Assembly: GCA_041665365.1 (NCBI GenBank) | Contig: JBAYIY010000002.1 | Location: 2,178-66,177, forward strand | Reading direction: 5' to 3' | Source: Patescibacteria group bacterium | GTDB lineage: Bacteria > Patescibacteriota > Patescibacteriia > UBA9570 | Length of the DNA stretch: 64,000 nucleotides | Shown here: positions 1-64,000 of the stretch, piece by piece | How positions within the stretch are numbered: position 1 is the stretch's first letter | How the letters are laid out: each line of letters opens with the position of its first letter | Notes under the pieces: generated by a model | Databases searched by the model: none | The model's input: only the letters and a program-made list of their open reading frames with translations | What the model was told of the DNA's origin: nothing | Position numbers and translations under genes: made by a program

Positions 1-930
1 TTTCCATTCATCTAAATTACTCGCGACCGTTATCGTTACTTCTTTAAGACCCGCTTTGTCTAACAGTTTCCTTGCTTGCACAGAACGCTTGTATAAATCA
101 CCACTGTCAATGGTGATGCCTTTTATTGAATTTTTCTTTCGCTTCAATTCACTAGCAACTTGGATAGCATGCTGTAATCCTCTATCAAAATTGTAGGTAT
201 CAACCATAAAATCCATCGTATTTGGAAAAATTTCTGCTGCCCGGCTCATCGCTGCCGTCTCGGTAGAAAAAGATTTGATCAAAGCATGATAGGTCTTTCT
301 GGAAGGATCACTAAACGGTAGATCATATTTCCTGCAGAAAGCCGGAATCATATTAGCACCATGCCCACCCGCAATATAAGTTGCCCGGCCGAATTTAAAA
401 GCAGATTCGTTAGATTGAGCTCGTAAACTGGCCGATGCAAGAAATTTCTTGTCTTTGGCTGCTATTACTCCTCTGATCACCTTTGATAAAAAAATGGTAT
501 TACTTGTAAAGGCGTTAATCAAGAACATCGTCATTAGATTTCCTTCAATGATCGGTGCGGTGATACGCACGACTGGCTCATCCGGAAAAAATACCGTGCC
601 CTCTGGCAAGGCATAGACATCTCCGGTGAAATGAAAGCCTCGCAGATACCGTGCAAAACGAGGAGTGATGATGTTATTTTTTTGTAAGTACCTTACTTCG
701 TCACCTGTGTACCGCCAATTCAGTATGCCACGCACTATTTCCTCTGTGCCTCCCATCAATAAAAAATTTCTGTTCTTCGGCAAGCTTCTGACAAAGAGAT
801 CAAATGTTGCAACCTGGTGCTCCATATTTGACTCAAGCCAGATTGAACCGGCGGTAAATATCTGAGGTAACTCAAAAAGATGGAGGTCAGAATGGGTAAA
901 ATATGGTGTTTGGGGAAATGGTTTAGTCAT
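1..930 (-). CDS. Nicotinate phosphoribosyltransferase (NAPRTase, PncB)-family protein. The start codon is at 928-930 and the 3' end runs off the window edge.
   Basis: Manual reverse-complement translation gives MTKPFPQTPYF...DEPVVRITAPIIEGNLMTMFLINAF...VDTYNFD...GITIDSGDL, which matches NAPRTase blocks. The start overlaps the upstream stop as TAATG. The canonical FGTRR/GTSN/GTMAHS motifs are diverged (FGRAT/GGHGAN/RKTYHA). Confidence 0.55.
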   Translation of the reverse strand, partial: MTKPFPQTPYFTHSDLHLFELPQIFTAGSIWLESNMEHQVATFDLFVRSLPKNRNFLLMGGTEEIVRGILNWRYTGDEVRYLQKNNIITPRFARYLRGFHFTGDVYALPEGTVFFPDEPVVRITAPIIEGNLMTMFLINAFTSNTIFLSKVIRGVIAAKDKKFLASASLRAQSNESAFKFGRATYIAGGHGANMIPAFCRKYDLPFSDPSRKTYHALIKSFSTETAAMSRAAEIFPNTMDFMVDTYNFDRGLQHAIQVASELKRKKNSIKGITIDSGDLYKRSVQARKLLDKAGLKEVTITVASNLDEWK

Positions 931-2234
931 TAGATCCGTTTATTTGAGAGAGGAATTAAGTGACCAAGTTTTTTGATTCTGAACTCAATCTGCGACTTAT
1001 TATATTTATGTAATTTAGTGATGAGTGGTTCACGCCGGATCTCAATATTCATCTTTTCCAAAGCGGATATCTTTTTTGGGTTATTCGTGAGAAGACGAAT
1101 CTGTTTTAATTTAAACCACTTCAGAACATCTTCGATCTCGCTGTAATCGCGGGAATCGACTGGCAAACCCAATGTGAGATAAGAATGAATCGTATCATAA
1201 CCTTCGTCTTGCTTTTGATACACGCGGATGTGGTTAAAGGCGCCAACCCCTCTGCCTTCGTGGTTGACCACATAGATAATAAGACCTTTACGCGCGCGGT
1301 GGATTACTTCCATCGCCATCTGTAGTTGCGCATGACAGTCGCAACGCTGGGAATGAAATATCTGTGCAGTATTACAAGCCGAATGAATGCGAACCAATGG
1401 CCAGTCAGTCCCTTTGACGCGACCTTTCTCTAGAGCGTAATAATCTCCGTTACGTAATCTTAAAAGGTATAATTTGAAATGCGCTACAGATTGCTTTCCT
1501 ACTAGGGCTGGCATTTTAATCGGTCCGGCGACTTTAATTTTTTGTGCAGATCGTTTTATTTCAAAGACATAAAATACCCTAGGATCTCCCTTGGGCATTG
1601 TCTTTTTGCCAATGAGTTTAACTGTAAAACTCGCCGCTTTGGCTAAACGCTTCATCATCGCAATGTCTCCATAGTTGGCTTGTGCCAGATAAATTCTTCC
1701 GTTGCGGTTGAGGTACTTACTTACTTCTGAAAAAAATCTTTTATAGGTTCGGAACCCAGAGTCCCAGAATGAAGCTTCCACAAGATCCTTGGCGGCTTTG
1801 TTACGGTAGGGCAAATTTACAGTAATAACGTCAAATTTTTCACCGGTCTCTAATTTGTTGAATAGATCGGAACAGCGCGCATCAATGATCTTTGTGAAGC
1901 CATGAGTGTGAGCGTTCTGGTTCGTAGCTCGTACTGCCACAGAATTGGTATCTACAGCCACCACCTTACTGGCTCCTTTGTATGCAGAAAATACAGCAAT
2001 CACTCCGCAGCCAGTGCCGATATCCAACACACGCTCACCGGGTTTAATCATATATTTTTTAACGAGCAGAATTGAATCCTCATACGGTACAAACACAGTG
2101 CGATAAACAATAAATTTCTTTTCACAATAATTAATCATGATGCCTTTGTTAGGTATAGTGCGCGATTGTTTTTGTTTAGTTTTTTGCAGGCGTGTGATCT
2201 TGGCCAGTTGTTTTGAAGTGAGCATAGAGATCAA
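930..2234 (-). CDS. Fusion protein: N-terminal HemK/PrmC-like class I SAM methyltransferase joined to a C-terminal GTP cyclohydrolase II (RibA-like) domain.
   Basis: N-terminus: VLDIGTGCGVIA...DVITVNLPY (NPPY-type motif as NLPY). C-terminus: LVRIHSACNTAQIFHSQRCDCHAQL...NHEGRGVG...LLTNNPKK (GCHII zinc Cys triad and signature). Confidence 0.7.
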   Translation of the reverse strand: MISMLTSKQLAKITRLQKTKQKQSRTIPNKGIMINYCEKKFIVYRTVFVPYEDSILLVKKYMIKPGERVLDIGTGCGVIAVFSAYKGASKVVAVDTNSVAVRATNQNAHTHGFTKIIDARCSDLFNKLETGEKFDVITVNLPYRNKAAKDLVEASFWDSGFRTYKRFFSEVSKYLNRNGRIYLAQANYGDIAMMKRLAKAASFTVKLIGKKTMPKGDPRVFYVFEIKRSAQKIKVAGPIKMPALVGKQSVAHFKLYLLRLRNGDYYALEKGRVKGTDWPLVRIHSACNTAQIFHSQRCDCHAQLQMAMEVIHRARKGLIIYVVNHEGRGVGAFNHIRVYQKQDEGYDTIHSYLTLGLPVDSRDYSEIEDVLKWFKLKQIRLLTNNPKKISALEKMNIEIRREPLITKLHKYNKSQIEFRIKKLGHLIPLSNKRI

Positions 2235-2256
2235 TTATTATTATTACGAAGTTGTA

Positions 2257-2976
2257 TTAAATAACTTGCCGAGCAACGTTGACGAATTTTTTTAATCGCT
2301 CAGTTTTTGGATTAATTAAAATATCACCAGTTCCCTCTTCCACAATACTACCCGCATCCAGAAAAATTACTTTGTCACTAATTTTACTTGCTAGGTGTAA
2401 CGCATGACTCACAATAACTATTCCAACTCCTCGGTTGGCAATCTGTTTAAGATGGGCAAGAATCAGATAAGATTGTTCGATATCTAACGCGGAAGTTACT
2501 TCGTCAAGTAAAAGGTAATTTGGTTTAAGGAGCAAAGCGCGTACCAGAGCCGCTCGCTGGCATTCTCCGATTGATACTTCGTTTGGGTAGCGCTCTAAAA
2601 ATGAATCCATCTGAAATAGATCGACCATTTCTGCAAAATGCTTTTCATTGATATTCTTGCGCAAAGGTAGCGTTAGATTTTGCCTAATAGTTAAATGCGG
2701 CCAAATGAAAAGTTGCTGAAAAACAATAGTCAAATTTGGATATGGAAATTTAATACATTCATCTTGTCGAATCGGAAATTGATAATTGTCTTCATCAATT
2801 TTCAATGATCCTGCATCCGGAAAATCAATTAAAGAAATGGCGCGCAAAAAAGTCGTTTTACCAGCCCCACTCGGACCAACAATAGAAATGATCTCACCAC
2901 TTTCCAAGGATAGGGAAACATTATTTAATATTTTCTTACCAGCTATTATCTTGGTGATATGAGTTGCGTGCATCAT
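2257..2976 (-). CDS. ABC transporter ATP-binding protein, polar amino-acid type
   Basis: Walker A GPSGAGKTT; ABC signature/Walker B LLLDEVTSALD; operon with permease and binding protein. Confidence 0.85.
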   Translation of the reverse strand: MMHATHITKIIAGKKILNNVSLSLESGEIISIVGPSGAGKTTFLRAISLIDFPDAGSLKIDEDNYQFPIRQDECIKFPYPNLTIVFQQLFIWPHLTIRQNLTLPLRKNINEKHFAEMVDLFQMDSFLERYPNEVSIGECQRAALVRALLLKPNYLLLDEVTSALDIEQSYLILAHLKQIANRGVGIVIVSHALHLASKISDKVIFLDAGSIVEEGTGDILINPKTERLKKFVNVARQVI

Positions 2977-2977
2977 A

Positions 2978-3646
2978 TTACTTCTCGGAATGATTTCTGG
3001 TATAAGTTTTTTTCAGCCAATAAGCCAGTACATTAAGTGGCAAACAAATAGCGATAAAAAATAAGGCCAGGGTTGTATAAATTTCGACTGGTTTGTAGAT
3101 CATGGAGTTGATTCTTTGAGCAACACGAAAAATCTCTTCAACAGAAATTAAACTGGCGAAAATTGTGGCTTGCAACATCGCCACTTGCAGAAAAAGCAAT
3201 TGCGGAATAACGGCACGCATCATCAACGGAAATTTAATTTTAGTAAATATTTCTTTTTCGCTTAGCCCACTGACTTTACCGGCAATAAAATACTGTTTCG
3301 GCAGTCCATCCAAACTATCTTTTATTATGGCTGCAACAAAAACAATATTAACAACCGAAAGACCAGCTGCTGCGGTAATAAATGGTTTGATGACAACTCC
3401 TAACATGGCTTGCAAGGGGAAGTGCAACCAAAACAAAATAACTAAAATTGGACTACTTGAGATTAGAAACCAAAACACTTTGAGCCAAGAGCCTACACCT
3501 TTTTTTTGATGTGCCCACCAGCCAAACAATACACCAAAAACTAAACCTGTCGTCCAAACAATTGCAACTAACGCCAAACTAACAAGGATGCCTGAGATGA
3601 GACCCTCCCGATATTGAATAATGATATGTGCGATCGTGTCAAACAT
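2978..3646 (-). CDS. Amino-acid ABC transporter permease
   Basis: Multi-TM hydrophobic protein between the binding protein and the ATPase; 1-nt spacing suggests translational coupling. Confidence 0.75.
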   Translation of the reverse strand: MFDTIAHIIIQYREGLISGILVSLALVAIVWTTGLVFGVLFGWWAHQKKGVGSWLKVFWFLISSSPILVILFWLHFPLQAMLGVVIKPFITAAAGLSVVNIVFVAAIIKDSLDGLPKQYFIAGKVSGLSEKEIFTKIKFPLMMRAVIPQLLFLQVAMLQATIFASLISVEEIFRVAQRINSMIYKPVEIYTTLALFFIAICLPLNVLAYWLKKTYTRNHSEK

Positions 3647-3651
3647 GTTCG

Positions 3652-4524
3652 CTATGGTACGGTATATGGTTTGACGACTGGATAAAAGGATCCTGGATAC
3701 TTTTCGTACTGATGTATTAATTCATTTATTTTCCCGTTATTCAATAGTTCTTCGAGCGCCGTATTCATCATTGACTCAAATCCAGCTTGATTTTTTGGTA
3801 TTCCCATTGTATTACCAAAAGATCGAATCGGATCATCTTTAGTTATATTTTTTACCGAACCCGGATTATTCGCCAAAAATTCTTCAGCAATAGCCGGCTG
3901 AACAAAAGTCACATCCGCTTTATGCGTTATGACATTAAGAAGTAATTGTGAGACAGGAGTATCTTGCGGCAACGAAATAACAGTTGCGTCAGGAAAATTT
4001 GATTGAGTGATAAAAGCCGACATTTCACCATCTATCGTCGCAACCGTAATATCTGGGTTATTGATATCGACTAGATCAGCAAAACGATTTTCATCTGGGC
4101 GTGTATACACACCAACCGCGCTGTAATAAAGCGGGATTGTAAAATCTATATTCTTTGCTCTGGCGGCATTAGGCCATAAGTCTGTCACGATCACATCGTA
4201 ACGACCAGCGTCTAATCCCTCTATCATTGTTCCCCAACCAGCCTCTTCAACCCAATTAATTTTGAGATCCAAATTTTCACCAGCCACCTCAAGTGCATCG
4301 TGAAAAATACCAGACAGCTCACCAGTATTTGGATCTTTGATCATGGCCGGTGGATCTACTACATAGCCAGCGCGAATTTCTCCTTTGTCCAATACGGTAG
4401 ACAAAAGATCGTCATTTTGACTGGTTCTATTTTTATCAGAGAACAAATTAACCCCAATGAAAGAGGTAATGAGGACTATCACCACAATCAGCAAAATTGA
4501 TTTATAATTGTTCAGGTTATACAT
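3652..4524 (-). CDS. Amino-acid ABC transporter substrate-binding protein, membrane-anchored
   Basis: N-terminal TM anchor followed by a periplasmic-binding-protein-like domain; first gene of the transporter operon. Confidence 0.7.
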   Translation of the reverse strand: MYNLNNYKSILLIVVIVLITSFIGVNLFSDKNRTSQNDDLLSTVLDKGEIRAGYVVDPPAMIKDPNTGELSGIFHDALEVAGENLDLKINWVEEAGWGTMIEGLDAGRYDVIVTDLWPNAARAKNIDFTIPLYYSAVGVYTRPDENRFADLVDINNPDITVATIDGEMSAFITQSNFPDATVISLPQDTPVSQLLLNVITHKADVTFVQPAIAEEFLANNPGSVKNITKDDPIRSFGNTMGIPKNQAGFESMMNTALEELLNNGKINELIHQYEKYPGSFYPVVKPYTVP

Positions 4525-4564
4525 ATTTGATTATTTAAAGTGTAAAGTAGTGCCAGATTTTGTG

Positions 4565-4710
4565 AAGGCCTTTTTCGCGACGGCGCAACGGCAAAAAACT
4601 GCAGTTTATTACGACAGAGTGCAACGACCTGCTTGTGGATAACATTTTTCAGCGACGGCTCACCTACGTTCCTAAGAAGGAACTTCGGGTGAGTAAACTC
4701 TAATGTTGGT
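4565..4710 (+). repeat. Intergenic two-box repeat element, copy A (box1 CGCGACGGCGCAACGGC; box2 TGTGGATAACATTTTTCAGCGACGGC; nested hairpin)
   Basis: About 90% identical to copy B. Contains the perfect DnaA-box nonamer TGTGGATAA and the hairpin CTCACC-tac-GTTCCT-aaga-AGGAAC-ttcg-GGTGAG. Confidence 0.7.
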
Positions 4711-4835
4711 CACTAACCCCACGTTTTAACGTGTGGGTTAGTTTGAGTTGGTTCTTCTGTCCACTATCTTTTTTCAGGGCTTTCATTTGTATTCATCTTT
4801 TCAGCGATCCATTTTTTGCAGCATTATTACAGCTG

Positions 4836-4865
4836 TTGACAAACAAAAAAGTTTTATGATATACT
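4836..4865 (+). promoter_or_regulatory. Near-consensus sigma70 promoter with extended -10
   Basis: TTGACA, 18-nt spacer, TGaTATACT. Confidence 0.5.
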
Positions 4866-4871
4866 TTTTTT

Positions 4872-5001
4872 ACTGAGCTTGTTAGGGTTTAGGCCCTCTC
4901 ACGGTTGAATACATAAAACCGTAAACAAGTCTCAGTAAATAACAAAACAAGTTATAATACAATCAATCCCCTTCTAAATCTCCAATGTGGAGTATTTTTT
5001 T
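4872..5001 (+). ncRNA. Candidate small RNA of about 130 nt, with its own sigma70-type promoter and a weak terminator
   Basis: TTGACA(4836-4841)-18 nt-TGaTATACT(4860-4865). The transcript has nested stems (gagCTTGTT...AACAAGtctc enclosing AGGGtttaggCCCT and ACGGTT...AACCGT). A 5-bp hairpin plus T7 lies at 4980-5001. There is no plus-strand ORF. Confidence 0.35.
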
Positions 5002-5014
5002 GTTTGATGTATTT

Positions 5015-5332
5015 TTAATATTTTACATTGACCATACGATATTGCCATTGAGAATTTGTATTCATTTGCTCCAGATGATTCGTTTCAAAAAATTCTTGCA
5101 AGGTATGTGATTTTTGTATAATCACAGGAGCCAATTTTAACAACCGAAAACGAATGTATTGATCTAGTTTTAATCTAGCCTTACCTTTTTTCTTAAATTT
5201 GAGATGTTCAATCCCCTTGGCATTGAAAGATACCGGCGTATGAAAGTAAGGACAATCTATTTGTCTAATAGTTTTATAAAAAGATTCTGCATCTGTTTTA
5301 GTTGATGCTAATTTTTCATCAGTTATTTCCAT
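5015..5332 (-). CDS. Hypothetical protein
   Basis: 105-aa ORF with no recognisable motifs. Confidence 0.4.
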   Translation of the reverse strand: MEITDEKLASTKTDAESFYKTIRQIDCPYFHTPVSFNAKGIEHLKFKKKGKARLKLDQYIRFRLLKLAPVIIQKSHTLQEFFETNHLEQMNTNSQWQYRMVNVKY

Positions 5333-5371
5333 TTATAAAATACTAAGTATAATATTTCGTTTTTACAAGAC

Positions 5372-5530
5372 CTTTTTCGCGACGGCGCAACGGCAAAAAA
5401 CCACACTTTATTATGACTGAGTGCAACGACTTGCTTGTGGATAACAATTTTTAGCGACGGCTCACCTACGTTCCTAAGAAGGAACTTCGGATGAGTAAAC
5501 TCTACTACGCTCGTAGGACAGAGCTTCGTA
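5372..5530 (+). repeat. Two-box repeat element, copy B
   Basis: Same architecture as copy A (box1 5377-5393; TGTGGATAA 5436-5444; hairpin). Confidence 0.7.
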
Positions 5531-5573
5531 GGAGCAGGCTCTAAAGCCAGTTAGTTAACAAGATGGTCTAGTA

Positions 5574-6473
5574 TTATTGTTTGTAAGTAACCACACTAAA
5601 CCCAGGCATATCATCAAAGAAAGAAACATCAGTTAGCTTCGCACGAGTATTCGTTGAACGTTGTGCAATACCGACTGATTGATTGAATGGATTACTGGTA
5701 ATGGTAATGTCAGCACCTGGCTGAAAATACTCTAGGAGTGGTTGGTCTGAAGCTGTGATAAAGATATCGGGAGTTTTAAGCATAATAGGTTGATCTAATG
5801 ATAACGTTTGGACAGTTTGGGTGTTTGGATCGTAGCTGAACCTAGCAAGTTCACGTTGTACTTGCACTGGTGGCATATTTTCAGATCCACTGGGTAACAG
5901 ATCATATAGTAACTTACTACGAACGCGAATGATGTATTGGTCGTGTGTTTTATCCCAATTACTATCCCAAAATGTATCAATGTAGGCTTCTGTGTTCCAA
6001 TCAAATTTTTGCGACAGGAGAGCCGTCACGTCAACACACGGTCCTAAAGTTTGGAAATCAAATGTGCTGATACAGTGAATTGAAGAATCGACTGGATTGT
6101 ATTCTAAAAAATCTTGCTGCGGTGAAAGTGATAAGTACTGGTACGTTCTATCAGCTGACTGCTCAATTAACTGGCTACCTTCTGGAGTTATGTAATAAAG
6201 ACCAGTGTCACCTACTAATAATTTTTGCGGTGACAAAAATTCTGTACTGGAGTCAGATTTGTAGGTAGTGTGCATCTTTCCATCTCCTGAAAATATATCC
6301 AACTTGTCATTACTATGAATCATAATTAGCGGCACACCATCATTCCATTGGATGGCAGACAAAGTGGCATTGTAGTTTGGTTGAGTAAGTCCTCCAAAAA
6401 AGTTTGATACCGTGGCTAAGATTATGAATAGATAGCTGATTAATGAAGGCATAATGTTATTACTTTTATACAT
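5574..6473 (-). CDS. Secreted hypothetical protein with an N-terminal signal/anchor
   Basis: Hydrophobic N-terminus MPSLISYLFIILATV; 299 aa. Confidence 0.5.
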   Translation of the reverse strand: MYKSNNIMPSLISYLFIILATVSNFFGGLTQPNYNATLSAIQWNDGVPLIMIHSNDKLDIFSGDGKMHTTYKSDSSTEFLSPQKLLVGDTGLYYITPEGSQLIEQSADRTYQYLSLSPQQDFLEYNPVDSSIHCISTFDFQTLGPCVDVTALLSQKFDWNTEAYIDTFWDSNWDKTHDQYIIRVRSKLLYDLLPSGSENMPPVQVQRELARFSYDPNTQTVQTLSLDQPIMLKTPDIFITASDQPLLEYFQPGADITITSNPFNQSVGIAQRSTNTRAKLTDVSFFDDMPGFSVVTYKQ

Positions 6474-6587
6474 CGTTTAATAAGGTATATACATACTAAT
6501 ACGATGCATACATTTTGTCCATAGTCCACAGCTACTTATCAAGACCATTTTGGAATTTTCTTTGATGCTTCTCAAAAAAATACAATG

Positions 6588-6665
6588 CCGGATAACATTT
6601 TTCAGCGACAGCTCACCTGCGTTCCTAAGAAGGAACTTCGGATGAGTAAACTCTACTACGCCACT
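6588..6665 (+). repeat. Partial repeat element, copy C (degenerate box2 plus hairpin)
   Basis: GCCGGATAACATTTTTCAGCGACAGCTCACCTGCGTTCCTAAGAAGGAACTTCGGATGAG. Confidence 0.6.
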
Positions 6666-6808
6666 TTTTCAAATATACAAAAACGAAAGAAGCTCTTAGT
6701 TAACACGATGTGTAGTCGCGTCAACGTTGAGCTTCGGCAGTACACAGACGACAGCTGGCGAACATTGCTGTTCAACAACCGATCTGGTCTGGTACTGAAT
6801 GTATCTGA

Positions 6809-9313
6809 CTAGCAGGGCGGTGCTGAGGTAGCGGTACCGAGATACCACCACTCGTAGTCGTCGTGACAACCGCCGGCGTAGTAGCCAGAGCAGCTGCCAT
6901 CACAACCTTCGTCCACCGTGCCGTCACAGTTGTTGTCGTTCCAGTCACCCCGTTCTGGTGCGCCCGAGTAGGTAGTTGCATCCCACCAGGCACAGTCGAA
7001 GGAGTCATCGTAGCCGTCGCCGTCCGAATCTGCCGCGCTGGAGCCGCAGACATAGGTTAGCGAACCGGTCGAGTAGTAACTTTCGTAGTCGTCGGTGCAG
7101 CCATCCCAGTAGGCGCCACCGCAACCGTAGTCACAGCTCTCGTCCGTGCTTCCATCACAATCGTTGTCGACCCAGTCGGCCAATTCAGGCGCACCGGGAT
7201 AGATGGACGCACTCCACCAACCACAATCGACAGTATCATCGTAACCGTCGCCGTCGTAGTCGCTGGCAGTGGGCGTACTGCAAGAGCTGCTCGACGCACA
7301 GTCGGAGTCTCCACAGTCCACTAGCCCATCCAGATCATTGTCCATGCCATCGGAACAGTAGAGTTCGGCGCAGGGCACATCGCCCCCAACGCAGTCATCA
7401 TCCGTTCCGTTGCCACAGATCTCTGGTGCTCCATAGTAGATGGCTGTGTTGCTGTCGTTGCAGTCATTTCCACCACAGCCCGTGGCCGTCTGGCCGTCAC
7501 CGTCGATGTCGCAGGAGGTATCGCTCTCGTCGGTGGTGTCACTCGTACTAGTCGTATCGTCCTCATCCATTGGATCGATCGCCATGCCGTTGAGTGATCG
7601 AACCTCTGTACTCGTCCGAACACCGAAGTTTCCGAACAGAATATGAGGCCGGCCGTAGGTTGAACTCAAACCAGTGATCAATTGAGACTGATCCACCTGC
7701 TCTTCGAAGCTGTTGCCGGCATTGCTCCGTGCCAGATACAGAGTTGTACCGTTGGAACGAATCAGATCGGCGTAGGCGTCGAGGTAGTCCAGAGGATAGA
7801 TGGTATAGTCACCATCCGTACCACCGACATCGGTACCCATCACTGCGATGGTGAAGGTACTCGTGCTGTTGTTATAGTGACCAGCTTCAATTTCCACACT
7901 GGAGTCACGTTCGTCGATGCGAATGATCTCATCGCTACCGTCACCATTAGTGTCGGCGACAACGAACTCATCCGTGGGCAATGCCCAACCAGTGCTGATG
8001 TTGGTCACGCTGCCAGAACTGCTCAGACGTTGCCAGGTCAGAGTGCTCCCCGAACCAGCGAAGGCTTCCGCCTCACCGTTGCCGTTGAAGTCGCCAACTA
8101 AGACGACACTACTGGTGGTTCCGAAGCTGGTGCTCCAGGTGACCGCGTCACCGAACCGACCGTTATCGCTGTCGTTGAGAAAGTACTTCCAAGTCAGAGT
8201 GCCGTCGGTGTTGGCGAAGACCAGAATCAGATCCGCGCGCCCATCTCCGTCCACATCATCCAAGAACGCTTTGACCGCTTCACCGGACGTCTTCTTCCAG
8301 CGGGTCTGAGTGTTGAGCTCTCCTTCCCCATTGGACAGGTAGACATTGGTGTAGGTGTAACCAGGCTTGATCCGCACTTGCACCAAGTCATCCCAGCCAT
8401 CGCTATTCATGTCTCCGGAGAGCCAGGACAGAATGGTGGCAGTAGAGCCAGTGTTGGTGTAGGAGAAGTAGTTACCGGACAGTGCAGTATCCTCACCCGA
8501 ACCCGTCACCTCGTAACCGTAGATGTCGAACTTGCCACTGCTGTTAGGTTCGACAGTCATGAGGTGAGTGGTGGTAGTAGTGGAGGTAGTGGCTGAGGAA
8601 GATCCGTCGTTTGTAGATTCGTAGTAGTTGCCTGCAACGTAATCCACAAACTGGATACCTTCCATTTCAACTCCATCAAGCTCACTGGTGTAGCTGTAGC
8701 CGCTGCCGTTGTACTTGATGGAGAAGTGCAGATGGGTACCAGTTGAATCTCCCGTCGTGCCAATCGCACCGAGAATTTCGCCCTGTGCCACGGTCTTGCC
8801 GATGTAGAGCGAAGACGGAATTGAATCCGCAGCGAGGTGGTAGTAGAGAGTGGTATATCCGTCACTGTGGTCGAGCTTGACGTAGCAAGCAAAATGACCT
8901 TCGCTCGCCTTGCCCTGAGTGCAGCCAGTCGTTACCATGTCAATGATCGTGCCAGCGGCGACTGCCACAGCAGGATCACCACTGTAGCGATCTTAGAAGT
9001 CGATGGCATAGTAGCCATTGTTGGCATCAGTATGCCATGAATCGATGCCACCATGTAGAATCTCGGCAACCACACCACCAGCTTCCACGTTGCACCGAAT
9101 GAGATCGCCAGGCTGCATCGGCATCTTGAGCTCGGGACCCGTATAGCCAGTGGCCTTGAGAGAAATACCCGATCGACCAGATGCACTGACATTGTCACCA
9201 CATTCAGCACCCGGCAGTGATGGATCACAATCGCCGAAGCTGCAGGCGACCAGATCGGCGAACCCGAACATCACGAAGAGGCTGATCATGAGGAGGCGGA
9301 TGTACCGTTCCAT
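6809..9313 (-). pseudogene. Secreted M23 (LytM-type) peptidase with FG-GAP repeats and a C-terminal Cys/Asp-rich repeat region. It is interrupted by an in-frame TAA at 8993-8995. It is compositionally foreign (GC-rich).
   Basis: ORFs 8993..9379 and 6809..8968 are in the same frame. The M23 block ...GYYAIDF*DRYSGDPAVAVAAGTIID...STGTHLHFS spans the stop. The region has RBS AGGAG and signal peptide MERYIRLLMISLFVMFGFADLVA. FG-GAP-like DVDGDGRADL/GDFNGNGEAEA/ADTNGDGSDEI repeats are followed by DxDxDG...CxxxDCDD...PGAPE..CDGxDNDCDG repeats. GC is about 55-60% against about 35% in the flanks. Confidence 0.55.
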
Positions 9314-9408
9314 TGGAAGACTCCTGGATTGTGAAGGAACGACTCTAGTCAAGAAGATTCCTGAGCTAGCAGAGCCCATCTAGTTGAAATAGATGGACCG
9401 GTGTTAAA

Positions 9409-10032
9409 TCAGAAATTAAATGTAATAGTAGATATAATCAATTCAACTTGTTTTTTATCTTCTTGTTTAGTGTTATTTGATAATATTGTAAAGTGTGCAT
9501 CTACTAAAGGATAATTATTAACCCAATACTCACTACTAATATCAGAAAAGAGTTCAGTTCCAGATTTTCCTCCTATTATGACCATTTTTTGTTCTAACCC
9601 CGGAACGCCATGGTCAATGTTTCTTTCGGGAAAAATTGTAAGCAGTATTTCCCCTTCCTTTGCTACCTGAACAACAGATACTTTTTTTCCTGGTAAAATC
9701 TTTGACACCAGATCAGTTTCTTGAACAGTTACATTAATGCCCACTGGATATTTAAAACTAAACCCATATTCATCATTCGTGTATGTTAACCAATCACTTG
9801 TATCCACTTCACTCACCTGTTCTGTATTAGTATTCTCATTGGTTACTACACCATTGATATTGTCATTTGAGTCCGTAACAACTACGTTAGTATTATCGTT
9901 TGTTGTATTTGTGTTTACCGTAACTGCATTGGTATTTATATTTGTTTTTTGAGTAGTTGTACAACTAGAGCCAGCTAAAAGTAGTGTGCAGGCAACTAAA
10001 GTGGTTAGTAAAGATAGTTTAGTTTTAAACAT
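9409..10032 (-). CDS. Lipoprotein, paralog A; Asn/Thr-rich linker followed by a conserved C-terminal domain
   Basis: MFKTKLSLLTTLVACTLLLAGSSC (lipobox-like). It shares ...DTSDW.TYTNDEYGFSFKYP with the 10405..11103 gene. Confidence 0.6.
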   Translation of the reverse strand: MFKTKLSLLTTLVACTLLLAGSSCTTTQKTNINTNAVTVNTNTTNDNTNVVVTDSNDNINGVVTNENTNTEQVSEVDTSDWLTYTNDEYGFSFKYPVGINVTVQETDLVSKILPGKKVSVVQVAKEGEILLTIFPERNIDHGVPGLEQKMVIIGGKSGTELFSDISSEYWVNNYPLVDAHFTILSNNTKQEDKKQVELIISTITFNF

Positions 10033-10099
10033 AAATTTAGAGTTAATAATAGTCTATATACTTGTACTATGGTCATAGAATGTTATTTAGTGCAATGAG

Positions 10100-10198
10100 T
10101 ATTCAGCGACGGCGTTAACTATAAAAAACTCAATTTGAGCCTAACATTAGATAAAATAAATAACAGGCGCATGTGGATAACATTTTTTAGCGACGGCT
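10100..10198 (+). repeat. Two-box repeat element, copy D (box1 10104-10114; TGTGGATAA 10172-10180), abutting a 5' stub of the M23 gene
   Basis: TTCAGCGACGGCGTTAAC...65 nt...ATGTGGATAACATTTTTTAGCGACGGCTC. Confidence 0.7.
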
Positions 10199-10300
10199 CT
10201 AAGATACTAATCATGAGGAGACGGATGTACCGTTCCATTGAGAGACTCCTGGATTGTGAAGGAACGACTCTAGTCAAGAATATTCCTGAGCTAGCTGTAC
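10199..10300 (-). repeat. Truncated duplicate (stub) of the M23-peptidase 5' region (promoter/RBS/first 14 codons), copy 1
   Basis: Near-identical to 9283-9372. It encodes MERYIRLLMISLF and then diverges exactly at the repeat-element boundary. Confidence 0.7.
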
Positions 10301-10404
10301 TCCTTCATATTCGTTAGAAATTGTATGAAGGAGTATGTGCTAAATCAAGAAGTAAAATTTCATTGTTCTAGTAAATTTCTGTGATTTATAAGTCATAAGG
10401 TCGT

Positions 10405-11103
10405 TTAAAATGTTAATGAATCTGCTACTTGTAAGAGGTCATCACTTATAGAAACATCTCCACTGATTGTTAAATTATTTTGTTTATCATTATAATTTGG
10501 TATCAATATATGTAGTGTATTAATTTTACTGCCATCAAAATCTGATATATCCTCAGTAACCTTAAGAGCAGGTTTGGTTCCGATAGTTATTTTCTCGACC
10601 GTCATTGTATTAGTTAGATTTCTATGTAGATCTTGCGCCAACTGATCATTTGTTTTTGTAAAATCAACTTTTGTGTAATCGAACCAACTGTTTGCATCAG
10701 ACGCATTTATAGTTTCTAAGCTATTACTTGATATCACCAAACGAGGGTTGCCAATTATGTCTTGCTTAAAATTATTTTCATCTCTAAAATTAATTGTCAA
10801 AAGAAATGGCACAGTATCACCTATCGAAACTTGCACGCTGCCCCACTCTTTTGGATACTTAAAACTAAACCCATATTCATCATTGGTATAAGTTTGCCAA
10901 TCACTAGTATCAATACCACTAACCTGCTCTACATTAGTATTGTCATTACTAACATTATCATTGGTGTTAGTTACAGCTTCAGTATTCACGTTATCGTTAA
11001 TAGTATTTGTATTTGTTTTTTGAGTAGTTGTACAACTAGAACCGACTAAAAGTAGTGTGCTGGCAGCGAAGGTGATTAGTAAAGCTAGTTTAGTTTGAAT
11101 CAT
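10405..11103 (-). CDS. Lipoprotein, paralog B
   Basis: MIQTKLALLITFAASTLLLVGSSCTTTQKTN..., paralogous to 9409..10032. Start chosen at MIQTKL (11103). The upstream promoter cassette is conserved. Confidence 0.6.
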   Translation of the reverse strand: MIQTKLALLITFAASTLLLVGSSCTTTQKTNTNTINDNVNTEAVTNTNDNVSNDNTNVEQVSGIDTSDWQTYTNDEYGFSFKYPKEWGSVQVSIGDTVPFLLTINFRDENNFKQDIIGNPRLVISSNSLETINASDANSWFDYTKVDFTKTNDQLAQDLHRNLTNTMTVEKITIGTKPALKVTEDISDFDGSKINTLHILIPNYNDKQNNLTISGDVSISDDLLQVADSLTF

Positions 11104-11177
11104 AAATTTAGAATTAAATAAATATAGTCTATATACCTGTACTATGGTCATAGAATGTTAGTTAGTGCAATAAGTAA

Positions 11178-11276
11178 CTAACGACGGCGCTAACACTAAA
11201 AAGCTCAATTTTAGCCTAACATTAGGTAAAATAAAATACAAATGTGTGTGGATAACATTTTTCAGCGACGGCTCAA
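11178..11276 (+). repeat. Two-box repeat element, copy E (TGTGGATAA 11247-11255), abutting M23 5' stub copy 2
   Basis: AACGACGGCGCTAAC...TGTGTGGATAACATTTTTCAGCGACGGCTCA. Confidence 0.7.
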
Positions 11277-11375
11277 AGAGGCTGATCATGAGGAGGCGGA
11301 TGTACCGTTCCATTGGAAGACTCCTGGATTGTGAAGGAACGACTCTAGTCAAGAAGATTCCTGAGCTAGCTGTAC
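11277..11375 (-). repeat. Truncated duplicate (stub) of the M23-peptidase 5' region, copy 2
   Basis: Identical to 9287-9372 over about 90 nt, including the AGGAG RBS and codons 1-14. Confidence 0.7.
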
Positions 11376-11509
11376 TCCTTCATATTCATTATAAATTGTA
11401 TGAAGGAGTATGTGCTAAATCAAGAAGTAAAACCTATTAGACACACAATTTTGTTTTAATGATTATATGATTTAATTAGTTATTGATTTATTATTCTGTC
11501 TAATATTAT

Positions 11510-12265
11510 TTATAATGGTTTAGGAATTCCACGTATGATTTTTCTATTAACAGCAATGGAATGATTTTGAATATAAACAAGTAATTGATCATTAGACATA
11601 TACGTTAACTCGTCAATCTCATTAATATCTGGAATGAAATATAACTCACCATCGCTTTCGACGGCCATAATAACCCGTCCTATTAATCGTTGTTGTAAAT
11701 CCTCATATAGCTCCTCATGACCACTAATAATACTACTACAGGTAGGCCCTTCTCCAAAATCTAGGCATGCTAAAGCCTGAATATCTAAATTAGATGCCGG
11801 TGTAACACGAAAATCACCAACAGCTGCTGCTTCCAAAAAAGCAGAATATATGTTTTTTGAACTCAACTTTTGTTTAAAACCGTCTGCTATCCAGTAATAC
11901 CTGTTTTTTACTTTATAAAACCCATCTGGTAAATATCTATTGATTATCGGTAAACCGTTGGCAGTATTTATCCAATACATTTTACCAGAGTGTTGTGCGC
12001 GTAAAATAACTTTTCCTTCTAAGATATTAAGTATGGGATCACAAAGTCTACCTAGCGGAGTTGTGACAGCATCACTGGGTACATTTTCGTTTGCAGTGTA
12101 ACAATGACTATTCAATAATTCTTTATAAACAGATTCACTAACACCAATAATATTAGGGGTAAGATTCACCACGGTCATAGCGTTTGTTAAAGACGGTAGT
12201 ACCAACGTAAGTACTAATAAACTAACAACTATAGTAGAGATAGTTATGTGTTTAGATCTAGTCAT
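11510..12265 (-). CDS. Secreted hypothetical protein
   Basis: Signal-peptide-like N-terminus MTRSKHITISTIVVSLLVLTLVLPSLTNA. It shares the same upstream promoter cassette as the lipoprotein paralogs. Confidence 0.5.
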   Translation of the reverse strand: MTRSKHITISTIVVSLLVLTLVLPSLTNAMTVVNLTPNIIGVSESVYKELLNSHCYTANENVPSDAVTTPLGRLCDPILNILEGKVILRAQHSGKMYWINTANGLPIINRYLPDGFYKVKNRYYWIADGFKQKLSSKNIYSAFLEAAAVGDFRVTPASNLDIQALACLDFGEGPTCSSIISGHEELYEDLQQRLIGRVIMAVESDGELYFIPDINEIDELTYMSNDQLLVYIQNHSIAVNRKIIRGIPKPL

Positions 12266-12407
12266 AAATTTAGAGTTAATAATAGTCTATATACTTGTAT
12301 ATATGGTCATAGAATGTTAGTTAGCGCAATAAGTATCCGGCGACGGCTCAATTGTCTATCATTACCCCCCACGTTTTAACGTATGCCCGCCTGCCGATAG
12401 GCAGGGG

Positions 12408-12992
12408 TTATTTTTTTGTGGTGTGGTCGTCTACTTCATGTAAGGCTATACCTCGTTCCTGAAAAATTCTATCTCTAATGATGAGACCTAAAATTGGATA
12501 AATCTCAAGCATGTTCATACCAATAGAAAAAGCGTGAGTTTTTATCTCATTTTGTTCGTCAAGCGTGAATATTTTATCAAAATTATTTCCAGCTACATCT
12601 AGTGCTACTGTTTGAATGTCGTAAGGATTCGTGGGAGCCTTACTTTCGACTGCTTGTTTAATATCCGTCCAATGATTGTTTACTTTTACTTCAGCCGATA
12701 TGGCTTGAGCAATTTCTGCTCCTTTGGTGGTTAAACTAATTGGGCTATGGGATTTAATGGTACTTAAGTGTGCTTGATAAAGTAGATCTGAAGTAGCCTG
12801 AATTTTTGCTATATTTGAATTTATTGCATCAATTTTTACATCAAATTTGTCACTCTTTCCCTCAAAATCTTTATATGCCTTCACCCAACCACCACTTTTA
12901 TAAGCTAGCCAAAAAGTTAGTATTAAAATAAGAACAAGCACGAATACGGCACTATTTAACTGTTGAATTAAAGCTAGAAATATTGCTTCCAT
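12408..12992 (-). CDS. Membrane-anchored hypothetical protein
   Basis: N-terminal TM segment AVFVLVLILILTFWLAY. Confidence 0.45.
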   Translation of the reverse strand: MEAIFLALIQQLNSAVFVLVLILILTFWLAYKSGGWVKAYKDFEGKSDKFDVKIDAINSNIAKIQATSDLLYQAHLSTIKSHSPISLTTKGAEIAQAISAEVKVNNHWTDIKQAVESKAPTNPYDIQTVALDVAGNNFDKIFTLDEQNEIKTHAFSIGMNMLEIYPILGLIIRDRIFQERGIALHEVDDHTTKK

Positions 12993-13025
12993 AAATATTA
13001 GTATATCATTTTTGTAACTAAATTG

Positions 13026-13529
13026 CTACCCAGCGAATGGTTCTAAACTCAAAATATTTTTTGCTTCCTGGGGTGAAAACACTTTTTTATCTTTGAGTAA
13101 ATTTACCACCGCCACTGTTTTCTTATCTTCCTTCCGTAAAATGTTGATGATATTACCTTCCATGGTACTAAGTCTAATATCCAAATAAGACTTAGTAACC
13201 ATCTGGGTTTTAAACTCAGCTAAATCAATTTTTGTGGCCATGCTGGACTCAATAGTATCAAAACGTTTATCGATGTCAGCAAAACGCTTATCTATATCCA
13301 TGAATCGTTTATTGATATCAACAAAATGTTTATCAATATTTACAAAATGATCATCAATACCAATAAATCTTTGTTCATTTTGAATGGACATATTGGTTAC
13401 TGCTGTCATGAACTCCTGGAGGGTTGTTTGAATATTATCCACGCTGGTTTGAATATTATCCACGCTGGTTTTAACTCCCTCAAGAGTTACTTTATTTGTA
13501 TGGGGTGTTTTTGTCATAGAATTGTGCAT
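13026..13529 (-). CDS. Hypothetical coiled-coil protein with tandem heptad repeats
   Basis: Protein has GIDDHFV NIDKHFV DINKRFM DIDKRFA DIDKRFD and TSVDNIQ x2. These are encoded by imperfect 21-bp DNA tandem repeats at about 13270-13390. Confidence 0.5.
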   Translation of the reverse strand: MHNSMTKTPHTNKVTLEGVKTSVDNIQTSVDNIQTTLQEFMTAVTNMSIQNEQRFIGIDDHFVNIDKHFVDINKRFMDIDKRFADIDKRFDTIESSMATKIDLAEFKTQMVTKSYLDIRLSTMEGNIINILRKEDKKTVAVVNLLKDKKVFSPQEAKNILSLEPFAG

Positions 13530-13704
13530 GTGATACTAGCATTATTAATAAATATTTTCAATTTAGCGCTTTCGCTGCCCATCGTGATCAAATATAGCTT
13601 GAGGCATGAGTTATATTTGCAGCACGATGGGGCATTGCTTGGGCGTCTTGGTCAACCAATGCACACAGCGAAAGACTGAGATCATTTTAGAGAAATAAAC
13701 TTTA

Positions 13705-13837
13705 TACACAAGGGCTTTTCCGCGACGGCGCAAATACAAAAAATCAGTAAAATCACAAAATTATCCAAATTAATTGTTAATTATATAAAAAAATACCTTG
13801 TGTATAACTTTTTTTAGCGACGGCGCTACACTTGCAT
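13705..13837 (+). repeat. Two-box repeat element, copy F, overlapping the promoter region of the asparaginase-like operon
   Basis: CCGCGACGGCGCAAA ...70 nt... TTGTGTATAACTTTTTTTAGCGACGGCGCTACAC followed by TTGCAT (-35-like) and RBS AAGGA. Confidence 0.6.
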
Positions 13838-13867
13838 TATTTTTGAAAATAGTTAAGGATACATGAC

Positions 13868-14770
13868 ATGCGTGTTTTAGCTATCTACACAGGTGGTCTA
13901 CCCGGCAAAAATATAGTTGAACAATTACAACATTATTTTGAATTACAATTAGTGGCCACGGTGGATATTCATCTGTTTTCCAGTATTACCGGCGGTGATG
14001 TTCCCTATTCATTAAGTAGTGATCTTACCCAATATATTTACGATCATTATAATGACTACGATGGCTTTGTGGTTATTCATAGTATTGATAATGTTATCTA
14101 CAGCGCTAATTTAACCGCCTTCCAATTTAGTAATTTAGGTAAACCGATTGTTTTTACCGGTGCCACTTTATCAGAAGACTTTTTCTCTTTTCCGGGTCAT
14201 TTCTCCAATACTGAGCAATCGATGTATCGCGAAATGAGTTTGCGCACTAGTTTAGTTACCGCCGTCCAGTTAGCCACGCAAAACACCTCCGATGTTTCTA
14301 TTACCTATGGTTCACGCATTGTGAAGGCAGTGCGGGCTTGGGAAAATTTCACCACTTACAATGAATTGGATTTAGCTTCGATCCGGTTTGGTATCGAAGT
14401 AACAACGGCTGCTAGACCACGCAATGATCAACCACCCATTTTACGCTTAGGGTTTGACACTAATGTTTACATGGTGCCACGCCAACCTGAGGTTATCATC
14501 CCAACACCCAATACCTATCGTGCTATTTTGATGTATGCCCATCAAGATCGGGCGCTACCCAGCCAATTTAATATGCCAACTGATACTCCAGTTTTCTTGT
14601 TAGGCGGCTTAGGACATCAGAAGTTACCAAACAATGTGTTTGCCTTACCGCCGGTCACTCCGGTTACTGCCCTGAGTAAACTGATGGTGGGCTGCAAACA
14701 TTTTCCGACCACACCAGAACTAGTGGATTATATGCAGCATAATATTAACGGCGAAGGTGGTATTGTATGA
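13868..14770 (+). CDS. L-asparaginase-fold protein with substituted catalytic threonines (probable pseudo-enzyme)
   Basis: MRVLAIYTGGLPGK...YDGFVVIHSIDNVIYSANL...GKPIVFTGA aligns to asparaginase type I blocks. TGGTIA is replaced by TGGLPG and HGTDTM by HSIDNV. Confidence 0.55.
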   Translation: MRVLAIYTGGLPGKNIVEQLQHYFELQLVATVDIHLFSSITGGDVPYSLSSDLTQYIYDHYNDYDGFVVIHSIDNVIYSANLTAFQFSNLGKPIVFTGATLSEDFFSFPGHFSNTEQSMYREMSLRTSLVTAVQLATQNTSDVSITYGSRIVKAVRAWENFTTYNELDLASIRFGIEVTTAARPRNDQPPILRLGFDTNVYMVPRQPEVIIPTPNTYRAILMYAHQDRALPSQFNMPTDTPVFLLGGLGHQKLPNNVFALPPVTPVTALSKLMVGCKHFPTTPELVDYMQHNINGEGGIV

Positions 14771-15309
14771 ACATTTACCTGGTAAACAACGCCCCCACCA
14801 ATATTGTCAGTTTGTTGCAACACAAAAATGTCAATATTTGGTCACGGACAACGGGTTTACCCAGTGTGATTACTGGCTTCTCCTGGAACGCTCTAGAACG
14901 AGTTGATGCGATTATTTTAGAAATTTCTTACCCATCAGATGAATTGCATTATATTCTGGCTCAAGCGATTGTTTTACAACGTCCCACGTTATGTTTATAT
15001 CCAAAAAATCGCGAGCCCCGTGAAATGTTACTACACTTACAAAAACCTAGTGTACCGAAATCAGTTGTCGCACGTAGTTACACTACCACTACCATCAGTG
15101 AAGTGATCGGTAAATTCCTACATAGTATCGATCATACTGTACAACTGGATCAAACCCCCAATATAAAATTTACTTTACGCTTAACTCCGGCCATTTCACA
15201 TTATCTAACTTGGCTAACTGAATTTAAAAATGTGAACAAAGCTGACTATTTAAGACAATTATTAAAAGATACGGCCGAGAAGGATAATGATTATCAGAAA
15301 TTAATGTAG
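14767..15309 (+). CDS. Hypothetical protein, translationally coupled to the asparaginase-like gene
   Basis: ATGA overlap with the upstream gene; 180 aa. Confidence 0.45.
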   Translation: MNIYLVNNAPTNIVSLLQHKNVNIWSRTTGLPSVITGFSWNALERVDAIILEISYPSDELHYILAQAIVLQRPTLCLYPKNREPREMLLHLQKPSVPKSVVARSYTTTTISEVIGKFLHSIDHTVQLDQTPNIKFTLRLTPAISHYLTWLTEFKNVNKADYLRQLLKDTAEKDNDYQKLM

Positions 15310-15340
15310 AAATTTAATTAATGTCTAGACTTATCCACCA

Positions 15341-15368
15341 TTGACACCATCTGTCAGTGTGCTAATAT
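15341..15368 (+). promoter_or_regulatory. Sigma70-type promoter
   Basis: TTGACA-16 nt-TAATAT. Confidence 0.45.
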
Positions 15369-15476
15369 GCCCGTAGGAAAACTGAGGCGTCCAAAATCTA
15401 GATAACACAAATAAGGAATTAATTTCTCTTGTGCTTATCTCTGGACACCTCAGTTTTCTTATAGGGACGTTTTTCT
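15369..15476 (+). ncRNA. Candidate structured RNA: long, near-perfect hairpin of about 105 nt downstream of the promoter, ending in a T-run
   Basis: GAAAACTGAGGCGTCC pairs with GGACACCTCAGTTTTC (15/16). Inner AGATAACACAA pairs with TTGTGCTTATCT. Apical loop is ATAAGGAATTAATTTCTC; the hairpin is followed by TTTTTC. Confidence 0.3.
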
Positions 15477-15650
15477 GGCACAGCCTCAATTTATTGAAGT
15501 TGTGCTGGAAAACACGCCTCTAGCTACCACTCCGATTATCCCCTTGTGTGGTAGTAATACAATTTATGGTGAAACCGAACACTTAGGCGGCGCTTTTTTC
15601 TAAGTGACTAAGGTAAACTTTTTACCCCAATTCGGATAACACCAGTCTGC

Positions 15651-15693
15651 TATCTCTATGGTAGATGTCATACACTCATTTACCATAGAGATA
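15651..15693 (+). promoter_or_regulatory. Perfect 13-bp inverted repeat (candidate operator) upstream of ssb
   Basis: TATCTCTATGGTA-N17-TACCATAGAGATA, about 80 nt upstream of the ssb start. Confidence 0.35.
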
Positions 15694-15773
15694 ATAGATG
15701 TGCCAGATGTACAAACGCGTTTCATCATCTACAGTAGCTTATCTTAATATTGTCTTAAACTAACATTAGTCTT

Positions 15774-16166
15774 ATGGATTTGAATCGCGTATCATTAATT
15801 GGTAATTTAGCTATGGAACCAGAACACAAAACTTTACCATCTGGTGCCAGTATTACTCGCACTAGTCTGGCTACTAGTTTTGCCTGGAAAGATAGTAAAA
15901 CTAAAGAGTTAAAAGAAAAAACCGATTTCCACACCATCATTGGTTGGAATAAACTAGGTGAACGAATTCACCAGTATCTAAAAAAAGGCGACCGCATTTA
16001 CGTGGAAGGCCGATTGGATCATCATTCTTACGAAGGAAAGGATGGCATCACGAAATATTTTACCAACATTATTGCCGAACAGTTAATTATGTTAGGCAAA
16101 GGTAAACGTGAAGTCACCACCACCGATGAACCAATTGTGACCGAACCGGTGACGGAACCGTTTTAA
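15774..16166 (+). CDS. ssb: Single-stranded DNA-binding protein
   Basis: MDLNRVSLIGNLAMEPE...IGWNKLGERIHQYLKKGDRIYVEGRL; acidic C-terminal ...TEPF tail. Confidence 0.85.
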   Translation: MDLNRVSLIGNLAMEPEHKTLPSGASITRTSLATSFAWKDSKTKELKEKTDFHTIIGWNKLGERIHQYLKKGDRIYVEGRLDHHSYEGKDGITKYFTNIIAEQLIMLGKGKREVTTTDEPIVTEPVTEPF

Positions 16167-16233
16167 TATCACCCAATGTAGGGACATGCCATGGCATGTC
16201 CCTACATTGGGTGATTGTCATACAAATTAATTA

Positions 16234-16935
16234 TCAAATAATGATTTCATCAATCCCCCGTACCGGTTCGCCTAACCATTTACCTCCGGCTTTGGTTACT
16301 TCCACCATATCTTCCAACCGGATCCCACCCCAACCAGGTTCATACACGCCAGGTTCATCAGTGATTACGTCACCTATTTGTAAGAGTCTTCTCCCCCGCC
16401 GACTCGGTGATAAAAACGGCGGTTGATGTATGGCTCGACCCACACCGTGCCCCAAACCATGAATGAATAATTTATCTAAGTGCTGGCTTTGTAAATATTG
16501 GCGCGCAACCTGATCTACTACATTTCCAGTCACACCCGGTTTGATTTTTTTGAAAGCTAACCGTTGGGCTTGTAGCACTGCATAAAAACGCGTGCGAAAT
16601 AAACTGGTGGGTGCACCCATAAAATAAGTTCGCGTCACATCACCCCGCATATGTTGGTATACTCCACCAGCATCAACCTTAACCATATCGCCCAACTGTA
16701 ATCGACGACTGGTTGGTTTATGATGCGGCTCAGCCGCTGAAGACCCAAAGGCCGCAATCACCGGAAAAGCGCGTTGCTCTGAGTAAGCTTCGGTTAATAA
16801 TCGGCCCATGCGCCAGGCTAATTGTTTTTCAGTTATCCCTATTACAATATAACGTGGTAAAAATCGAAACGCCCGATAAGTTATCCGTGCTACTTTCCGG
16901 CAGGCCGGTAGATTATAGCTTGGCCCACTTCCCAT
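16234..16935 (-). CDS. M24 family metallopeptidase, catalytic domain only (Xaa-Pro aminopeptidase-like)
   Basis: GDVTRTYFMG...FIHGLGHGVGRAIHQPPF...GVYEPGWGGIRLED pita-bread fold motifs. Short (233 aa), with no N-terminal creatinase-like domain. Confidence 0.65.
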   Translation of the reverse strand: MGSGPSYNLPACRKVARITYRAFRFLPRYIVIGITEKQLAWRMGRLLTEAYSEQRAFPVIAAFGSSAAEPHHKPTSRRLQLGDMVKVDAGGVYQHMRGDVTRTYFMGAPTSLFRTRFYAVLQAQRLAFKKIKPGVTGNVVDQVARQYLQSQHLDKLFIHGLGHGVGRAIHQPPFLSPSRRGRRLLQIGDVITDEPGVYEPGWGGIRLEDMVEVTKAGGKWLGEPVRGIDEIII

Positions 16936-18211
16936 ACTGCCGCACTAATACATCACTGGCGATGCTCTCATCTTCCAAACAGGCTCGTACAACTTTTTCT
17001 AACCGCGCCACCTGTGAACCTTTGACTAAAATAATATCATCTGGTTGTAATAAGGCCGCTACATTACCTGCCGCGGCTTGCGCACTAGCATAATGGTGAA
17101 TCATGTCCGGATTAAACCCATTGTCAGTCGCGGCTTCCGCTATCCAATCGCCTTCATTGCCAATTGTCACCAGTAAATCTATTTCTAAACCGGCTAAATA
17201 TTTTCCGATGGCCGCATGAGATCGTTTGGCACTATTACCTAATTCAGCCATCACTCCTAAAACAGCAATTCTGCGCCCCGGTGTTTTTAACTCATGTAAA
17301 ATGCGTAGTGCTTCTCGCGCCGCCGCCGGTGAAGAATTATAAGTATCATCTAAAATAACACTGTGTTGCTTACCGGGTAATAATCTTAAGCGTCCATTCG
17401 GGCCATGATAATGTTGCAAAGCTGATACTATATCAACCAAATTAATTCCTAATTGCAATCCACAGGCAATGGCAAATAAGGCACTATACACCGTTGGTTT
17501 ACCAACCGCTCCGGGAATAAAAACCGGTACAGTACTACCTATATATTTTACTTTGAATCTAGTTCCGGCTACCTTTGGATCATAAGCTAACTTCATTGGA
17601 TCTTTACTGTAATCTATTTCAACAGCTGCAACATCAGCCGGTTGAGTAGCTGAAATCGTTATAGTTTTAGCTGACAATGAGGCTTGCGCTGCACTAATGA
17701 ACTCATCATCCAAATTCACAATAGCAATATCTGACTTGGTTAAATGCCTCAACATCACTAGTTTCTCAGCGGCTAACGCCTTAACATCAGAGAAAGCTTG
17801 CAGATGAGCCGGAGTATCACTGATCGCCGTAACAATACCAATCTGCGCTGGTGCGATTTGTGTCAGATATTTAATATCACCCGGTTTATCAGCACCCATT
17901 TCTATTATTAGTACGCGCGGATATGGTAACGGCAACAACCCATAACCAATGGCTTTAATACACACCCAAAGCCAGCGTAATGGATTTCGTCCACCACTAG
18001 TGGCACCAATAATAGTTAAAGGCACACCAATCTCATTGTTGTAATTTTCCACTGTGGCACGAACTGAATATTTTTTCTTCAAAACAGCCAAAATGGCTTC
18101 TTTGGTAGAAGTTTTTCCCACACTTCCAGTCACGGCTATAATTATGGGGTGTTGTTTCCATAAAATCAGCTTGGCTAAGTGCTTAAGGAGTGAAAATAAT
18201 ATTGGGTGCAT
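16913..18211 (-). CDS. murF: Mur ligase; its dcw-cluster position and C-terminus point to UDP-MurNAc-pentapeptide synthetase MurF
   Basis: IIAVTGSVGKTSTKEAI P-loop; C-terminal ...DIILVKGSQVARLEKVV; lies downstream of ftsI. Confidence 0.6.
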   Translation of the reverse strand: MHPILFSLLKHLAKLILWKQHPIIIAVTGSVGKTSTKEAILAVLKKKYSVRATVENYNNEIGVPLTIIGATSGGRNPLRWLWVCIKAIGYGLLPLPYPRVLIIEMGADKPGDIKYLTQIAPAQIGIVTAISDTPAHLQAFSDVKALAAEKLVMLRHLTKSDIAIVNLDDEFISAAQASLSAKTITISATQPADVAAVEIDYSKDPMKLAYDPKVAGTRFKVKYIGSTVPVFIPGAVGKPTVYSALFAIACGLQLGINLVDIVSALQHYHGPNGRLRLLPGKQHSVILDDTYNSSPAAAREALRILHELKTPGRRIAVLGVMAELGNSAKRSHAAIGKYLAGLEIDLLVTIGNEGDWIAEAATDNGFNPDMIHHYASAQAAAGNVAALLQPDDIILVKGSQVARLEKVVRACLEDESIASDVLVRQYGKWAKL

Positions 18212-18212
18212 A

Positions 18213-19958
18213 TTAATTTCGATCAGGTGGTATTTGCATATAATTTAACACATCTTTGGCAATTTCTCCCCACACCGGTACAACTGACCCTTCGGCATAT
18301 TGGCTCTTTGGTTCATTCATTTCTATCAACATCACAAATTGTGGATCAGACATTGGTCCAAATCCGATCATAGTATCGTTGTGCTTATATGTACTATAAA
18401 CACCGTTGCTGACGATTAAGGCCGTACCGGTTTTGCCTGCTAAATAATAGCCTGGCACAGCGGCTGGCTTAGCTGTGCCACTATCAATTACACTAACCAA
18501 CATGGCGGTTAAAGTTCTGGCCGCATCAGCACTGATAACTTGTCTTACTTCAGTTGGAGTAGTTGGTATTTCCGCTCCACTAGCTAGAATCCGATTCTCC
18601 ACGATATATGGTTTCATCAACATACCATGATTAGCGACCGCACCGTAGCCAGCTACTAACTGCAATGGCGTCACCATAATACCATGGCCAAACGAACCGG
18701 TATAAGCGTAGACATCTTTCAAGGTTTCTAGAGACGAAATATCTCCACTCCGTTCATTCGCTAAAGTAATACCAGTTTTATCCCCAAACCCAAAGGCTTT
18801 AACATAATCATTTAAAGCCGCATTGCCAATTTGTTGAGTCACAAAAATCGTTCCAAGATTATATGATTTTTCTAACACGGCCGTCATGGTTTGCACGCCA
18901 TGGGCGGCACCATCTGAATTTTTAATGGGCATCCCGGCCACTTTTACTTCGCTGGTATCATTATAGGTGGTAGTCGGTGTCACCTTACCGGTATCTAACC
19001 CCGCCGCCATGGTGAAGGTTTTAAAGGCTGAACCCGGTTCATATTCATCGCTGATAGCGGCATTAGAAAATACATCAACCGATTCAACTTCATTATAATT
19101 ATTTGGATCATACGTTGGGTAATTACACATAGCAATAATTGCTCCAGTACTGGGCTGCATAATAATCAATGTTCCCTTTTTTGCCTCTAAACGTTCAACG
19201 GCTTTGCCTAATTTATCACAGGCACTATATTGAATGTTTTTATCAATCGTTAAAACAATATCATCACCATCAACTGCCCGCTGAATTAAATTATTACCAA
19301 TCGTTAAAAATCTACCCAAAGCATCTTTTTCGCCAGACACATAACCGGCCTGACCAGCCAATTCTTTATTAAAGTAACCCTCTAAGCCATATTGACCAAC
19401 CCGATCAACATCGGAATAACCAAAGTAACCAGTGACATGCGCCAGCGCTGGACCTTCTGAATAATAGCGCCACTGCTCTTCCCGAAAAGTAATACCCGGT
19501 AAATTTTTTTCTTTAATGGCGGTCATCACTTCTTCAGGGACGCGTCGTTTTAAGATTTCATCAGGATCATTCGGTTTGGTTAATTTGGCTTCGATGTCGG
19601 CTTTATCAATTGATAACAATGGCGATAAGTCAGCGGCCGTGACTGCAGCATCTGTGACGTGAATTGGTTCGGCATGTACTTCATATAATACTTTATTGGT
19701 GGCAATTGGGACGTTGCCAGTTTGACTATAGCGATCATGCACTAAAATACTGCCTCGTTCGGGAAATAGTTCTTCAAATAACTCATGATTATCCACCGCT
19801 AAGGCTTCATAGTAACCATGTTGCACTACTTGCACGATAAATAACCGTAAAGCAATCACGCCACCTAACATAACAAAAACCAAGCGCAGATAATCGAGCC
19901 GGTCATACCGACTGCCGCGCGGATGTTTATTGTGAGAAGGCGACCGCTGACGTATCAT
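18213..19958 (-). CDS. ftsI: Penicillin-binding protein transpeptidase (FtsI/PBP2 class)
   Basis: SxxK (GSAFK), SxN (KSYN) and KTG (AGKTGTA) motifs; N-terminal TM; dcw context. Confidence 0.85.
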   Translation of the reverse strand: MIRQRSPSHNKHPRGSRYDRLDYLRLVFVMLGGVIALRLFIVQVVQHGYYEALAVDNHELFEELFPERGSILVHDRYSQTGNVPIATNKVLYEVHAEPIHVTDAAVTAADLSPLLSIDKADIEAKLTKPNDPDEILKRRVPEEVMTAIKEKNLPGITFREEQWRYYSEGPALAHVTGYFGYSDVDRVGQYGLEGYFNKELAGQAGYVSGEKDALGRFLTIGNNLIQRAVDGDDIVLTIDKNIQYSACDKLGKAVERLEAKKGTLIIMQPSTGAIIAMCNYPTYDPNNYNEVESVDVFSNAAISDEYEPGSAFKTFTMAAGLDTGKVTPTTTYNDTSEVKVAGMPIKNSDGAAHGVQTMTAVLEKSYNLGTIFVTQQIGNAALNDYVKAFGFGDKTGITLANERSGDISSLETLKDVYAYTGSFGHGIMVTPLQLVAGYGAVANHGMLMKPYIVENRILASGAEIPTTPTEVRQVISADAARTLTAMLVSVIDSGTAKPAAVPGYYLAGKTGTALIVSNGVYSTYKHNDTMIGFGPMSDPQFVMLIEMNEPKSQYAEGSVVPVWGEIAKDVLNYMQIPPDRN

Positions 19959-20280
19959 CCAAATAATGCACTGAACCAGCTGCCACTAGATGGTACCGTT
20001 CACTCATATCGCTCACATGAGGCAAAGCTAACACTTCAGAAATTTCTAATTCCATCTTTTGATTATTGGCTTTGGTTTGATTAATATCATGATTCAACGC
20101 GGACACAGTAAAAGATTCAGCCGCCGTAGAATTAACAATCACTAAATAAGCCGCTCCACCAATTAAGAGTAAACCAATCATAATAAGATTAATGACAATT
20201 GTGTTTTGCCACAACGGTAAAGCCACCACCTGTTTTTGTTGGCTCAATTTACTGTTAGTGAGGCGAGTTATTTTTGTCAT
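19927..20280 (-). CDS. FtsL-like cell-division membrane protein
   Basis: Small bitopic protein between rsmH and ftsI. Confidence 0.5.
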   Translation of the reverse strand: MTKITRLTNSKLSQQKQVVALPLWQNTIVINLIMIGLLLIGGAAYLVIVNSTAAESFTVSALNHDINQTKANNQKMELEISEVLALPHVSDMSERYHLVAAGSVHYLDDTSAVAFSQ

Positions 20281-20286
20281 AGCATT

Positions 20287-21282
20287 TTATATTTTTTGGA
20301 TAACCCGTAATTTAGCGCTACGGGAACGTGGATTGGTTCTAATTTCTGTATCACTGGGCACCAGTGGATGTTTGGTTAAGAGCGTAGCTACCGGCTGTGG
20401 GTGACAGGTGCATACTGGGAGCTCGGGTGGACACACACATTTGGTACTACTCCAATTAATAAATTGCTGTTTTACTATCCTGTCTTCTAGTGAATGGAAG
20501 GTTATGACGGCCATCCTTCCACCAGGAGACAAGACAGTAAACGCGGCAGTTAACATACTTTGCAATGTCTCTAACTCATCATTCACGGCAATGCGACAGG
20601 CTTGCCATATTTTTGCCAGGAGATCACTCGACTGGCTATGAAAAGCCTGCTGCACACATGCCAACACGTCAGCGACGGTAATGATCGGGCGATCCAGACG
20701 CCTGGAAATAATCGTCCGAACCAGCCGGTGTGGGTTTGATAACTCACCATAGCGCCGAAACATCTGGACGAGCATCGCAGACGTATCAGTATTGAGCAGA
20801 TCCGCCGCGGTGGTAGGCAAGGTGGGATCCATCCGTAAATCGAATGGATCAGACAGCGCCCGGAAGGAAAAACCTCGTCCGCGTTGGAACTGATCGGATG
20901 AATAACCAAGATCAAATAACACACCGTTTACCTGACCCGTAATACTCCAAGTAGCACAGGCTGTGGCGATGGTTTTGGCATTGGCCGTAATTGGAATGAA
21001 CTGACTAGAACCAAATTGTTTTCTAAACCGCTCCTGCACCAGGGTAATAGCTGCTGGATCCTGATCGAAGCCATACAACTGACCACTGGGTTGAATTCGT
21101 TCCAGCAGTGCAGCCGCGTGACCTCCCCCACCGAGTGTGCCATCAATCATGATGTCACACACCTGTGGGTTCAGGAGCCTGATTACCTCCTCAGCTAGGA
21201 CTGGTATATGTGCGGTAGGCATAACAATTTTTAAGGTTCCACAGCGCCGAGCCAATTTCCACTCGGCAGTGTCGATCCTCAA
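20287..21282 (-). CDS. rsmH: 16S rRNA (cytosine1402-N4)-methyltransferase RsmH/MraW
   Basis: HIPVLAEEVIRLLNP...DGTLGGGGHAAALL...GFDQDPAA; follows mraZ. Confidence 0.85.
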   Translation of the reverse strand: MRIDTAEWKLARRCGTLKIVMPTAHIPVLAEEVIRLLNPQVCDIMIDGTLGGGGHAAALLERIQPSGQLYGFDQDPAAITLVQERFRKQFGSSQFIPITANAKTIATACATWSITGQVNGVLFDLGYSSDQFQRGRGFSFRALSDPFDLRMDPTLPTTAADLLNTDTSAMLVQMFRRYGELSNPHRLVRTIISRRLDRPIITVADVLACVQQAFHSQSSDLLAKIWQACRIAVNDELETLQSMLTAAFTVLSPGGRMAVITFHSLEDRIVKQQFINWSSTKCVCPPELPVCTCHPQPVATLLTKHPLVPSDTEIRTNPRSRSAKLRVIQKI

Positions 21283-21710
21283 ACACCTAATTGTGAAAGG
21301 GCCTCCGCAATACTGGTACTTTCCTTTTCAGTTGCGGCTTTATAAGTCTTCCAAGTGGCTTCATCCCACACTTCTAAACGGTTATACAAACCAGCCACCA
21401 CTACAGCTTTATTGATACCGGCATATTGTCGGAGATATTCCGGAACAACCACTCTCCCCTGCTTATCTAAAGAACAATCCATCGCTCCGGCTAACATTAA
21501 ACGAGCAAAGGCACGATTATTAGCTTGGGCTAGTGGCAAAGTCGCTAACTTATCGGCGAGTTTCTTCCATTCATCAGCTGAATAAACGAACAAACAGCGG
21601 TCAATGCCGCGAGTGATGACAGCTCCATGTGCAAAATCTTCCCGAAACTTAACCGGGAGAGCCAAGCGGGCTTTATCATCAATATTGTGTTGGTATTCAC
21701 CGATAAACAT
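21279..21710 (-). CDS. mraZ: Transcriptional regulator MraZ
   Basis: MFIGEYQHNIDDKARLALPVKFRE...; two MraZ half-domains; first gene of the dcw operon. Confidence 0.85.
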   Translation of the reverse strand: MFIGEYQHNIDDKARLALPVKFREDFAHGAVITRGIDRCLFVYSADEWKKLADKLATLPLAQANNRAFARLMLAGAMDCSLDKQGRVVVPEYLRQYAGINKAVVVAGLYNRLEVWDEATWKTYKAATEKESTSIAEALSQLGV

Positions 21711-21743
21711 AGCTTACACTTTGACTTATACACTTAATGGCTT

Positions 21744-21823
21744 AGTTATCCCCAAAGTTATCCCCACTTTCTACCACTTTGTTTAACTTTTTACCATTAT
21801 ATACCACTACGTTTCCAATGTAA
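21744..21823 (-). promoter_or_regulatory. mra promoter (TTACAT-16 nt-TATAAT on the minus strand) with downstream direct repeats GTGGT/GTGGG/TGGGG (MraZ-box-like) in the leader
   Basis: Minus-strand sequence ttacattggaaacgtagtggtaTATAATgg...aaagtggtagaaagtggggataactttggggataact precedes the mraZ ATG. Confidence 0.5.
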
Positions 21824-21854
21824 ACCCTTTTATACCCAAAACACCGCGGGTGAC

Positions 21855-21908
21855 ACGAAACAACGCAGCGGACGAATATTATTCGTCCGCTGCGTTGTTT
21901 CGTGTTTT
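21855..21908. terminator. Perfect 22-bp-stem palindrome hairpin followed by GTTTT, between the histidine-kinase gene and the mra promoter
   Basis: ACGAAACAACGCAGCGGACGAATA|TATTCGTCCGCTGCGTTGTTTCGT. Confidence 0.6.
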
Positions 21909-21926
21909 GTGGGGTGTTGGTTCGGT

Positions 21927-23564
21927 TTACGTAATTGGCAGTTTCACCGTAAATGTCGAACCACGGCCAATGGCTGAGATTAACTCAATGGTGCCGCCGT
22001 GTTTTTCAATAATACTTTTAACAATATAAAGGCCTAACCCGGAACCGGATGGATCTTTAATAACCGCTTCACGCCCGCGGAAAAACTTGGTATATAATTT
22101 ATCCCGGGTGATTTCGGACATCCCAATGCCATGATCAATCACGCGCACCACCACTTCTTCACGTTGTAACTCCATGGTGATCGTTACTACCTGAGTAGCG
22201 GAAGAATATTTTACAGCGTTATCTAATAAATTTTGAAAAGCCATTTTAATCTTTTGCCGATCGAGTTTTAGTAATGGAATAGATGACGGCGGCGTAAACT
22301 CAATCATTACCTGTAAGCGCTCAGCGTGTACCCGCGTGGCTGTCACTATTTCCTGCAACACATCAAGCAACGAAGTATCCACAAATGTTAACGGTAAACG
22401 CCCCCCTTCAATTTCGGACACATCTAATAAATTGTTCACTATCTCAATCACCTCTTCATTACGTTGATACCCTTTCGCAATTAGATCCTGTTGTTTATCG
22501 GTCATGGGCCCGCCATCACCATCTAATAATAGTTTAAATAACCATTTCAAAGTTGATAACGGCGTGCGCAACTGATGAGCCGCCACTGAAATAAAATCTG
22601 ACTTCATTTGATCCAGATCTTTCTCCTTGGTGATATTACGCAAAATTACCAAGGCGCCAATATTACTCCCATCAGAATCTGACACTTGCAAAGCTGTGGC
22701 TTGCACAATGACATGTTCATCCCCTTCTTGAATAATCATCTCCGTACTTTCATACACCGAGCCTTTGGTGGCACCCCGAATAAATTTTACTAAATCATGC
22801 AACGCTGGTGGAAATTGATTAGGTAAAAATATTTTGTTGACGTATTGATTGGTGTGGATATGTAACAAACGTTGCGCATATGGATTCATTAACACTACGC
22901 GACCACGATAATCTAATAAAATTACGCCATCAACTAAATTGTTGACAATCGACACCACTTTATCGCGTTCTGATTCAATGGCCGCCTCACGTTGTTTGAT
23001 TAAATTGTTAATAAAAGCTGAAAAAAATGAAATACAAATTAAAGTAAATACCACGGTTGAACCATTATTTACCGTCGCAGTGATATTTCCAAAAAAACCC
23101 GGATCATAATTATACGGTGTCAGGTGTGGCAAAACGGTACTATGTTCCAAGATTAACAGGCCGATATAGAGAAACACTGTAAACAACATTAAGCCGATAA
23201 TTTGTATTTCATTAAATAATATTATGGCCATAAATAATGTCACAAAATAAAACAAGAAGGTGTAACTCTCTATACCCCCTGTCATGTACAGCACAATCGT
23301 ATAGAGAATTTGATCGAGCATAATTTGCGTAATACAAACAATCTGTAAACCACGATTTGTAATTTGCTTTAAGGGTCGACGTAAATAGAAATAAAAAATC
23401 GCATTGTAACTATAACTCACAAGCAACAGAACAAATATGATTGGATTAAAATGTACCACGCCGGCAATTTGCTGAATTAAGCCCAAAATGGCAAACAAAG
23501 CGTGCAGTACCCACCGGCTGGCAATAATATAATGCAACAATTTAACGCGTCGCTCTTTATTCAT
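21927..23564 (-). CDS. Sensor histidine kinase (multi-TM N-terminus, PAS-like region, HisKA, HATPase_c)
   Basis: FISVAAHQLRTPL H-box; VIDHGIGM...GSGLGLYIVKSIIEKHGG. Confidence 0.85.
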   Translation of the reverse strand: MNKERRVKLLHYIIASRWVLHALFAILGLIQQIAGVVHFNPIIFVLLLVSYSYNAIFYFYLRRPLKQITNRGLQIVCITQIMLDQILYTIVLYMTGGIESYTFLFYFVTLFMAIILFNEIQIIGLMLFTVFLYIGLLILEHSTVLPHLTPYNYDPGFFGNITATVNNGSTVVFTLICISFFSAFINNLIKQREAAIESERDKVVSIVNNLVDGVILLDYRGRVVLMNPYAQRLLHIHTNQYVNKIFLPNQFPPALHDLVKFIRGATKGSVYESTEMIIQEGDEHVIVQATALQVSDSDGSNIGALVILRNITKEKDLDQMKSDFISVAAHQLRTPLSTLKWLFKLLLDGDGGPMTDKQQDLIAKGYQRNEEVIEIVNNLLDVSEIEGGRLPLTFVDTSLLDVLQEIVTATRVHAERLQVMIEFTPPSSIPLLKLDRQKIKMAFQNLLDNAVKYSSATQVVTITMELQREEVVVRVIDHGIGMSEITRDKLYTKFFRGREAVIKDPSGSGLGLYIVKSIIEKHGGTIELISAIGRGSTFTVKLPIT

Positions 23565-23896
23565 AAAGCGGGTTGACTGTAAGTTGGTTGAAGTTGTTTG
23601 ACTGGTGTTTGGCCATCAAATAATTGCAAATTCTTACTATAAGCTAACGCATTGAAAATGGTGGCTAATACTCTAATTAAAGTAAAAGATTGAGCCTGAT
23701 TTACTAGCACTAAAGCCTCAATTGGGTCTGCCCCGAGAAATTGACTGATCTCAGCTAATAAATGATCGGCTTTGGATTGTTCTAAAACTTTTTGTCGGAT
23801 AAGTTTATCAGCCTGACGATAAGTTAGGATAACATGATTGAGTTGTGATGGATCACATTCTAAAATATACATATTATAAATTAGGTGACCACCCAC
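23561..23896 (-). CDS. Hypothetical protein, coupled to the kinase by an ATGA overlap
   Basis: 111-aa ORF; 4-nt overlap with the downstream kinase gene. Confidence 0.4.
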   Translation of the reverse strand: MGGHLIYNMYILECDPSQLNHVILTYRQADKLIRQKVLEQSKADHLLAEISQFLGADPIEALVLVNQAQSFTLIRVLATIFNALAYSKNLQLFDGQTPVKQLQPTYSQPAL

Positions 23897-24584
23897 CGGC
23901 TATTTCTAGATTAGCACCGGACACATATTTTGCCTCAGGTGAAATTAACCAACGCACAGCAGTTGTAATGTCCTCAAACTTGGCTGGATGTTGCATTGGT
24001 AAGGCTTGCGTTACCAAACTGTTTTCCACGATACCCGGAGACATACAATTCACTGTAATATTTTCATGAGCTAATAACGACGCGTATGATTTGGTTAAAG
24101 TAATCACACCGGCTTTGGCAATGTAATACGGCACGGTATATTTTCGCGCTAAGGTTTGTTCAGCGGTGACACAACCAAAATTAATAATCCTTCCTCCCCC
24201 ACTGGTGCGCAATAATGGTATGGCGGCTTGCATACACGCCAATGTTGCGCGCACATTACTCGAAATAACGTCATCAAATTCTTCCAGTGTTACCTGACTA
24301 ATGGGATGATATACCCCAAAAGAACCAATTGTGTTGATTAGAACATCTAAACGCCCATAGGTGTGGTGAATCGCCTGAAATAATCTGGTCACTTCATCAT
24401 TATGGCGCAAATCGGCTTGCATCATCCGTGAGGCTGGAGCATGAATTTGAACCTGATGTAACACTTGTTTGGCGGCTTCGGCACTATGCCTATAATGCAC
24501 CACAACAGTAGCCCCTTGCGCCGCGAGATCTAAAGCGATAGCTCGACCAATTCCCTTGGCCGCACCGGTAACAACTGCAATCAT
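23874..24584 (-). CDS. Short-chain dehydrogenase/reductase (SDR) family oxidoreductase
   Basis: VVTGAAKGIGRAIALDLAAQGATVVV Rossmann motif; YxxxK region present. Confidence 0.8.
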   Translation of the reverse strand: MIAVVTGAAKGIGRAIALDLAAQGATVVVHYRHSAEAAKQVLHQVQIHAPASRMMQADLRHNDEVTRLFQAIHHTYGRLDVLINTIGSFGVYHPISQVTLEEFDDVISSNVRATLACMQAAIPLLRTSGGGRIINFGCVTAEQTLARKYTVPYYIAKAGVITLTKSYASLLAHENITVNCMSPGIVENSLVTQALPMQHPAKFEDITTAVRWLISPEAKYVSGANLEIAGGWSPNL

Positions 24585-24621
24585 AATGACGATACTGTAT
24601 CATATATGATAGACTTTCACC

Positions 24622-25488
24622 ATGTTAACCATCATGCTACCAATCGCCGGATTAATCTTACTTGGCTACATTTTAGGTCGTTTTAAACTCATCTCACCAA
24701 CGTGGATTGGAGTGTTTAATAATTATGGTTATTACATTGGTTTGCCAGCTTTAGTATTTAATAGTTTGGCCTTTGCCACTATTCAATGGCAACAATATAG
24801 CTTAATTTTTTTGATTCAAATTATTTTAGGGGCGGCCTTAATGTTGTTGGCACATTTTATTGGAGGCAAACAGCGCAACACTTATAGTATTGGCATTTAC
24901 TTTTCCAATGCCGGCTATGTTGGTATACCCATACTGCAAATGGCGCTGGGCACTTCGGCCGCGGCTGAAGGCACGGTGATTGTGGCTGCTATGGTTGTTA
25001 TGACTTCAACCTTGGGTTTAGGTTTAATGAGCCATGTCAAAATAAAACACTTACTCACAAATCCATTATTATGGCTGACGATTGTCGGTTTTCTGGTGAG
25101 TGCCTGTCAGTTTGTATTACCAGACGCCATAATTAAACTTAGTGGCATGGTTGCCGCCACCGCCTCCCCAATTGCCATGTTAGCCCTGGGTGCTTTTATG
25201 GCTTATAACCATCCAAAAAAATCAACTTTAAAAATAGCGGCTCGTTTAACTTTTGCTAAAATGATTATTGTACCGTTAGTTGTTGGTATAATCATTTGGC
25301 TACTACCAAATAGCCAATGGTTAAACACTACCTTTATTCAAGTGTGTATGCCAGTAGCCGTTACCGCGTTTGCGTTTGCTGAAATCTATCCAATTGATAA
25401 ATCGACTATTTCTAATGCGATTGTATTGAGTACACTCACTAGCCTTGTGACGATCCCGTTGGCGTTGTGGTTGCTCCCGATGTTGTAG
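24622..25488 (+). CDS. AEC (auxin efflux carrier) family membrane transporter
   Basis: About 10-TM protein with typical AEC N- and C-terminal repeat architecture. Confidence 0.6.
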   Translation: MLTIMLPIAGLILLGYILGRFKLISPTWIGVFNNYGYYIGLPALVFNSLAFATIQWQQYSLIFLIQIILGAALMLLAHFIGGKQRNTYSIGIYFSNAGYVGIPILQMALGTSAAAEGTVIVAAMVVMTSTLGLGLMSHVKIKHLLTNPLLWLTIVGFLVSACQFVLPDAIIKLSGMVAATASPIAMLALGAFMAYNHPKKSTLKIAARLTFAKMIIVPLVVGIIIWLLPNSQWLNTTFIQVCMPVAVTAFAFAEIYPIDKSTISNAIVLSTLTSLVTIPLALWLLPML

Positions 25489-26563
25489 CGCGTTTCTTTC
25501 CAAACATTCTGGCTACTAAAACAATAACTACAACTAATACAACTACGGCAATTAAGGCGATCCAAATGTTTTTTATCAGTAAAACAACCCCCCATAGCAC
25601 AACCCACATCACAGCACCGAACAATCCTGCCACAAAACCGATTATCGCATCAAAACCACGATCAATACGTCCACCAATGAATGGGATAAATCGGAAAACA
25701 TTGGTTAAAGCCGTTAACGGACTAACGATCATCGACATACCAACCACCATTAAGATAAATGACAAAATACGTAAGCCCCATTTTGTACTAGTATCTTGAG
25801 ATTTTATTTCCGATAAAGTACCGGCATAATCAACATTCGAGATAACATAAGGCTTATTATCCGCCGCTGTAGAAATTTTGCCATTAGCTGAGGTACCGGC
25901 CACCAATTTTACATTACTGGCCTCATAATATTTATAGATATTACGTTGATCCCCAATCGCCGGAGTGGCATTGGTGGTAGTGGTATAATCCTGTGTCCCA
26001 ATAAAATTTACATCAGATGATGGTTGGATACTATAAGATCCAACCGTGAATGGTTGATAAGCGGTCTTGGTATCGATTGTATTCCAATCAGTGCGCTCAA
26101 TTTGGTAACACGACTGACAATTTTTACCATCAGAATCACACTCATCCGGTAAATTCTGAATCACTCGCTCATTACTGCTTAAACTACCACATTTTCGCTC
26201 CTGTTTACTATCGAAGCGTTGGGTTTGCGTATTTAAATAAATACAATCAGTGGCGGCAGTGGTGTTTGGACAAGTTAAACCGTCCGTCACAGTAGCCGTA
26301 CCAGAAACGGCGACATAACCAGGTTGGACATCATTAGATTGCACCTGCGCGGCGGTGGCAAAATCCTGCGCTTTGTGTTGTGACTCGGCGTACCACAAGG
26401 CCAATGGTGAACCAATTAAAACAAAACCAATCCCCAATAAGGCGGCAATAAAACTGCCTACAATGCCACCAGATTTTCGCACCGTGTATGGGCGACGACC
26501 CATGTTGCCGGCCACGTTTCCAGCCATGTTACCTAAGTTTAGATTATTGAGATTTAATGCCAT
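25439..26563 (-). CDS. Membrane protein with a Cys-rich extracytoplasmic domain between TM segments; hypothetical
   Basis: N-terminal TM, a domain of about 200 aa with 9 Cys, then C-terminal multi-TM. Confidence 0.45.
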   Translation of the reverse strand: MALNLNNLNLGNMAGNVAGNMGRRPYTVRKSGGIVGSFIAALLGIGFVLIGSPLALWYAESQHKAQDFATAAQVQSNDVQPGYVAVSGTATVTDGLTCPNTTAATDCIYLNTQTQRFDSKQERKCGSLSSNERVIQNLPDECDSDGKNCQSCYQIERTDWNTIDTKTAYQPFTVGSYSIQPSSDVNFIGTQDYTTTTNATPAIGDQRNIYKYYEASNVKLVAGTSANGKISTAADNKPYVISNVDYAGTLSEIKSQDTSTKWGLRILSFILMVVGMSMIVSPLTALTNVFRFIPFIGGRIDRGFDAIIGFVAGLFGAVMWVVLWGVVLLIKNIWIALIAVVVLVVVIVLVARMFGKKRATTSGATTTPTGSSQG

Positions 26564-26618
26564 ATGAATTAATTAAGAATTAAGAATTAAGAATTATGGT
26601 TAGGATAACATAATTTAA

Positions 26619-28079
26619 TTATTTTAGTAAACTACGATAGAGTTTAGCATAAGCTAATGCGGATTTTTTCCAACTGTAATCCCCTTTCATACCATGCAGT
26701 ACTAATTGTTGCCATATGTCTGGTTCACGTTGATACACTTTAATGGCTCGTTTTAGTGTAGTTAACATGGCCGCACTGGAATACTTTGTAAAGACGAACC
26801 CATTATAGCCCTCGTGCACAGTGTCTTTTAAACCACCAGTGGCACGTACTACTGGCACGGCACCGTAACGCATCGCAATTAATTGCGCTAAGCCGCATGG
26901 TTCATGGCGTGACGGCATTAAAAAAATATCACTGCCGGCATAAACATATTGGCTAAAAGTGGTATCAAATTTATTATGAAAATGCCATTGCTCAGGACGA
27001 AGTTTGGCTACGGCTCGCAACACAGTAGTATAGCGTTTAATACCGTTACCACAAATCACATATTGTACCGGCAAACGAGACAATTCTGTGAGGGAATGAG
27101 TTATAAGATTCATGCCTTTGGGTGTATCGAGGCGAGTAACAATGCCGATAACTGGAATCTTGTTATTTATCGGTAAACCACATTGGCGTTGTAAAAATAT
27201 TTTATTTCTTTCCCGTTGTTTGATAGTGCGCCAGGAAAAATTAACCTGCACAGCTGGATCTACTGTGGGGTCAAAAAACTTAGTATCAATTCCATTTAAC
27301 ACAGAATAAAGATCAGATTGACGTTGTTGTAATAATAATTCGAAATCATTGCCATATTCCGGTGTAATAATTTCTTTAGCATATTGTGGGCTGACCGTAG
27401 TAATATAATCAGCTGACTTAATTCCAAGCCAGGACATGCGCGGACCCTTCGGACGTAATGCCTCTGTGAAATCAAATAATCTATATAGGGAGGGGGTAAA
27501 TTGTTCCCAAATTGGTTTTAGTAATGAACCGGCATAACCAAGATTATGAATGGTATAAATGGTTTTGAGATGAGATAAATTAAGATCATTGTGTAACAAA
27601 GCTACCAAAGGAGCCATGTGATAATCGTGTGCATGTATAATATTAAAATCTTTTGGCCGTTGACAAATGAAGGCATATACCGCATAACTAAAAAAAACAT
27701 ACCGTAGTGCCTGCCCAACAGCATCCTTGCTCGATACTAAACCGGTAAGTGGATTTAATACCGAAAAACCATCATAGATTTTTCCCTGACTAAGAAAATC
27801 AGGTTGTTGAAATAACAAAAGACTCATGGTTTTATAGCGCGCTTTCCACACAACTACACTATAAGACTGCTGACCAACTTTAACTGTTAAAGTCGTGATA
27901 CGCTCAAGACTATGTAAAGCCGGTCGAGGAATTTCTTCGTAAAATGGTAAGGCAATTACTAAACGATCAACCTGCTTTTGTAGTTCCAATGGTAATCCCC
28001 CAATCACATCGCCTAAACCACCGGCTTTAGCCAATGGCGCCATTTCCGCCGCCGCAAATAAGACGCGGGTTGGTTTCAT
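26619..28079 (-). CDS. glgA: Glycogen/starch synthase (GT5)
   Basis: N-terminal FAAAEMAPLAKAGGLGDVIGGLP motif. Confidence 0.85.
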   Translation of the reverse strand: MKPTRVLFAAAEMAPLAKAGGLGDVIGGLPLELQKQVDRLVIALPFYEEIPRPALHSLERITTLTVKVGQQSYSVVVWKARYKTMSLLLFQQPDFLSQGKIYDGFSVLNPLTGLVSSKDAVGQALRYVFFSYAVYAFICQRPKDFNIIHAHDYHMAPLVALLHNDLNLSHLKTIYTIHNLGYAGSLLKPIWEQFTPSLYRLFDFTEALRPKGPRMSWLGIKSADYITTVSPQYAKEIITPEYGNDFELLLQQRQSDLYSVLNGIDTKFFDPTVDPAVQVNFSWRTIKQRERNKIFLQRQCGLPINNKIPVIGIVTRLDTPKGMNLITHSLTELSRLPVQYVICGNGIKRYTTVLRAVAKLRPEQWHFHNKFDTTFSQYVYAGSDIFLMPSRHEPCGLAQLIAMRYGAVPVVRATGGLKDTVHEGYNGFVFTKYSSAAMLTTLKRAIKVYQREPDIWQQLVLHGMKGDYSWKKSALAYAKLYRSLLK

Positions 28080-29194
28080 GACCGTTTTCTAAAATCTTTT
28101 AACGCTGCCTCATACACAACCTCATAATTTTTTGTCATGGTCGGCACGGAAAAGTTTTTTTCCACATGGTCACGACAAGCCTGACGGTTAATAGTTGGAA
28201 TCTTTTTAATCGCGCGCACCATTTCCGGCAGGGTACGCACAATGAAACCAGTTTTACCATCACGAATCAACTCTGGAGCCGCGCCATTTTTAAACGCAAT
28301 CACAGGTGTACCACAGGCCATAGCTTCGACTATGACTAAACCAAATGGTTCTTCCCATTTAATTGGTACCAGTAAAGCCTTAGCCTCACCATATAGTTTG
28401 ACAAGCTGGGTTTGGTTAATCTTGCCATAATGTTGCACATCCTGACTGTGTAATAATTTTGTCACAGTGGTTTTAAAATCATGTGGTACCGGTTGACGTG
28501 GATCAAACAGACCGGCTACTTTCATCGGATAATGGGCTAACTTGGCCGCTTGCAAAGCCACAGCAACGCCTTTTTCTGGAATAAACCGCCCACTATAAAA
28601 CAAGTAGTCTTTTGGTGACGGATTAAATTTGAATACCTGTGTGTCAATGCCATTATGAACCTTAGCAAAAAAAATATTTTTCGGTACGGCAGCTTGCTGA
28701 CGTTTTGAGATACTAACAAAATAATTGCCTGGTTGATTTTGAAAAAGTTGTAAAAAATAATTATTGAAGGCGGCGGCGGCACTGGCCGTGCGAAATAAAT
28801 TCTCATGCACAGTAATAATCTTTGGAACTCCCGGCATTAAGGCTAATAATGGTATTACTTCCTGCACAATATGAAAGTGCATGACATCTACTGGATGGGT
28901 TTGAATGTACTTGTAAATATCCTGCATCATCCGCTGTGAATACAGCACCGTGTGCTTACTACGAATAAATACATCAGCTACTTGTTTATTAACTGGCAAG
29001 TTAACAAAAGCTCTATAACCTAATGACTGTTTATGGGCTAGTGTGTGTGATTCTTTAGTACAAAAATAATCAACGTGGTGACCACGCGCCACTAACCCAC
29101 TAACCAAAGTGTCAGCTATAGCAATCGCCCCGTGAATAGTCCCTGCAGCTAATGGGGTGGGATATTCATTAGACGAATAAAAACCAATGCGCAT
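28076..29194 (-). CDS. GT4 family glycosyltransferase, tandem paralog 1
   Basis: EPFGLVIVEAMACGTPVIAFKNGAAPELIRDGKTGF GT4 C-terminal motif. Confidence 0.75.
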   Translation of the reverse strand: MRIGFYSSNEYPTPLAAGTIHGAIAIADTLVSGLVARGHHVDYFCTKESHTLAHKQSLGYRAFVNLPVNKQVADVFIRSKHTVLYSQRMMQDIYKYIQTHPVDVMHFHIVQEVIPLLALMPGVPKIITVHENLFRTASAAAAFNNYFLQLFQNQPGNYFVSISKRQQAAVPKNIFFAKVHNGIDTQVFKFNPSPKDYLFYSGRFIPEKGVAVALQAAKLAHYPMKVAGLFDPRQPVPHDFKTTVTKLLHSQDVQHYGKINQTQLVKLYGEAKALLVPIKWEEPFGLVIVEAMACGTPVIAFKNGAAPELIRDGKTGFIVRTLPEMVRAIKKIPTINRQACRDHVEKNFSVPTMTKNYEVVYEAALKDFRKRS

Positions 29195-29197
29195 AAA

Positions 29198-30289
29198 TTA
29201 TTTTTTTAGATTATTCTGTAAAACTGCTTCATAAACCGATTGATATTTCTGAATCATTGAATTGTACGAAAATTTATTAACCACATGTTCACGACACTCA
29301 CGGCGGCTGATAGTAGAAACTTTTTTAATGGCGCGCACCATTTCAGGAATGGTGCTAACAATGAAACCAGTTTTACCATCTTTGATAATTTCCGGTACTG
29401 AACCCCGCTTAAAAGCAATCACCGGCGTACCACACGACATCGCTTCGATCATGACTAGGCCAAAGGCTTCTTCCCACTGAATCGGAAACAATAGCGCTTG
29501 CGCTTGACCATAATATTTGGCCAATGAGGCATAATCAGCTTTCTTGGTGTACTTAACGTATGGTTGATGTAACAAAACGGTCACTGATTGTTTAAATTCT
29601 TTCGCCAATTCCACGCGCGGATCAAAAAAACCGATCACATGAATTGGTCGATGCGCTTGTTGCGCCGCTTGCAAAGCAATGTCTACTCCTTTTTCCGGTA
29701 TAAATCTGCCACTGAACAAGACCTGATTAGTTGGAAATGGATTAAATTTGAATAAATTAGTATCGGTGCCATTATAGACATTGTCATAAAAAGATAATTC
29801 CGGCATACCCATTTGTTGCCGTTTTGAGATACTAACAAAGTATGTGTTCGGTGAGTTTTTATACAAACTCAGAAAAAAATTATATTGCGTGATAAATAAA
29901 CTATCATGCACCGTCACAATTTTTGGAGTATCCGGTAAAAACTGCATGAAGGGTAAAGCATCGCGCACATTATGTAAGTGAATAACATCCACCGGATGAT
30001 CGCGCAGATAGAGCGCCATATCTCGAGCCATGCGTTGGGCGTAATAGGATTTTGTCTGATAGCGCGCCTTACCACTGGGCACTGACATCGGTAAATTTAT
30101 ATATGAGTTATATCCTAATGATCTTTTATTAGCCTTGGTGGTAGAATCTTCTGAACAAAAAAATTCCACAGTATGCCCCATTTCAGTTAGGCCATCAGCT
30201 AAAGCGCCAGCCACAGTTACAACTCCATGAATATATCCAGCCGGTACGGGATAAGGATATTCATTGGTGGCGTAAATCGCGATGCGCAT
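29198..30289 (-). CDS. GT4 family glycosyltransferase, tandem paralog 2
   Basis: EAFGLVMIEAMSCGTPVIAFKRGSVPEIIKDGKTGF; paralogous to the 28076..29194 gene along its whole length. Confidence 0.75.
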   Translation of the reverse strand: MRIAIYATNEYPYPVPAGYIHGVVTVAGALADGLTEMGHTVEFFCSEDSTTKANKRSLGYNSYINLPMSVPSGKARYQTKSYYAQRMARDMALYLRDHPVDVIHLHNVRDALPFMQFLPDTPKIVTVHDSLFITQYNFFLSLYKNSPNTYFVSISKRQQMGMPELSFYDNVYNGTDTNLFKFNPFPTNQVLFSGRFIPEKGVDIALQAAQQAHRPIHVIGFFDPRVELAKEFKQSVTVLLHQPYVKYTKKADYASLAKYYGQAQALLFPIQWEEAFGLVMIEAMSCGTPVIAFKRGSVPEIIKDGKTGFIVSTIPEMVRAIKKVSTISRRECREHVVNKFSYNSMIQKYQSVYEAVLQNNLKK

Positions 30290-30294
30290 ATAAT

Positions 30295-32061
30295 TTAAAT
30301 TGGTCTAGTTCTATAATTGCGTCTCCAATTATGTTCGTGTTTTCCCATACTTTCTGCTTCTAAGGCTGGCCGGTACATGATATCAATATACTCAGACAGC
30401 ATCCGTTCGGCAGAAAAATTACCCCAGATTAAACCGATGGTTAACTTCATCCGATTCACCCACTCCACCGGTATTTTGTCAGCATTTCTGTTGTAGTACA
30501 GCGGTACGATATCAGTTTCGAGCATTTTATAAAGCGCTAGAGCCGTTTGCGCCTCAGGTAATATCCAACCAATTCCCTCCAGATCAACTTCATCAACCCA
30601 GCCATCACTGACCGAGCATTGCAAGACACCATTCGCTCCCGCCTTCATACCACTGGTACCACTTGCCTCTTCACCACGGCGGGGCGTATTAATCCATAGA
30701 TCGACACCCGATACCAAAACACTGGCTAATGAAATTGTGTAGTTCTGTATAAAAACAATGTTAGCACTTAACTTCTGGTCTTTAATTATTTTTATTATAT
30801 TGTGAATGTGAGAATGACCAATGACGTCCCCCGGGTGAGCTTTACCGGCCATAATTAGCTGCACTGGTTTATCGGCATTATTAACAATGGCGCGCAATTT
30901 TTCGATATCAGAAAAAAGTAACTCCGGTTGTTTGTAATCAGCAAAGCGCCGCGCCCAGGTCATAATTAAAGCGTCCGGGTTTAAAACATGACCAGTTTGA
31001 AATTTAACTTCATCCACCAACCTCTTCTTAGCCATCAGATGTAATTGCCAAAGCTCGTGCGGTGGCAAAGCATTTATCGCCGTACTATCAAACTGTGGTG
31101 CCTGGGCTTTAAGATCAGGGTTAACCCAATGTGGCAGATTTACACCATTAGTAATGGCGATCATGTCTTTGTCTGGCCAAATCAATTTAGCTCGGACACT
31201 GTGCAGTTTACTAACAGCATTAATGCGGCTAGCCATGTTAAGAGCCAAAACCGTTAAACTAAATTGGGTTGGATCGGCTGCTAACTGACCTTTTTTTAAA
31301 ACATCATCCATGGCTAAACTGATATGTTTGGTATAGGCAGATAACTGCTCTGTTACAACTGTCGCTGGAAAACATTCATTACCCGCCGCCACTAAGGTAT
31401 GATTAGTAAACACAATTTTTTGTCGACCATACTCATAGGCTTGATCAAATGACATACCATACTCGTCCATATAGTGATGAGCAATTTCCAAAATAGCCAA
31501 AGCTGAATGACTTTCATTGAGATGATAAATCGAGGGATGAATATGCAACTCCATCAAAGCGCGCACACCACCAATGCCTAAAATAATTTCTTGTAAAAAC
31601 CGAACATCAGTGCGCGTATCATATAGGCGTTGCGTAATCAGACGATCAGTGGGAGAATTTTCCGGCACATCGGTATCTAATAAATACACCGACACATCTC
31701 CCTGACAGTATTCCCAAATTTGAATAGTGACCTCCCGATCTTGAATCGGCACACGCACCAAAATGCGCTCCCCTTCGGTATTAACCACCAATTCAATCGG
31801 CGCATCCGATGATTCTAAAATTGGATAATACTCTTTTTGTTCGCCAGCTAAAGTTATTGATTGCTTAAAATACCCCGCCTTATAGAGCAAACCAACCGCC
31901 ACAAACGGTAAATTCAAATCATTGGCCTGGCGCACAATATCACCAGCCAACACACCTAAACCCCCGGAATAAATCGGTAAACGATCATCCAAAGCAAACT
32001 CGGCACTCATGTAAGCTAACGGGTGTTGCGCTAAAGTAGTTCGAAAGGCACGTAAATCCAC
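30295..32061 (-). CDS. glgP: Alpha-glucan phosphorylase (GT35, short type)
   Basis: YMSAEFALDDRLPIYSGGLGVLAGD; PLP-site EASGTSGMKAGANGV. Confidence 0.85.
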   Translation of the reverse strand: MDLRAFRTTLAQHPLAYMSAEFALDDRLPIYSGGLGVLAGDIVRQANDLNLPFVAVGLLYKAGYFKQSITLAGEQKEYYPILESSDAPIELVVNTEGERILVRVPIQDREVTIQIWEYCQGDVSVYLLDTDVPENSPTDRLITQRLYDTRTDVRFLQEIILGIGGVRALMELHIHPSIYHLNESHSALAILEIAHHYMDEYGMSFDQAYEYGRQKIVFTNHTLVAAGNECFPATVVTEQLSAYTKHISLAMDDVLKKGQLAADPTQFSLTVLALNMASRINAVSKLHSVRAKLIWPDKDMIAITNGVNLPHWVNPDLKAQAPQFDSTAINALPPHELWQLHLMAKKRLVDEVKFQTGHVLNPDALIMTWARRFADYKQPELLFSDIEKLRAIVNNADKPVQLIMAGKAHPGDVIGHSHIHNIIKIIKDQKLSANIVFIQNYTISLASVLVSGVDLWINTPRRGEEASGTSGMKAGANGVLQCSVSDGWVDEVDLEGIGWILPEAQTALALYKMLETDIVPLYYNRNADKIPVEWVNRMKLTIGLIWGNFSAERMLSEYIDIMYRPALEAESMGKHEHNWRRNYRTRPI

Positions 32062-32115
32062 GGCTGAATTATAACAGAAAAAATGAATGTTTACAAGCCT
32101 TTATTAAATATATTT

Positions 32116-33267
32116 CTAAAATAAAGTCACTTTATCTCGAACCGCGCGATAAGCTAAAATATATAAAGCCGCCGACCAAACCTGCTGGGCGCGACCAAGC
32201 GGTTGACCAGTCATACCATCTAACCACTCATTACAATCGGTTTGTATAATTATTTCGGCCAACTTGTTTAATAGTGTTTCAGCTTTATTTTTTTGTTTGT
32301 CTTTTAATAAAGTCAACACCGACCAACCACCAATAAACGGCCAACTGCCACCATTGTGATAATGATTTGGCAAATTCAAATCCCGCTTACGAAAGTACTC
32401 ACGCCAATAAGTTTCCCCGGGTTGAATGGTTGGATAAATCGCTTTAGCCGGATACGGTAAAAAAATATCATGCTGCTCGGCATAGTTAAAGATAGCCTGG
32501 GTTTGCTTGGTATCAGTGAGATCAAATAAAACAGCTAACATATTACCTAAGGTATCAAACCAAGTACCGGCTTCATGAAACCCACGCCAAGCCAGCAAAT
32601 ACGGATACTTATGAACCAATTGAGCATTTTCCTGCTGAAATATCTGGGCGTATTCTAAACTAACTGGATTAACTAATTTACTCGTATCAACTGAGCTAAG
32701 TTCATACGTCCAAAAATATTTTTGCATGCTCTCCTGCACAAGGTTAGCCTGAGTTTGGTCACCAGCTATTTTTAAAGCATAATAATACAAAACATTGTCA
32801 TATAACACTTTACCGTGTGTGGGAAATAAATCTTGCCAATCTCCGGCCTCCTGTATGGATAACACACCAGATTGATCCACATCTTGATTCGACAACCACT
32901 GTAGAGCTTGTTCTGCTGCTGGATAGTATTCTTCTAAGTGCAATGCATGGACTACAATAACAAACCAGAGCGTTCCATCGATGGTGGCTTGGTAATCAGC
33001 CTGTTTGGCGGTGGCATCAACATTGTTTGGCAACATGCCCAATGACGTCTGAAAATGTTGGAGTGTTTTGATAGATGCTTTTGCGGTATTTAATAAATCT
33101 GTATCACCGGATACTTGGGCCGCTAAGGCAGCCATTAAACTATCCCGCGCCCAGATTTCACTATACCCATCAATTTTGCCAGAGGCTTTAAACCCAATTG
33201 GTGTACAACAGGCGCGCAATGTATTTAGAGCTATTTGGTAAGCTTGATCCATATCAGTAGCGTACAA
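32116..33267 (-). CDS. Six-hairpin glycoside hydrolase (GDE_C / GH63-like amylo-alpha-1,6-glucosidase family)
   Basis: GYSEIWARDS motif and an (alpha/alpha)6-type length/composition; sits in the glucan locus. Confidence 0.5.
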   Translation of the reverse strand: MYATDMDQAYQIALNTLRACCTPIGFKASGKIDGYSEIWARDSLMAALAAQVSGDTDLLNTAKASIKTLQHFQTSLGMLPNNVDATAKQADYQATIDGTLWFVIVVHALHLEEYYPAAEQALQWLSNQDVDQSGVLSIQEAGDWQDLFPTHGKVLYDNVLYYYALKIAGDQTQANLVQESMQKYFWTYELSSVDTSKLVNPVSLEYAQIFQQENAQLVHKYPYLLAWRGFHEAGTWFDTLGNMLAVLFDLTDTKQTQAIFNYAEQHDIFLPYPAKAIYPTIQPGETYWREYFRKRDLNLPNHYHNGGSWPFIGGWSVLTLLKDKQKNKAETLLNKLAEIIIQTDCNEWLDGMTGQPLGRAQQVWSAALYILAYRAVRDKVTLF

Positions 33268-33292
33268 TACCTAAGTTTGCTAGTCTATAGCT

Positions 33293-33973
33293 ATGTTATT
33301 TTTATTAGATTATGACCATACATTATTAGATGACGAAATTGAACATGCTGGAGTTCGTCAGTTGATTACCGCACTAACTAATAATCCAAAAAATATTGTC
33401 GTCATTATTAGTGGACGCGCCCATGATGTGCTTGATGAAAAATTTCACGGTTTACGTTGTGCTCTTTCGGCCGAACATGGGATTTGGCGAAAAGACCCTG
33501 ACCAACCTTGGAATTTAACACAGCAAATCAAGTTAGATTGGAAAGATCCGGTGCGCCAATGTTTTCAGGCTATCGTTGCTTGCACGAGTGATTCTCTCTT
33601 TGAGGAAAAACCGTATGGGTTTGTGTGGCATAATAAAAAAGTATCACCTGATATTAGACAAAATCGTATGCAGCAACTAGTTACTAGTTTAACTCCATAT
33701 TTAACACGTTATCATCTACGCATTATTATTGGACACAGTTTAATTGAACTTGTCCCAGACAGTGTTAATAAAGGTCGCGCCACGCTGTATTGGTTACAAC
33801 GCTACCCGGAAAAAGATATTTTGGCCGCCGGCGATGATACCACCGATGAAGACATGTTTAGTGTTTTACCAGACAATGCCATAACTATCAGAGTTGGCGC
33901 CGGTGCAACTAAAGCCAAACAAAGAGTACCTAACCCAACGGCTCTACACACTTTACTTAGACAGTTCGTTTAG
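33293..33973 (+). CDS. HAD-IIB sugar-phosphate phosphatase (trehalose-6-phosphate phosphatase-like)
   Basis: LLDYDHTL (DxD nucleophile motif), ISGRAHDVLDE, AAGDDTTDEDMF. Confidence 0.65.
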   Translation: MLFLLDYDHTLLDDEIEHAGVRQLITALTNNPKNIVVIISGRAHDVLDEKFHGLRCALSAEHGIWRKDPDQPWNLTQQIKLDWKDPVRQCFQAIVACTSDSLFEEKPYGFVWHNKKVSPDIRQNRMQQLVTSLTPYLTRYHLRIIIGHSLIELVPDSVNKGRATLYWLQRYPEKDILAAGDDTTDEDMFSVLPDNAITIRVGAGATKAKQRVPNPTALHTLLRQFV

Positions 33974-34766
33974 TCTTATCGTATTCAGTCATTTTCCGCC
34001 ACTGAGATTGCAAGTCAGTTTCTAATGGCGAACGTGGTTTTGGTAATAAATTATATTTCACACCCTCCCCGGCCGCGATTGCCGCGACAATATCCTTACT
34101 GACTCGCTGTTTAAAATCACCGGCGCTATACCGTGGCGTTAATCTGGAACCATAACAGATTGAAAAAAAACTCATGCCTAACGCATACCAATCCGCCCAC
34201 TCATCTAAAGTTTTACCCGCCACATGTTCGGGTGACATATACTGTGGTGTTCCCTCCACCGGTAACTGCGGAGTTGTTTCCGGTAAGCGCCGCGCATGAT
34301 CCCAATCGACTAACCACACTTTATTATCTTTATCCACCACAATGTTTTGTGGTTTCATATCACCATGCATGATGTTTTTATTGTGAGTCATTTTTAATAT
34401 CTCCACACATTGTTTAAACCACCTCTCCACCCACGGTAACAGCTTTATTTGCTCATCAACCGGACGATCCACGCGCACGTATTGTCCGAGTTGAAACTGT
34501 GTATCTATATACTTAACAAAATGCACCTGATTGTGATAAGCCACCGATTGTGGAATACCCGGAATACCGGATAAATCCTGTAAGATTTTTTGTTCCGATA
34601 ACAAAGCCTGATTAGCCTCTTTACTGGTAGCACACTTAGCCACTAATAATTCTTTAGTAGTTTTGTCTTCAACCAAATAAACCTCATGCCCGCGATGTGG
34701 TGAAGTTAATAAATTTTGTTTGATGATATAATTTTCTCCAAAGTCTTGACCAGTTGACAAATTCAT
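33957..34766 (-). CDS. Atypical protein kinase-like protein (RIO/Kdo-kinase-like catalytic core)
   Basis: Catalytic loop IMHGDMKPQNIVVD and WLVDWDHA (DFG-equivalent). The 3' end overlaps the phosphatase gene by 17 nt. Confidence 0.5.
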   Translation of the reverse strand: MNLSTGQDFGENYIIKQNLLTSPHRGHEVYLVEDKTTKELLVAKCATSKEANQALLSEQKILQDLSGIPGIPQSVAYHNQVHFVKYIDTQFQLGQYVRVDRPVDEQIKLLPWVERWFKQCVEILKMTHNKNIMHGDMKPQNIVVDKDNKVWLVDWDHARRLPETTPQLPVEGTPQYMSPEHVAGKTLDEWADWYALGMSFFSICYGSRLTPRYSAGDFKQRVSKDIVAAIAAGEGVKYNLLPKPRSPLETDLQSQWRKMTEYDKTKRTV

Positions 34767-34877
34767 AAAAATGTGATAAATTTACTCTCGTATCATGTTA
34801 CTAGCTTTCATTAAAGCAACAAAACATGAAATGAACAACTCTAATAACATTTAATATAATAAATAAACTATACATAT

Positions 34878-35621
34878 ATGGTTGCAAGAATGGAAATTTT
34901 TAAACCACAAAGACAGGAAGATCCTGAGTCTGCAACTACTCAACCAATTAATCGAGAAGAGGCGGCAATTCAGACGACTGAAAATAGACCACCAGTAGAT
35001 GAATCAGAACTACCAACAGTTAAATTAAGTGAGGCAGAAGAAGCCTCCACAGAATTAGATGTTAAGGATTATTTGGTAGAAGATGATGAGACTCCAACGG
35101 ATAGGGTGCCAATACCACAAGCAAACGAAGGCGAAGAAACTGAAGGTGAAGAAACTGACAAAAAAGTTGCTGCTATGTTTACAAGTGATGATTCTACACC
35201 GGCCGATGTTGATGTAAGTAAAGTTAGATCAATGTTTGAACCTGGTGTAATCACTCCAAACAACATGACCCAAGATGAAATAAGAGAACAATCCGACCAA
35301 TGGTATTTAGAAGAAAAAGCCATAGCGGATATGTTGGGTCTTGATGAAGAAGTTGAAGAAATAGATATGGAAGTCTTACAGACAGAGGCCGCTAAAGCTG
35401 TTGGTCCAGAAAAATCTGTCGGATTAATGGAACAAATTCGCAACATGGCTGATAAAAGATTAAAAGTTGCCAGTTTAGTACTAGCTATGGCTGGCGCTGC
35501 AACTGGAGTGGAAGCACTAAATAATGCCTTGGCCAAGTCTCAAGTAGAAGAAGTAACTAGTGGTGAGATCACACAATTTGTGTTAAAACATCCTGAGTTA
35601 TTGGGATATAATAAAAACTAA
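34878..35621 (+). CDS. Acidic hypothetical protein
   Basis: Glu/Asp-rich 247-aa ORF. Confidence 0.45.
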   Translation: MVARMEIFKPQRQEDPESATTQPINREEAAIQTTENRPPVDESELPTVKLSEAEEASTELDVKDYLVEDDETPTDRVPIPQANEGEETEGEETDKKVAAMFTSDDSTPADVDVSKVRSMFEPGVITPNNMTQDEIREQSDQWYLEEKAIADMLGLDEEVEEIDMEVLQTEAAKAVGPEKSVGLMEQIRNMADKRLKVASLVLAMAGAATGVEALNNALAKSQVEEVTSGEITQFVLKHPELLGYNKN

Positions 35622-35626
35622 CATTC

Positions 35627-35854
35627 ATGGAGCCCAAACCAGTATTTCGCCCACAACCATTGGCCGTTGATCCAATAGTTGAAGAACATGTTGGGGATTA
35701 TGATACTAAAAAAGCAAGAAAGTTGGCAGAACATCGTAAGGCATTTGAGGCTGCTAAAGCACTAACTCTAGCCTTACAAGAAGCAAAAAAAACATCATCT
35801 GATGTTTATCCACCACTGGATTCTGATGATGATATTTCGAAAAACGAGAAATAG
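35627..35854 (+). CDS. Small hypothetical protein
   Basis: 75-aa ORF located 5 nt after the previous gene. Confidence 0.4.
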   Translation: MEPKPVFRPQPLAVDPIVEEHVGDYDTKKARKLAEHRKAFEAAKALTLALQEAKKTSSDVYPPLDSDDDISKNEK

Positions 35855-35859
35855 TATCT

Positions 35860-35893
35860 AAACAAACACCCGGCTTGAGCCGGGTGTTTGTTT
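35860..35893. terminator. Bidirectional Rho-independent terminator between convergent genes
   Basis: AAACAAACACCCGGC-TTGA-GCCGGGTGTTTGTTT, a perfect 15-bp stem with U-rich arms. Confidence 0.7.
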
Positions 35894-37418
35894 AGATGAG
35901 ATATTTATTCTTTTTTAGTGTTTCCACTAAAACTGTTTTGCTATCAAGTTTAATGGCTCCCCTAACAGATGCTACGGTAGTTAACACGAACACTTTATGT
36001 TTCAGTAATAATTTCACTAATACAGGAGCATGTTTAATATCTTTAGCTGACACAATTTCGTAAGACACACCTAATTTTTTTAATTGTTGAGCAGCATGTT
36101 TCAGGAATTTTGGTGAACCGGAAATAAGACCGGCTTTTTTCACTTGCACAGTTGATTTAGTAACGGCTACTTTAACACCTTTAACAGGTGCGATAATTAC
36201 TCCGGCACCAACGGTGGCATTAGTGAGCTCATCAATAATAATAAAAGCACCGGTATTGCGGTTTTTATAATACGGATCAAACATTAACGGTTGACTAGTA
36301 GTGATATACACCCGACCGATTTCGTTAAACTGTAACGCCTTAGCTGGTTCACGATGATAGCTATCAATGTTTAAACGATACCGCAGCGTATCAATCTGGC
36401 CTCTGGTGGTTCTGGTGGTATGTTTAATAATATAGCTTCTTTTGGGTTGCATGGGCTCTTCAGAAAACCAACACATAGTAGCTTCAAATTTATTAGCCAC
36501 TTCCGGCACGTTTTGTTCGCGCACAATCATGTCACCGCGGGAAATGTCCCGTTCATCAGTTAGAGTTAAAACAACAGATTGCCCAGAGAAAGCCTCGGTT
36601 TGGTTTTTATCATCATAGATGACTGACTTAATTTTGGAGGCTTTACCCGATGGTAAAATACTCACCTTATCCCCCACGCGCACAATGCCACCTTCAACTC
36701 TACCGGCATAACCACGAAAATTTTGATTAGGCCGAATAACGTATTGCACGGGAAATCTAAAATCAATTAAGTTGCGATCGCTCACAATTTGCACGTTCTC
36801 GAGATAATCATACAAGGTGGCCCCTTGATACCAGTTCATGTTATTGCCTCGATTCACTACCATATCACCCCGTAACGCTGAGATCGGCATAATCTGAAGA
36901 TCTTCAATGTGTAACCGAGTGGCGCATTGAATAACATCTTTTTTTATAGCCTCAAATATTTCCTGACTATACTCAACATCATCAATTTTGTTGACTACTA
37001 CTAAAATATGCGGGATAGATAACAAACTAGCCACAAACAAATGTCGCTTAGTTTGGGTGAGCAACCCATGCCGAGCATCTACTAAAATGATAGCAATATC
37101 AGCGGTAGAGGCACCGGTCACCATGTTGCGGGTATACTGCTCATGGCCAGGCACGTCAGCAATAATAAAACGTCTTTTCTGCGTGGTGAAATAACGGTAA
37201 GCGACATCGATCGTAATTTTTTGTTCACGCTCAGCCGATAAACCGTCAGTGATTAAAGATAAATCTATCTCTTGACCGGAGGTTTGACTGGCTTTCTTAA
37301 TAGCATCCAGTTGATCTTGAAAAATGGCGTTACAATCAAATAGTAACCGACCAATCAAGGTGGATTTACCATCATCGACACTGCCCGCGGTTGTAATTCT
37401 AACTAGTTCTAGTGCCAT
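35892..37418 (-). CDS. cysN: Sulfate adenylyltransferase subunit 1 (CysN GTPase) with a C-terminal extension of about 80 aa
   Basis: AGSVDDGKSTLIGRLL, DGLSAEREQKITIDVAYRYF, DVPGHEQYTRNM. Start taken at MALELV. No APS-kinase P-loop in the extension. Confidence 0.8.
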   Translation of the reverse strand: MALELVRITTAGSVDDGKSTLIGRLLFDCNAIFQDQLDAIKKASQTSGQEIDLSLITDGLSAEREQKITIDVAYRYFTTQKRRFIIADVPGHEQYTRNMVTGASTADIAIILVDARHGLLTQTKRHLFVASLLSIPHILVVVNKIDDVEYSQEIFEAIKKDVIQCATRLHIEDLQIMPISALRGDMVVNRGNNMNWYQGATLYDYLENVQIVSDRNLIDFRFPVQYVIRPNQNFRGYAGRVEGGIVRVGDKVSILPSGKASKIKSVIYDDKNQTEAFSGQSVVLTLTDERDISRGDMIVREQNVPEVANKFEATMCWFSEEPMQPKRSYIIKHTTRTTRGQIDTLRYRLNIDSYHREPAKALQFNEIGRVYITTSQPLMFDPYYKNRNTGAFIIIDELTNATVGAGVIIAPVKGVKVAVTKSTVQVKKAGLISGSPKFLKHAAQQLKKLGVSYEIVSAKDIKHAPVLVKLLLKHKVFVLTTVASVRGAIKLDSKTVLVETLKKNKYLI

Positions 37419-37419
37419 A

Positions 37420-38325
37420 TTAAAAGTAACCTTCTTTCTTTTTTTGCTCCATGGCAGATTCAGACCCATGATCAATCGCTCTGGTTTGACGTTCTGAGGC
37501 TTTGGCAGCTAACACTTCGGCAATGATTTCATCCAGCGTAGTGGCAGTAGACTCAACTGCCCCAGTTGATGGTGAACAGCCTAAGGTACGATACCGACAC
37601 CAAATATCTTTAACTGCCTCCCCGGCTTTGGGTTGAACAAACTCATCTAAGCGTAACCAGACACCGTGTCGTTTAATCACTTTTCGTTTCTGGGCAAAAT
37701 ACAGCGGCACCACTTCAATTTTTTCTTGTTTGATGTAATACCAAATGTCTAATTCGGTCCAATTCGATAGTGGAAAAATACGCACCGTTTCACCTTCATT
37801 TAATCTGGTGTTGTAAGTATGCCACAATTCTGGCCGTTGATTTTTTGGATCCCAAACATTTTCTTTATTACGCAACGAAAAGATTCTTTCTTTGGCGCGG
37901 GCTTTTTCTTCTTCCCGGCGGGCTCCACCAAAGGCACCAGTGAAGGCATGCTGTTTAATTGCCTCCAACAACGGTTTGGTTTTTTTGTAGTAAATGTATT
38001 TATCTGTATGGGCGTCATCGGGAGACATGGCTAAAGCGGCTGGTTCGGTATTTTTATGCACAATTAGTTTGGCGCCAATCTTTTTTGTGTAGTAATCGCG
38101 AAACTCAATCATCTCATGAAACTTATACCCAGTGTTGATATGTAACAAGGGAAACGGTATCTTCGCCGGATAAAACGCCTTTTCCGCCAAGCGTAACAAC
38201 ACTGAGGAATCCTTCCCAATCGAATACAGCATTACTGGATTAGCCAGTTCGGCGGCTGCTTCCCGGAAAATATAGATACTTTCGGCTTCTAATTGCTTTA
38301 AATAGTCTAGATTATAATCCTGCAT
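37420..38325 (-). CDS. cysD: Sulfate adenylyltransferase subunit 2 (CysD)
   Basis: [19 protein letters not shown]...[21 protein letters not shown] (PAPS-reductase-like fold). Confidence 0.85.
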
Positions 38326-38353
38326 ACCGACCCATGATAGAGGATTCTATCAA

Positions 38354-40567
38354 TTACGGCAATCGGGTGAACTTCTTGTTGTTAGATAGCGTTCTAGCCG
38401 TGTAAACGTTTGCATCAGCCTTGGTGGCACGCCAGCGGGCTTGGAAAATACCACCCTTGGCATGAACAGAATATTGCGCTTTACCATTTTTGATTTTCAT
38501 ACTATCAATCAGTTTAAATGTACCGGCTGTCTTGGCTTTGCGATAGATTTTAACGGTGCGGTTATTTAACGACTGATTGGTCGATTTATCAGTTAAGCGT
38601 ATCACTAGCTGACGCTGTTTGGTTCGTTTTGTCAGACGTAAATTAGCCTTACTTTGGTAGGAATAGATACCGGTATTAGACCCAGTAACTAAACCATCAA
38701 ACAACATTGTGTTAAAGGTTTCATCTTTTAACCCTGTGTAATAAATCTCACACACATCTGTACTGATGGTACAGGAATAAATGTAACCGGTGCCGGATGG
38801 GCGTGCGGTACTAACAAAAATCTGATCAGAGTTATGAGCGTTGACAACAACATTTTGTCCCCAGAAATCACTTGGAATATCATTGGTTCCAACAATGTCC
38901 CATTGTCCCCAATTACCAGCATCAGTCGATTTATATACCTCCCCCTCGATATCGGCGCCGGATGACACAGCGAAAATTGTATTTGTATCGCTACTGTAAG
39001 CTAAGGCTGTTATTAAAGCACTCTGAGAATAAAGTTGTGACCAAGCTAGACCATTAAATAGATATAAGCCACGACTTGCTTCGGCACTGGTTTGCTCAAC
39101 TCCAACACCAACTATTAATTGACCATCTGAATCAACCACCATCGGGCCAGCTGGAACATTCGGCATATCTAAATCTGTCCAGGTAATTCCCCCATCGGTG
39201 CTTTGAATAACACCACCACCAATTTCATCATTATTACTACCACCTTCGGTATACTGATAACTGGCATATAACACACTACTAGTGCCGTCATATTCAACAA
39301 TATCAACAAAGATTGATCCGTTAGTGGTATCAATACCGGTATCACCTTCTGTCCAAGTAGTACCACCGTCAGCCGTGCGAAATATCACACCACTGGCTCC
39401 GGCTAACACGACGTCAGATTGGTTTGGGTCAACCCAAACGGCATCGCCTGTATTAACTGTCTCATTTTGATTGATTGGAAACTCCCAGGTTGGGTCAGAA
39501 CCGGCGGCTAGACTAGAAGCAAAATTGGTCGATTTGGCAAAACCACCTTGAGCGGCCAACCAAACCACTTCTTTACTATCATCCTGGGCTAAATCGTTCA
39601 CGGTCACACCGGTCATGCCGGTAATTTTGTCTGTATATGAAACACCCGCATCACTTGAACGCCCGACTCCACGATCAGATTGAGTATAAACATAACCATT
39701 GACATCATCAAAAGTCACCCAATTTCTAATACTGGCATTTGTCCATGTAGTGCCGTTATCATCACTGTAATCATTACCTAAATAAATTCTCCCTGATGCT
39801 CTAATCACCGCCTTTTGCGCATTACTAATACCCTCTGGGTTAGTCATAGCCGTAAACACTCCGGCGGCACCGGTGGAGCTATAACTAACTCCAGATGAAC
39901 TGGATAGTACAATAAAGTTAGGATCTGTTGGGTGAGCAGCGACATAACGCCAAGTCCCACTCACACCAGTGTTTACCGCCCCAGATAAAGTAATGGTATA
40001 AAGTGCGGTAGTATCACCAGTCACAGTCACAAGTGCCAAAATAGTACCATCGGCACTGACAGTAACATCAGTGACAGATAAATCTAAGGCAGTAAAATTA
40101 TCGCCATCGTCACTACTGATATATACTTGATTATCACGCGTTGGCACCACTAAAACTCCGCCAGTTCCAGTGGCGATAAACTGAGACACATTTTGAACAG
40201 CGGATAATTCTTGCCAAGTAGTACCATTATCTTGGGTACGATAAAGATTGATGCCTCCAACCATAAAAGCGGTACCGGGTGTGGTGGAAGTTTGTACATC
40301 ACTAATGGTGCCAAAATCAGAGCCAGCACTGGGCGCATGCCAGGTGTCAGCAAAATCATCTGACCAAAAAATACCATTCGGTGAATTTAAACCGGCATAC
40401 AACATATCATTCGTTCCGGCTGTCACACTTGAACCCACGACCACATTTTCCGGATAACCCCCTTCAAAGGCCAAACTTTGGCGTAATGAATTTTCTTGTG
40501 CCGAAACAAATGAGCCAGCTAGTAACATAACTGTTCCTAGCCCAAAACTCAATAACCATTTTTTCAT
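38354..40567 (-). CDS. Secreted BNR/Asp-box repeat protein
   Basis: Signal peptide plus repeated S-x-D-x-G-x-T-W motifs (TQDNGTTW, SDDNGTTW, TADGGTTW, STDGGITW). Confidence 0.7.
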   Translation of the reverse strand: MKKWLLSFGLGTVMLLAGSFVSAQENSLRQSLAFEGGYPENVVVGSSVTAGTNDMLYAGLNSPNGIFWSDDFADTWHAPSAGSDFGTISDVQTSTTPGTAFMVGGINLYRTQDNGTTWQELSAVQNVSQFIATGTGGVLVVPTRDNQVYISSDDGDNFTALDLSVTDVTVSADGTILALVTVTGDTTALYTITLSGAVNTGVSGTWRYVAAHPTDPNFIVLSSSSGVSYSSTGAAGVFTAMTNPEGISNAQKAVIRASGRIYLGNDYSDDNGTTWTNASIRNWVTFDDVNGYVYTQSDRGVGRSSDAGVSYTDKITGMTGVTVNDLAQDDSKEVVWLAAQGGFAKSTNFASSLAAGSDPTWEFPINQNETVNTGDAVWVDPNQSDVVLAGASGVIFRTADGGTTWTEGDTGIDTTNGSIFVDIVEYDGTSSVLYASYQYTEGGSNNDEIGGGVIQSTDGGITWTDLDMPNVPAGPMVVDSDGQLIVGVGVEQTSAEASRGLYLFNGLAWSQLYSQSALITALAYSSDTNTIFAVSSGADIEGEVYKSTDAGNWGQWDIVGTNDIPSDFWGQNVVVNAHNSDQIFVSTARPSGTGYIYSCTISTDVCEIYYTGLKDETFNTMLFDGLVTGSNTGIYSYQSKANLRLTKRTKQRQLVIRLTDKSTNQSLNNRTVKIYRKAKTAGTFKLIDSMKIKNGKAQYSVHAKGGIFQARWRATKADANVYTARTLSNNKKFTRLP

Positions 40568-40646
40568 AACTTTTTGTGTTTAATGCTAAACGAGCATATT
40601 TATGCCCTCCACTAGATAGGATACTACTTATAAATTGAGTAAGCAA

Positions 40647-43247
40647 CTATTGCGGTACTCTCTTGCCAACAGGCTTAAGAAAAGTTATATTTAGCGGCGC
40701 TAGTGGGGCGTAGCCAAGTGGTAAGGCAATGGACTCTGAATCCATCATCGTAGGTTCGACCCCTACCGCCCCAGCCCCACCTGGAAAAATATTTTGATCT
40801 TCATAATGGATATGCAATTTTATTTTTCTTATGTCTGATTTATTGTTTACTTGATCGAGAGCCACTACTTTTATTGTCTTTGTCCGCTTAACGATAAATG
40901 AATGTACATATAGCCTTTTATGCCTAGTGGGCTTGGTATTATCTAGAGTATAATATAGTGTACAAGCTTCATTACAGGTCAAAACTAGTCTTTTTTGATG
41001 CCGATAATAACCACTTGTGACGCTAGTGTGAATGATTGGTTGTGTAGTATCTAAAGTTATTTTTGTCTCTACTGCAATACTTGTTAGCCCACTGGCAGTC
41101 TGCGCTTGAATAATTAAATTATTATCCCCTTCACTTAAGGTAACAACAAAATTCCACACAGTTTTATCATCCTGCGGAACTATTTCGACATCATTTAATG
41201 AAATGGCAGTGTTAGCTTCTTTGGTACCAGAGAGCGTTTGTGTACCTACTTTAGTTGGAGATAATACACTGTTAATCGTTGGAGATTCTGGTAAATTGGA
41301 TTGCAACAGTGCATTGTAGGCATTAATTCTTTTTCCGCTAACTGTTTTGCCAACTAATGAATCTAATGTATCACCAGTGGCTAACAATACTGTTTTTACT
41401 TGGTTAGATGTTAACATCGGTCGATACCCCATCAATAAAGCCGCTAAGCCAGCGACCTGCGGTGCTGCCATGGAAGTACCACTGTAATAATCATAGCTGT
41501 TATTACTGCCATCCCCCATATAATTTACAGAAATGTTATCTACTATACAACCACGGTATGTGTTATCGTTACCATCTGTTACCCAATGAAAACGAAACTG
41601 AAAATTACTCGTCAAATAACCATCTAAGGAAATATCATCAAAATAATGGTATGTATCATTGGTAGCATCCGAATCCATTTCTATATTATCCAAAATATAT
41701 TCATCAAATTTTTCTGCCCCATAGTAAGATACACTGACTGGTGTAAAAGTGACACCATCAGCACTAAATTCTAGTGTCATATAATCCACCGGGATATCAA
41801 CATATTGTGTATCGCAGCGAGCCCGAAAATTAAAAGTTGCCTCAGTACTAGCACCGCTTAAATCATAGAGTGGCGACAAAATATAACTATCACTATTTGC
41901 TGCATAATAATATCCGGTTGTAGCCACACCTGTGAGATCTGGGTACAGCACCTGGCCCCAGGAAGATGCCGCATTAAATGTTGCCACCGATCCGGCAGCC
42001 CAATTACCATTAATTATGGTCCAATTACTGGGTAAATTACCAGTTGTAATAGTGTTGAAAGTTTCATAAAAAGAGTAGTTTTCAGCCACACTACTATACA
42101 CATCAACTCCTGGTGCCGCTACATCGACAAAATTTTCTCCATAATCGGAAAATAAAGCTAACTCATCGTTCGAATCAGTTGCCGCCACACTAATTACATT
42201 GTCCAATCCTGCCCAGCAATCACTTGGATGTCCATAATCAGCTGGCACTACTACATAATTTGAGCCATCATGCTCAGCAGTATCATTGCCCGCTGCGGCA
42301 ATAAACAATCCAGGGAAATTATCAATCGCTTCGTAAGTTAATTCATCGTAAACAAAAAAACAAGCGAAAGATCCACCGCCAAAACTGGCATTAATGACGC
42401 TGGCATTATTTTCTTTAGAAAAATTAATCGATTTCATAATTTCTGTATCGTAGAAATAACCATCCGGCTGTGTCGCCTGCAACGCCATTATTTGCGCATT
42501 CGGTGCAACACCCATAATTCCATAACCATTGTTTTTTAGTGCAGCAATTGTTCCGGCCACATGTGTTCCGTGTGAATCATCATTGGGTAACGGATATTTG
42601 TCATTGTTGCCATAATCATAACCATGTGCACAACCACCAAGATAGTTACCATTTTCATCTTTGCAAGATGTACCATCCCACATGTGATTAGCAAGATCTG
42701 GATGATTATACCCCACACCCATATCAATTACCGCCACAATTACATCTAGATTTGTACCTTCATTGATAGACCAGGCTTCCGGCGCATCAATATCAGCGTC
42801 TGGTAGACCAGACACAGTGTTTATAGTTTGGCCAGTATTATCTAAACCCCAGAGATAATCCTTGTAAGGATCGTTCGTCTCAATGGCCAAATTACGATAA
42901 CGAAAATTAGGCTGTATAGACTCTATATTCGGATCATCTTTTAACCTGGTTATGGCTTCCAATACAGTTTCATTCTTAATCTTAAAAACTACAGCATTGG
43001 CAAATTTTAACGTTTCCTGACTAGTCAATTTATTTCCGTTACTAAAGCTACTCAGTTGATGACTGTTATTTAAGTCAATCTTACCAGATTTGAATTTGAT
43101 AATTATTTCATCTGGTGCATAATCGCCAATTTTTATGGTGCTAGTTTCAGCAGTACAGATATTACCGGCCACAAAAAACATGCTAACACTAAAAAAAATA
43201 TAAATTGTATTCTTTATTGACATTGTTATCACTTTCAATGATAACAA
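40647..43247 (-). CDS. Secreted subtilisin-like serine protease (S8) with large C-terminal extension domains
   Basis: Catalytic triad blocks VAVIDMGVGYNHPDL, HGTHVAGTIAA, GTSMAAPQVAGLAALL. The ORF continues antisense through the tRNA-Gln gene before reaching a stop. Confidence 0.8.
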   Translation of the reverse strand: MLSLKVITMSIKNTIYIFFSVSMFFVAGNICTAETSTIKIGDYAPDEIIIKFKSGKIDLNNSHQLSSFSNGNKLTSQETLKFANAVVFKIKNETVLEAITRLKDDPNIESIQPNFRYRNLAIETNDPYKDYLWGLDNTGQTINTVSGLPDADIDAPEAWSINEGTNLDVIVAVIDMGVGYNHPDLANHMWDGTSCKDENGNYLGGCAHGYDYGNNDKYPLPNDDSHGTHVAGTIAALKNNGYGIMGVAPNAQIMALQATQPDGYFYDTEIMKSINFSKENNASVINASFGGGSFACFFVYDELTYEAIDNFPGLFIAAAGNDTAEHDGSNYVVVPADYGHPSDCWAGLDNVISVAATDSNDELALFSDYGENFVDVAAPGVDVYSSVAENYSFYETFNTITTGNLPSNWTIINGNWAAGSVATFNAASSWGQVLYPDLTGVATTGYYYAANSDSYILSPLYDLSGASTEATFNFRARCDTQYVDIPVDYMTLEFSADGVTFTPVSVSYYGAEKFDEYILDNIEMDSDATNDTYHYFDDISLDGYLTSNFQFRFHWVTDGNDNTYRGCIVDNISVNYMGDGSNNSYDYYSGTSMAAPQVAGLAALLMGYRPMLTSNQVKTVLLATGDTLDSLVGKTVSGKRINAYNALLQSNLPESPTINSVLSPTKVGTQTLSGTKEANTAISLNDVEIVPQDDKTVWNFVVTLSEGDNNLIIQAQTASGLTSIAVETKITLDTTQPIIHTSVTSGYYRHQKRLVLTCNEACTLYYTLDNTKPTRHKRLYVHSFIVKRTKTIKVVALDQVNNKSDIRKIKLHIHYEDQNIFPGGAGAVGVEPTMMDSESIALPLGYAPLAPLNITFLKPVGKRVPQ
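40704..40776 (+). tRNA. tRNA-Gln (anticodon CUG)
   Basis: TGGGGCG acceptor, D-arm GCCAAGTGGTAAGGC, anticodon loop CTCTGAA, T-arm GTAGGTTCGACCCCTAC. It closely resembles E. coli tRNA-Gln. Confidence 0.85.
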
Positions 43248-43268
43248 AAAAAATCTAAGCCTGCCAGC

Positions 43269-44813
43269 TTATTTACCGCTCTGACCACCCACCGATTGCA
43301 GGGCTAGATCCCACACATTATCCATTTCAACTGGATTAACCTGAGCAATATTATCTGATGGTAAAGTGTTTAGTACTGAGGCATCGATATCGTACTGCTC
43401 CCCCACTACACATTCTAGTTGCATGTCTTGATTTAATAATTGGGATAATATTTTTCTAATGGCGGTGATGTAATCTACTTTGCAGACTTGATCTTTATGA
43501 AAATCATAGCGAAAACCTAACTGCACGCGGTTTGGTGCATAGGCATTGGCGACATGAGCCATTGATAAAGCAATCGCCAGGGCATGATTGACTACTTTGG
43601 TTTTACTAATCACTTCGGCCCAGTGTTCTTTTACTTTATGTAATAAAACTGTATCAACGGTTGTCTCAACACTAGTTGAAATTACTGGTGTCTTGTTAAC
43701 AACCGAATTAGTGATTGGAGCGATTTTCTTTTGTATAATTGTTTGTTTCGGTTGAGTTACAACCACACTACTGGTACACCAAGTTAAACCAGGTACTTCA
43801 ATCATCAATTGTGTTATTGGGCTACTGCGATACAGATCACCGGCAGACATAAACAGATTTAATAAATGCACATAATCGGCCGTGGTGAGTAAAGACAGTG
43901 TGGCTAATAACTGTTCATGAGTGCCACTATGCACATCTAAATCTTCGAGGTGGGTTAATTGCTGATCCACACTAAATAACAAACCGCGCCGGAATAATTC
44001 TAGTAACAACTGCCATAATTCTTTCATTTGTGTACCGGCTTGCACGGCGGTTTGTACTGAATTAGTAAAAGCTTGAGCTTGGCGTTGAGTTAAATGGGTA
44101 AACAACTCAACCGCAATGGCCATATCCACACGGGGCAAGACAATATCCGCTTGCTCAACGGTGATTTTATCACCCCCAATCGCTAACACTTGGCCTAATA
44201 AACTTTCCGCATCGCGCACTGCTCCCTGACCTTTACGCGCAATGCGCTCCAACACCGCTTGGTCAACTTGCACGTGTTCTTGAGTACAAATCCACTCTAA
44301 CCGTTTGATAATATCCAGCAACTTGATGGCATGAAAATCAAACCGTTGGCAGCGCGATACTACTGTGGCCGGTAATTTATGTACCTCGGTAGTGGCTAAA
44401 ATAAACACCACATTAGCCGGTGGTTCTTCTAAGATTTTTAATAAGGCATTAAACGCTGAGCCGGATAACATGTGCACTTCATCGATGATGAAAACCTTAT
44501 AGGGTAACTGGCTTGGTGCCACATAAGCATTTTGAATAATATTCTCGCGCACGTTATCTACCCCAGTATGGCTAGCCGCATCGATTTCGATAATATCAAT
44601 ATACGTGGCCGTATTATCTGTCACCTGGTTGATAGTTTTAGCAAAGATTCGAGCTAAGGTAGTTTTACCCACCCCCCGTGGCCCAGCAAACAAGTAAGCA
44701 TGCGCAATTTGCTGGTGTTTAATTTGATTTTGCAAAGTAGTCTTAATATGATCTTGAGCGATCACAGCCGAGAAATCTTGCGGGCGGTATTTTCGATAGA
44801 GGGCGATGGACAT
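43269..44813 (-). CDS. dnaX: DNA polymerase III subunit gamma/tau
   Basis: YRPQDFSAVIAQDHIKTTLQNQIK...AYLFAGPRGVGKTTLARIFAK. Confidence 0.9.
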   Translation of the reverse strand: MSIALYRKYRPQDFSAVIAQDHIKTTLQNQIKHQQIAHAYLFAGPRGVGKTTLARIFAKTINQVTDNTATYIDIIEIDAASHTGVDNVRENIIQNAYVAPSQLPYKVFIIDEVHMLSGSAFNALLKILEEPPANVVFILATTEVHKLPATVVSRCQRFDFHAIKLLDIIKRLEWICTQEHVQVDQAVLERIARKGQGAVRDAESLLGQVLAIGGDKITVEQADIVLPRVDMAIAVELFTHLTQRQAQAFTNSVQTAVQAGTQMKELWQLLLELFRRGLLFSVDQQLTHLEDLDVHSGTHEQLLATLSLLTTADYVHLLNLFMSAGDLYRSSPITQLMIEVPGLTWCTSSVVVTQPKQTIIQKKIAPITNSVVNKTPVISTSVETTVDTVLLHKVKEHWAEVISKTKVVNHALAIALSMAHVANAYAPNRVQLGFRYDFHKDQVCKVDYITAIRKILSQLLNQDMQLECVVGEQYDIDASVLNTLPSDNIAQVNPVEMDNVWDLALQSVGGQSGK

Positions 44814-44831
44814 AGGGGTGTTACTATAGGC

Positions 44832-44879
44832 AAAAAAAACTGGGGGGTCAAGTAGTTGTCTTAGACGATTTACCCCCCA
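44832..44879 (-). terminator. Rho-independent terminator for the 44870..45454 gene
   Basis: Stem TGGGGGGT/ACCCCCCA followed by T8 on the minus strand (A8 at 44832-44839 on plus). Confidence 0.55.
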
Positions 44880-45454
44880 CTGGGCAATTCAGCGGCATCG
44901 CCTAGGGGTAAAAGTTCTTCGTCAGAATCACGATGAATGAGGTTTTCCACAGCGGCCCATTGGCTCTCACCATCTTCCGGGGTCAATATCACTACTTCAT
45001 CACCGGGCTGACCTTTATAGTAAGTCACCGCGGCTAAAATCACTCGGTACGAACGCTTCCCGACTAAAACGCTGAGCTCGCCAGTACTATCATCCCGGAC
45101 TAAAGCGCCCACCATGCGTTTTCGTTCGACTGGTCCAATTTGTTTATAGATAAAAGTACCATCCGATTTAATGGTTAATTTCAGGATATCGCCCTCAACC
45201 AGCTTGGATTTAGACGCATAATTAGATGGCACGGTATACACTTTACCATCGGCGCCAACCATATTTTGCCCATTAAACACACCTTCAATCACCTGATTAT
45301 TACCAACAAAAGACGGCTCAGTGGTTACACCGGTCATACTCACACGATCTAACTCACTACTGTCGATATTATCTAATAATTGTTGGGCGTAGTGCAATTG
45401 AGAGGTAGCATTGGCTAGGGCTTGACGCACTTCATGTAGGCTGGGAGTATCCAT
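44870..45454 (-). CDS. Hypothetical protein (downstream partner of the AAA_10 ATPase)
   Basis: 194 aa; no TM; no recognised motifs. Confidence 0.45.
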   Translation of the reverse strand: MDTPSLHEVRQALANATSQLHYAQQLLDNIDSSELDRVSMTGVTTEPSFVGNNQVIEGVFNGQNMVGADGKVYTVPSNYASKSKLVEGDILKLTIKSDGTFIYKQIGPVERKRMVGALVRDDSTGELSVLVGKRSYRVILAAVTYYKGQPGDEVVILTPEDGESQWAAVENLIHRDSDEELLPLGDAAELPSGG

Positions 45455-45489
45455 AAATATTGGGTTTTTATTTTATTATTGTTTATTTT

Positions 45490-48033
45490 TTAAAAAAATG
45501 AATCGGGACTAGTTAAGTCTGAACCGCCGCCTAATTGATCTAATTTGCCGCGTTCAATAACTTCGGCCTCCACAATAGCGCGATCCCGGCCAAACTTCAA
45601 GCGGGATAACTGTTTTAACTGGTTAGCCAACTCAATATTGCCGGGTGGCGGCATGATGGTTTTCATGTTGAATGGCCGACAGACGGTGTTATCGATCAAC
45701 AATTTAATATTAGCGGTATATTTTTCCACATTGATCACATCGTTTTCATCAAACACGGGAGCAAACTCTTTAGCGATCATTTCAGCATCTTCCACACCAA
45801 TCCGGAAAGCGACTTTGGTACCAACGTTGCCAAACACCGCATCTCGAATTTGGGTGTCATTATCTTTCACCAACTGCGAAATATACTGGTGAGCCAGTAT
45901 CATATCTAAGCGATATTTTCTAGCCTCAGATAAAATAATCGCAATTGAGTCGGTACAATAATTTTGAAACTCATCAATGTAGCAATAAAAATCTTTGCGC
46001 TGTTCTTTGGGCATGTTGGCGCGCCCCATGGCCGCCATTTGAATTTTGGACACCATAATCAAACCTAACAAACTGCTGTTCACTTCACCAATCGCACCCT
46101 TAGATAAATTCACCAATAATATTTTCTGATTATCCATGATATCACGCACATTAAAACCGGATTTGGTTTGACCGACAATATTACGCATCATGTCGTTGGT
46201 TAAGAACCGACCAATCTTGGAAATAACGTAAGACAACATATCGGCGGCTTGTTGTCCGGCTTGAGATTGTTCATACTCTTGTTCCCAGAAATTTTTTACA
46301 ATCAAATTTTTGACATGCTTCAATTTTTCTTTGCGGAATTTAGCATCGGTAAACATGCGCGGAATTTCGATCAAACTCGACCCGGCCTCTTTATCATCCA
46401 TCATCGCCAACATAGCATTACGCATGTAATGTTCAAACATCGGGCCAATCATTTCTTGGCCAAACAATTTATAAAAAATCGCCACCATTTCCTGTACAGC
46501 AAAATCTTTCTGTTCGTCAGTATCATATTCCAACATATTCAAACCAACTGGCCGCTCAATATCCCCGGGTGAAAAAATCACTACATCATCAGCCCGTTCT
46601 TTCGGAATGTGCTCGAGCACATCTTGGACTAAATCACCATGCGGATCAATAATACACACGCCTTCACCATTTTCTACATCCTGAATGGCTAATTGCGATA
46701 ACATCACCGATTTACCAGAACCAGTTTGCCCAATCACATACATATGCCGTTGCCGATCCGGCCGCTTTATGCGCACATCAGTGGTGACACCACGATATTC
46801 CACAAAGCCTAACTTCACCCCTTCTTTGGGCATGTTAAATGGCGGCGCGGCTTTTTTGGATAACAGCCAGCGAATATTTGGCGTTTCAGTGGTGGGTAAC
46901 GGCATGTGATACAGCGTGCAAATTTCCTTGGTGTTTAAAATAAACGATTTCTTTTGATCAAACGTGCGATAAATAAAATGCTCAAGCTCTTTTTTATTAA
47001 CACTCGGTTTGGAATTTTTAAATTCGTTCGCATACAACGTGCCAGAGTATTGTGAAAAGGCACCTAAAATAGTGTGGGTTTTATATTCAGCAATCTCCTT
47101 GGTGGAAGCCGATACCACTACTCGAATATTAACATCAAAGCCAGGATTACCGGCTTTTTCCTCAAAGCCTTTCACCACTTCTTCTTCCATAGGTGATAAA
47201 CGATATTCTCGCTCTGTTCTAATATCTATGCCCTGTTCACGTTTGGCTCGACTCTTAAAAAACATGTACTTTAAATCTATCCACAAACGATAAAAAATAA
47301 AACCGGCTACTTCGGCGCGGGCTTGCTCATATTTCTTACCCTGGTGCATCACAGCGGCAATGCGGGCTGGAATTCTGGCCCAACGCGAGTGGTTCGGCCG
47401 AATGATGAATTGAACGGCGGCGCCTTCATGCTTTTCAAATTTAGACATGACATTCGTTAAAGCATTCATCGGGTCAACTTCCAACTTGTTATAAATCAAA
47501 ATCGGAAATTCCTGACTCTTCTTCAAGCTCAGCCGTGCTGCCACTACCACTCCATTGGGTTCAAACACATTATAATCTTCCACCTCATCAATCACGGCAT
47601 CATCGTATTGCGCCTGAAACTGTTGTTCAAAATATGTTTTAAACCGGTGTGGTACAACCGCGTAATAAGTGATTAATTGATCCTTATCCGCCACAATCTC
47701 AAAACTAAAATGATCATCACCACCAAACCAAAATTCCGTCCACTTGGATTCATGCGGCACTTGGTGAATGGCACCATAAAACGCTTCGGCAATACTAATG
47801 CGGGCTTCTTCTGATTGTTTGCGATAAGACGGATTATCACCCGATTGTTTTTCTTTCAAATCTTCCTTCGGTACGCGCAACATTAAGATAGCGCGTTTCA
47901 TACTATCAGCTCGATGCACAGAACGACGCGTAAAATTTCTGATTTGAAAAATTAGTACCACTATACTAACTCCAGTCAATCCGACATAGAGCATGAAGGC
48001 GATGGTTGGATACTGTTGTATATAATCCACCAT
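45490..48033 (-). CDS. Membrane-anchored VirB4/TraC/CagE-like (AAA_10) P-loop ATPase, type-IV-secretion-type
   Basis: N-terminal TM; Walker A YVIGQTGSGKSVMLSQL...GVCIIDPHGDL; Walker B FYCYIDEFQNY; RKYRLDMILAHQYISQL motif; 847 aa. Confidence 0.5.
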   Translation of the reverse strand: MVDYIQQYPTIAFMLYVGLTGVSIVVLIFQIRNFTRRSVHRADSMKRAILMLRVPKEDLKEKQSGDNPSYRKQSEEARISIAEAFYGAIHQVPHESKWTEFWFGGDDHFSFEIVADKDQLITYYAVVPHRFKTYFEQQFQAQYDDAVIDEVEDYNVFEPNGVVVAARLSLKKSQEFPILIYNKLEVDPMNALTNVMSKFEKHEGAAVQFIIRPNHSRWARIPARIAAVMHQGKKYEQARAEVAGFIFYRLWIDLKYMFFKSRAKREQGIDIRTEREYRLSPMEEEVVKGFEEKAGNPGFDVNIRVVVSASTKEIAEYKTHTILGAFSQYSGTLYANEFKNSKPSVNKKELEHFIYRTFDQKKSFILNTKEICTLYHMPLPTTETPNIRWLLSKKAAPPFNMPKEGVKLGFVEYRGVTTDVRIKRPDRQRHMYVIGQTGSGKSVMLSQLAIQDVENGEGVCIIDPHGDLVQDVLEHIPKERADDVVIFSPGDIERPVGLNMLEYDTDEQKDFAVQEMVAIFYKLFGQEMIGPMFEHYMRNAMLAMMDDKEAGSSLIEIPRMFTDAKFRKEKLKHVKNLIVKNFWEQEYEQSQAGQQAADMLSYVISKIGRFLTNDMMRNIVGQTKSGFNVRDIMDNQKILLVNLSKGAIGEVNSSLLGLIMVSKIQMAAMGRANMPKEQRKDFYCYIDEFQNYCTDSIAIILSEARKYRLDMILAHQYISQLVKDNDTQIRDAVFGNVGTKVAFRIGVEDAEMIAKEFAPVFDENDVINVEKYTANIKLLIDNTVCRPFNMKTIMPPPGNIELANQLKQLSRLKFGRDRAIVEAEVIERGKLDQLGGGSDLTSPDSFF

Positions 48034-48036
48034 AAT

Positions 48037-48570
48037 TTATTGATGTTTGCGCCGCAACATTTCGGCTTGCCCTAGTTTCATAATCTCATCGGTTTTTAGT
48101 TTAGCCTCTTGCTCTAAAAAATAACGATTGATACCAGGAATCATTTTCAACCACGCCCGAATGAGTTCAATCACTTTGCGCGCGGTTAATTTCAAATGTA
48201 CGGTTAATTCTTCAATGACTTTGGCGATCTCCTCGCCTCGTTTACGAAATTTCTCTTGTTGAGCCGGTGTCATCGTATGATAAACATCCCCTAACCCATC
48301 AGCCATTACTTCTTCATATTTATCTTGCAACTGACTTTTACCGGTATCGTCAGTCATTATTTCGTCTTTTTTTTGTCTGGCTTGCTTGATAACATATGGA
48401 GATTCATCTGGTTTCTCCTCATTCACTTGTTTATACTGCTCAAAGGCCTGCTCAGTAGTAGATTTTACTTCCGCTGGTTTTTGTACCTCAACCGGCTTAA
48501 CTGTGGGAGCAAGATGATCGGGTAATTTTATTTCGGCTGGCTCGTGAGACATTCCATTACTATAACACAA
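48037..48570 (-). CDS. Hypothetical protein (upstream partner of the ATPase)
   Basis: 177 aa; charged, coiled-coil-like; 3-nt gap to the ATPase gene. Confidence 0.4.
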   Translation of the reverse strand: MCYSNGMSHEPAEIKLPDHLAPTVKPVEVQKPAEVKSTTEQAFEQYKQVNEEKPDESPYVIKQARQKKDEIMTDDTGKSQLQDKYEEVMADGLGDVYHTMTPAQQEKFRKRGEEIAKVIEELTVHLKLTARKVIELIRAWLKMIPGINRYFLEQEAKLKTDEIMKLGQAEMLRRKHQ

Positions 48571-48612
48571 ATTCGACTTTACAGCAATAAAACCGTTTGC
48601 TAGAGTGCCCTC

Positions 48613-49524
48613 ATGCTACATCCAGAAACGCTGACGCATAATGGGTTGCGCTGGATAGACTTAGAACAACCAACCAAGACGTCACTGCAATTCTTGAAAA
48701 ACGAGTTTCCGTTTCATGTGTTGGATTACGAAGATATCCTAGCTATTACTCATCGCTCAAAAATAGATAAATACTCTGATTATATTTTTTTGGTATTGTT
48801 GTTTCCGTTACTTGATCGTAAAACCAATACGATTCGATCTGGTGAGATAGATTTTTTCTTAGGCAAAGATTATGTCGTCACGGTACACCGCGGTGACATT
48901 CCACCATTTGTTGATTTGTTTCAAGTCTGTACTGCTTCAGAAGAATCCCGCAATCAGTATATGGTGGCATCACCGCAGTTTTTATTGTACAAGATATTAC
49001 AACGCTTGTTTCAATATTGTTATCCCCTATTAGATAATATCGATGCTGAAATTGATCAAATTGAACGCCGGATTTTTTCAACTGGCCAACAAAGTTTATT
49101 GCAAGAAATTTTAGTTACCCGGCAAAATATTATTGATATTAGACGCATTGTACAACCCCACCGGCAAATTCTAATGCACTTACGCAGCGTTGAATTAGAT
49201 AAAAAATATATTGATTACTTCGATGACTTACTCGATTACACCCAAGAAATCTGGAACCAGTTAGAATCATATAAAGAATCGATTGAGGCACTACATGAAA
49301 CCAACCAATCGTTGATTTCTTATCGCATTAATGAGGTGATTAAAACTCTCACAGTTTTTTCGGCACTCATGTTACCCGCCGGTGTGATCGCCGGATTATT
49401 TGGCATGAATGCTGTCGATATTCCCTTTGCCGGACAACCGGAAGATTTCTACATTTTTACTGCCCTCACCGGTTTAGGAATCGGCTTAACTTTACTCTAT
49501 ATTAAAAGAAAGAAATTACTGTAA
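48613..49524 (+). CDS. corA: CorA family magnesium/cobalt transporter
   Basis: C-terminal two TMs with the FGMNA (GMN) signature. Confidence 0.8.
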
Positions 49525-49526
49525 TC

Positions 49527-50897
49527 ATGAAACTCTATAATACTCTTACTCACCAACTAGATACTTTCACTCCCCTAGATCATAACCGCGTGGGTTTATA
49601 TACTTGTGGGCCAACCGTTTATAATTATGCCCATATTGGTAATTTACGCACTTATATATTTGAAGATATTTTAAGAAGAGTCTTGCAGTATAACGGTTAT
49701 GAAGTGAATCATGTCATGAATATTACAGATGTTGGACATTTAACCGATGATGCTGATGCCGGTGAAGATAAACTGGAAGTGGGCGCTGCCCGGGAGAAAA
49801 AATCCGTCTGGGATATTGCCAAATTTTATACCGAAGCCTTTTTCCAAGATAGTAAAGATCTTAATTTGTTAGAACCCAAGATAATTTGTCGCGCCACTGA
49901 CCATATTGAAGAACAAGTAAATTTAATAGTAGCCTTACAAGCTAAAGGTTTTACTTACCAAACCAAAGACGGTATTTATTTTGATACCAGTAAGTTATCT
50001 GATTACGGCAAGTTAGCCAGACTAGATATTAAAGGTTTAGCGGCTGGCAACCGAGTGACCATGGGTGAAAAGAAACACCCCACTGATTTTGCTTTATGGA
50101 AGCTCAGTCCAAAAAATAGTAAACGCCTGATGGAATGGAATTCTCCCTGGGGAGTAGGCTTTCCGGGGTGGCACATTGAGTGTTCAGCCATGAGTTTAAA
50201 ATACTTAGGCGATCATTTTGATATTCACTGCGGTGGGATTGATCATATCCCTGTCCATCACACCAATGAGATCGCCCAAAACGAAGCCGCGGCTGGGCAT
50301 CAAACTGTTAATTATTGGTTACACGGCGAATTTTTGCTCACTAATGATGAGCGCATGGGAAAATCCCAGGGGAATTTCTTAACTTTACAATTACTCAAAG
50401 ATAAAGGTTTTGACCCACTCGCCTACCGCTATTTCTGTTTCACTGCCCATTATCGCCAGAAACTAAATTTTACTTTTGAGGCTTTAACCGGCGCGCAACA
50501 AGCGCTGGAAAAATTACGACACCAAATGTTAACTTGGCCGGAACCAACTGAAGTGGATACTGTCACCATTGAAAAATTCACCCAAGCCATCAATGATGAT
50601 CTAAACATGCCACAAGTATTGGCTATAGTTTGGACTATGGTGCGATCAAATATGGATCCCAGTATCAAACATGCCACCATGTTAGAAATGGATATAGTTT
50701 TAGGCTTACATCTTAATCAATCACCGATCAGTATTCCGGCAGAAATTATGGAATTGGTTATGGCTCGAGAAACGGCTCGTGAAGCGAAAGAGTGGAAAGT
50801 ATCCGATGAGTTACGTGATAAAATTGCTCAACATGGGTTTGTCGTTGAGGATACTAAAACTGGTGCACGGGTATTTCCCTTGATAAAAAAAACATGA
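49527..50897 (+). CDS. cysS: Cysteine--tRNA ligase
   Basis: [17 protein letters not shown] (HIGH); KMGKSQGN (KMSKS). Confidence 0.9.
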
Positions 50898-51862
50898 AGA
50901 ATCCGTGGTTGGATTTACCGAAACCAGTGGTGTGGTTAGCACCGATGAGTGGCATAACCAATTTAGCTTACCGGTTAATGGTTAAACAATTCGCCTCTGA
51001 TATTCTTTTTCCTGAATTTGTGTCCATTGATGCCATGCATTATGGTGCAGAAAAGTCTGACCAACTATTGGTTTATCAGGATAATGAGAGACCGATTATA
51101 GCTCAGTTGTTTGGCGCTGACCCAGACTTATTTCATGAGGCAGCTATAAAAATAAAACAATTAGGTTTTGATGGTGTTGATATAAACTTTGGTTGCCCGG
51201 CGCCGAAAGTAGCCAAGAACGGAGGTGGTTGCACTCTACTAAGTGATTTGGATAAATGTCGCGCCATCATAGAGGCTGTAATAGACGCTGTGGGTCAAGA
51301 CATGCCCGTATCTGTTAAAACTAGAGTCAGTTATAAATCAGTTCATGTACGCGATTTTTGCAAAAAGATTTCCGATTTACCATTGAGTAATATCACCATT
51401 CATGGTCGACCATTTGAAAAACCTTATGAAGGGGCCGCTGATTTAGATTGTATTAAAGAAGCTAAACAATTAGTACCATTTTTAGTGTGTGCCTCTGGTC
51501 ATGGCCATACACCCGAAGCGGCTAAATACACTTTAGACTATACTGGCTGTGATGGCATCGCTGTAGCCCGAGGGACATTTGGCAAACCCTGGTTAATTAA
51601 ACAAATCAAAGATTATTTAACTACTGGCCAATATTGGCAGCCCACCCAGAGTGAGATTTTAAATGTGATGTTGCAGCACGCTCGTTTGGCTGCTGAAAGT
51701 GAGGTTGATAAACCTTTTGTAGAAATAAGGAAAGTCTTAGGTTGGTACATTCGCGGTATCCCTAATGCGGCACAATATCGGGCTCAGTTAGTTAGGGTGA
51801 ACTCACTCGAAGAAGTTGAAGTTATAGTGGGAGAGATACGGAATAATTTACTTAGCAACTAA
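50894..51862 (+). CDS. tRNA-dihydrouridine synthase
   Basis: [13 protein letters not shown]...[24 protein letters not shown]-binding TIM-barrel motifs. Confidence 0.8.
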
Positions 51863-51877
51863 AACACCTCCCCAACC

Positions 51878-51940
51878 CTCCTATCGTAGGAGGGGGTAAG
51901 AAAATAGACAGATTTTTTTTCAACCCCTTCCTACAATAGG
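51878..51940. repeat. Two related GC-rich hairpins in tandem between convergent genes
   Basis: CCCTCCTA-tcg-TAGGAGGG and CCCCTTCCTA-caa-TAGGAAGGGG, separated by a T8 run. Confidence 0.4.
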
Positions 51941-51988
51941 AAGGGGTGGCCCGAGTCATCGAGGGACGGGGATGGTGTCCTAAGGTTC

Positions 51989-52618
51989 CTACTCTCTATT
52001 TCTTCCCACTACAATCATAGCCACGATCGGGGCGGCGATCCAGGCAAAATGAGTCCACTCGTTAGTGAAGATATATTGCGTTAAAGGCGAAAATTTATTC
52101 AGGATATTTACCGGCATAAAAGACAGTGTCACGGACACGAGTAAACCCACATGGAGTATGCTGAACACTAAAGTCTGCCACCACTTCCCTTCTCCATTTG
52201 GAGCCAGCGCATTCAACACCGCTTGGCGCGATAACAAAAAGAATAACACAATAAACACAGCAATAAACGCCGTAATCTGCACCGTGTAACTATCATTCAC
52301 TTTAATATTCAAAACAAAATCCGGTAACGCCGCTACTACCGCTAGCGCCATGTAAATACTAACCATGATGGCAATAATACGATCTTTTCCCAGAGATAAA
52401 CCATAAAGTAAAGCTCCCACAATAAAAAAACCAACTAGAAAAAGATCCCAAGTTGGATTATTCAAATCAATTTTCTTTAAGGCCGTATCAATATTAACCT
52501 GAGCGGAAGAAATCGTTTCACCCGAATTCGTTGCCGCATTGGTGTTTGTTACTGTGCCTGTGGCCGTGTTGGTATTAGTAACAACTGTAATATTTTTTTT
52601 AACTGTTTTGTCTTTCAT
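51989..52618 (-). CDS. Hypothetical membrane protein
   Basis: Thr/Asn-rich N-terminus followed by about 5 TM segments. Confidence 0.45.
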   Translation of the reverse strand: MKDKTVKKNITVVTNTNTATGTVTNTNAATNSGETISSAQVNIDTALKKIDLNNPTWDLFLVGFFIVGALLYGLSLGKDRIIAIMVSIYMALAVVAALPDFVLNIKVNDSYTVQITAFIAVFIVLFFLLSRQAVLNALAPNGEGKWWQTLVFSILHVGLLVSVTLSFMPVNILNKFSPLTQYIFTNEWTHFAWIAAPIVAMIVVGRNRE

Positions 52619-52657
52619 TCACAGATCAGTATACCACAGCCGAACTATCTGAATCAA

Positions 52658-53803
52658 CTAAAAACCAAACAAGCCACCGCCAGCATCAACGGATTCAGCA
52701 TGCAGGGCGGCTAAATCTTGGAAAAGTTTCTTGTCTTTCTTGGATAATTTAGTTGGAGTTATTACTGTTACAGTAACTAACTGATCACCTCTGTCACTAG
52801 AACTACCTAAATGTGGCACACCTTTATCTCTTAATCTAAATATTTTACCCGATTGTGTGCCGGCTGGAATTTTTAACTCGATCTTACCATCGACGGTATC
52901 AACATCAACATGGGTGCCAAGCGCCGCTTGAGCAAAAGATACTTCCAACTCGGTGAGAATGTCATATTGTTTGCGGGTAAACTCTTTACTGGGTTTTACG
53001 CGCACCCGTACATACAAATCACCGGCTCTACCGCCATACGCTGGCATTTCCCCTTCTCCATCCAAACGAATCATTTGGTTATCATCAATGCCAGCGGGAA
53101 TCTTCACAGAAAATTTAGCCGTTTTTTTCTTCACACCGGTACCGGTACACTCATTACATTTTTTCTCCGGCAATGAACCAGTGCCACGACACTCCGGGCA
53201 AGTGGCGCGCGACCGCATCGCACCAAGAATAGTGCGCTGAATTTGTTCAACTACACCATGGCCACCGCACGTTGCACATTGTTTGGTCTTACTACCTGGC
53301 TCTGCGCCATCACCATGGCAGTGTGCACAAGCGGCCGTTTTATAAACTTCAATCTCTTGCTCAGAACCAAACACAGCCTGTTTAAAATCCAAATCCACTT
53401 TGACTTCAATATCCGAACCGGTTGTCTGACGTCGACTGGAACCACCGCCACCGCCAAAAAAATCTGAAAAGATATCACCGATATCACCAAAATCAAAATT
53501 GGCTCCACTAAACCCACCGCCACCTTGCGATTGCTGCCTGGCCTGACGCATGTAATCATTCCAATTCATGCCACCACCAAAACCACCCTGTTGCTCAAAG
53601 TCTGCCCCGTATTGATCATATTGTTTGCGCTTCTCCGCATTGCCCACCACCTGATAAGCCTCGTTAATCTCTTTAAACTTAGCCTCATCACCCGACGCCT
53701 TGTCCGGGTGATACTGGTGCGCTAATTTTCGAAACGCCTTTTTGATCTCATCATGCGAGGCACCTTTTTCGATTCCGAGTGTTTTGTAATAATCTTTAGA
53801 CAT
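52658..53803 (-). CDS. dnaJ: Chaperone DnaJ
   Basis: J-domain YYKTLGIEKGASHDEIKKAFRKLAHQYHPD; G/F region; four CxxCxGxG zinc-finger repeats. Confidence 0.95.
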   Translation of the reverse strand: MSKDYYKTLGIEKGASHDEIKKAFRKLAHQYHPDKASGDEAKFKEINEAYQVVGNAEKRKQYDQYGADFEQQGGFGGGMNWNDYMRQARQQSQGGGGFSGANFDFGDIGDIFSDFFGGGGGSSRRQTTGSDIEVKVDLDFKQAVFGSEQEIEVYKTAACAHCHGDGAEPGSKTKQCATCGGHGVVEQIQRTILGAMRSRATCPECRGTGSLPEKKCNECTGTGVKKKTAKFSVKIPAGIDDNQMIRLDGEGEMPAYGGRAGDLYVRVRVKPSKEFTRKQYDILTELEVSFAQAALGTHVDVDTVDGKIELKIPAGTQSGKIFRLRDKGVPHLGSSSDRGDQLVTVTVITPTKLSKKDKKLFQDLAALHAESVDAGGGLFGF

Positions 53804-53811
53804 GAATCAAT

Positions 53812-55731
53812 TTAATCCTTCTTCTCCTTAAACTCAGCATCCTCTACAACCTCTCCCTCTTTTGTCTTTCCTTCAGCGTCTTCAGGTTTTTGTTCAGCGC
53901 CTTTCTGCGATCCCTTGTCCGCCTCTTGCGCGGCTTTATAGGCTACCTCACCCATCTTCTGCGCGGCGGTGGCTAACTCATCAGAGGTTTTTTTGATCTT
54001 TTCAATGTCATCACCGGACAGAGCAGTTTTAACATCTTCCATTTTATCTTGAATGTTTTTTACTTCTTCCGGAGATAATTTAGCACCATGTTCTTTGACG
54101 GCTTTCTCGGTGGTATAAACCATCGTTTCCGCCAGATTCTTAGTTTCAGTCAACTCTTTTTTCTTGCGATCTTCATCGGCATGTAACTCGGCTTCTTTGG
54201 CCATCTTTTCCACTTCTTCTTTACTTAAACCAGTGGAAGCGGTAATACGAATACTTTGCTCTTTATTGGTGGCTTTATCTTTGGCTTTCACATTAAGAAT
54301 ACCATTAGCATCGATATCAAACGTCACTTCAACTTGTGGCAAACCACGGGGCGCTGGTGGTAAACCAGTTAAAACAAACTTACCGAGCGATTTATTATCC
54401 GCGGCCATTTCCCGTTCACCTTGCAACACATGAATCTCCACTGAGGTTTGATTATCAGCCGCGGTACTAAACACCTGGCTCTTGGAGGTTGGAATGGTGG
54501 TATTGCGTGGAATCAATGGTGTGCGCACACCGCCGAGGGTTTCTAAACCTAAGGTTAAAGGTGTGACATCAAGTAGCAATACATCTTTCACTTCGCCTTG
54601 TAACACACCGGCCTGAATGGCAGCACCAATGGCGACAACTTCATCCGGGTTTACGCCAGCGTGTGGTTCTTTTCCAAAAAATTCTTTCACTTTACGAATC
54701 ACCATCGGCATACGCGTCATTCCACCCACTAACACCACTTCATGAATATCACCCACTGACAAACCGGCGTCTTTTAAAGCGGCTTTGACTGGCTCCATGG
54801 ATTTATCCACCAAGCCACCCACTAACTCTTCCAATTTAGAGCGCGTTAAACGAATGACTAAATGTTTTGGACCAGTTGACGGATCGTTCGCGATAAATGG
54901 CTGATTAATTTCCGTTTCTTGCGCAGACGACAATTCAATCTTGGCTTTCTCAGCCGCTTCTTTTAAACGTTGTAAAGCTAATTTATCTTTGGAAAGATCA
55001 ATCCCTTCTTGTTTCTTAAATTCATCAATTAACCATTTAATTAAATACTGATCAAAGTCATCACCGCCTAAGTGCGTATCACCATTAGTGGCTTTTACTT
55101 CAACGGTATCGTTACCGACTTCCAGAATGGAAATATCAAACGTACCACCGCCTAAATCATAGACGGCAATTTTCTCATCGGCTTTTTTATCAAAGCCATA
55201 AGCTAAGGCCGCCGCGGTTGGTTCATTGATAATCCGTTTGACATCCAAGCCAGCGATTTTACCGGCGTCTTTAGTGGCCTGACGTTGGGCATCATCAAAA
55301 TACGCTGGCACAGTAATGACAGCTTCTGTCACTGGTGCACCTAATCTGGCTTCAGCATCGGCTTTTAATTTCGCTAACACCATGGCCGAAATTTCCTGAG
55401 GGGCATAATTTTTATCACCCATCTTCACACTAACACCTTCACCATCTTGTTTCACAGCATAAGGTAACATCTTAATATCACTCTGCACGGTGGCTTCACC
55501 AAACCGGCGGCCAATTAAACGCTTCACCGAAAAGATAGTATTATCGGCATTGGTCACGGCCTGACGTTTGGCCACTTGCCCCACCAGACGATCTCCATTT
55601 TTCGATAAGGCTACCACTGACGGAGTCGTGCGCAGTCCTTCTGAATTTTCTAATACTTTTGGTTGTCCACCTTCAATCACTGCCACGCAGGAGTTGGTAG
55701 TACCAAGATCAATTCCGATAATTTTTCCCAT
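53812..55731 (-). CDS. dnaK: Chaperone DnaK (Hsp70)
   Basis: [18 protein letters not shown]..., DLGGGTFD, full Hsp70 architecture. Confidence 0.97.
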
Positions 55732-55776
55732 AAATTTTTTATTGAGACATGCCATGGCATGTCTTTACTAATTAAG

Positions 55777-56199
55777 TTACTTAGTTGAAACTTTAATCGT
55801 CTTTTTCTGTGCCACAGTCGCTTTGGGGATACTAACTTTTAGCATACCACTGACATAATCGGCTTTGGCTTGATCGCCATCCACGCTGCAAGGTAAAGCC
55901 ACCGCGCGATGGAAAGATCCATAACGCACTTCTTTGCGATAATAATCTTTTTCATCGACTTCGGATTGTTTTTCACTACTCCCTTCAATCGATAACACAT
56001 CGTTTTCAATTGAAATTTTTAACTTGTCGGCATCCACTCCGGGTAATGGAGTTTCTACCACCACTTGATTATCTTTTTCATAGACATCAACCGCTGGAGA
56101 GAAATTACCAGCCGTTAAATTGCCAGAAAAATCTTCGAACATATTGTTGAAATCCTGAAACATGGGCGGGTTAACGGGTGACCATTTTACTAATCTCAT
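55777..56199 (-). CDS. Hsp20/alpha-crystallin small heat-shock protein
   Basis: Alpha-crystallin domain (VDVYEKDNQVVVETPLPGV...GSFHRAVALP...GMLKVSIPK). It lies between grpE and dnaK. Confidence 0.8.
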   Translation of the reverse strand: MRLVKWSPVNPPMFQDFNNMFEDFSGNLTAGNFSPAVDVYEKDNQVVVETPLPGVDADKLKISIENDVLSIEGSSEKQSEVDEKDYYRKEVRYGSFHRAVALPCSVDGDQAKADYVSGMLKVSIPKATVAQKKTIKVSTK

Positions 56200-56228
56200 A
56201 GGTATGTTTATTAATGTTATTAATTGAT

Positions 56229-56717
56229 TTATTTTTTCGCCACAATGACTTTGGCGTGACGAATCACTTTATCGTGCATCATGAAACCAGCTTGGGCTTC
56301 ACGCACGATGGTTTGATCGGGTTGCTCGGAGGCTTCTTCACCCACCGCCTCATGGAGGTGTGGATCAAACGGTTTACCAACCGTCTCCATTCGTTCAACC
56401 GAATGGTTTTTTAAAACTTGGAGTAAATAAGTTTGAATGTGCTTAACACCTTGCAGCCAAGGTTGCGTCAGTTGTTCCGGTGGAATAGCTTGGAAAGCGC
56501 TATCGAAATAATCTACCAGTGGGCAAAGTTCCTGCAGTAAATCTTCATTGGCAAATTGTCTAATATGTTTTAAACGTTCGTCTGTTTCCCGTTGTAAGTT
56601 TCTGTAATCGGCCGTGGCTCGTTGCGCCACTTCTTTATAATCAATTTCAGTTGGTTCTTCCGGCGTTTCTTCCGCCTGTTCTTCGACGGCCGGTTCAATT
56701 GGTTCTGTTTCAGTCAT
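56229..56717 (-). CDS. grpE: Nucleotide exchange factor GrpE
   Basis: Acidic N-terminus; ...DYRNLQRETDERLKHIRQFANEDLLQEL.... Confidence 0.85.
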   Translation of the reverse strand: MTETEPIEPAVEEQAEETPEEPTEIDYKEVAQRATADYRNLQRETDERLKHIRQFANEDLLQELCPLVDYFDSAFQAIPPEQLTQPWLQGVKHIQTYLLQVLKNHSVERMETVGKPFDPHLHEAVGEEASEQPDQTIVREAQAGFMMHDKVIRHAKVIVAKK

Positions 56718-56720
56718 ATT

Positions 56721-57443
56721 TTATGGTTGATAAGTGTTTAATAGTGCTTTGGTATATTTCATTAGCCCGTAATTATACTGATACTGCATGCGCATCGGGC
56801 CAAGCAACGCCATGGTGCCGGCCACATTGGCAGCACGATAGGGTGTCACCAACACGCTACAATACCGGCTAATAGGATTATCACTCCCGACATAAAACGT
56901 AATATCATCATCTGGCTCGGTGCTGTGCAATTTCATCATGACATCATCTAAGTGATCAATTAATTGAGTAAAGCGTAACATCTCATTAACGCTCTTAAAT
57001 TCTGGCTTACTAAATAAGTTTGAAATACCAGTATAAAAGAAACTACTCCGGTTTAAACTAATCAGTATCGCCTCTTGTGATTTCGCCGCCACGCCTTTCA
57101 TGACAGTTTTAATCATCCCCTCTGTGCCTTGATCGGACACCACTTTGGTTAATTGTCTTAACTCTTCTTGGCTAGCTGTATCCAATTCGTTTTTGCTATC
57201 CAAGAATTCTTCCAAAAAATAGCGATACCCTTGTTCGGTTGGTATCCGCCCGGCGGATGTATGCGGCTGAATAATCAGGCCAGCGTCTTCTAATTCCTTC
57301 ATTTCATTGCGAATTGTCGCTGAAGATAGATCTAAACCCAACTTATCCACAAGCAATTGTGAAGGAACCGGTTTGGCCTCAACGCCGTATTCTTCAATAA
57401 TCCCCAATAAAAGCGCTTGTTTTCTATCAGATAAGGCAGCCAT
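56721..57443 (-). CDS. hrcA: Heat-inducible transcription repressor HrcA
   Basis: MAALSDRKQALLLGIIEEY...LSSATIRNEMKELEDAGLI. Start placed at MAALS because the CIRCE element lies immediately upstream. Confidence 0.85.
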   Translation of the reverse strand: MAALSDRKQALLLGIIEEYGVEAKPVPSQLLVDKLGLDLSSATIRNEMKELEDAGLIIQPHTSAGRIPTEQGYRYFLEEFLDSKNELDTASQEELRQLTKVVSDQGTEGMIKTVMKGVAAKSQEAILISLNRSSFFYTGISNLFSKPEFKSVNEMLRFTQLIDHLDDVMMKLHSTEPDDDITFYVGSDNPISRYCSVLVTPYRAANVAGTMALLGPMRMQYQYNYGLMKYTKALLNTYQP

Positions 57444-57460
57444 AACTGTATGATAAATAA

Positions 57461-57487
57461 TTAGCACTCCCCTGTCAAGAGTGCTAA
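57461..57487. promoter_or_regulatory. CIRCE operator (HrcA binding site)
   Basis: TTAGCACTC-N9-GAGTGCTAA, a perfect consensus, 17 nt upstream of the hrcA start. Confidence 0.9.
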
Positions 57488-57519
57488 TTATATGTTTGAT
57501 CAAGTATTTCTTTTGTAAC

Positions 57520-57921
57520 TCAGCGATAATGACGTAAATTGTCCAAGGGTACAACACCCATCATTCTTTTACACCTCGTAGCAATTTCAGTAGGCATCAC
57601 CTTAGTTTTCTCCCAAAATGCCAAAGCACCTAAATTTTTGGTTTGTTCCATAATCTCCCGACCGGCCAGGTTTGATAGCATAATAACAGGAATATTATTG
57701 GTAGTAGTATCTGACTTCAGTTTCTTTAAAACCTCAATACCACTCATATCCTCCATAATAATATCAAGCAAGATTAGGTTAGGGTGAAGAGCGCGAGCTT
57801 GGGCTAGGCCGTAATTACCACCATCCGCCGTTTCTAGTTTCATCCCGACATGCTGAAATGCAATGAAGTAAAGCATTGCTTGATCAAGGTCATCTTCAAT
57901 TAGCAGCACTTGCTTAGTCAT
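57520..57921 (-). CDS. Response-regulator receiver domain protein (CheY-like, no output domain)
   Basis: LLIEDDLDQAMLY...LILLDIIMEDMSGIEVLKKLK...PVIMLSN. Confidence 0.75.
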   Translation of the reverse strand: MTKQVLLIEDDLDQAMLYFIAFQHVGMKLETADGGNYGLAQARALHPNLILLDIIMEDMSGIEVLKKLKSDTTTNNIPVIMLSNLAGREIMEQTKNLGALAFWEKTKVMPTEIATRCKRMMGVVPLDNLRHYR

Positions 57922-57925
57922 ATCA

Positions 57926-59560
57926 TTACGATTTGGTCAGTTCAACGTAAAATGTCGTTCCTTTGCCTTCACCTGGGCTAATGAAGTAAATCTTACCACC
58001 CGGATGAGCTTCAATGATTTTCTTTACAATAAATAATCCTAAGCCAGACCCATCAGCATAAGAGTTAACAGCATTTCTCGCACGTGTAAATTTCTCAAAT
58101 ATCTTGGGTTGATCATCTACGGGTACACCAATACCTGAATCACTAATTTTTACAATGACTTTGTTAGTCCCTATTTCAGGTAATAGTAGTTCCATCTTTA
58201 CAAAGCCTTTGGGTGTATATTTGATGGCATTATCAACGATATTAAACAAAGCATTTTCAAGATAATGCTCATTGCCGGAAACCATGACAGCCTTGTCACT
58301 CGCTACCTGCTCATAGGTAAGGGTAATTTTGCTTGCGTCGGCCTTTTCTTGAAGATCAGTATAAACTTTTTTTAATAGCTTCTGCACATCTAACGGTTTA
58401 ATAGCTTCCTTGGACAGGTGAAAATTCATAATATCCATTTCTGATGCCTGCAAAATATCGTTAATGATACAAGTGAGTTTCCTGGATTTTACAAAAATAC
58501 CTTCAAGTAACTTGGCCTTCTGGTCTGGCGGTAGTTGGTCTATTGTTCCGTCCTGCATCAACGATAGTGTACCGGTGATTAGGGATACAGGCGTACGGAG
58601 TTGATGGGATGCCACTGTCAAAAAATCAGATCGCGCTTTAATGAGTTGCTCGATGGCTTGGTTTTGTTTGATTTCTAGAAGAATATTTTTGATCAATGCA
58701 ATACCAAATATTATAGTCAGTAAAAATGTAACTGTCGTCACAATACGTAGTGTTTCAACTTGACTAATAAAAATCATGGAAAAATTCAGCGTGGCTAAAG
58801 AAAATACCAATGCGAAAGAACCTACAAGTTTGATGTTAAACGTTTTATATTTTACTATGCCGTACATAAGGAAACCGATAAATATAGGCATGCCTATCAA
58901 ACCAACTTGTGCTAACGTCCAGTTCTCTGTAAAACTTCCTATTAGGTTACCCGAAGAAAATGCTATTAAAAATAGTACGATTCCAATACCAAAGATCATT
59001 ACCTCTTTCTTTCTCGTAGGGGTAGAAATTTTTCTGTATTCAAAAATAGTCAGAAATGTAATTGACAATATAAATACTGATTCAATAATATAAGTAAAAT
59101 ATTGAGCCATAAAACCTTCTATGGCATTACATGTACTTACATTTACACCAATCAGACTATAGTTGGTCGGTAAAAGTAAAACTACAGGCAAATATAAAAG
59201 TATAGCTAACAGTTTCCATTTTAATAACAAGTCTTTGTTTTTAATAAATATATACGCTAAATAGAAACATATTAGATAGACGAACGGTTCAACTAAGATT
59301 TGTAACGACCAGAAGAACAAAACAACATCTGGTCTATTTGTCGCCCATACTATCAAATCAAATAAACACCATAAAGAAAACAAAATACTAACTGTCAGTA
59401 AAGATATTCCTACTTTAGATTTACCACTTCTATAAAAAACAAGAAATCCTACAAGTAATGCTACAATTATAGCTGGAATATGTGAGTAGAAAAAAAGAGT
59501 AGGTATGTTACTTGAATAAATAAAGTATTGAGCTGTTTCCCAGGGACATAATTGTTCCAT
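57926..59560 (-). CDS. Sensor histidine kinase with an N-terminal 7TM-type membrane sensor domain
   Basis: Multi-TM N-terminal domain; HisKA FLTVASHQLRTPV; HATPase GSGLGLFIVKKIIEAH. Confidence 0.8.
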   Translation of the reverse strand: MEQLCPWETAQYFIYSSNIPTLFFYSHIPAIIVALLVGFLVFYRSGKSKVGISLLTVSILFSLWCLFDLIVWATNRPDVVLFFWSLQILVEPFVYLICFYLAYIFIKNKDLLLKWKLLAILLYLPVVLLLPTNYSLIGVNVSTCNAIEGFMAQYFTYIIESVFILSITFLTIFEYRKISTPTRKKEVMIFGIGIVLFLIAFSSGNLIGSFTENWTLAQVGLIGMPIFIGFLMYGIVKYKTFNIKLVGSFALVFSLATLNFSMIFISQVETLRIVTTVTFLLTIIFGIALIKNILLEIKQNQAIEQLIKARSDFLTVASHQLRTPVSLITGTLSLMQDGTIDQLPPDQKAKLLEGIFVKSRKLTCIINDILQASEMDIMNFHLSKEAIKPLDVQKLLKKVYTDLQEKADASKITLTYEQVASDKAVMVSGNEHYLENALFNIVDNAIKYTPKGFVKMELLLPEIGTNKVIVKISDSGIGVPVDDQPKIFEKFTRARNAVNSYADGSGLGLFIVKKIIEAHPGGKIYFISPGEGKGTTFYVELTKS

Positions 59561-59585
59561 AACTGTATTCTACATGTAAATGTTG

Positions 59586-60515
59586 TTAATGGGAAGTTGA
59601 ATATAAGAAGTAACTACCTATTAAGATAGTTCCGATAGAAATAATCTTATGGAATAAATGTTTTTTGGAGATTTTCTCAGATATAAACTTTGGAAAAAAT
59701 ATTGTTAATAGTACGGCGCTAAGAAAAACAAAAAGGGATTGATAACTATTTACAACAAACACCAGGGCTACAGGGGCGATCAATATAGCAAAATTGTTTG
59801 CAAGGCCACCAACTATATATAAAAGCTCGCTTACTACATTGAGAGACAAGACATTTAGTTTCGGCGCAGTAATCATAGCGATAAAATTTTGTCTAAATTT
59901 TTTATAAAAAATTAGAACTACTATTCCAAAAATTGTCAGCCCAACATATTGCCAAAAAATCGATACCCAATAACCATTCTCAAGAGCTAATTTTTTAAAT
60001 AAAACTCCACTGACAGCAAATAAAAAGGAAGCAGAAATTATTAACGATAGGACTTTCTTTTTTAAAGTAAATTTGTTATTTATATCAATCTCCACGGAAA
60101 GCATTAAAATACCTAATAAAATTAATAAGGAAGAAAAGATCTGAGGTACGTTAAGTGACTCTCCAAGAAGAAAATAACCTAAAATATAACCAAAAATAGG
60201 GTCAAGCTGAAACAATGGGATTACTGTTGAGGCTTCTTCTATGTCCATTGCTTTCAAGTAAAAATAAAAAGCCATAGCACCCAAGAAACCAATAAATGAC
60301 AATACAAAAAAATTGTTTAGAGATATATTGAAAATTGCAGAAAAATGAAAGTAGACAATAAATGGTAAAATAATAAATGAAGAAAGGGAAGAAAAAATAA
60401 GAATAGCACCAACACCCCTGCCCTCTTGATATCTAGAAAGAATATGTTTATCAATATGATTAACAACACCCCAGAGAGTCGGAGCTACTAGTGACAATAT
60501 AAACCAGTTCGGCAT
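59586..60515 (-). CDS. DMT/EamA family transporter
   Basis: 10-TM protein with duplicated EamA-like halves. Confidence 0.6.
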   Translation of the reverse strand: MPNWFILSLVAPTLWGVVNHIDKHILSRYQEGRGVGAILIFSSLSSFIILPFIVYFHFSAIFNISLNNFFVLSFIGFLGAMAFYFYLKAMDIEEASTVIPLFQLDPIFGYILGYFLLGESLNVPQIFSSLLILLGILMLSVEIDINNKFTLKKKVLSLIISASFLFAVSGVLFKKLALENGYWVSIFWQYVGLTIFGIVVLIFYKKFRQNFIAMITAPKLNVLSLNVVSELLYIVGGLANNFAILIAPVALVFVVNSYQSLFVFLSAVLLTIFFPKFISEKISKKHLFHKIISIGTILIGSYFLYSTSH

Positions 60516-60518
60516 AAA

Positions 60519-61553
60519 TTATTGATTTTCCCCCGATATTTCTCCTTCAACAATTGCAAAACTTCGATCCACAAAAGATCTCTTATAGGTAAAAAAAATT
60601 GAAATTGAAACGAGCACGCTAACTATCAAAATCACCATTAAAATTGTTGACTTTGCATTCATCTGTTGAATAAACTTTTTATATCTTACTATATTGTAGA
60701 CAAGGAAACCTATAAAAAACGGCATACCAAACAAACCATATTGGCCGTAGGACCAGTTGCCGGTGTAGCTGCCGACAACATTTCCCAGTGCGAACGAGAT
60801 CAGGAAGAAGATTAGCCCACATAATACAGTTAAAGCTTCCGATTTTTGAGCCTGTTCTTTAGAGTTAAAATATTTTTTAAGCACCAAGACTAGTGCCCAC
60901 CCCATGAAGATGGTTTCAATATAATAATTGGCGAAGACCAATGCTCCTTCCACTGCATTACGATCACAATTTGTGAGATCAAAGCTCTCCAAGTTAAAAT
61001 GCGTGGGCAACAAGATAAAAGTCGGTAAAAGAAGAACCCCTGCAATCATAGCGGATTGAAATGACAAAGGCTTTTTATTGAGGAAAAGGTAGGTGAAATA
61101 AAGACAGACAAAATAAATCAGCGGATCGATAAGATTAGTTATTGCCCAAAAAAACATGACATACTGAGGTTGATCTGTCGCCCAGACAATCATATCCGCC
61201 ATAGACCAAATAAAGAACAAGGATACAATGATCAGTAATGCGCGGGTCAGAGGATTATTTCTGCTTTTGCGAAAAACATATAATCCAAAAATGAGCGACA
61301 ATAGTGCTGGTATGAAATGGGAGTAGTAGACGACTTGATCAAACACATTTTCTGAAAAAAAGAAAAAGTACACAGGTGACCATTCACAGGCCTGTATTTC
61401 AGCGCTGACAGTTGCAATAGGTACAGGTGTGGCTCCCTTAACCAATAAAACCGAAATATCTTCCACGACAATATTCCTATAAAAAGAAGCACTAATTGCT
61501 ATGGCCCCAGCGAGTAGAAAAAAGTATAAAATTATTTTAGTGCGCTTTTCCAT
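60519..61553 (-). CDS. Stand-alone 7TM sensor-domain protein, paralog of the N-terminal domain of kinase 57926..59560
   Basis: Shared blocks SLFFIWSMADMIVWATDQPQYVMFFW...YFVCLYFTYLF versus SLWCLFDLIVWATNRPDVVLFFW...YLICFYLAYIF, and CDRNAVEG versus CNAIEG. No kinase domain. Confidence 0.6.
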   Translation of the reverse strand: MEKRTKIILYFFLLAGAIAISASFYRNIVVEDISVLLVKGATPVPIATVSAEIQACEWSPVYFFFFSENVFDQVVYYSHFIPALLSLIFGLYVFRKSRNNPLTRALLIIVSLFFIWSMADMIVWATDQPQYVMFFWAITNLIDPLIYFVCLYFTYLFLNKKPLSFQSAMIAGVLLLPTFILLPTHFNLESFDLTNCDRNAVEGALVFANYYIETIFMGWALVLVLKKYFNSKEQAQKSEALTVLCGLIFFLISFALGNVVGSYTGNWSYGQYGLFGMPFFIGFLVYNIVRYKKFIQQMNAKSTILMVILIVSVLVSISIFFTYKRSFVDRSFAIVEGEISGENQ

Positions 61554-61670
61554 TTTTTTCTTAGTACACTTTCAAAATTTATGGTATCCAGGCTTGTTCA
61601 CATGAATGAATTGTACGATCTAGTTTACTCTTTAAGTTAAATTGTAGCATACAAAACTGTTTTATCAAAC

Positions 61671-63047
61671 TTATTTCTTATACTGCACACTCGCCACAGC
61701 CATGGCTTGATGCAAAAAACCGGCAAAGCGACGCATGGCGTCAGTTACACCCTGATCAACCTTATGATTAGGGGTTATTTTTGGCAAGATAACCCCAACG
61801 AAACCCACGGAAACGTCATTATTGAGTAATGGAAGGATGTATTGAGTATTAGAATTAAGTTGTTTCATAAATTTGTGTGAAACAGCGTCGATCGATAGCA
61901 TGGTGTTATTTTTTAGAAGATTCGTCATATGATCATCAGGTTGCACTTGAACCAGTTCGTCCCCCACCTTAAAAAAGGTATTGTTTTGGGAATCGAATAG
62001 AAAAATATCAGTGGTAACAATGTCAAATTCATCAACTAAGTATAGTTTTATTCTTTGTATCAACCATTCCACGGACATATCCATCGGCCGATGTTCCGGT
62101 AAAGCAAAGCACAGCGATGATTGTTTACTGAGATAATGACTAAAATGTAACAATATAACCATATCAATTACACCAATTACAAATAACACAACCGCCTGTA
62201 CAACAAATAAATTTGTAAACTGCTGTATTAGATATGATACTGCAATCAATACAATAACCAACATGCTAATAATAAATCCAAGAATTATTTGCCCACGTAA
62301 ACGAATAGTGATATCAAACAAACGATACCGAGTTATGGCATAAGCTGTAGTGGTTGTCCAAACACTGGTTATGGTGGCACTTAAAATCAGCACACTAACA
62401 AATTGATCTGAACCCAATAAGTAAAGTTTATCAGGCCAGATGATACCAAATATTAACGGGATAATAATCGTACAAAGAGTAGCTAATAATGAAAATAATA
62501 AACTATTACGGACTAATGATTGTCTGGCATTTTCTAACTTAGATGTTCCAGATTTAACTACGCGAAAAAATAATAAATAGAGTGCCAATGTTATCATGAC
62601 AGCAAATGCCCCATAATAAAACATCATCCCCCAAGAATTTGATTCTATTATATAGTTATGATATTTAGAACCAACATAAAGACGTGAACCGACACCAATT
62701 ATTGGTATCATCATACACACAAGAACTAACACAATAAAACCAATCATTTTAATCCATGGCAACACTTTTGTTTCTGAATAGTTTACTAAAAAACCTAAAG
62801 TACTAAACATAATTAAATACCCAAATAAAAATTCTACTCTATCAATAAAATTATTACCATATATGCCATGATCGGTATATTGAGAAAACCAAAAAAATAT
62901 TTCCCAGATAACCATGGAACTCAACGCGATGCTAAACCACAAGATAGTTTTGTTCCAGCGACCTTTAGCAATTAGTATAATTGATACAATCGCATCAAAG
63001 GCGATGGTGATTGGTAGAACATATTTTAGAATGGTGATGAGAAGCAT
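61671..63047 (-). CDS. Polytopic membrane protein with a C-terminal soluble domain (possibly GAF-like)
   Basis: About 10 TM segments followed by about 150 aa of cytoplasmic domain. No kinase motifs. Confidence 0.45.
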   Translation of the reverse strand: MLLITILKYVLPITIAFDAIVSIILIAKGRWNKTILWFSIALSSMVIWEIFFWFSQYTDHGIYGNNFIDRVEFLFGYLIMFSTLGFLVNYSETKVLPWIKMIGFIVLVLVCMMIPIIGVGSRLYVGSKYHNYIIESNSWGMMFYYGAFAVMITLALYLLFFRVVKSGTSKLENARQSLVRNSLLFSLLATLCTIIIPLIFGIIWPDKLYLLGSDQFVSVLILSATITSVWTTTTAYAITRYRLFDITIRLRGQIILGFIISMLVIVLIAVSYLIQQFTNLFVVQAVVLFVIGVIDMVILLHFSHYLSKQSSLCFALPEHRPMDMSVEWLIQRIKLYLVDEFDIVTTDIFLFDSQNNTFFKVGDELVQVQPDDHMTNLLKNNTMLSIDAVSHKFMKQLNSNTQYILPLLNNDVSVGFVGVILPKITPNHKVDQGVTDAMRRFAGFLHQAMAVASVQYKK

Positions 63048-63107
63048 ATTTGATTATTTTAAATTTGAATGCCCACACACTACACCATTCACAAAATTAC
63101 ACAATAC

Positions 63108-63196
63108 CTTTTAGCGCCGTCGCTGAAATTTTTGTTGAAAAAACTACTCAAACTATGGCAAATTTGGCTAAAAACTTTGTTAGCGCCGTCGCACGT
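63108..63196 (-). repeat. Two-box repeat element, copy G (inverted orientation), upstream of the 61671..63047 membrane protein gene
   Basis: Minus strand reads CGTGCGACGGCGCTAACAAAG...CAACAAAAATTTCAGCGACGGCGCTAAAAGG. Confidence 0.6.
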
Positions 63197-63200
63197 TGAA

Positions 63201-63653
63201 TCAAATTTTCACCAATTTCTTCACTTTATCAACCACCTCACTGGGTTGATACCGTGCCTTCACCCAGAAATCTACTGCCCCTAGTTTTTGCGCGCGCTCT
63301 AAGTTCTCGTTTTTTATACCCTCATCAAGGTTAGTAAATACAACAACGGGAATGTTTTTAGTCTGTGGATTATTTTTCAATGCACTCAAGAGATTAAAAC
63401 CAACCTCCTTATTTATGGCATCGGGTATACCACTTTGTTTAGGCAAAACCAGATCGAGCAGAATTAGCTGCGGTTGTTCAGTTTCGGCTAAAGATATGGC
63501 CTGAGTTGTATCTGTAGTCGTTGACAAACGGCACTGGCCATCCACTAAGAATTTGTGTTTGTACATGTCAATCAACATCTGATCATCGTCAATTAGTAGA
63601 ACTTTGGGTTTAATTCCATTCATAAAAATAATTGTAACAGTTTTATCAAGCAA
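63201..63653 (-). CDS. Response-regulator receiver domain protein (no output domain)
   Basis: VLLIDDDQMLIDMY...LILLDLVLPKQSGIP...PVVVFTNL. Confidence 0.75.
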   Translation of the reverse strand: MLDKTVTIIFMNGIKPKVLLIDDDQMLIDMYKHKFLVDGQCRLSTTTDTTQAISLAETEQPQLILLDLVLPKQSGIPDAINKEVGFNLLSALKNNPQTKNIPVVVFTNLDEGIKNENLERAQKLGAVDFWVKARYQPSEVVDKVKKLVKI

Positions 63654-63721
63654 TGACCATAGGCTTTTTACTACTTACTTCAGCGTCTTCAGTTTCTTCT
63701 CATCTTTTCAGCGATCCGTTT

Positions 63722-64000
63722 TTTACTTCACAAACAGTCTCACTAACCGTAATTCATCATAACTATAGCTCTCCCCTAGTAGGGTGCGCACGGGGCTAAG
63801 AGTCATAGCGCCACCAATTTTTTTAAACGCTTGAATGATAGTAGCAACACGTGGCCCATCTGGTTTTAGATAGGCAATATCAAGTTGCGGATCAACGATT
63901 AATAATTTTTCAATATGGCTAACTATCGTACTCGCAGCAACCTCACGCTGTTTGGCTATGTCGGCAATGGTGAGTTTTTGTTGAAGTAACTGCTTAGTTA
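63722..64000 (-). CDS. C-terminal fragment of a CDS running off the window end; HTH-containing tail (helicase-associated HTH_40-like)
   Basis: Manual translation gives ...LTIADIAKQREVAASTIVSHIEKLL...LSPVRTLLGESYSYDELRLVRLFVK* with the stop at 63722-63724. Confidence 0.35.

Follow-up and report, generated by a model that had tools for sequence, protein, structure and literature searches.

The left edge of the window, which is the whole 64-kb stretch of DNA that was analysed here, carries an operon on the minus strand. Its first gene (3652..4524, minus strand) encodes a family-3 solute-binding protein, identified by a domain search and by its nearest solved relatives, which are amino-acid binders and cyclohexadienyl dehydratases. 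It is followed by an ABC transporter permease (BPD_transp_1; 2978..3646, minus strand), which was assigned from a domain search and its conserved context, and by an ABC transporter ATPase (PF00005; 2257..2976, minus strand). The ATPase gene is located 31 nt upstream of the ATG of the next gene, and this position is kept in the related loci L003, L010 and L111. The next gene (930..2225, minus strand; ATG at 2225, TAA at 930-932) encodes a protein of 431 aa in which a methyltransferase is fused to a GTP cyclohydrolase II (GCHII). Its stop codon overlaps the start codon of a gene for a protein like nicotinate phosphoribosyltransferase (NAPRTase-like; 1..930, minus strand). The sequence-only reading had described these two genes as translationally coupled, and the TAATG overlap can indeed be read directly at 928-932. 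The NAPRTase-like gene is truncated at the window edge and only its 5' part, encoding aa 1-310 of 462, is present; the complete 462 aa are found in L001. The order family-3 ABC importer, methyltransferase, GCHII, NAPRTase-like gene is conserved in Patescibacteria. A scan of the window for promoters and terminators found no enrichment of promoter-like sites.

The mechanical open reading frame of the fused gene reaches further upstream, to a TTG at 2234 (930..2234, minus strand). The conserved start, however, is the ATG at 2225, since every database orthologue begins with MLT. The methyltransferase domain occupies aa 1-225 (1551..2225, minus strand) and is of the HemK2/MTQ2-like class I N-methyltransferase type, as judged from Pfam and NCBIfam matches, a standalone protein family, an AF2 model and a Foldseek search. 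It consists of an N-terminal helix, a beta-hairpin and a Rossmann core. The family alignment places the SAM-binding motif I, LDIGTGCG, at aa 67-74 (2004..2027, minus strand), with D68, G72 and G74 invariant, and motif IV, NLPY, at aa 137-140 of the 431-aa protein (1806..1817, minus strand). A linker of five residues, S-A-Q-K-I (1536..1550, minus strand), was delimited by a junction alignment of the window with L003, L010 and L111. The GCHII domain follows at aa 231-431 (933..1535, minus strand), as seen from PF00925 and PDB matches, and has the full length of standalone enzymes. Its Zn-site segment HSACNTAQIFHSQRCDC (aa 281-297; 1335..1385, minus strand) contains the three Zn cysteines and a subfamily-specific replacement of the RibA motif HSECLTGD.

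Both domains were recovered by Pfam in the 434-aa translation of the open reading frame: an MTS/PrmA-type class I methyltransferase at aa 56-193 and GTP_cyclohydro2 (PF00925) at aa 255-400, the latter with an E value of 2.6e-41. In NCBIfam the N-terminal half matches PRK14968.1-3 and HemK2/MTQ2, and the C-terminal half matches RibA models; among PDB entries the GCHII half matches 4RL4 at 2.9e-39 and 2BZ0 at 1.8e-32. The initial suggestion that a HemK-type methyltransferase is fused to a GCHII is hence borne out. The gene is best explained as encoding a genuine bifunctional enzyme, with predicted methyltransferase and GCHII activities. In the full-length AF2 model, which was computed from an alignment with four fused sequences only, the GCHII half has a pLDDT <50.

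The fusion was also said to be unusual, and a search of 5.8 billion protein clusters returned only four fused orthologues. These are 78-100% identical and come from differing assemblies, samples and sources. The identical fused gene is present in two independent assemblies (L001 and L002, from ENA and Logan), while L003 carries a fused orthologue with 81% identity. At a dS of >0.9, the gene as a whole has a dN/dS ratio of 0.08 and its methyltransferase half one of 0.13; values of ~0.1 are obtained in both halves and across the junction. Both halves of the fusion are complete and under purifying selection. We give virtually no weight to the view that misassembly or a frameshift merely simulates a fusion, or that the gene is a pseudogene: split-gene relatives do occur in the same samples (L011 in ERZ27249449, L012 in SRR6484324), and a chimeric assembly is conceivable in principle, but the ENA and Logan assemblies agree, fused orthologues with 78-81% identity exist in other samples, the frame has stayed open over this divergence, and the flanks, although syntenic with the split locus, are merely 69-79% identical to it. 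The fusion is not an artefact.

In the syntenic loci L010, L011 and L012 a separate methyltransferase (226 aa) and a separate GCHII (198 aa) are encoded in the same operon, and this methyltransferase is 69% identical to the fused one. The two genes are likewise split in L111 and L112. The junction alignment shows that, where the fusion has its linker, the first gene of the split relatives ends in a stop codon and the start codon of the second follows after a 17-nt spacer. Because the genes are separate neighbours in the same operon of a syntenic relative, the fusion is recent and narrow. Its origin is best explained by a recent joining of two adjacent, translationally linked genes in a conserved operon.

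The methyltransferase half belongs to a family of standalone proteins of 225-245 aa, which covers aa 1-226 of the fusion. Over 92 family members motif IV has the consensus N-[LP]-P-[FY], and its N and P never vary. The half studied here has NLPY instead of the NPPY motif, and the most common form in the family is NLPF. A single N-terminal helix (aa 4-23) precedes the hairpin, and the N-terminal helical domain with which PrmC binds release factors is missing. Profile scores place the domain outside the named subfamilies: it obtains 77.1 bits with TIGR00537 (HemK2/MTQ2; cut-off 87), for which the DPANN relatives score 72-95, and 79.1 bits with TIGR03534 (PrmC; cut-off 199.1), and it does not reach the cut-off of PRK14968.1-3. 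NCBI nevertheless names a fusion from Micrarchaeota HemK2/MTQ2. The AF2 model of the domain has a pLDDT of 97. When this model was compared by Foldseek, protein, RNA and small-molecule N-methyltransferases scored alike, and the top matches include the carbamoyl N-methyltransferase 9L4Q, GenN, HEMK2 and PrmC. In a scan of genome contigs with the family profile, whose patterns were too generic, at least one of the matches listed, from Duganella (L016), is a true member of the family; the context of L016 is uninformative.

The GCHII half keeps the Zn cysteines Cys54/65/67 (E. coli numbering; SAC...RCDC aligned to 2BZ0) as well as Arg49, Gly93, Arg94, Tyr105, Asp126, Arg128 and the NNPxK motif. 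Arg49, Arg94, Tyr105, Asp126, Arg128 and NNPxK are also kept throughout the variant GCHII clade. With all checked residues in place, the GCHII half is probably catalytically competent. The earlier statement that the core signature is intact thus holds for the Cys triad and for every catalytic residue that was checked; it does not hold for the highly conserved motif HSECLTGD, which is HSACNTAQ in the window, or for CX2GX7CXC, in which the Gly is replaced by Ala. Clade members generally have [HEQ]SAC[STN]x[AG][HQN] at the position of HSECLTGD. In the phylogeny that the sequence-only reading had called for, the GCHII half does not cluster with canonical RibA; it falls in a clade apart from ~190 RibA/RibBA sequences, and the members of this clade are from Patescibacteria, DPANN and metagenome contigs. 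The profile scores are mixed, with 171.2 for the TIGR00505 equivalog (cut-off 205.85) and 162.5 for the PRK00393 RibA subfamily (cut-off 148). P0173, one member of the clade, has a RibD-type deaminase domain as its fusion partner, and a dCTP deaminase is encoded close to it. The RibD deaminase acts on the 2-amino group of DARPP. The variant GCHII signature had no match among viral contigs, and there is hence no indication of a phage origin.

The window as a whole yielded no rib gene, and neither ribD, ribB, ribH nor ribE adjoins the variant GCHII in ~12 related contexts that were examined. This agrees with the initial observation that riboflavin genes are not adjacent. A weak tblastn match of a RibB probe at 25078-25275 was spurious, as it lies inside a Mem_trans transporter gene. 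A search with Rfam found no riboswitch of any kind, and the FMN riboswitch is lacking from the window and from these contexts. The window does encode the FMN enzyme Dus, so a flavin is needed. With the GCHII in a clade separate from canonical RibA/RibBA, the proposed role other than riboflavin synthesis is plausible.

The pairing of the two functions is not limited to this operon. Methyltransferase-GCHII fusions with a different linker occur in Micrarchaeota (P0128/P0345) and in Burarchaeum (P0179). In L106 separate methyltransferase and GCHII genes abut, and in L108 and L110 the order is methyltransferase, TrmB, GCHII. Pairs and fusions of this kind thus occur across several DPANN archaeal lineages. 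Chlamydiia have fusions in which the order of the two parts is reversed (P0182, P0184); their methyltransferase is a related one (hhalign 98.8%). The link between the two genes thus recurs independently in DPANN archaea and Chlamydiia. In four DPANN contexts a neighbouring gene encodes a TrmB-type regulator, and a TrmB-type C-terminal domain is fused to GCHII in P0005, P0006 and P0127. Each partner also occurs on its own: the methyltransferase family without a GCHII nearby in L005-7, L009 and Duganella L016, and the variant GCHII without a methyltransferase nearby in L004, L096, L105, L107, L114 and L116. L107 has a MutT-like NUDIX gene at a distance of two genes from the variant GCHII. In one DPANN lineage, represented by >24 contigs, the variant GCHII is located inside a ribosomal-protein operon with the order S5, L30, MazG, L15, GCHII, SecY. 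When two proteins encoded beside the P0007 methyltransferase and the DPANN linker domain were compared by hhalign with the profiles of the NAPRTase-like protein, the GCHII and the methyltransferase, no relationship was detected. In the literature we found no description of a methyltransferase-GCHII fusion, or of a GCHII in Patescibacteria or DPANN.

The downstream protein is, as predicted, a NAPRTase family member with substituted phosphoribosyl motifs. It passes TIGR01513 (329.9, cut-off 297.4) and PRK12484 (337.8, cut-off 330) narrowly. The catalytic His of YHA is invariant in this protein and in its closest homologues. Three motifs are altered: EFGTRRAQ reads ASASLRAQ, GVRIDSGD reads GITIDSGD and GVGTK reads MALTE. 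The canonical PRPP/phosphate contacts (GTRR, the Arg of GVRxDSGD and the GxGT loop) are lost, and the same is true in 120/120 of the closest homologues, a set of Patescibacteria- and DPANN-named sequences and metagenome contigs.

The reading that we prefer, and hold only tentatively, is that the two halves of the fusion act on the same molecule. The GCHII half would open the ring of GTP, and the HemK-like half would transfer a methyl group from SAM to an amino nitrogen of the same compound of nucleotide origin, possibly the substrate but more probably the product of ring opening. Enzymes with the HemK-like fold and an N-x-P-[FY] motif methylate amide or exocyclic amino nitrogens. Such a module may feed a pathway other than classical riboflavin synthesis that is common to Patescibacteria and DPANN. 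For further steps, the operon of Patescibacteria offers no candidates besides the NAPRTase-like protein and the importer; in DPANN the TrmB-type regulator, with its ligand-binding domain, may control the module. Fusion and adjacency prove a linkage; they do not prove a shared substrate. We know of no methylated DARPP-type metabolite.

The strongest challenge to this reading is that two unrelated housekeeping enzymes were joined by chance adjacency. The GCHII would then be an ordinary RibA that supplies riboflavin synthesis with DARPP, the remaining steps being encoded elsewhere or contributed by a partner organism, and the methyltransferase would modify glutamines of release factors or ribosomal proteins, as HemK2/MTQ2 does. 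We regard this as unlikely. The catalytic residues and the PRK00393 score fit a RibA; the methyltransferase score near the HemK2/MTQ2 threshold, the NCBI name of the Micrarchaeota fusion and the presence of HEMK2-TRMT112 and PrmC among the top structural matches fit the second enzyme. The organism has an FMN-dependent Dus, and loss of the stop codon and the 17-nt spacer would be enough for a fusion. On the other hand, methyltransferase and GCHII are found linked in Patescibacteria, in Chlamydiia and, with differing linkers and gene orders, in several DPANN lineages. This recurrence makes unrelated functions unlikely. A dedicated ligand-sensing regulator beside the DPANN pair is a misfit for a constitutive release-factor methyltransferase. 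Furthermore, rib genes are in none of the contexts examined, the GCHII clade is distinct from RibA, and the methyltransferase has NLPY in place of NPPY and no PrmC N-terminal domain (TIGR03534 79 vs 199).

E. coli RibA reportedly removes 8-oxo-(d)GTP. A role of the fusion in clean-up or catabolism of guanine nucleotides, in which the variant GCHII removes damaged or modified GTP or channels GTP to ribose-phosphate salvage while the methyltransferase acts on the same pool, must also be weighed, and we consider it quite improbable. It draws on the neighbours of the variant GCHII, namely the MazG NTP pyrophosphatase in the ribosomal-protein operon, the NUDIX gene in L107 and the dCTP deaminase near P0173, and on residues adjoining the Zn site that are unlike those of RibA. 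An 8-oxo-dGTP activity of RibA is also reported in the literature (PMC6906586). A SAM-dependent N-methyltransferase, however, has no clear role in such a scheme. Tyr105 and the Zn triad, which are needed for ring opening beyond mere pyrophosphate release, are strictly kept, and the RibD-type deaminase fused to one member of the clade better fits a biosynthetic fate of DARPP.

The analogy to ToxA and ToxB, which would place the fusion in a toxoflavin-type azapteridine pathway or another GTP-derived natural-product pathway, is not supported and very unlikely. The tox, fervenulin and pseudoiodinine clusters do combine genes for a methyltransferase and a GCHII (such clusters appear in the literature, e.g. 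PMC9911603), and antibiotic-pathway N-methyltransferases are among the top Foldseek matches, but no homologue of RibD/ToxE, ToxC or ToxD and no exporter is present at any locus examined, the hosts are minimal-genome symbionts, the pair has an importer and a NAPRTase-like gene as neighbours in Patescibacteria, a TrmB-type regulator in DPANN, and it is widespread in both groups while biosynthetic gene clusters are sporadic.

The reading of a shared substrate can be extended to a complete scheme, which we consider doubtful when all of its parts are taken together. Patescibacteria and DPANN, the two radiations of ultra-small symbionts, would share an undescribed GTP-derived pathway, in which a dedicated HemK-like enzyme N-methylates the diaminopyrimidine nucleotide that the variant GCHII makes by opening GTP. 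The result would be a new methylated metabolite of the pyrimidine or pteridine type (a cofactor, signal or salvage intermediate), which may be sensed by the TrmB-type regulator. In the importer-linked operon of Patescibacteria it may be processed by the NAPRTase homologue that has lost its PRPP contacts.

To our knowledge Patescibacteria and DPANN are generally held to lack cofactor and nucleotide biosynthesis; genes that are repeatedly fused and retained in them are therefore likely to be important. A single divergent GCHII clade is repeatedly tied to a HemK-like N-methyltransferase, a ligand-sensing regulator or a RibD-type deaminase. In none of the contexts examined does a GCHII of this clade stand with other riboflavin genes, which suggests that genes labelled 'RibA' in these genomes have another role than the name implies. 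The label 'nicotinate phosphoribosyltransferase' for the downstream gene family calls for similar caution. The fusion offers a single, easily expressed protein for a direct test of the chemistry.

A comparison with known systems underlines both the kinship and the distance of the fused enzyme. With RibA (E. coli 2BZ0/2BZ1, H. pylori 4RL4) and RibBA the GCHII half shares the PF00925 fold, 40-47% identity, the complete domain length, the Zn Cys triad, Arg49, Arg94, Tyr105, Asp126, Arg128 and NNPxK. It differs from them in its separate clade, the replaced HSECLTGD, the score under the TIGR00505 cut-off and in that the variant is never beside rib genes in the contexts examined. Unlike RibBA, the fusion has a methyltransferase in place of RibB, and no DHBP synthase (PF00926) lies N-terminal to the GCHII. 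The methyltransferase half has in common with HemK2/MTQ2 (N6AMT1-TRMT112) and PrmC/HemK the Rossmann core, motif I, an N-x-P-[FY] motif IV and a beta-hairpin with a D-S motif before the core (Foldseek TM-scores 0.66-0.78). It is set apart from them by NLPY/NLPF instead of NPPY, the score below the TIGR00537 cut-off, a family-specific N-terminal helix and the setting in a metabolic operon, and from PrmC by the missing N-terminal domain. Best or near-best structural matches are the small-molecule N-methyltransferases Asc-Orf2 (9L4Q) and gentamicin GenN (5U18), which methylate amide or amine nitrogens of small molecules; the identity is only 16-20%, however, and the pathways are unrelated. Toxoflavin ToxA/ToxB and related azapteridine clusters share the joint encoding of a methyltransferase and a GCHII, but the fusion differs from them in the absence of ToxC/ToxD/ToxE, in genomic setting and hosts, and in its HemK-like methyltransferase group. 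The NAPRTase-like protein shares the His of YHA, DTY, DSGD, SNLDE and PGKKQVFR with nicotinate phosphoribosyltransferase (E. faecalis 2F7F, human NAPRT 4YUB); in contrast to these enzymes it is devoid of the first Arg of GTRR, the Arg equivalent to human R318 and both Gly of the GxGT phosphate loop. In the uracil catabolism of yeast the GCHII homologue URC1 and the phosphoribosyltransferase URC6 function outside riboflavin synthesis. The GCHII half matches the URC1-like NF005536 only weakly (39.5 bits, cut-off 403) and keeps RibA-type residues; URC1 and URC6 nonetheless provide a precedent for the pairing of a GCHII with a PRTase-like protein that is seen in this operon.

The open reading frame of the fused gene, called on the minus strand from 2234 (TTG) to 930 (434 aa translated), is real. 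Its conserved start, however, is not the one taken in the sequence-only reading but the ATG at 2225 (MLT...), which occurs in every database orthologue and gives a protein of 431 aa. Pfam places a class I methyltransferase domain (MTS/PrmA/Methyltransf_31) at aa 56-193 and a GTP cyclohydrolase II (GCHII) domain (GTP_cyclohydro2, E 2.6e-41) at aa 255-400 of the 434-aa translation. Among NCBIfam models the N-terminal half is nearest to PRK14968.1-3 (112.9 bits, cut-off 162) and scores 77.1 bits against HemK2/MTQ2 (TIGR00537, cut-off 87). The C-terminal half falls under the cut-off of RibA model TIGR00505 (171.2 vs 205.85) and exceeds that of RibA model PRK00393 (162.5 vs 148). An ABC ATPase, a permease and a family-3 solute-binding protein (Pfam) are encoded 31 nt upstream. 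The TAATG overlap with the downstream NAPRTase-like gene is present as ATCTAATG, in which the stop codon of the fusion shares bases with the next ATG.

An identical fused gene is found in one ENA and one Logan assembly, and orthologues with the same architecture and 78-81% identity come from other samples (P0002-P0004, L003). Comparison of the window with L003 gave dN/dS values of 0.13 for the methyltransferase half, 0.18 for the junction and 0.08 overall, with synonymous sites near saturation. The unusual fusion is thus genuine, and its product is a real bifunctional protein under purifying selection. In a syntenic relative (L010-L012), where a PBP, a Mur ligase, an asparaginase, an M23 peptidase and an ABC importer surround the operon in the same order, two genes with a 17-nt gap encode a 226-aa methyltransferase (69% identical) and a 198-aa GCHII (78-79% identical); a NAPRTase-like gene follows the GCHII with a one-base overlap, as in the window. 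The same split arrangement occurs in L111 and L112. In the junction alignment '...FVLRRK*', a spacer and 'MKKINMIGPVRLP' of the split genes correspond to '...FEIKRSAQKIKVAGPIKMP' of the fusion; the linker has five residues and neither protein lost any part. The fusion is a recent joining of operon neighbours. The search of 5.8 billion clusters returned four fused orthologues, which limits the particular fusion of the window to a narrow lineage.

HMMER was also run exhaustively against 1.84 billion representatives, together with Pfam scans and source names, to find further two-domain proteins. Both domains occur in the window's order in P0128/P0345 (Micrarchaeota) and P0179 (Candidatus Burarchaeum); these proteins have an extended N-terminus and ~125 additional aa separating the two domains. 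The order is reversed in P0182 and P0184 (Chlamydiia): a canonical RibA is followed by a ~300-aa region without Pfam match and a HemK-like methyltransferase with the motif SLPF, which hhalign relates to the family profile (98.8%, E 8e-17). Metagenomes were also scanned at the DNA level for the pattern of the variant Zn-site signature, and this gave further DPANN-like loci. In L106 the genes of a 358-aa methyltransferase and a 204-aa GCHII abut, and an aldehyde dehydrogenase gene comes next; in L108 and L110 the order is methyltransferase, TrmB-type regulator (opposite strand) and GCHII. A TrmB-family regulator adjoins the pair in all four DPANN contexts. Moreover, the C-terminal (effector-type) domain of these regulators is joined to the C-terminus of the variant GCHII in P0005, P0006 and P0127 (L004 2816-3853; tblastn 1e-23); this domain had no Pfam or PDB sequence match. 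All paired or fused methyltransferases share the same best NCBIfam model, and in motif IV their Asn and Pro are invariant. The methyltransferase-GCHII linkage therefore recurs across three symbiont lineages.

An alignment with E. coli RibA shows that the window GCHII has retained Arg49, the Zn ligands Cys54/65/67, Gly93, Arg94, Tyr105, Asp113, Thr114, Asp126, Arg128 and NNPxK. The Cys triad is intact as first read, but the core signature only partly so, since HSECLTGD of RibA is replaced by HSACNTAQ. As the substituted positions lie on either side of the first Zn ligand, they probably line the Zn/guanine site. In a neighbour-joining tree of 220 domains without bootstrap, 26 sequences with [HEQ]SAC[STN]x[AG][HQN] and two others form one clade, which includes the window domain and is apart from ~190 RibA/RibBA; the Chlamydiia fusions group with canonical RibA. 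No rib genes were found in any examined genomic context of this separate clade or within the 64-kb window, in agreement with the initial remark that none are adjacent, and no riboswitch was found in the window. The window does encode an FMN-dependent dihydrouridine synthase (Dus; 50894-51862, plus strand), so the organism requires a flavin supply. In P0173 (L116 10001-11476) a variant GCHII is joined to a deaminase domain of RibD type, whose deaminase part scores above the cut-off of the RibD equivalog model (157.7 vs 156.35); the reductase domain is absent and the 140-aa N-terminus has no assigned family. This fusion argues that the clade may still yield a DARPP-type product, the ring-opened product of GTP. 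A dCTP deaminase gene lies near P0173, and other rib genes are absent there. A standalone variant GCHII (P0346) of one DPANN lineage sits in a ribosomal-protein operon between L15 and SecY, near a MazG gene; the order S5, L30, MazG, L15, GCHII, SecY occurs in >24 contigs from several samples (L096-L101, L113, L115). In L114 the variant GCHII lies within a Liv-type ABC importer operon.

The methyltransferase domain and, with it, the first 50 residues fall into a family of proteins of 225-245 aa that stand alone. Where sources are named they point to Patescibacteria and DPANN; the majority are unnamed metagenome sequences. Identity with the nearest members is 69-76%, and database labels are inconsistent (TrmK, PrmA or RF methyltransferase). 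Foldseek ranked the AF2 model (pLDDT 97) nearly equally with carbamoyl N-methyltransferase 9L4Q, RNA methyltransferases, GenN, PrmC and HEMK2-TRMT112 (TM 0.62-0.71); the predicted fold and the motif thus point to methyl transfer onto an amide or amino nitrogen, and do so equally for protein, RNA and small-molecule substrates. Some homologues have no GCHII nearby. In L005-L007 (P0007 context; 42% identical) the gene comes after those of an NMT1/THI5-type ABC importer and of two proteins of no detectable family (451 and 323 aa) in an ICE-like region with integrase, relaxase and T4SS coupling protein; in L009 it precedes an ABC ATPase, and in Duganella it lies beside GH3, sulfotransferase-like and arginase-family genes.

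The NAPRTase-like gene (window 1-930, minus strand) extends beyond the window; the complete protein of 462 aa was read from L001 (11296-12684), a 157-kb Patescibacteria MAG contig; the window begins ~3.5 kb from the contig end. The protein narrowly passes two NAPRTase models and keeps the His of YHA, DTY, DSGD, SNLDE and PGKKQVFR. The phosphoribosyl motifs are substituted, as had been noticed: relative to 2F7F (E. faecalis) and 4YUB (human), GTRR has lost its first Arg, the Arg R318 of the human enzyme has no counterpart in GITIDSGD, and MALTE stands where the GxGT loop has its two glycines. All 120 closest homologues (P0350-P0469; 45-100% identity), named as Patescibacteria, Nanoarchaeota and Woesearchaeota or, mostly, unnamed metagenome sequences, share the three losses, while the catalytic His, DTY and DSGD are retained in them, so this is a conserved subfamily and no decaying gene. 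Its true substrate may differ from nicotinate/PRPP.

Several other features of the window were recorded. An M23 peptidase of 719 aa (6809-8968, minus) carries FG-GAP and MopE-like Cys-rich 'DNDCDG' repeats; the GC content is locally raised there (0.49 vs ~0.38), and this composition gives many spurious overlapping ORFs. A glycogen/trehalose-type cluster (26619-33973) comprises three GT4/GT5 glycosyltransferases, glycogen phosphorylase, a GH100-like protein and trehalose phosphatase. At 35892-38325 (minus) a CysN-like GTPase adjoins a CysD-like PAPS_reduct protein, a sulfate adenylyltransferase-type pair unexpected in a minimal Patescibacteria genome. A tRNA-Gln(CTG) at 40704-40776 (plus) is antisense to the final ~43 codons of an 866-aa S8 peptidase ORF (40647-43247, minus), whose annotated end may therefore be wrong. 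The gene at 45490-48033 (minus) codes for an 847-aa type IV secretion coupling protein of TrwB/TraG type.

We tentatively propose, at somewhat short of an even chance, that the GCHII half would open GTP to a DARPP-type product and that the methyltransferase half would act on the same molecule, N-methylating one of its amino groups. Three observations speak for this. The fusions arose repeatedly and independently, and a clade member offers a parallel in its fusion to a RibD deaminase, which likewise acts on an exocyclic amino group of DARPP. The third is the local ligand-sensing regulator in DPANN, which is ill-suited to a constitutive release-factor methyltransferase. An ordinary RibA joined through adjacency to an unrelated protein methyltransferase is consistent with the intact GCHII catalytic residues and the score near the HemK2/MTQ2 threshold; we consider this explanation unlikely. 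Guanine-nucleotide clean-up or catabolism has a small probability; it would fit the MazG and NUDIX gene contexts and the known 8-oxo-dGTP activity of RibA (PMC6906586). The toxoflavin (ToxA/ToxB) analogy is very improbable, since ToxC/D/E and RibD are absent near the loci examined. An assembly or frameshift artefact is contradicted by the independent assemblies and low dN/dS and has practically no probability.

Full-text searches directed at this subject gave no account of the methyltransferase-GCHII architecture or of GCHII in these radiations, and there is a fair chance that the fusion marks a new pathway. Both domains are of known kinds, and the proposed chemistry is an extension of known reactions.

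Follow-up and report, generated by a model that had tools for sequence, protein, structure and literature searches.

What does a short repeat that recurs between the genes of one bacterial contig do? We addressed this for a 64,000-nucleotide stretch (the window) of a metagenome contig from an uncultivated Candidatus Kerfeldbacteria bacterium of the candidate phyla radiation (CPR). The original prediction counted at least eight copies of one architecture, two different boxes with a DnaA-box nonamer, and suggested a regulon operator, a mobile promoter cassette or a recombination hot-spot. The count of eight holds, as six complete two-box units (A1, A2, B1, B2, C and D) and two partial ones (A3 and B3); the common architecture does not, since A3 and B3 are incomplete and D lacks the nonamer. 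The regulon operator fits best of the three suggestions, given conservation at orthologous promoters and the constant 10-nt distance from the -35 hexamer. On balance, the repeats probably form a cis-regulatory module specific to the Candidatus Kerfeldbacteria lineage, in which the paired operator would serve a putative lineage-specific regulator of envelope genes, secreted-protein genes and a new small RNA.

Closer inspection of the two boxes revealed a single motif. Box1 and box2 share the core (A/C)GCGACGGC(G/T)C, and the box, (A)GCGACGGCGC(T), is a near-palindrome that is present twice in direct repeat, 69 to 95 nt apart. Its center, ACGG, is strictly conserved and asymmetric, which, with the direct orientation of the two boxes, is not as a simple symmetric dimer site predicts. 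The core CGACGGC has 15 intergenic copies within the window, a frequency far above chance. Indeed, GCGACGGCG was observed 7 times against 0.12 expected, GCGCCGTCGC at ≤1 mismatch 14 times against 1.1 expected (13 of the 14 are family members), and the box2 26-mer at ≤3 mismatches 5 times in the window but never in 100 shuffles. Clade sequence totaling 156 kb contains GCGACGGC[GT]C 35 times, 29 of them outside an ORF proxy (ORFs of ≥90 aa) that covers 86% of that sequence; the remaining 6 are in ORFs judged spurious from gene calls or orthology. All boxes are outside called genes and thus strictly intergenic.

The complete module spans ~130 bp and consists of two 10- to 12-bp GC-rich boxes and the DnaA-box-like nonamer, at a constant distance ahead of a promoter. 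Reading toward the gene, the distal box is followed after 8 to 10 nt by TTATCCACA, then by ~45 nt that often hold a hairpin and a T-run, then by the proximal box, exactly 10 nt, a -35 hexamer (TTGnnn; TTC in two), 16 to 18 nt and a -10 hexamer. Among the 17 standard modules tabulated, the gap from GCGCCGTCGC to the -35 is exactly 10 nt in 16, and the single exception, at 21 nt, amounts to one extra helical turn. Box-to-box spacing in these modules is 74 to 76 nt (11), 84 to 86 nt (5) or 95 nt (1), so that spacings of ~75, 85 or 95 bp correspond to roughly 7, 8 or 9 helical turns; D (69 nt) and the modules of two relatives, L010 and L105 (91 nt), do not fit this helical phasing. Alignments show conservation of the boxes, the nonamer, the -10 and the TT(G) of the -35, against a mean column identity of 38 to 61% in the spacers. 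The promoter assignments given below are putative and are based on this conserved position; a generic sigma-70 scan recovers the A1 promoter only and is not enriched over shuffles.

The modules and partial copies in the window are given here on the minus strand, with core positions as box1/box2. The unit lies on the plus strand in all complete copies other than D, where it is inverted. It had been described as directional, and it is indeed co-oriented with the gene that it precedes, but the gene is on the box1 side, whereas the original prediction had taken box2 as promoter-proximal. A1 (4539-4661; cores 4578/4653) has its distal box at 4652-4661 (GAGCCGTCGC), the nonamer TTATCCACA at 4634-4642 followed by a T-run, and its proximal box at 4577-4586 (GCGCCGTCGC), with a 10-nt gap to a predicted promoter (-35 TTCACA, 4561-4566; 16-nt spacer; -10 TACACT, 4539-4544). 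The gene after A1 encodes the solute-binding protein of an ABC transporter operon (start codon 4524). A2 (5340-5463; cores 5380/5455), with 91% identity to A1 across 145 nt, has its distal box at 5454-5463, nonamer at 5436-5444, proximal box at 5379-5388, and a putative promoter (-35 TTGTAA, 5363-5368; 17-nt spacer; -10 TAGTAT, 5340-5345). It precedes a 105-aa ORF (5015-5332), the mRNA of which is probably leaderless because the ATG is 7 nt past the -10. A3 (6587-6661) has the distal box (box2) only, with a core of CGACAGC (6606-6612), a nonamer degraded to GCCGGATAA and no proximal box.

B1 and B2 arose by tandem duplication (89% identity over 300 nt). In B1 (10066-10199; cores 10107/10191), the distal box at 10190-10199, nonamer at 10172-10180 and proximal box at 10106-10115 (ACGCCGTCGC) precede a putative -35 TTGCAC (10090-10095), a -10-like CATAGT (10066-10071) and the gene for a PsbP-like secreted protein (9409-10032). 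B2 (11141-11274; cores 11182/11266) has the corresponding elements at 11265-11274, 11247-11255 and 11181-11190 (GCGCCGTCGT), with a putative -35 TTGCAC at 11165-11170; by homology with B1, the true start of the PsbP-like gene that follows is probably 11103, not 11151. B3 (12300-12349) has a single box at 12340-12349 (GAGCCGTCGC; core 12341), then a 10-nt gap and a putative -35 TTGCGC (12324-12329) ahead of a gene at 11510-12265. Module C (13684-13826; cores 13723/13818) has its distal box at 13817-13826, a one-off nonamer (TGTGTATAA at 13799; variant TTATACACA, 13799-13807) and its proximal box at 13722-13731, then a 10-nt gap and a predicted promoter (-35 TTGTGT, 13706-13711; 16-nt spacer; -10 TAAAAT, 13684-13689). 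Module D (63077-63192; cores 63191/63122) has boxes with inverted cores at 63183-63192 and 63114-63123, 69 nt apart, a 9-nt gap and a putative promoter (-35 TTGTGT, 63099-63104; 16-nt spacer; -10 TAGTGT, 63077-63082) ahead of a gene for a 458-aa 7TM protein (start 63047). The D region is identical in two further samples (L141 and L142). The promoter distances in the original prediction agree with the sequence, with TTGCAC upstream of three PsbP-like genes, TTGCAT 5 nt after box2 at the asparaginase-like gene, and the 7TM gene start at ~70 nt.

The module extends beyond this locus. At least ten other contigs, which come from different samples and species, carry the motif, and there are 20 complete modules across 11 distinct related contigs, at orthologous and other promoters. 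At orthologous promoters the module persists despite neighboring proteins that are only 34 to 81% identical, and the boxes hardly vary (A3 alone has an altered core) while the spacers diverge. Orthologs of module C lie beside the small RNA and asparaginase-like operon described below in L122, L143, L144/L145, L148, L149, L150, L151/L152 and L154/L155; in the five loci searched, the asparaginase-like protein is 38 to 53% identical to that of the window. Module C, conserved at this orthologous position, is the ancestral copy. L150 also has a counterpart of A1 upstream of the transporter's binding-protein gene (72% identical), and its 20.9 kb contain five modules, each pointing the same way as the gene that follows; in L010 and L105 modules lie upstream of PsbP-like genes. 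A more distant relative, L153, has no boxes in 20.9 kb. As originally claimed, no described element matches the module in Rfam, plasmid and phage collections or the literature; an integron attC site, a MITE and an Rfam family were each rejected as its identity.

On the leftward side of module C, the predicted promoter would transcribe a conserved, structured small RNA gene (13566-13677, minus strand). A closing helix (CUUUCGCUG/CAGCGAAAG) surrounds a conserved GGACGCC loop region and a CCCACCG/CGGUGGG hairpin, and the 3' hairpin shows compensatory changes. It matches no Rfam family and, by that comparison, is new. On the rightward side, a putative plus-strand promoter (13832-13870) has its -35 TTGCAT (13832-13837) 5 nt past the distal box of C, then a 17-nt spacer, AAGGAT (13855-13860) and an ATG at 13868. 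The operon encodes the asparaginase-like protein, a candidate regulator and SSB. In L122, L143 and L144 this arrangement is conserved (TTGCAT or TTGCCA, 17-nt spacer, nAGGAT), although the AGGA could instead be a ribosome-binding site. This promoter deviates from the module geometry, with the box 5 to 7 nt from the -35.

In the transcription direction the operator reads AGCGCCGTCGCT, a 10- to 12-bp near-palindrome in two copies per module, with the proximal one exactly 10 bp upstream of a sigma-70-type -35 and centered near -51; the inter-box stretch often contains the terminator of the preceding gene. We infer that a dimeric or tetrameric DNA-binding protein would occupy both boxes on one helix face, that a second protein on the nonamer, DnaA or MraZ, may assist it, and that the bound proteins would jointly control how active the neighboring promoter is. 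Since the box does not overlap the core promoter but lies immediately upstream of it, repression is somewhat less likely than activation or recruitment. The regulated set would comprise secreted PsbP-like and M23-peptidase proteins, an amino-acid ABC transporter, 7TM sensor-like membrane proteins and the conserved small RNA, and at C also the divergent operon of the asparaginase-like protein, the candidate regulator and SSB.

Could the nonamer, rather than the GC-rich box, be the functional core? Here DnaA, through cell-cycle-coupled transcription or titration as at datA and the Bacillus DnaA-box clusters, or MraZ would bind, and the boxes would be accessory. The four perfect nonamers predicted in the window (TGTGGATAA at 4634, 5436, 10172 and 11247) are present, 15 of the 17 standard modules have a perfect TTATCCACA at a constant 8 to 10 nt from the distal box, the window holds more DnaA boxes with one mismatch than expected (41 versus 22), and the most conserved copy flanks the ssb operon. 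The DnaA identity claimed for the nonamer stands as a match only, for the lineage's mraZ promoters carry nonamer-like direct repeats as putative MraZ boxes (AAAGTGG and GTGGGGATAAC; TGTGGATAAC in L154), the published Mollicutes MraZ box is AAAGTG[T/G] (PMC8475190), and the DnaA and MraZ readings appear equally good. However, the nonamer is missing in D, inverted and differently placed in L010 and L105, and present once per module rather than in the arrays of DnaA titration sites and MraZ operators, whereas the GC-rich box is at least as conserved, occurs twice and is locked to the -35. A nonamer-centered element is thus quite unlikely. The repeat is also not an oriC, as had been stated: each unit has a single nonamer, the GC skew shows no inversion, the gene context is not of origin type, and neither dnaA nor dnaN is nearby. 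An RNA-level reading, in which the unit is transcribed as the upstream gene's 3' end and acts as a terminator, 3'-UTR structure or small RNA with the boxes as structural parts, draws on the nested hairpin of the original prediction, which is real and follows box2 in A1 to A3. In A1 (4658-4694, directly after the distal box; CTCACC..GTTCCT-AAGA-AGGAAC..GGGTGAG) it folds at -19.8 kcal/mol on the plus strand and -17.7 on the minus strand (z-scores -4.6 and -3.6); A2 (5460-5496) and A3 (6611-6647) share it, with a range over the three copies of -15.6 to -19.8 kcal/mol (z-scores -2.7 to -4.6), and on the minus strand it lies downstream of the preceding gene. Moreover, between the boxes of L150 modules M2 to M4 there is a clean 9-bp hairpin and then U6, with compensatory changes from one copy to the next, and the T-run adjoining the proximal box is conserved. 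Against this, the window spacers fold no better than shuffles (z-scores +0.3 to +2), the boxes are direct repeats that do not pair with each other, a box by itself gives at most a 4-bp stem, no Rfam family matches, and the exact -35 spacing and box conservation in either core orientation (as in D) point to DNA recognition. We consider an RNA element very unlikely.

The remaining alternatives concern how the copies arose. If the boxes were crossover sites, site-specific or of short homology, 5' gene fragments and promoter/terminator units would be swapped or lost at them, and the family would spread as a mobile promoter cassette. B3 fits this exactly: its box has box1-type left and box2-type right flanks, as expected from a deletion between two direct repeats. 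In addition, the 5' part of a lipoprotein gene (first 13 codons and 57 nt upstream; source 9276-9370, gene start 9313) is copied at 10201-10295 (minus strand), abutting the B1 distal box, and at 11276-11370, adjoining B2 (93% and 100% identity). A near-identical 30-mer ending at the box is common to A-type and B-type units, which diverge beyond it, the interval between the SSB and transporter operons varies among relatives, and modules are more alike within one genome than between genomes. Of the suggested hot-spot, then, the two junctions and one box-to-box deletion stand, but the strain-level breakpoint between L144 and L145 is inside a signal-peptide coding region, not at a box. Of the cassette, local duplication of a promoter-bearing unit stands, but there are no terminal inverted repeats, variable target-site duplications or transposase, nor an integrase or recombinase among the ORFs scanned. 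Paralogous homology runs past the unit by varying lengths, which argues for segmental duplication, positions are stable at orthologous promoters across genomes with 34 to 81% protein identity, and the exact 10-nt gap is a constraint of transcription rather than of recombination. Crossover sites are therefore unlikely. The high copy number at 4.5 to 13.9 kb, a variable region, is, as far as the sequence indicates, the product of local duplications that copied intergenic units together with their promoters, rather than of transposition. That the copies are functionless leftovers of such tandem duplication at one variable locus has in its favor that B1 to B3 and A1 to A3 are clearly duplicated with flanking genes or hairpins and that relatives such as L143 to L145 hold just one module per 14 to 17 kb, but the cross-genome conservation at orthologous and non-orthologous promoters, with near-invariant boxes amid diverged spacers, already refutes it, and we give it almost no weight.

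If the repeats are a paired operator, the best candidate for the box-binding protein, tentatively, is a 180-aa protein encoded at 14767-15309 (plus strand). Its N-terminal domain has a nucleoside 2-deoxyribosyltransferase fold and is DNPH1/Rcl-like (profile E = 1.4e-5; Foldseek E = 1e-4). The C-terminal part, with the motif PNIKFTLRLTPA..YL.WL....NKADY.R.LL, is modeled as strand-helix-helix (pLDDT 88), and nearly all its top Foldseek matches are ribbon-helix-helix proteins (MatP, ParD, Arc, TacA, CopG and NikA; TM-scores 0.5 to 0.7), an assignment that is statistically weak (Foldseek E 0.4 to 3, Pfam E 0.06 to 0.1, hhalign P 0.002 to 0.02). The putative DNA-reading strand, IKFTLRL, is invariant in the clade, paralleling the invariant box core, and in all loci that contain the gene a module lies no more than ~1.5 kb away. 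Should the identification be right, the circuit would be responsive to a nucleotide-like ligand and autoregulated. In L147, L150 and L154 the module lies downstream of the regulator's operon, with none upstream, so autoregulation would not be general. At 50% identity the protein family forms 712 clusters, with conserved DNA-reading residues, and its range is much wider than that known for the motif.

Box counts in the window far exceed both shuffles and expectation, and the repeat family reported in the original prediction is real. The 26-mer of the promoter-distal box (box2), at up to three mismatches, is found five times in the window and not once in 100 dinucleotide-preserving shuffles. GCGACGGCG occurs seven times against 0.12 expected, and GCGCCGTCGC, at up to one mismatch, 14 times against 1.1 expected, 13 of the 14 being family members. 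Every copy was inspected. Six are complete two-box units, with box1/box2 cores at 4578/4653 (A1), 5380/5455 (A2), 10107/10191 (B1), 11182/11266 (B2), 13723/13818 (C) and, inverted, 63191/63122 (D). The architecture ascribed to all copies does not hold throughout: A3 (6587-6661; box2 only, core CGACAGC) and B3 (12341; one fused box) are partial, and D is without the nonamer. The two boxes had been described as distinct; instead, they have a common core, (A/C)GCGACGGC(G/T)C, so that the unit repeats a single near-palindromic motif, AGCGaCGgCGCT, in direct orientation at a spacing of 69-95 nt. The nonamer TGTGGATAA, claimed as a perfect DnaA box, is indeed perfect in four window units and one-off in C, but absent from D. 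The nested hairpin was confirmed after box2 in A1, A2 and A3, where it is strong (z-scores -2.7 to -4.6).

We oriented 17 standard modules, from the window and from related contigs, along the gene that each precedes and compared them. The distal half of the consensus reads (T)TTyAGCGCCGTCGCt, 8-10 nt (A-rich) and the nonamer TTATCCACA; there follow about 45 nt usually ending in TTTTTTG, then (T)GCGCCGTCGC, 10 nt (nAAAAnnnnn), TTGnnn, 16-18 nt and TAnnnT or CAnnnT. Once the modules are oriented, the box1 of the original prediction proves to be the site next to the promoter, and it is on this side that the served genes are found. The gap between box and -35 hexamer is exactly 10 nt in 16 of the 17, the exception being the module of L144, where it is 21 nt, one helical turn more. 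Box-to-box spacing is 74-76 nt in 11 modules, 84-86 in five and 95 in one, or roughly 7, 8 and 9 helical turns, a pattern that neither D (69 nt) nor the units of L010 and L105 (91 nt) follow. Across genomes, the nonamer is perfect in 15 of the 17.

A generic promoter scan of the window recovered only the A1 promoter, and generic promoter and terminator scans are uninformative here, so the promoter assignments rest on conserved position. In copy C, a second, divergent promoter abuts the distal box (TTGCAT/TTGCCA, a 17-nt spacer, nAGGAT, 6-7 nt, ATG) and serves the asparaginase-like operon. In D, the boxes are inverted, and the gene-proximal box lies 9 nt from a predicted promoter (TTGTGT, 16-nt spacer, TAGTGT); the D region is identical in two other samples. 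Other promoter types were considered and rejected. A sigma-54 promoter was suggested by TGGCAC in A1, but the -12 GC is lacking and the motif is not conserved. The spacing is incompatible with an ECF-type promoter that uses the box as -35 or -10, and there is no real similarity to T7-like promoters. For a second, leftward promoter with TTATCC as -35, -10-like hexamers appear in AT-rich copies only. As for translation starts, the ATG of ORF 5015-5332 (start 5332) and that of the asparaginase-like gene (13868) follow the end of the predicted -10 hexamer by 6-7 nt, so that the organism may commonly use leaderless mRNAs; at other genes, for example the one that begins at 9313, a ribosome-binding site, AGGAG, is clear.

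The finding is more general than the original prediction saw. The window belongs to an ENA metagenome contig of 157 kb, and its proteins carry the NCBI label Patescibacteria group bacterium. The methionine aminopeptidase of the window is 71-74% identical to homologues from Candidatus Kerfeldbacteria MAGs, and among loci fetched via neighbouring proteins, the module is present in L122, L143, L144/L145, L148, L149, L150, L151/L152 and L154/L155, with a degenerate form in L146. In L150, taken from a 491-kb contig, a stretch of 20.9 kb contains five complete modules, all facing the same way as the genes before which they lie. These genes are those of the small RNA described below, an M23 peptidase, a transporter binding protein orthologous to the A1 target, a RicinB-M23 protein and a HisKA_7TM protein. 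The module is kept beside the small RNA and the asparaginase-like locus in nine further genomes and, in L150, before the transporter gene. No boxes were found in 20.9 kb of L153, a more distant relative with TrmB regulators. In L147, a distant relative, an overlapping palindromic double box, GCCGTCGCGACGGCGCT, lies at 5320-5345, directly downstream of a homologue of the candidate regulator discussed below. Searches by sequence gave a sparser picture. An exact scan of 185,579 species genomes with a 23-mer of box2 returned no match; in close relatives, the flanks of box2 differ slightly from those of the window. A two-box scan of metagenomes listed at least 119 matches, all chance matches in high-GC coding sequence except for L010 and L105, in which the unit lies upstream of a homologue of the PsbP-like genes of the window; more real copies may exist beyond the matches listed. 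A scan of viral contigs gave one chance match, inside a tail-fibre-like gene. Within 156 kb of clade sequence, 86% of it ORF by a proxy of at least 90 aa, the 10-mer occurs 35 times, and none of these occurrences is in a real gene.

The most deeply conserved putative target of the module is a new structured RNA of 110-200 nt, which begins about 7 nt downstream of the predicted promoter of module C and of its orthologues and is conserved in nine genomes. It lies at 13566-13677 (- strand) in the window, and at 8475-8637 in L122, 2566-2715 in L143, 5601-5777 in L144, 796-952 in L148, 1456-1614 in L149, 6111-6311 in L150 and 8348-8495 in L154, always directly downstream of the module promoter. A closing helix, CUUUCGC/GCGAAAG, surrounds a GGACGCC motif, and a 3' hairpin shows compensatory changes. 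Placement of the RNA on the opposite strand was rejected: that side lacks a conserved promoter, and the minimum free energies, when summed, are lower for the module-forward strand (-523 versus -479 kcal/mol). The original prediction knew of no described element with this sequence and named Rfam as a place to look. No family in Rfam 15 matches the small RNA, the unit or the hairpin; positions 4400-14000 of the window gave no relevant match at E <= 1, six related loci likewise, and the only match in the window at gathering score is a tRNA-Gln. Plasmid and phage collections hold no match to the unit, and the literature describes neither the motif nor regulation in Kerfeldbacteria.

In our reading, the unit is probably a lineage-specific paired-operator and promoter module, that is, the mark of a regulon; of the explanations first offered, an operator for some regulator is thus the one best supported. 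The box AGCGCCGTCGCT, the putative operator, is a short, partly palindromic intergenic motif, holds a fixed place relative to the predicted core promoter with a constant gap to the -35 hexamer, and is kept upstream of orthologous genes. Paired and auxiliary operators such as lac O1-O3 (at 92 bp), gal and deo, or half-sites bridged by the NikR tetramer, offer the nearest likeness: the module too has two pseudo-palindromic sites on roughly one helical face, some 7, 8 or 9 turns apart, one copy adjoins the core promoter, and the 11-bp insertion in L144 keeps the phase. It differs from them in that its boxes are directly repeated and keep an asymmetric centre; its proximal site is centred at about -51, upstream of the -35 rather than over the promoter, and the stretch between the boxes holds another conserved site and often a terminator.

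Competing readings start from the nonamer, from the inter-box segment or from the locus itself. The nonamer matches the DnaA-box consensus TTATCCACA (four perfect and one one-off in window units) and, as a perfect match, may be bound by DnaA. The resemblance is as close to the direct repeats that precede mraZ in these genomes (AAAGTGG, GTGGGGATAAC, TGTGGATAAC), and GTGGATAAC is common to the module nonamer and to the mraZ repeats of the window, L143 and L154. The mraZ repeats agree with AAAGTG[T/G], the MraZ box as published; MraZ boxes are direct repeats of AAAGTG[T/G] or TGGGN upstream of mraZ (PMC8475190). The original prediction had denied that the family is an oriC, and we agree, given one nonamer per module and a cumulative GC skew that falls almost monotonically across the window, with no sign change; genes nearby are ssb, the asparaginase-like gene and secreted-protein genes. 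Like DnaA boxes outside oriC (E. coli datA/DARS, B. subtilis clusters), the module nonamer is a perfect consensus match, conserved across genomes, one copy lying beside ssb, but there is a single box where those form clusters, and an unrelated GC-rich box accompanies it in every case. MraZ operators are arrays of three to five direct repeats at about 10-12 bp spacing, whereas each module has a single nonamer, and the module was rejected as an MraZ operator on that count. An element centred on DnaA or MraZ is unlikely. An element acting at the RNA level is distinctly improbable. The inter-box segments of modules M2-M4 of L150 do form a clean hairpin (9-bp stem, then U6), in which the copies differ by compensatory changes; in the window modules, only the T-run is kept and hairpins are no better than shuffles. 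The box itself was rejected as a terminator hairpin, its stem being 4 bp.

A further rival reading is recombination. The 4.5-13.9 kb stretch lies between an amino-acid ABC transporter operon (930-4524) and an asparaginase-like/unknown/SSB operon (13868-16166), and in relatives the region between these operons varies in length and content. Here it holds secreted and hypothetical proteins, including a tandem array of three PsbP-like paralogues and a high-GC lipoprotein gene interrupted by a stop codon; it is a recombination-active, variable locus. B1, B2 and B3 were duplicated in tandem, and their PsbP-like genes with them, and A1, A2 and A3 have unit and hairpin in common. That the copies are functionless remnants of such duplication is hardly credible, as modules occur not at this locus alone but in L010, L105 and the other related loci named above as carrying them. 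A recombination cassette is rather unlikely, and that the 10-bp boxes are crossover sites of an unrecognised, integron-like system lacking a known integrase, which would shuffle promoter/terminator units and 5' signal-peptide fragments among surface-protein genes of an episymbiotic CPR bacterium, is highly improbable. Crossover at the boxes would account for B3, which looks like the product of a deletion between two boxes, and for B1 and B2, in each of which a foreign 5' fragment joins the distal box exactly; the fragment duplicates the upstream region and the first 13 codons of the lipoprotein gene that starts at 9313. However, a strain-level breakpoint in relatives is not at a box: L144 (about 4374) and L145 (about 4155) are 99.6% identical downstream and fully diverged upstream of a point within the coding region of a lipoprotein signal peptide, a pattern suggesting that the body of surface-protein genes is replaced while the 5' end is conserved. 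No transposase, integrase or recombinase was found among the ORFs scanned. Nor are there signs of a MITE or IS, since the boxes are direct, inverted termini are lacking and the homology between copies ends at differing points. Correia elements of Neisseria, ERIC, pneumococcal BOX/RUP and REP/BIME are likewise intergenic units of about 130 bp with an outward promoter and sometimes a terminator, and their copies within one genome are, as here, more alike than those of different genomes. Unlike them, the module has no terminal inverted repeats, target duplications or palindromic unit, its positions are orthologously stable, and its conservation is concentrated in two 10-bp boxes and the nonamer rather than spread over the whole unit; REP/BIME and MITE were rejected on the same features. 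An integron attC site was likewise rejected, as the boxes are direct rather than inverted and no integrase was found among the ORFs scanned; GCGCAAC and GCGTTAAC, which lie beside the boxes, do not make up a RYYYAAC/GTTRRRY pair. A promoter made invertible by the internal 26-nt inverted repeat on either side of it in C was discarded too, this repeat being present in copy C only and not conserved in its orthologues.

If the module is a paired operator, a candidate for its regulator lies close by. The second gene of the operon adjoining module C (14767-15309, + strand) encodes a 180-aa protein with no Pfam family, by precomputed matches and by scan. Its N-terminal 120 residues match DNPH1/Rcl, a nucleotide-binding fold (profile E = 1.4e-5; Foldseek E = 1e-4). 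The C-terminus, PNIKFTLRLTPA..YL.WL....NKADY.R.LL, is modelled as an extended segment and two helices (pLDDT 88), for which the top Foldseek matches are almost all ribbon-helix-helix proteins (MatP, ParD, Arc, TacA, CopG, NikA; TM-scores 0.5-0.7, E 0.4-3). Weak matches in the correct register came from Pfam (RHH_3, E 0.099; NikA-like, E 0.059) and from hhalign (NikR, P 0.0023; CopG, P 0.023). The strand predicted to read DNA does not vary in the clade and is conserved across a much wider, uncharacterised family, for which an exhaustive HMM search finds 712 clusters (50% identity) sharing this two-domain layout. In each locus that has the gene, a module is found no more than about 1.5 kb away. 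We propose tentatively, from gene neighbourhood and plausibility, that this protein may be the regulator that binds the boxes. The sites of CopG, Arc, MetJ (metboxes AGACGTCT), NikR and omega are, like the boxes, short, GC-containing, pseudo-symmetric and multicopy, and the candidate would share with these proteins a strand-helix-helix C-terminal domain with K/T/R on the predicted DNA-reading strand. As in NikR, a ligand-binding domain would be joined to the putative ribbon-helix-helix domain, but here it is N-terminal and has a DNPH1/nucleoside 2-deoxyribosyltransferase fold, and the family is without a Pfam model; no deoxyribosyltransferase fusion to a ribbon-helix-helix domain is described in the literature. 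Ribbon-helix-helix operators are adjacent sites, whereas the module boxes are 75-95 bp apart, and protein and site are linked here by gene neighbourhood. It is possible, though less likely than not, that a nucleotide-sensing DNPH1-like/ribbon-helix-helix regulator couples, through the boxes, the expression of surface proteins and the small RNA to the supply of scavenged nucleotides.

CPR bacteria are ultra-small, mostly uncultivated and host-dependent, with very few recognisable regulators, and to our knowledge almost nothing is known about how they control transcription. The module is a testable regulatory unit with a defined putative operator and a rigid promoter geometry, and its parts are open to study in E. 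coli or in vitro, with no need to culture the organism. The candidate targets are mostly surface, secreted and transport proteins, the likely host interface. The module is not a new kind of genetic object, and its broader impact is thus moderate; its value lies in a tractable entry to gene regulation in a CPR lineage, together with the small RNA and the candidate regulator. If the assignment of the regulator is right, an uncharacterised protein family would gain a function.

Several further features of the window were recorded. The putative MraZ-box arrays lie at 21735-21800 (- strand) in the window, upstream of mraZ (21279-21710), at 11130-11190 in L143 and at 205-260 in L154; their direct repeats (AAAGTGG, GTGGGGATAAC, AAGTGTATAAG), spaced by about 11-12 nt, resemble DnaA boxes. 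The lipoprotein gene at 6809-9313 (- strand) encodes M23 peptidase, FG-GAP and MopE-like metal-binding repeats; with 49% GC against about 38%, it was probably acquired horizontally, and its one in-frame stop, at codon 107, marks either a pseudogene or a sequencing error. Positions 4786-4817, within the long non-coding stretch between A1 and ORF 5015-5332, match 63693-63724 over 32 nt (88%) and are a copied 5' end of the response-regulator gene at 63.7 kb. Terminator-like hairpins occur on the + strand at 4718-4737 and 12390-12405, among genes that are all on the - strand; both stretches contain CCCCACGTTTTAACGT just after a box, and these hairpins could mark short antisense or rightward transcripts. 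Finally, a perfect hairpin with a 12-bp stem and no U-run, TACTCCTTCATA ... TATGAAGGAGTA (z-score -8.8), lies downstream of a PsbP-like gene at both 10298-10335 and 11373-11410, and it may be a Rho-independent-like or RNA-stability element of the lineage.

Follow-up and report, generated by a model that had tools for sequence, protein, structure and literature searches.

Layout of the array

The DNA analysed here (the window) is a stretch of 64,000 nucleotides from an uncultured Patescibacteria genome, in which a cell-wall hydrolase gene is preceded by three consecutive secreted-protein genes. The features of the array, with the basis of each assignment, are the following:

6809-9313, minus strand: M23 / FG-GAP / MopE lipoprotein gene, 55.6% GC (Pfam matches, translation)
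9276-9370, minus strand: copy 1 of a direct repeat, at the real M23 start (5' leader, RBS, ATG, first 13 codons)
9373-9399, minus strand: inner hairpin upstream of M23 (GGUCCAUCUA / UAGAUGGGCU), fold energy -12.8 kcal/mol, z -3.9
9409-10032, minus strand: gene 1, PsbP_2-like lipoprotein, 207 aa (Pfam, protein comparison)
10033-10200, minus strand: promoter/leader module of gene 1 (repeat and box comparison)
10201-10295, minus strand: stub 2, truncated M23 5' end, 93% identical to copy 1 (direct repeat)
10296-10357, minus strand: unit 2 stem-loop, fold energy -17.0 kcal/mol, z -6.5
10405-11103, minus strand: gene 2, PsbP_2-like lipoprotein, 232 aa (Pfam, protein comparison)
11104-11275, minus strand: promoter/leader module of gene 2, with box2', TTATCCACA, box1' and leader (repeat comparison)
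11276-11370, minus strand: stub 3, truncated M23 5' end, 100% identical to copy 1 (direct repeat)
11371-11432, minus strand: unit 3 stem-loop, inner helix 11373-11410, fold energy -16.1 kcal/mol, z -5.5
11510-12265, minus strand: gene 3, secreted protein, 251 aa (sequence comparison)
12266-12347, minus strand: gene 3 leader, containing one 'solo' GCCGTCGC box (box comparison)

Self-comparison of the window confirms the triplicate M23 5' segment of a preliminary description, with its coordinates shifted by a few bases. The repeat is 95 nt long and comprises the M23 ribosome-binding site, the ATG and the first 13 codons; the coding part common to the copies amounts to 12 full codons plus 2 nt, specifying 13 residues (MERYIRLLMISLF), and not to 14 codons as first given. 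Its 30-nt core occurs exactly three times, against 0 expected, and stub 3 matches the real M23 start at 95 of 95 nt. Both stubs come after a perfect 12-bp inverted repeat and adjoin a GCCGTCGC box. The identity between them stops at 10201 and 11276, where the extended box TGAGCCGTCGC abuts the stub (its 8-mer GCGACGGC lies at 10190-10197 and 11265-11272), so the stubs do end where the box begins, as had been noted. Their ATGs, at 10238 and 11313, open ORFs of 39 and 51 codons that stop 58-87 nt short of the lipoprotein ATG, in inconsistent frames. In GC content, the stubs (44-50%) stand between the M23 gene (56%) and the surroundings (31-34%).

The M23 gene itself starts with an ATG at 9313-9311 and is interrupted within the M23 domain by an in-frame TAA at 8993-8995, where its orthologs have a conserved Asp (IDFDDRY). 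The same TAA is present in L002, an independent contig, and this nonsense codon fits a picture in which hydrolase copies may be decaying in this lineage. The orthologs P0002, P0003, P0005 and P0006 begin MERY or MERI and have the leader GCTAGCTCAGGAAT...TCGYTCCTTCACAA...ATGGAACGG in common with the window copies, and the five close relatives examined all have M23 orthologs of 55-60% GC. Judged by these comparisons, MERYIRLL... is the native N-terminus of a GC-rich hydrolase family. Because the orthologs elsewhere start in this way with the same 5' leader, the stubs are truncated copies of the M23 5' end, in agreement with the derivation proposed earlier.

The units are arranged head to tail, and units 2 and 3 repeat with a period of 1075 nt. 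In gene 1 the promoter/leader module runs box2' (GAGCCGTCGC), TTATCCACA, about 60 nt, box1' (CGCCGTCGC) and a leader of about 75 nt, and that of gene 2 is 82-84% identical to it. The solo box of gene 3 resembles box2' in its left flank and box1' in its right flank. Conserved leaders lie ahead of each of genes 1-3 (10017-10113, 11088-11188 and 12250-12347), and the conserved promoter cassette described earlier is found again as a shared promoter/leader block in a duplicated secreted-protein array. The description of the genes as tandem lipoprotein paralogs holds for genes 1 and 2, but gene 3 shares with them only the leader and first 5 codons. The N-terminal 96 aa of gene 1 are 65% identical to gene 2, and the C-terminal halves are unrelated. 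Since the shared block of about 580 nt has sharp edges, running in the window from the stem-loop to the NDEYGFSFKYP-coding motif, genes 1 and 2 each carry the same constant 5' module, fused to C-terminal domains that are unrelated. Gene 2 is orthologous over its full length (63-66% identity) to the lipoprotein adjoining the M23 gene in a related contig, L021. In gene 3 the C-terminal 137 aa align at 39% identity with the C-terminal end of a 382-aa PsbP_2-like protein from another, L026.

A two-tier stem-loop before hydrolase genes

The perfect inverted repeat TACTCCTTCATA-N14-TATGAAGGAGTA is present at 10298-10335 and 11373-11410, as reported before, and nowhere else in the window. In unit 2 it forms the inner helix of a stem-loop whose outer helix is TGATTTAGC / GCTAGCTCA, followed by some 10 nt of additional shared sequence. 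The M23 gene, which had been said to lack the repeat, does lack its sequence but has its own hairpin at the equivalent position; the outer helix there reaches about 9412, taking in the TGA stop of gene 1, and the covariance-model match spans 9291-9414. This hairpin is of the type present in L011, L024 and L026.

Such a two-tier stem-loop, with a variable inner helix and an outer helix, precedes every orthologous hydrolase gene, the window M23 gene included. In the consensus structure 97% of cells are paired, compared with 32-45% in slid controls, and none of 500 shuffles was as good as the real alignment; every hairpin is also stable when folded by itself. The hairpins at the equivalent position in orthologs have unrelated inner sequences, with compensatory changes in 10 of the 11 inner pairs, which argues for selection on base-pairing and not on a protein-binding sequence. 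On these grounds we reject the earlier proposal that the 12-bp repeat is a strong candidate operator; it is the variable inner helix of an intercistronic two-tier stem-loop. Both 12-bp repeats retain unbroken stems, and the three differences between the stem-loops of units 2 and 3 all fall in the loop, which hints that the relic stem-loops may still be under selection.

The element has no U-tract, and is thus not a canonical intrinsic terminator. Like REP-type stabilisers, RNase III processing sites and partial terminators, it is a stable hairpin that directly follows the upstream stop codon and lies ahead of the next cistron; its roughly 20 bp form two stacked helices, and it is the structure, not the sequence, that is conserved. 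It differs from these intercistronic mRNA stem-loops in lacking the U-tract and any matching family in Rfam, and in that its outer helix and the next 60 nt are conserved in sequence across proteins just 38-52% identical. The element is conserved and undescribed. Most likely it would act at the RNA level, either on the lipoprotein transcript (3'-end formation, processing or stabilisation) or by attenuating read-through into the hydrolase gene.

Relics in related genomes

A lipoprotein gene followed by a hydrolase gene is syntenic in L009, L011, L021, L023, L024, L025, L026 and L028. Relics between tandem lipoprotein genes are found in three of these contigs (L011, L026 and L028), making four contigs with the window, from at least four assemblies. 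The L011 relic is degenerate, with a 60-nt insertion and a covariance model score of 36.5 bits; its leader is about 65% identical, as read by eye from the alignment, and its ATG and first 9 codons are better preserved than the leader. Of the two relics in L026, one is M23-type and the other, 23 codons long, matches the terminal CHAP gene. Stub 1 of L026 has lost GCTAGCTCAGGAAT, has GTG in place of ATG and scores 21 bits, where real copies reach about 100. An RBS and ATG persist in the window stubs, in L011 and in L026 stub 2. In L028, the relic is an 89-codon ORF of 52% GC whose subfamily differs from that of the terminal M23 gene, and in L027 an M23 gene is cut at codon 88.

Relic lengths across genomes are thus about 9-14, 23 and 85-88 codons, the distance from stub to box is 0-2 nt in some genomes and about 8 nt in others, and some relics differ in hydrolase type from the gene ending the array. 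This variation in length, junction and type favours loss of entire hydrolase copies over a site-specific process. The two window units share one stub/box junction, and so do the two units of L026. The short M23-type relics (window, L011 and L026 stub 1) all stop inside the signal-peptide codons, which could reflect one shared ancient origin or a preferred breakpoint. No stub is found in the tandem family members of L021 and L009. In L025, a syntenic relative with about 70% identity in housekeeping proteins, a single lipoprotein takes the place of the three window genes.

Origin of the stubs

We think it probable, at roughly 70%, that tandem duplication in a birth-and-death gene array left the stubs behind as relics of hydrolase gene starts. 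The normal order in this clade (Patescibacteria, Kerfeldbacteria-like) is a PsbP-like lipoprotein gene, the conserved stem-loop, about 60 nt of conserved leader and a GC-rich gene for a secreted peptidoglycan hydrolase, either M23 or CHAP. Head-to-tail duplication has taken in this whole module, or the lipoprotein gene with the first part of the hydrolase gene, so that each added unit closes with a stem-loop, hydrolase leader and first codons. Where whole modules were copied, the redundant hydrolase body would have been deleted afterwards; the window itself fits partial duplication as well as it fits full duplication with deletion. With two units present, unequal crossing-over could add more units with the same junction, and gene conversion could hold parts identical, such as stub 3 and the real start. 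On this reading too a stub, with its hydrolase-type leader, RBS and ATG retained, may still supply transcription or a short upstream ORF, although the evidence does not require it. A point against the reading is the full identity of stub 3 beside modules only 82-84% identical to each other, which needs either recent gene conversion or selection on the stub; the intact relic stems and the well-preserved first codons in L011 count against it too.

Selection on the stubs is the core of an alternative that we regard as unlikely though worth weighing, in which they are kept as exapted regulatory modules, giving the next lipoprotein gene a hydrolase-type control region, made up of stem-loop, leader and possible promoter, and a short upstream ORF. 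The persistence of relics in four contigs, the retained RBS and ATG, the intact stems and the fact that even stub 2 is nearer to the real start than the modules are to each other would all suit a function, but the relics of L011 and L026 are visibly decaying, and the promoter modules of L026 appear by eye far better conserved than its stubs. A sigma-70-like TTGATT-N17-TACAAT overlaps the stem-loop in both units; however, promoter-like matches number 15 against 15.1 expected by chance, and the -10 in the loop is not conserved among orthologs. The frames and early stops of the stub ORFs, and the tandem members without any stub, also speak against a working part.

The mechanism of the preliminary description, insertion of a unit of repeat element, promoter and secreted-protein gene into the M23 5' end with the 12-bp repeat as operator, or in an integron-like version as recombination site, seems to us improbable. 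A unit-ending hairpin with conserved flanks and a variable, covarying inner stem does resemble the structured attC element 3' of each integron gene, and the constant junctions within a genome and the shared end of short relics in signal-peptide codons would be expected of it. Yet unequal crossing-over alone gives identical junctions within one genome, and between genomes they vary (codon 13, 23 or about 85-88). No integrase or other recombinase domain is annotated among the genes within about 10 kb of the locus, the outer helix does not match the attC core consensus RYYYAAC/GTTRRRY, each unit brings its own promoter module, and the repeat continues for about 500 nt past the hairpin. The unconserved hairpin sequence likewise weighs against an operator, and the stubless paralogs against insertion. 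That the tandem structure is a mis-join or repeat collapse is least credible of all, even for short-read metagenome assemblies with repeats of 95-300 nt. The JGI contig L002 (sample 3300037810) is colinear and base-identical across 6489-12593 except for one N-gap, so two assemblies from different samples (with ENA ERZ27249449) give the same layout; a third NCBI MAG record has identical proteins, and analogous arrays occur in unrelated assemblies. The sole perfectly identical repeat, at 95 nt, is shorter than the assembler k-mer (judged from the k141 contig name), and the longer repeats, only 82-93% identical, are therefore resolvable.

Relics of duplicated hydrolase starts agree with known tandem segmental duplication, shaped by birth-and-death, unequal crossing-over and gene conversion, in the head-to-tail units of constant period, the same novel junction in both added units, the truncated neighbour-gene copies at the unit boundary, the part-homogenised, part-diverged sequence and the decay in relatives. 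In contrast with ordinary cases, the relic comes every time from the 5' end of a gene of another class, a hydrolase, and recurs in several related genomes, and the paralogs are mosaics instead of simple diverged duplicates. In the 'upstream homology box' (UHB) ospE/ospF/erp lipoprotein paralogs of Borrelia, as they are summarised in a later paper, a conserved upstream region and signal peptide precede differing mature parts, and recombination is implicated (Marconi et al. 1996, cited in PMC10016077). The window genes resemble this family in design, while being unrelated in sequence. The Borrelia genes sit on cp32 prophage plasmids and not in a chromosomal tandem array, and we know of no neighbouring-gene stubs or conserved stem-loop among them. 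The orphan toxin/immunity modules downstream of cdiA or rhs are also arrays of variable modules, each after a short conserved coding fragment, whose homology to the full-length gene can allow the two to recombine. There the fragment comes from within the very gene that has its tip exchanged, whereas the window stubs come from the 5' end of a gene at the array's far end, and recombination between a stub and the real start would merely delete the intervening genes.

If the stubs were functional, all members of the array would be co-regulated with the hydrolase. As relics of hydrolase gene starts, which is the reading we favour, they are a commonplace trace of gene duplication whose details are of moderate interest, and which brings the conserved stem-loop to light.

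The lipoprotein array and its truncated hydrolase starts

The start of the M23 gene, the GC-rich hydrolase gene (6809-9313, minus) that ends the array, is present three times in the window as a 95-nt segment, whose 30-nt core occurs exactly three times in the 64 kb against an expectation of 0. Copy 1, the genuine start, comprises the leader, the ribosome-binding site GGAG and, from the ATG at 9313, 13 codons (MERYIRLLMISLF); the copies at stubs 2 and 3 are truncated. All genes in the array region lie on the minus strand and follow one another in this order.

Features of the array, in minus-strand order
12265-11510, minus: secreted-protein gene 3, preceded by a solo box and leader
11276-11370, minus: stub 3, 100% identical to the M23 start, preceded by the stem-loop and followed by box2', TTATCCACA and box1' (paired G+C-rich boxes of the promoter module)
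11103-10405, minus: secreted-protein gene 2, with its leader
10201-10295, minus: stub 2, 93% identical to the M23 start, preceded by the stem-loop and followed by box2' and box1'
10032-9409, minus: secreted-protein gene 1, with its leader
9276-9370, minus: copy 1, the genuine M23 start, preceded by a different hairpin

In the gene sense, each stub is preceded by the perfect 12-bp inverted repeat TACTCCTTCATA-N14-TATGAAGGAGTA (10298-10335 and 11373-11410), with no further copy elsewhere in the window, and is directly followed by a GCCGTCGC box. The preliminary description had reported the three copies, the repeat ahead of both stubs and the abutting box, and all three observations hold. The stub-carrying units 2 and 3 are head-to-tail direct repeats with the same stub/box junction. 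Their alignment begins sharply about 10 nt before the stem-loop (11432/10357). Through stem-loop, stub and promoter module, 100-nt blocks match at about 82-91%; identity drops to about 60-65% over an indel-rich stretch in the N/T-rich linker, and the alignment ends sharply right after the NDEYGFSFKYP-coding motif (10852/9745). The concern that the tandem structure is an assembly artefact is very unlikely to be justified: the independent JGI contig of the locus (L002, sample 3300037810, against ERZ27249449 for the window) is colinear and base-identical over 6489-12593, except for one N-gap, and the same proteins are in the NCBI MAG record 'Patescibacteria group bacterium', so the array is not the product of a single assembly.

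Genes 1 and 2 encode weakly PsbP_2-like lipoproteins with 65% identity over their first 95 residues and no similarity afterwards, and gene 3 has only the leader and five codons in common with them. The family therefore consists of a constant 5' module (promoter, signal peptide, N/T-rich linker and EYGFSFKYP) joined to variable C-terminal domains. Over its C-terminal 137 residues, gene 3 shares 39% identity with the C-terminal end of a PsbP_2-like protein of 382 aa from a relative, and the relatives L009 and L021 (L-numbers denote comparison contigs) display the same mosaic of a shared N-terminal and a divergent mature part. A search of the genome contigs with gene 2 returned weak motif matches only. 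The Borrelia upstream-homology-box (UHB) lipoproteins are likewise described as alike in upstream region and signal peptide but variable in their mature parts (cited via PMC10016077). This parallel with genes 1 and 2 is functional only, since the Borrelia genes have no homology to those of the window; it is a resemblance and not membership.

The shared leader also contains a small palindrome, CTATGACCATAG (10068-10085, 11143-11160 and 12302-12319), whose version CTATGAACATAG at about 7685-7700 of L026 indicates that distant genomes have conserved it. As an operator candidate for the lipoprotein genes, this palindrome is preferable to the 12-bp inverted repeat. Lipoprotein-gene leaders in L009 (1360-1440), L021 (2650-2735) and L011 (8320-8400) carry GGCGTCCACC ... 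GGACGTT followed by a T-run, with an alternative partner, GGTGGA, also present in L011, and this layout is suggestive of an attenuator of terminator/antiterminator type. In L011, the signal peptide of the second lipoprotein paralog (9291-9878) is not preceded by any ATG, GTG or TTG in frame, and the relic ATG at 9240 is out of register by one frame; this could reflect a sequencing error, a frameshift or a pseudogene.

The hydrolase gene and its relics in related genomes

The M23 gene encodes Peptidase_M23, FG-GAP and MopE domains (PF01551 at 55 bits, cut-off 28.7) behind a lipoprotein-type signal peptide ending LVAC. An in-frame TAA (8993-8995, minus), present in both independent assemblies, interrupts its catalytic domain and splits it into ORFs of 106 and 719 codons, replacing the conserved Asp of IDFDDRY that all orthologs retain. 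The gene is probably a recently inactivated pseudogene, and its nonsense codon fits a lineage with decaying hydrolase copies. Uninterrupted orthologs were found by protein search at 38-52% identity, one of them from Candidatus Kerfeldbacteria. Four begin MERY or MERI; therefore the stub sequence is the native N-terminus of the hydrolase family. Together with the 93% and 100% identities and the conservation of this N-terminus and its leader in the orthologs of other genomes, this confirms that the stubs are truncated M23 5' ends, as had been proposed. The reverse scenario, a native stub behind which the M23 gene was captured, was rejected, as the junction falls inside the signal peptide and orthologs conserve the N-terminus in its entirety. 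No intermediate sister genome was found in the protein database, where the best non-self M23 match is 52% identical, and a metagenome search with the M23 N-terminal alignment gave only distant relatives (28-41% identity).

In five relatives (L009, L011, L021, L023 and L024) the hydrolase gene has a GC content of 55-60%, against 33-43% in the flanks and surrounding genome, and in the window 6809-9370 likewise stands out from its flanks. The contrast is therefore old and specific to this gene, and a recent horizontal transfer of the GC-rich gene was rejected on this ground. The stubs (44-50% GC in a 31-34% background) look like hydrolase DNA set in low-GC surroundings.

The immediate upstream neighbour of the hydrolase gene is a PsbP-like lipoprotein gene in L009, L011, L021, L023, L024, L025, L026 and L028, the L026 hydrolase having a CHAP domain in place of M23. 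The DNA between the two genes is far better conserved than the proteins in the window, L009, L011, L023, L024 and L026, with more divergent versions of the stretch from stop codon to hydrolase start in L021, L025 and L028. Its conserved order is the lipoprotein stop codon within TGATTTAGCAC, the hairpin, GCTAGCTCAGGAAT, 15-18 nt, TCGYTCCTTCACAA, the ribosome-binding site and ATGGAACGG. L025 is syntenic with the window through MurE, M24, SSB and asparaginase (about 70% identity of housekeeping proteins) and has one lipoprotein gene before M23, as compared with three secreted-protein genes in the window, so copy number does differ between related genomes.

Relics of hydrolase starts between tandem lipoprotein genes also occur elsewhere. 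The one in L011, from Kerfeldbacteria, is degenerate (MERYFRLL...), its leader interrupted by an insertion of 60 nt. L026 has two, the first M23-like with GTG for ATG and its GCTAGC motif lost, the second consisting of 23 codons that match the start of the terminal CHAP gene; the same GCGCCGTCGC box follows both. In L028 the relic is an 89-codon ORF of 52% GC with a signal peptide resembling the MERY type, and the terminal M23 gene starts MKWFKR and belongs to another subfamily. In L027 an M23 gene is cut at codon 88. Relic lengths, junctions and types thus differ between genomes, and in L021 and L009 tandem family members follow one another without any relic. From CTCCTC to the box, the sequences of the window, L011 and first L026 relics are too dissimilar for these relics to be assigned to one ancestral junction.

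A covarying stem-loop and paired boxes

RNAalifold predicts a two-tier stem-loop across nine of these regions between lipoprotein and hydrolase genes. In its 9-bp outer helix the conserved TGATTTAGC pairs with GCTAGCTCA, and the sequence of its 11-bp inner helix varies from locus to locus. Paired cells reach 97%, compared with 81% in the shuffled control and 32-45% when the partners are slid; in 10 of the 11 inner pairs both partners have changed, 31 cells have double changes, and none of 500 shuffles attained the observed pairing score. Individual hairpins have stabilities of -9.5 to -17 kcal/mol. The 12-bp repeat is the inner helix of this stem-loop in units 2 and 3, whose hairpin resembles those of L009 and L023. 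The statement that the real M23 gene lacks the repeat is correct for that particular sequence; the gene does, however, have its own hairpin (9373-9399), of a sequence type common to L011, L024 and L026.

The repeat had been proposed as a strong operator candidate, a reading disfavoured by the conservation of pairing without conservation of sequence: the half-sites are unrelated between loci and the inner pairs change in a compensatory manner. It points instead to a function in folded form, as RNA or single-stranded DNA. The terminator scan found none at 9371-9412, 10296-10357 or 11371-11432, and since the stems are followed by GGAAUCUUCUUGAC and not by a U-run, the element is not a canonical intrinsic (Rho-independent) terminator. 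The element belongs to no Rfam family: Rfam matched only a tRNA in the whole window and a chance-level IRES in 9200-12500 (21 bits, gathering score 44.5). A tRNA-like origin of GCTAGCTCAGG was discarded, as neither ARAGORN nor Rfam finds anything there.

A covariance model built from such stem-loop regions found copies outside its training set ahead of the hydrolase genes of L025 (31 bits), L027 (90 bits) and L028 (59 bits), gave weak matches ahead of distant relatives of M23 in L018 and L016, and detected relics in L011 (36 bits), L026 (21 bits) and L028 (60 bits), with no further copy in the window. The stem-loop is thus a conserved structured element, its pairing supported by covariation, that may act as RNA; it might then help to form 3' ends, serve as a processing site of RNase III type or attenuate read-through into the hydrolase gene.

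A separate repeat, the G+C-rich near-palindromic box GCGCCGTCGC, occurs in pairs 70-95 nt apart in AT-rich intergenic regions (13 occurrences of its 8-mer, 0.5 expected).

Positions of the box pairs
Window: 4577/4652, 5379/5454, 10106/10190, 11181/11265, 13722/13817, 63116/63185; solo 12340
L021: 8162/8236
L025: 4475/4550
L026: 5448/5521, 7579/7654, 8682/8757
L029: 4967/5042

The pairs flank presumed promoters of unrelated genes, and related genomes conserve them, among other places upstream of the orthologous asparaginase gene. A regulator specific to the clade probably binds them. The perfect DnaA-box consensus TTATCCACA occurs five times (0.8 expected), at 4634-4642, 5436-5444, 10172-10180, 11247-11255 (minus) and 57343-57351, and four of the five copies adjoin box2 of paired-box modules. 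Upstream of lipoprotein genes in L009, L011, L021 and L026, TTATCCAC adjoins the presumed -35. A 138-nt intergenic repeat (4565-4702 and 5367-5504, 92.8% identical) comprises the two boxes with their spacer and, after box2, a strong hairpin (CTCACCTACGTTCCTAAGAAGGAACTTCGGGTGAG). Immediately downstream of the M23 gene, 6590-6661 repeats only the box2 and hairpin part, and another box module lies just outside the window start (L001 20505-20619).

Origin and significance of the array

The simplest account of the array is tandem duplication of lipoprotein-plus-hydrolase modules, or of a lipoprotein with the hydrolase start. Redundant hydrolase bodies would then have been lost, unequal crossing-over would have spread one junction within a genome, and gene conversion would have made stub 3 identical to the real start while neighbouring blocks stayed 82-84% identical. 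Whole-module duplication followed by deletion is favoured because L026 and L028 each hold a relic that differs in type from the terminal hydrolase; on window evidence the whole-module and partial routes cannot be separated. An ordinary tandem gene array with truncated relics is the closest known kind, with which the window shares head-to-tail repeats, one junction and truncated copies of a neighbouring gene, and the locus adds one more example of a process already known. Orphan modules in CDI/Rhs loci and intercistronic mRNA stem-loops are functional parallels, to the array and to its element respectively, and not relatives.

Less probably, the duplicated starts are functional and serve as upstream ORFs, leaders or internal promoters. 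In favour of this, stub 3 matches the real start exactly, the stems are intact with substitutions in loops only, and a TTGATT-N17-TACAAT match overlaps the stem-loop. However, promoter-like matches are as numerous as chance predicts and the -10 is not conserved in orthologs, so that a sigma-70 promoter in the inverted repeat was set aside as a claim and kept as a possibility. In addition, the relics in relatives are decaying, and the stub ORFs are in inconsistent frames and stop 58-87 nt before the ATG, for which reason fusion or translational coupling to the lipoprotein was rejected. By eye, the conserved leader contains an ECF-type promoter-like pattern, GGAAT-N15-18-CG(T/C)(T/A), for which we make no claim.

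The consensus core sites of attC are RYYYAAC ... GTTRRRY. Insertion of units into the M23 5' end by a dedicated cassette or integron-like mechanism, as suggested in the preliminary description, is disfavoured: the outer helix TGATTTAGC/GCTAGCTCA has no attC cores, the genes called within about 9 kb on one side and 10 kb on the other include no recombinase Pfam domain, each unit brings its own promoter, and the junctions are not the same from genome to genome. An integron gene-cassette array would have an adjacent tyrosine-recombinase integrase (intI) with attI, besides attC core sites. Since stem-loop and leader DNA is far better conserved than the surrounding proteins, it is also conceivable, if improbable, that they act as a homology handle or recombination hotspot, the NDEYGFSFKYP-coding motif being the other handle of a cassette-style diversity system. 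If so, reduced-genome episymbionts would build, shuffle and prune variable arrays of PsbP-like surface lipoproteins ahead of a cell-wall hydrolase, and the stubs would be retained as working junctions, possibly internal promoters.

Under tandem duplication and decay, the locus shows a small genome enlarging and remodelling its secreted-protein set: whole modules are duplicated, surplus hydrolase copies shrink to short relics, and one constant block of promoter and signal peptide is joined to a range of C-terminal domains. For annotation, it follows that stub ORFs of 39-89 codons should not be called as genes. The genomes of Patescibacteria are small and their presumed lifestyle is one of attachment to host cells, which makes secreted lipoproteins and peptidoglycan hydrolases likely tools of such a life. 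Finally, the stem-loop and leader common to M23 and CHAP hydrolase genes in Kerfeldbacteria-like Patescibacteria are conserved, covarying and so far undescribed, and their position before these genes makes them candidates for post-transcriptional control of potentially self-damaging enzymes.
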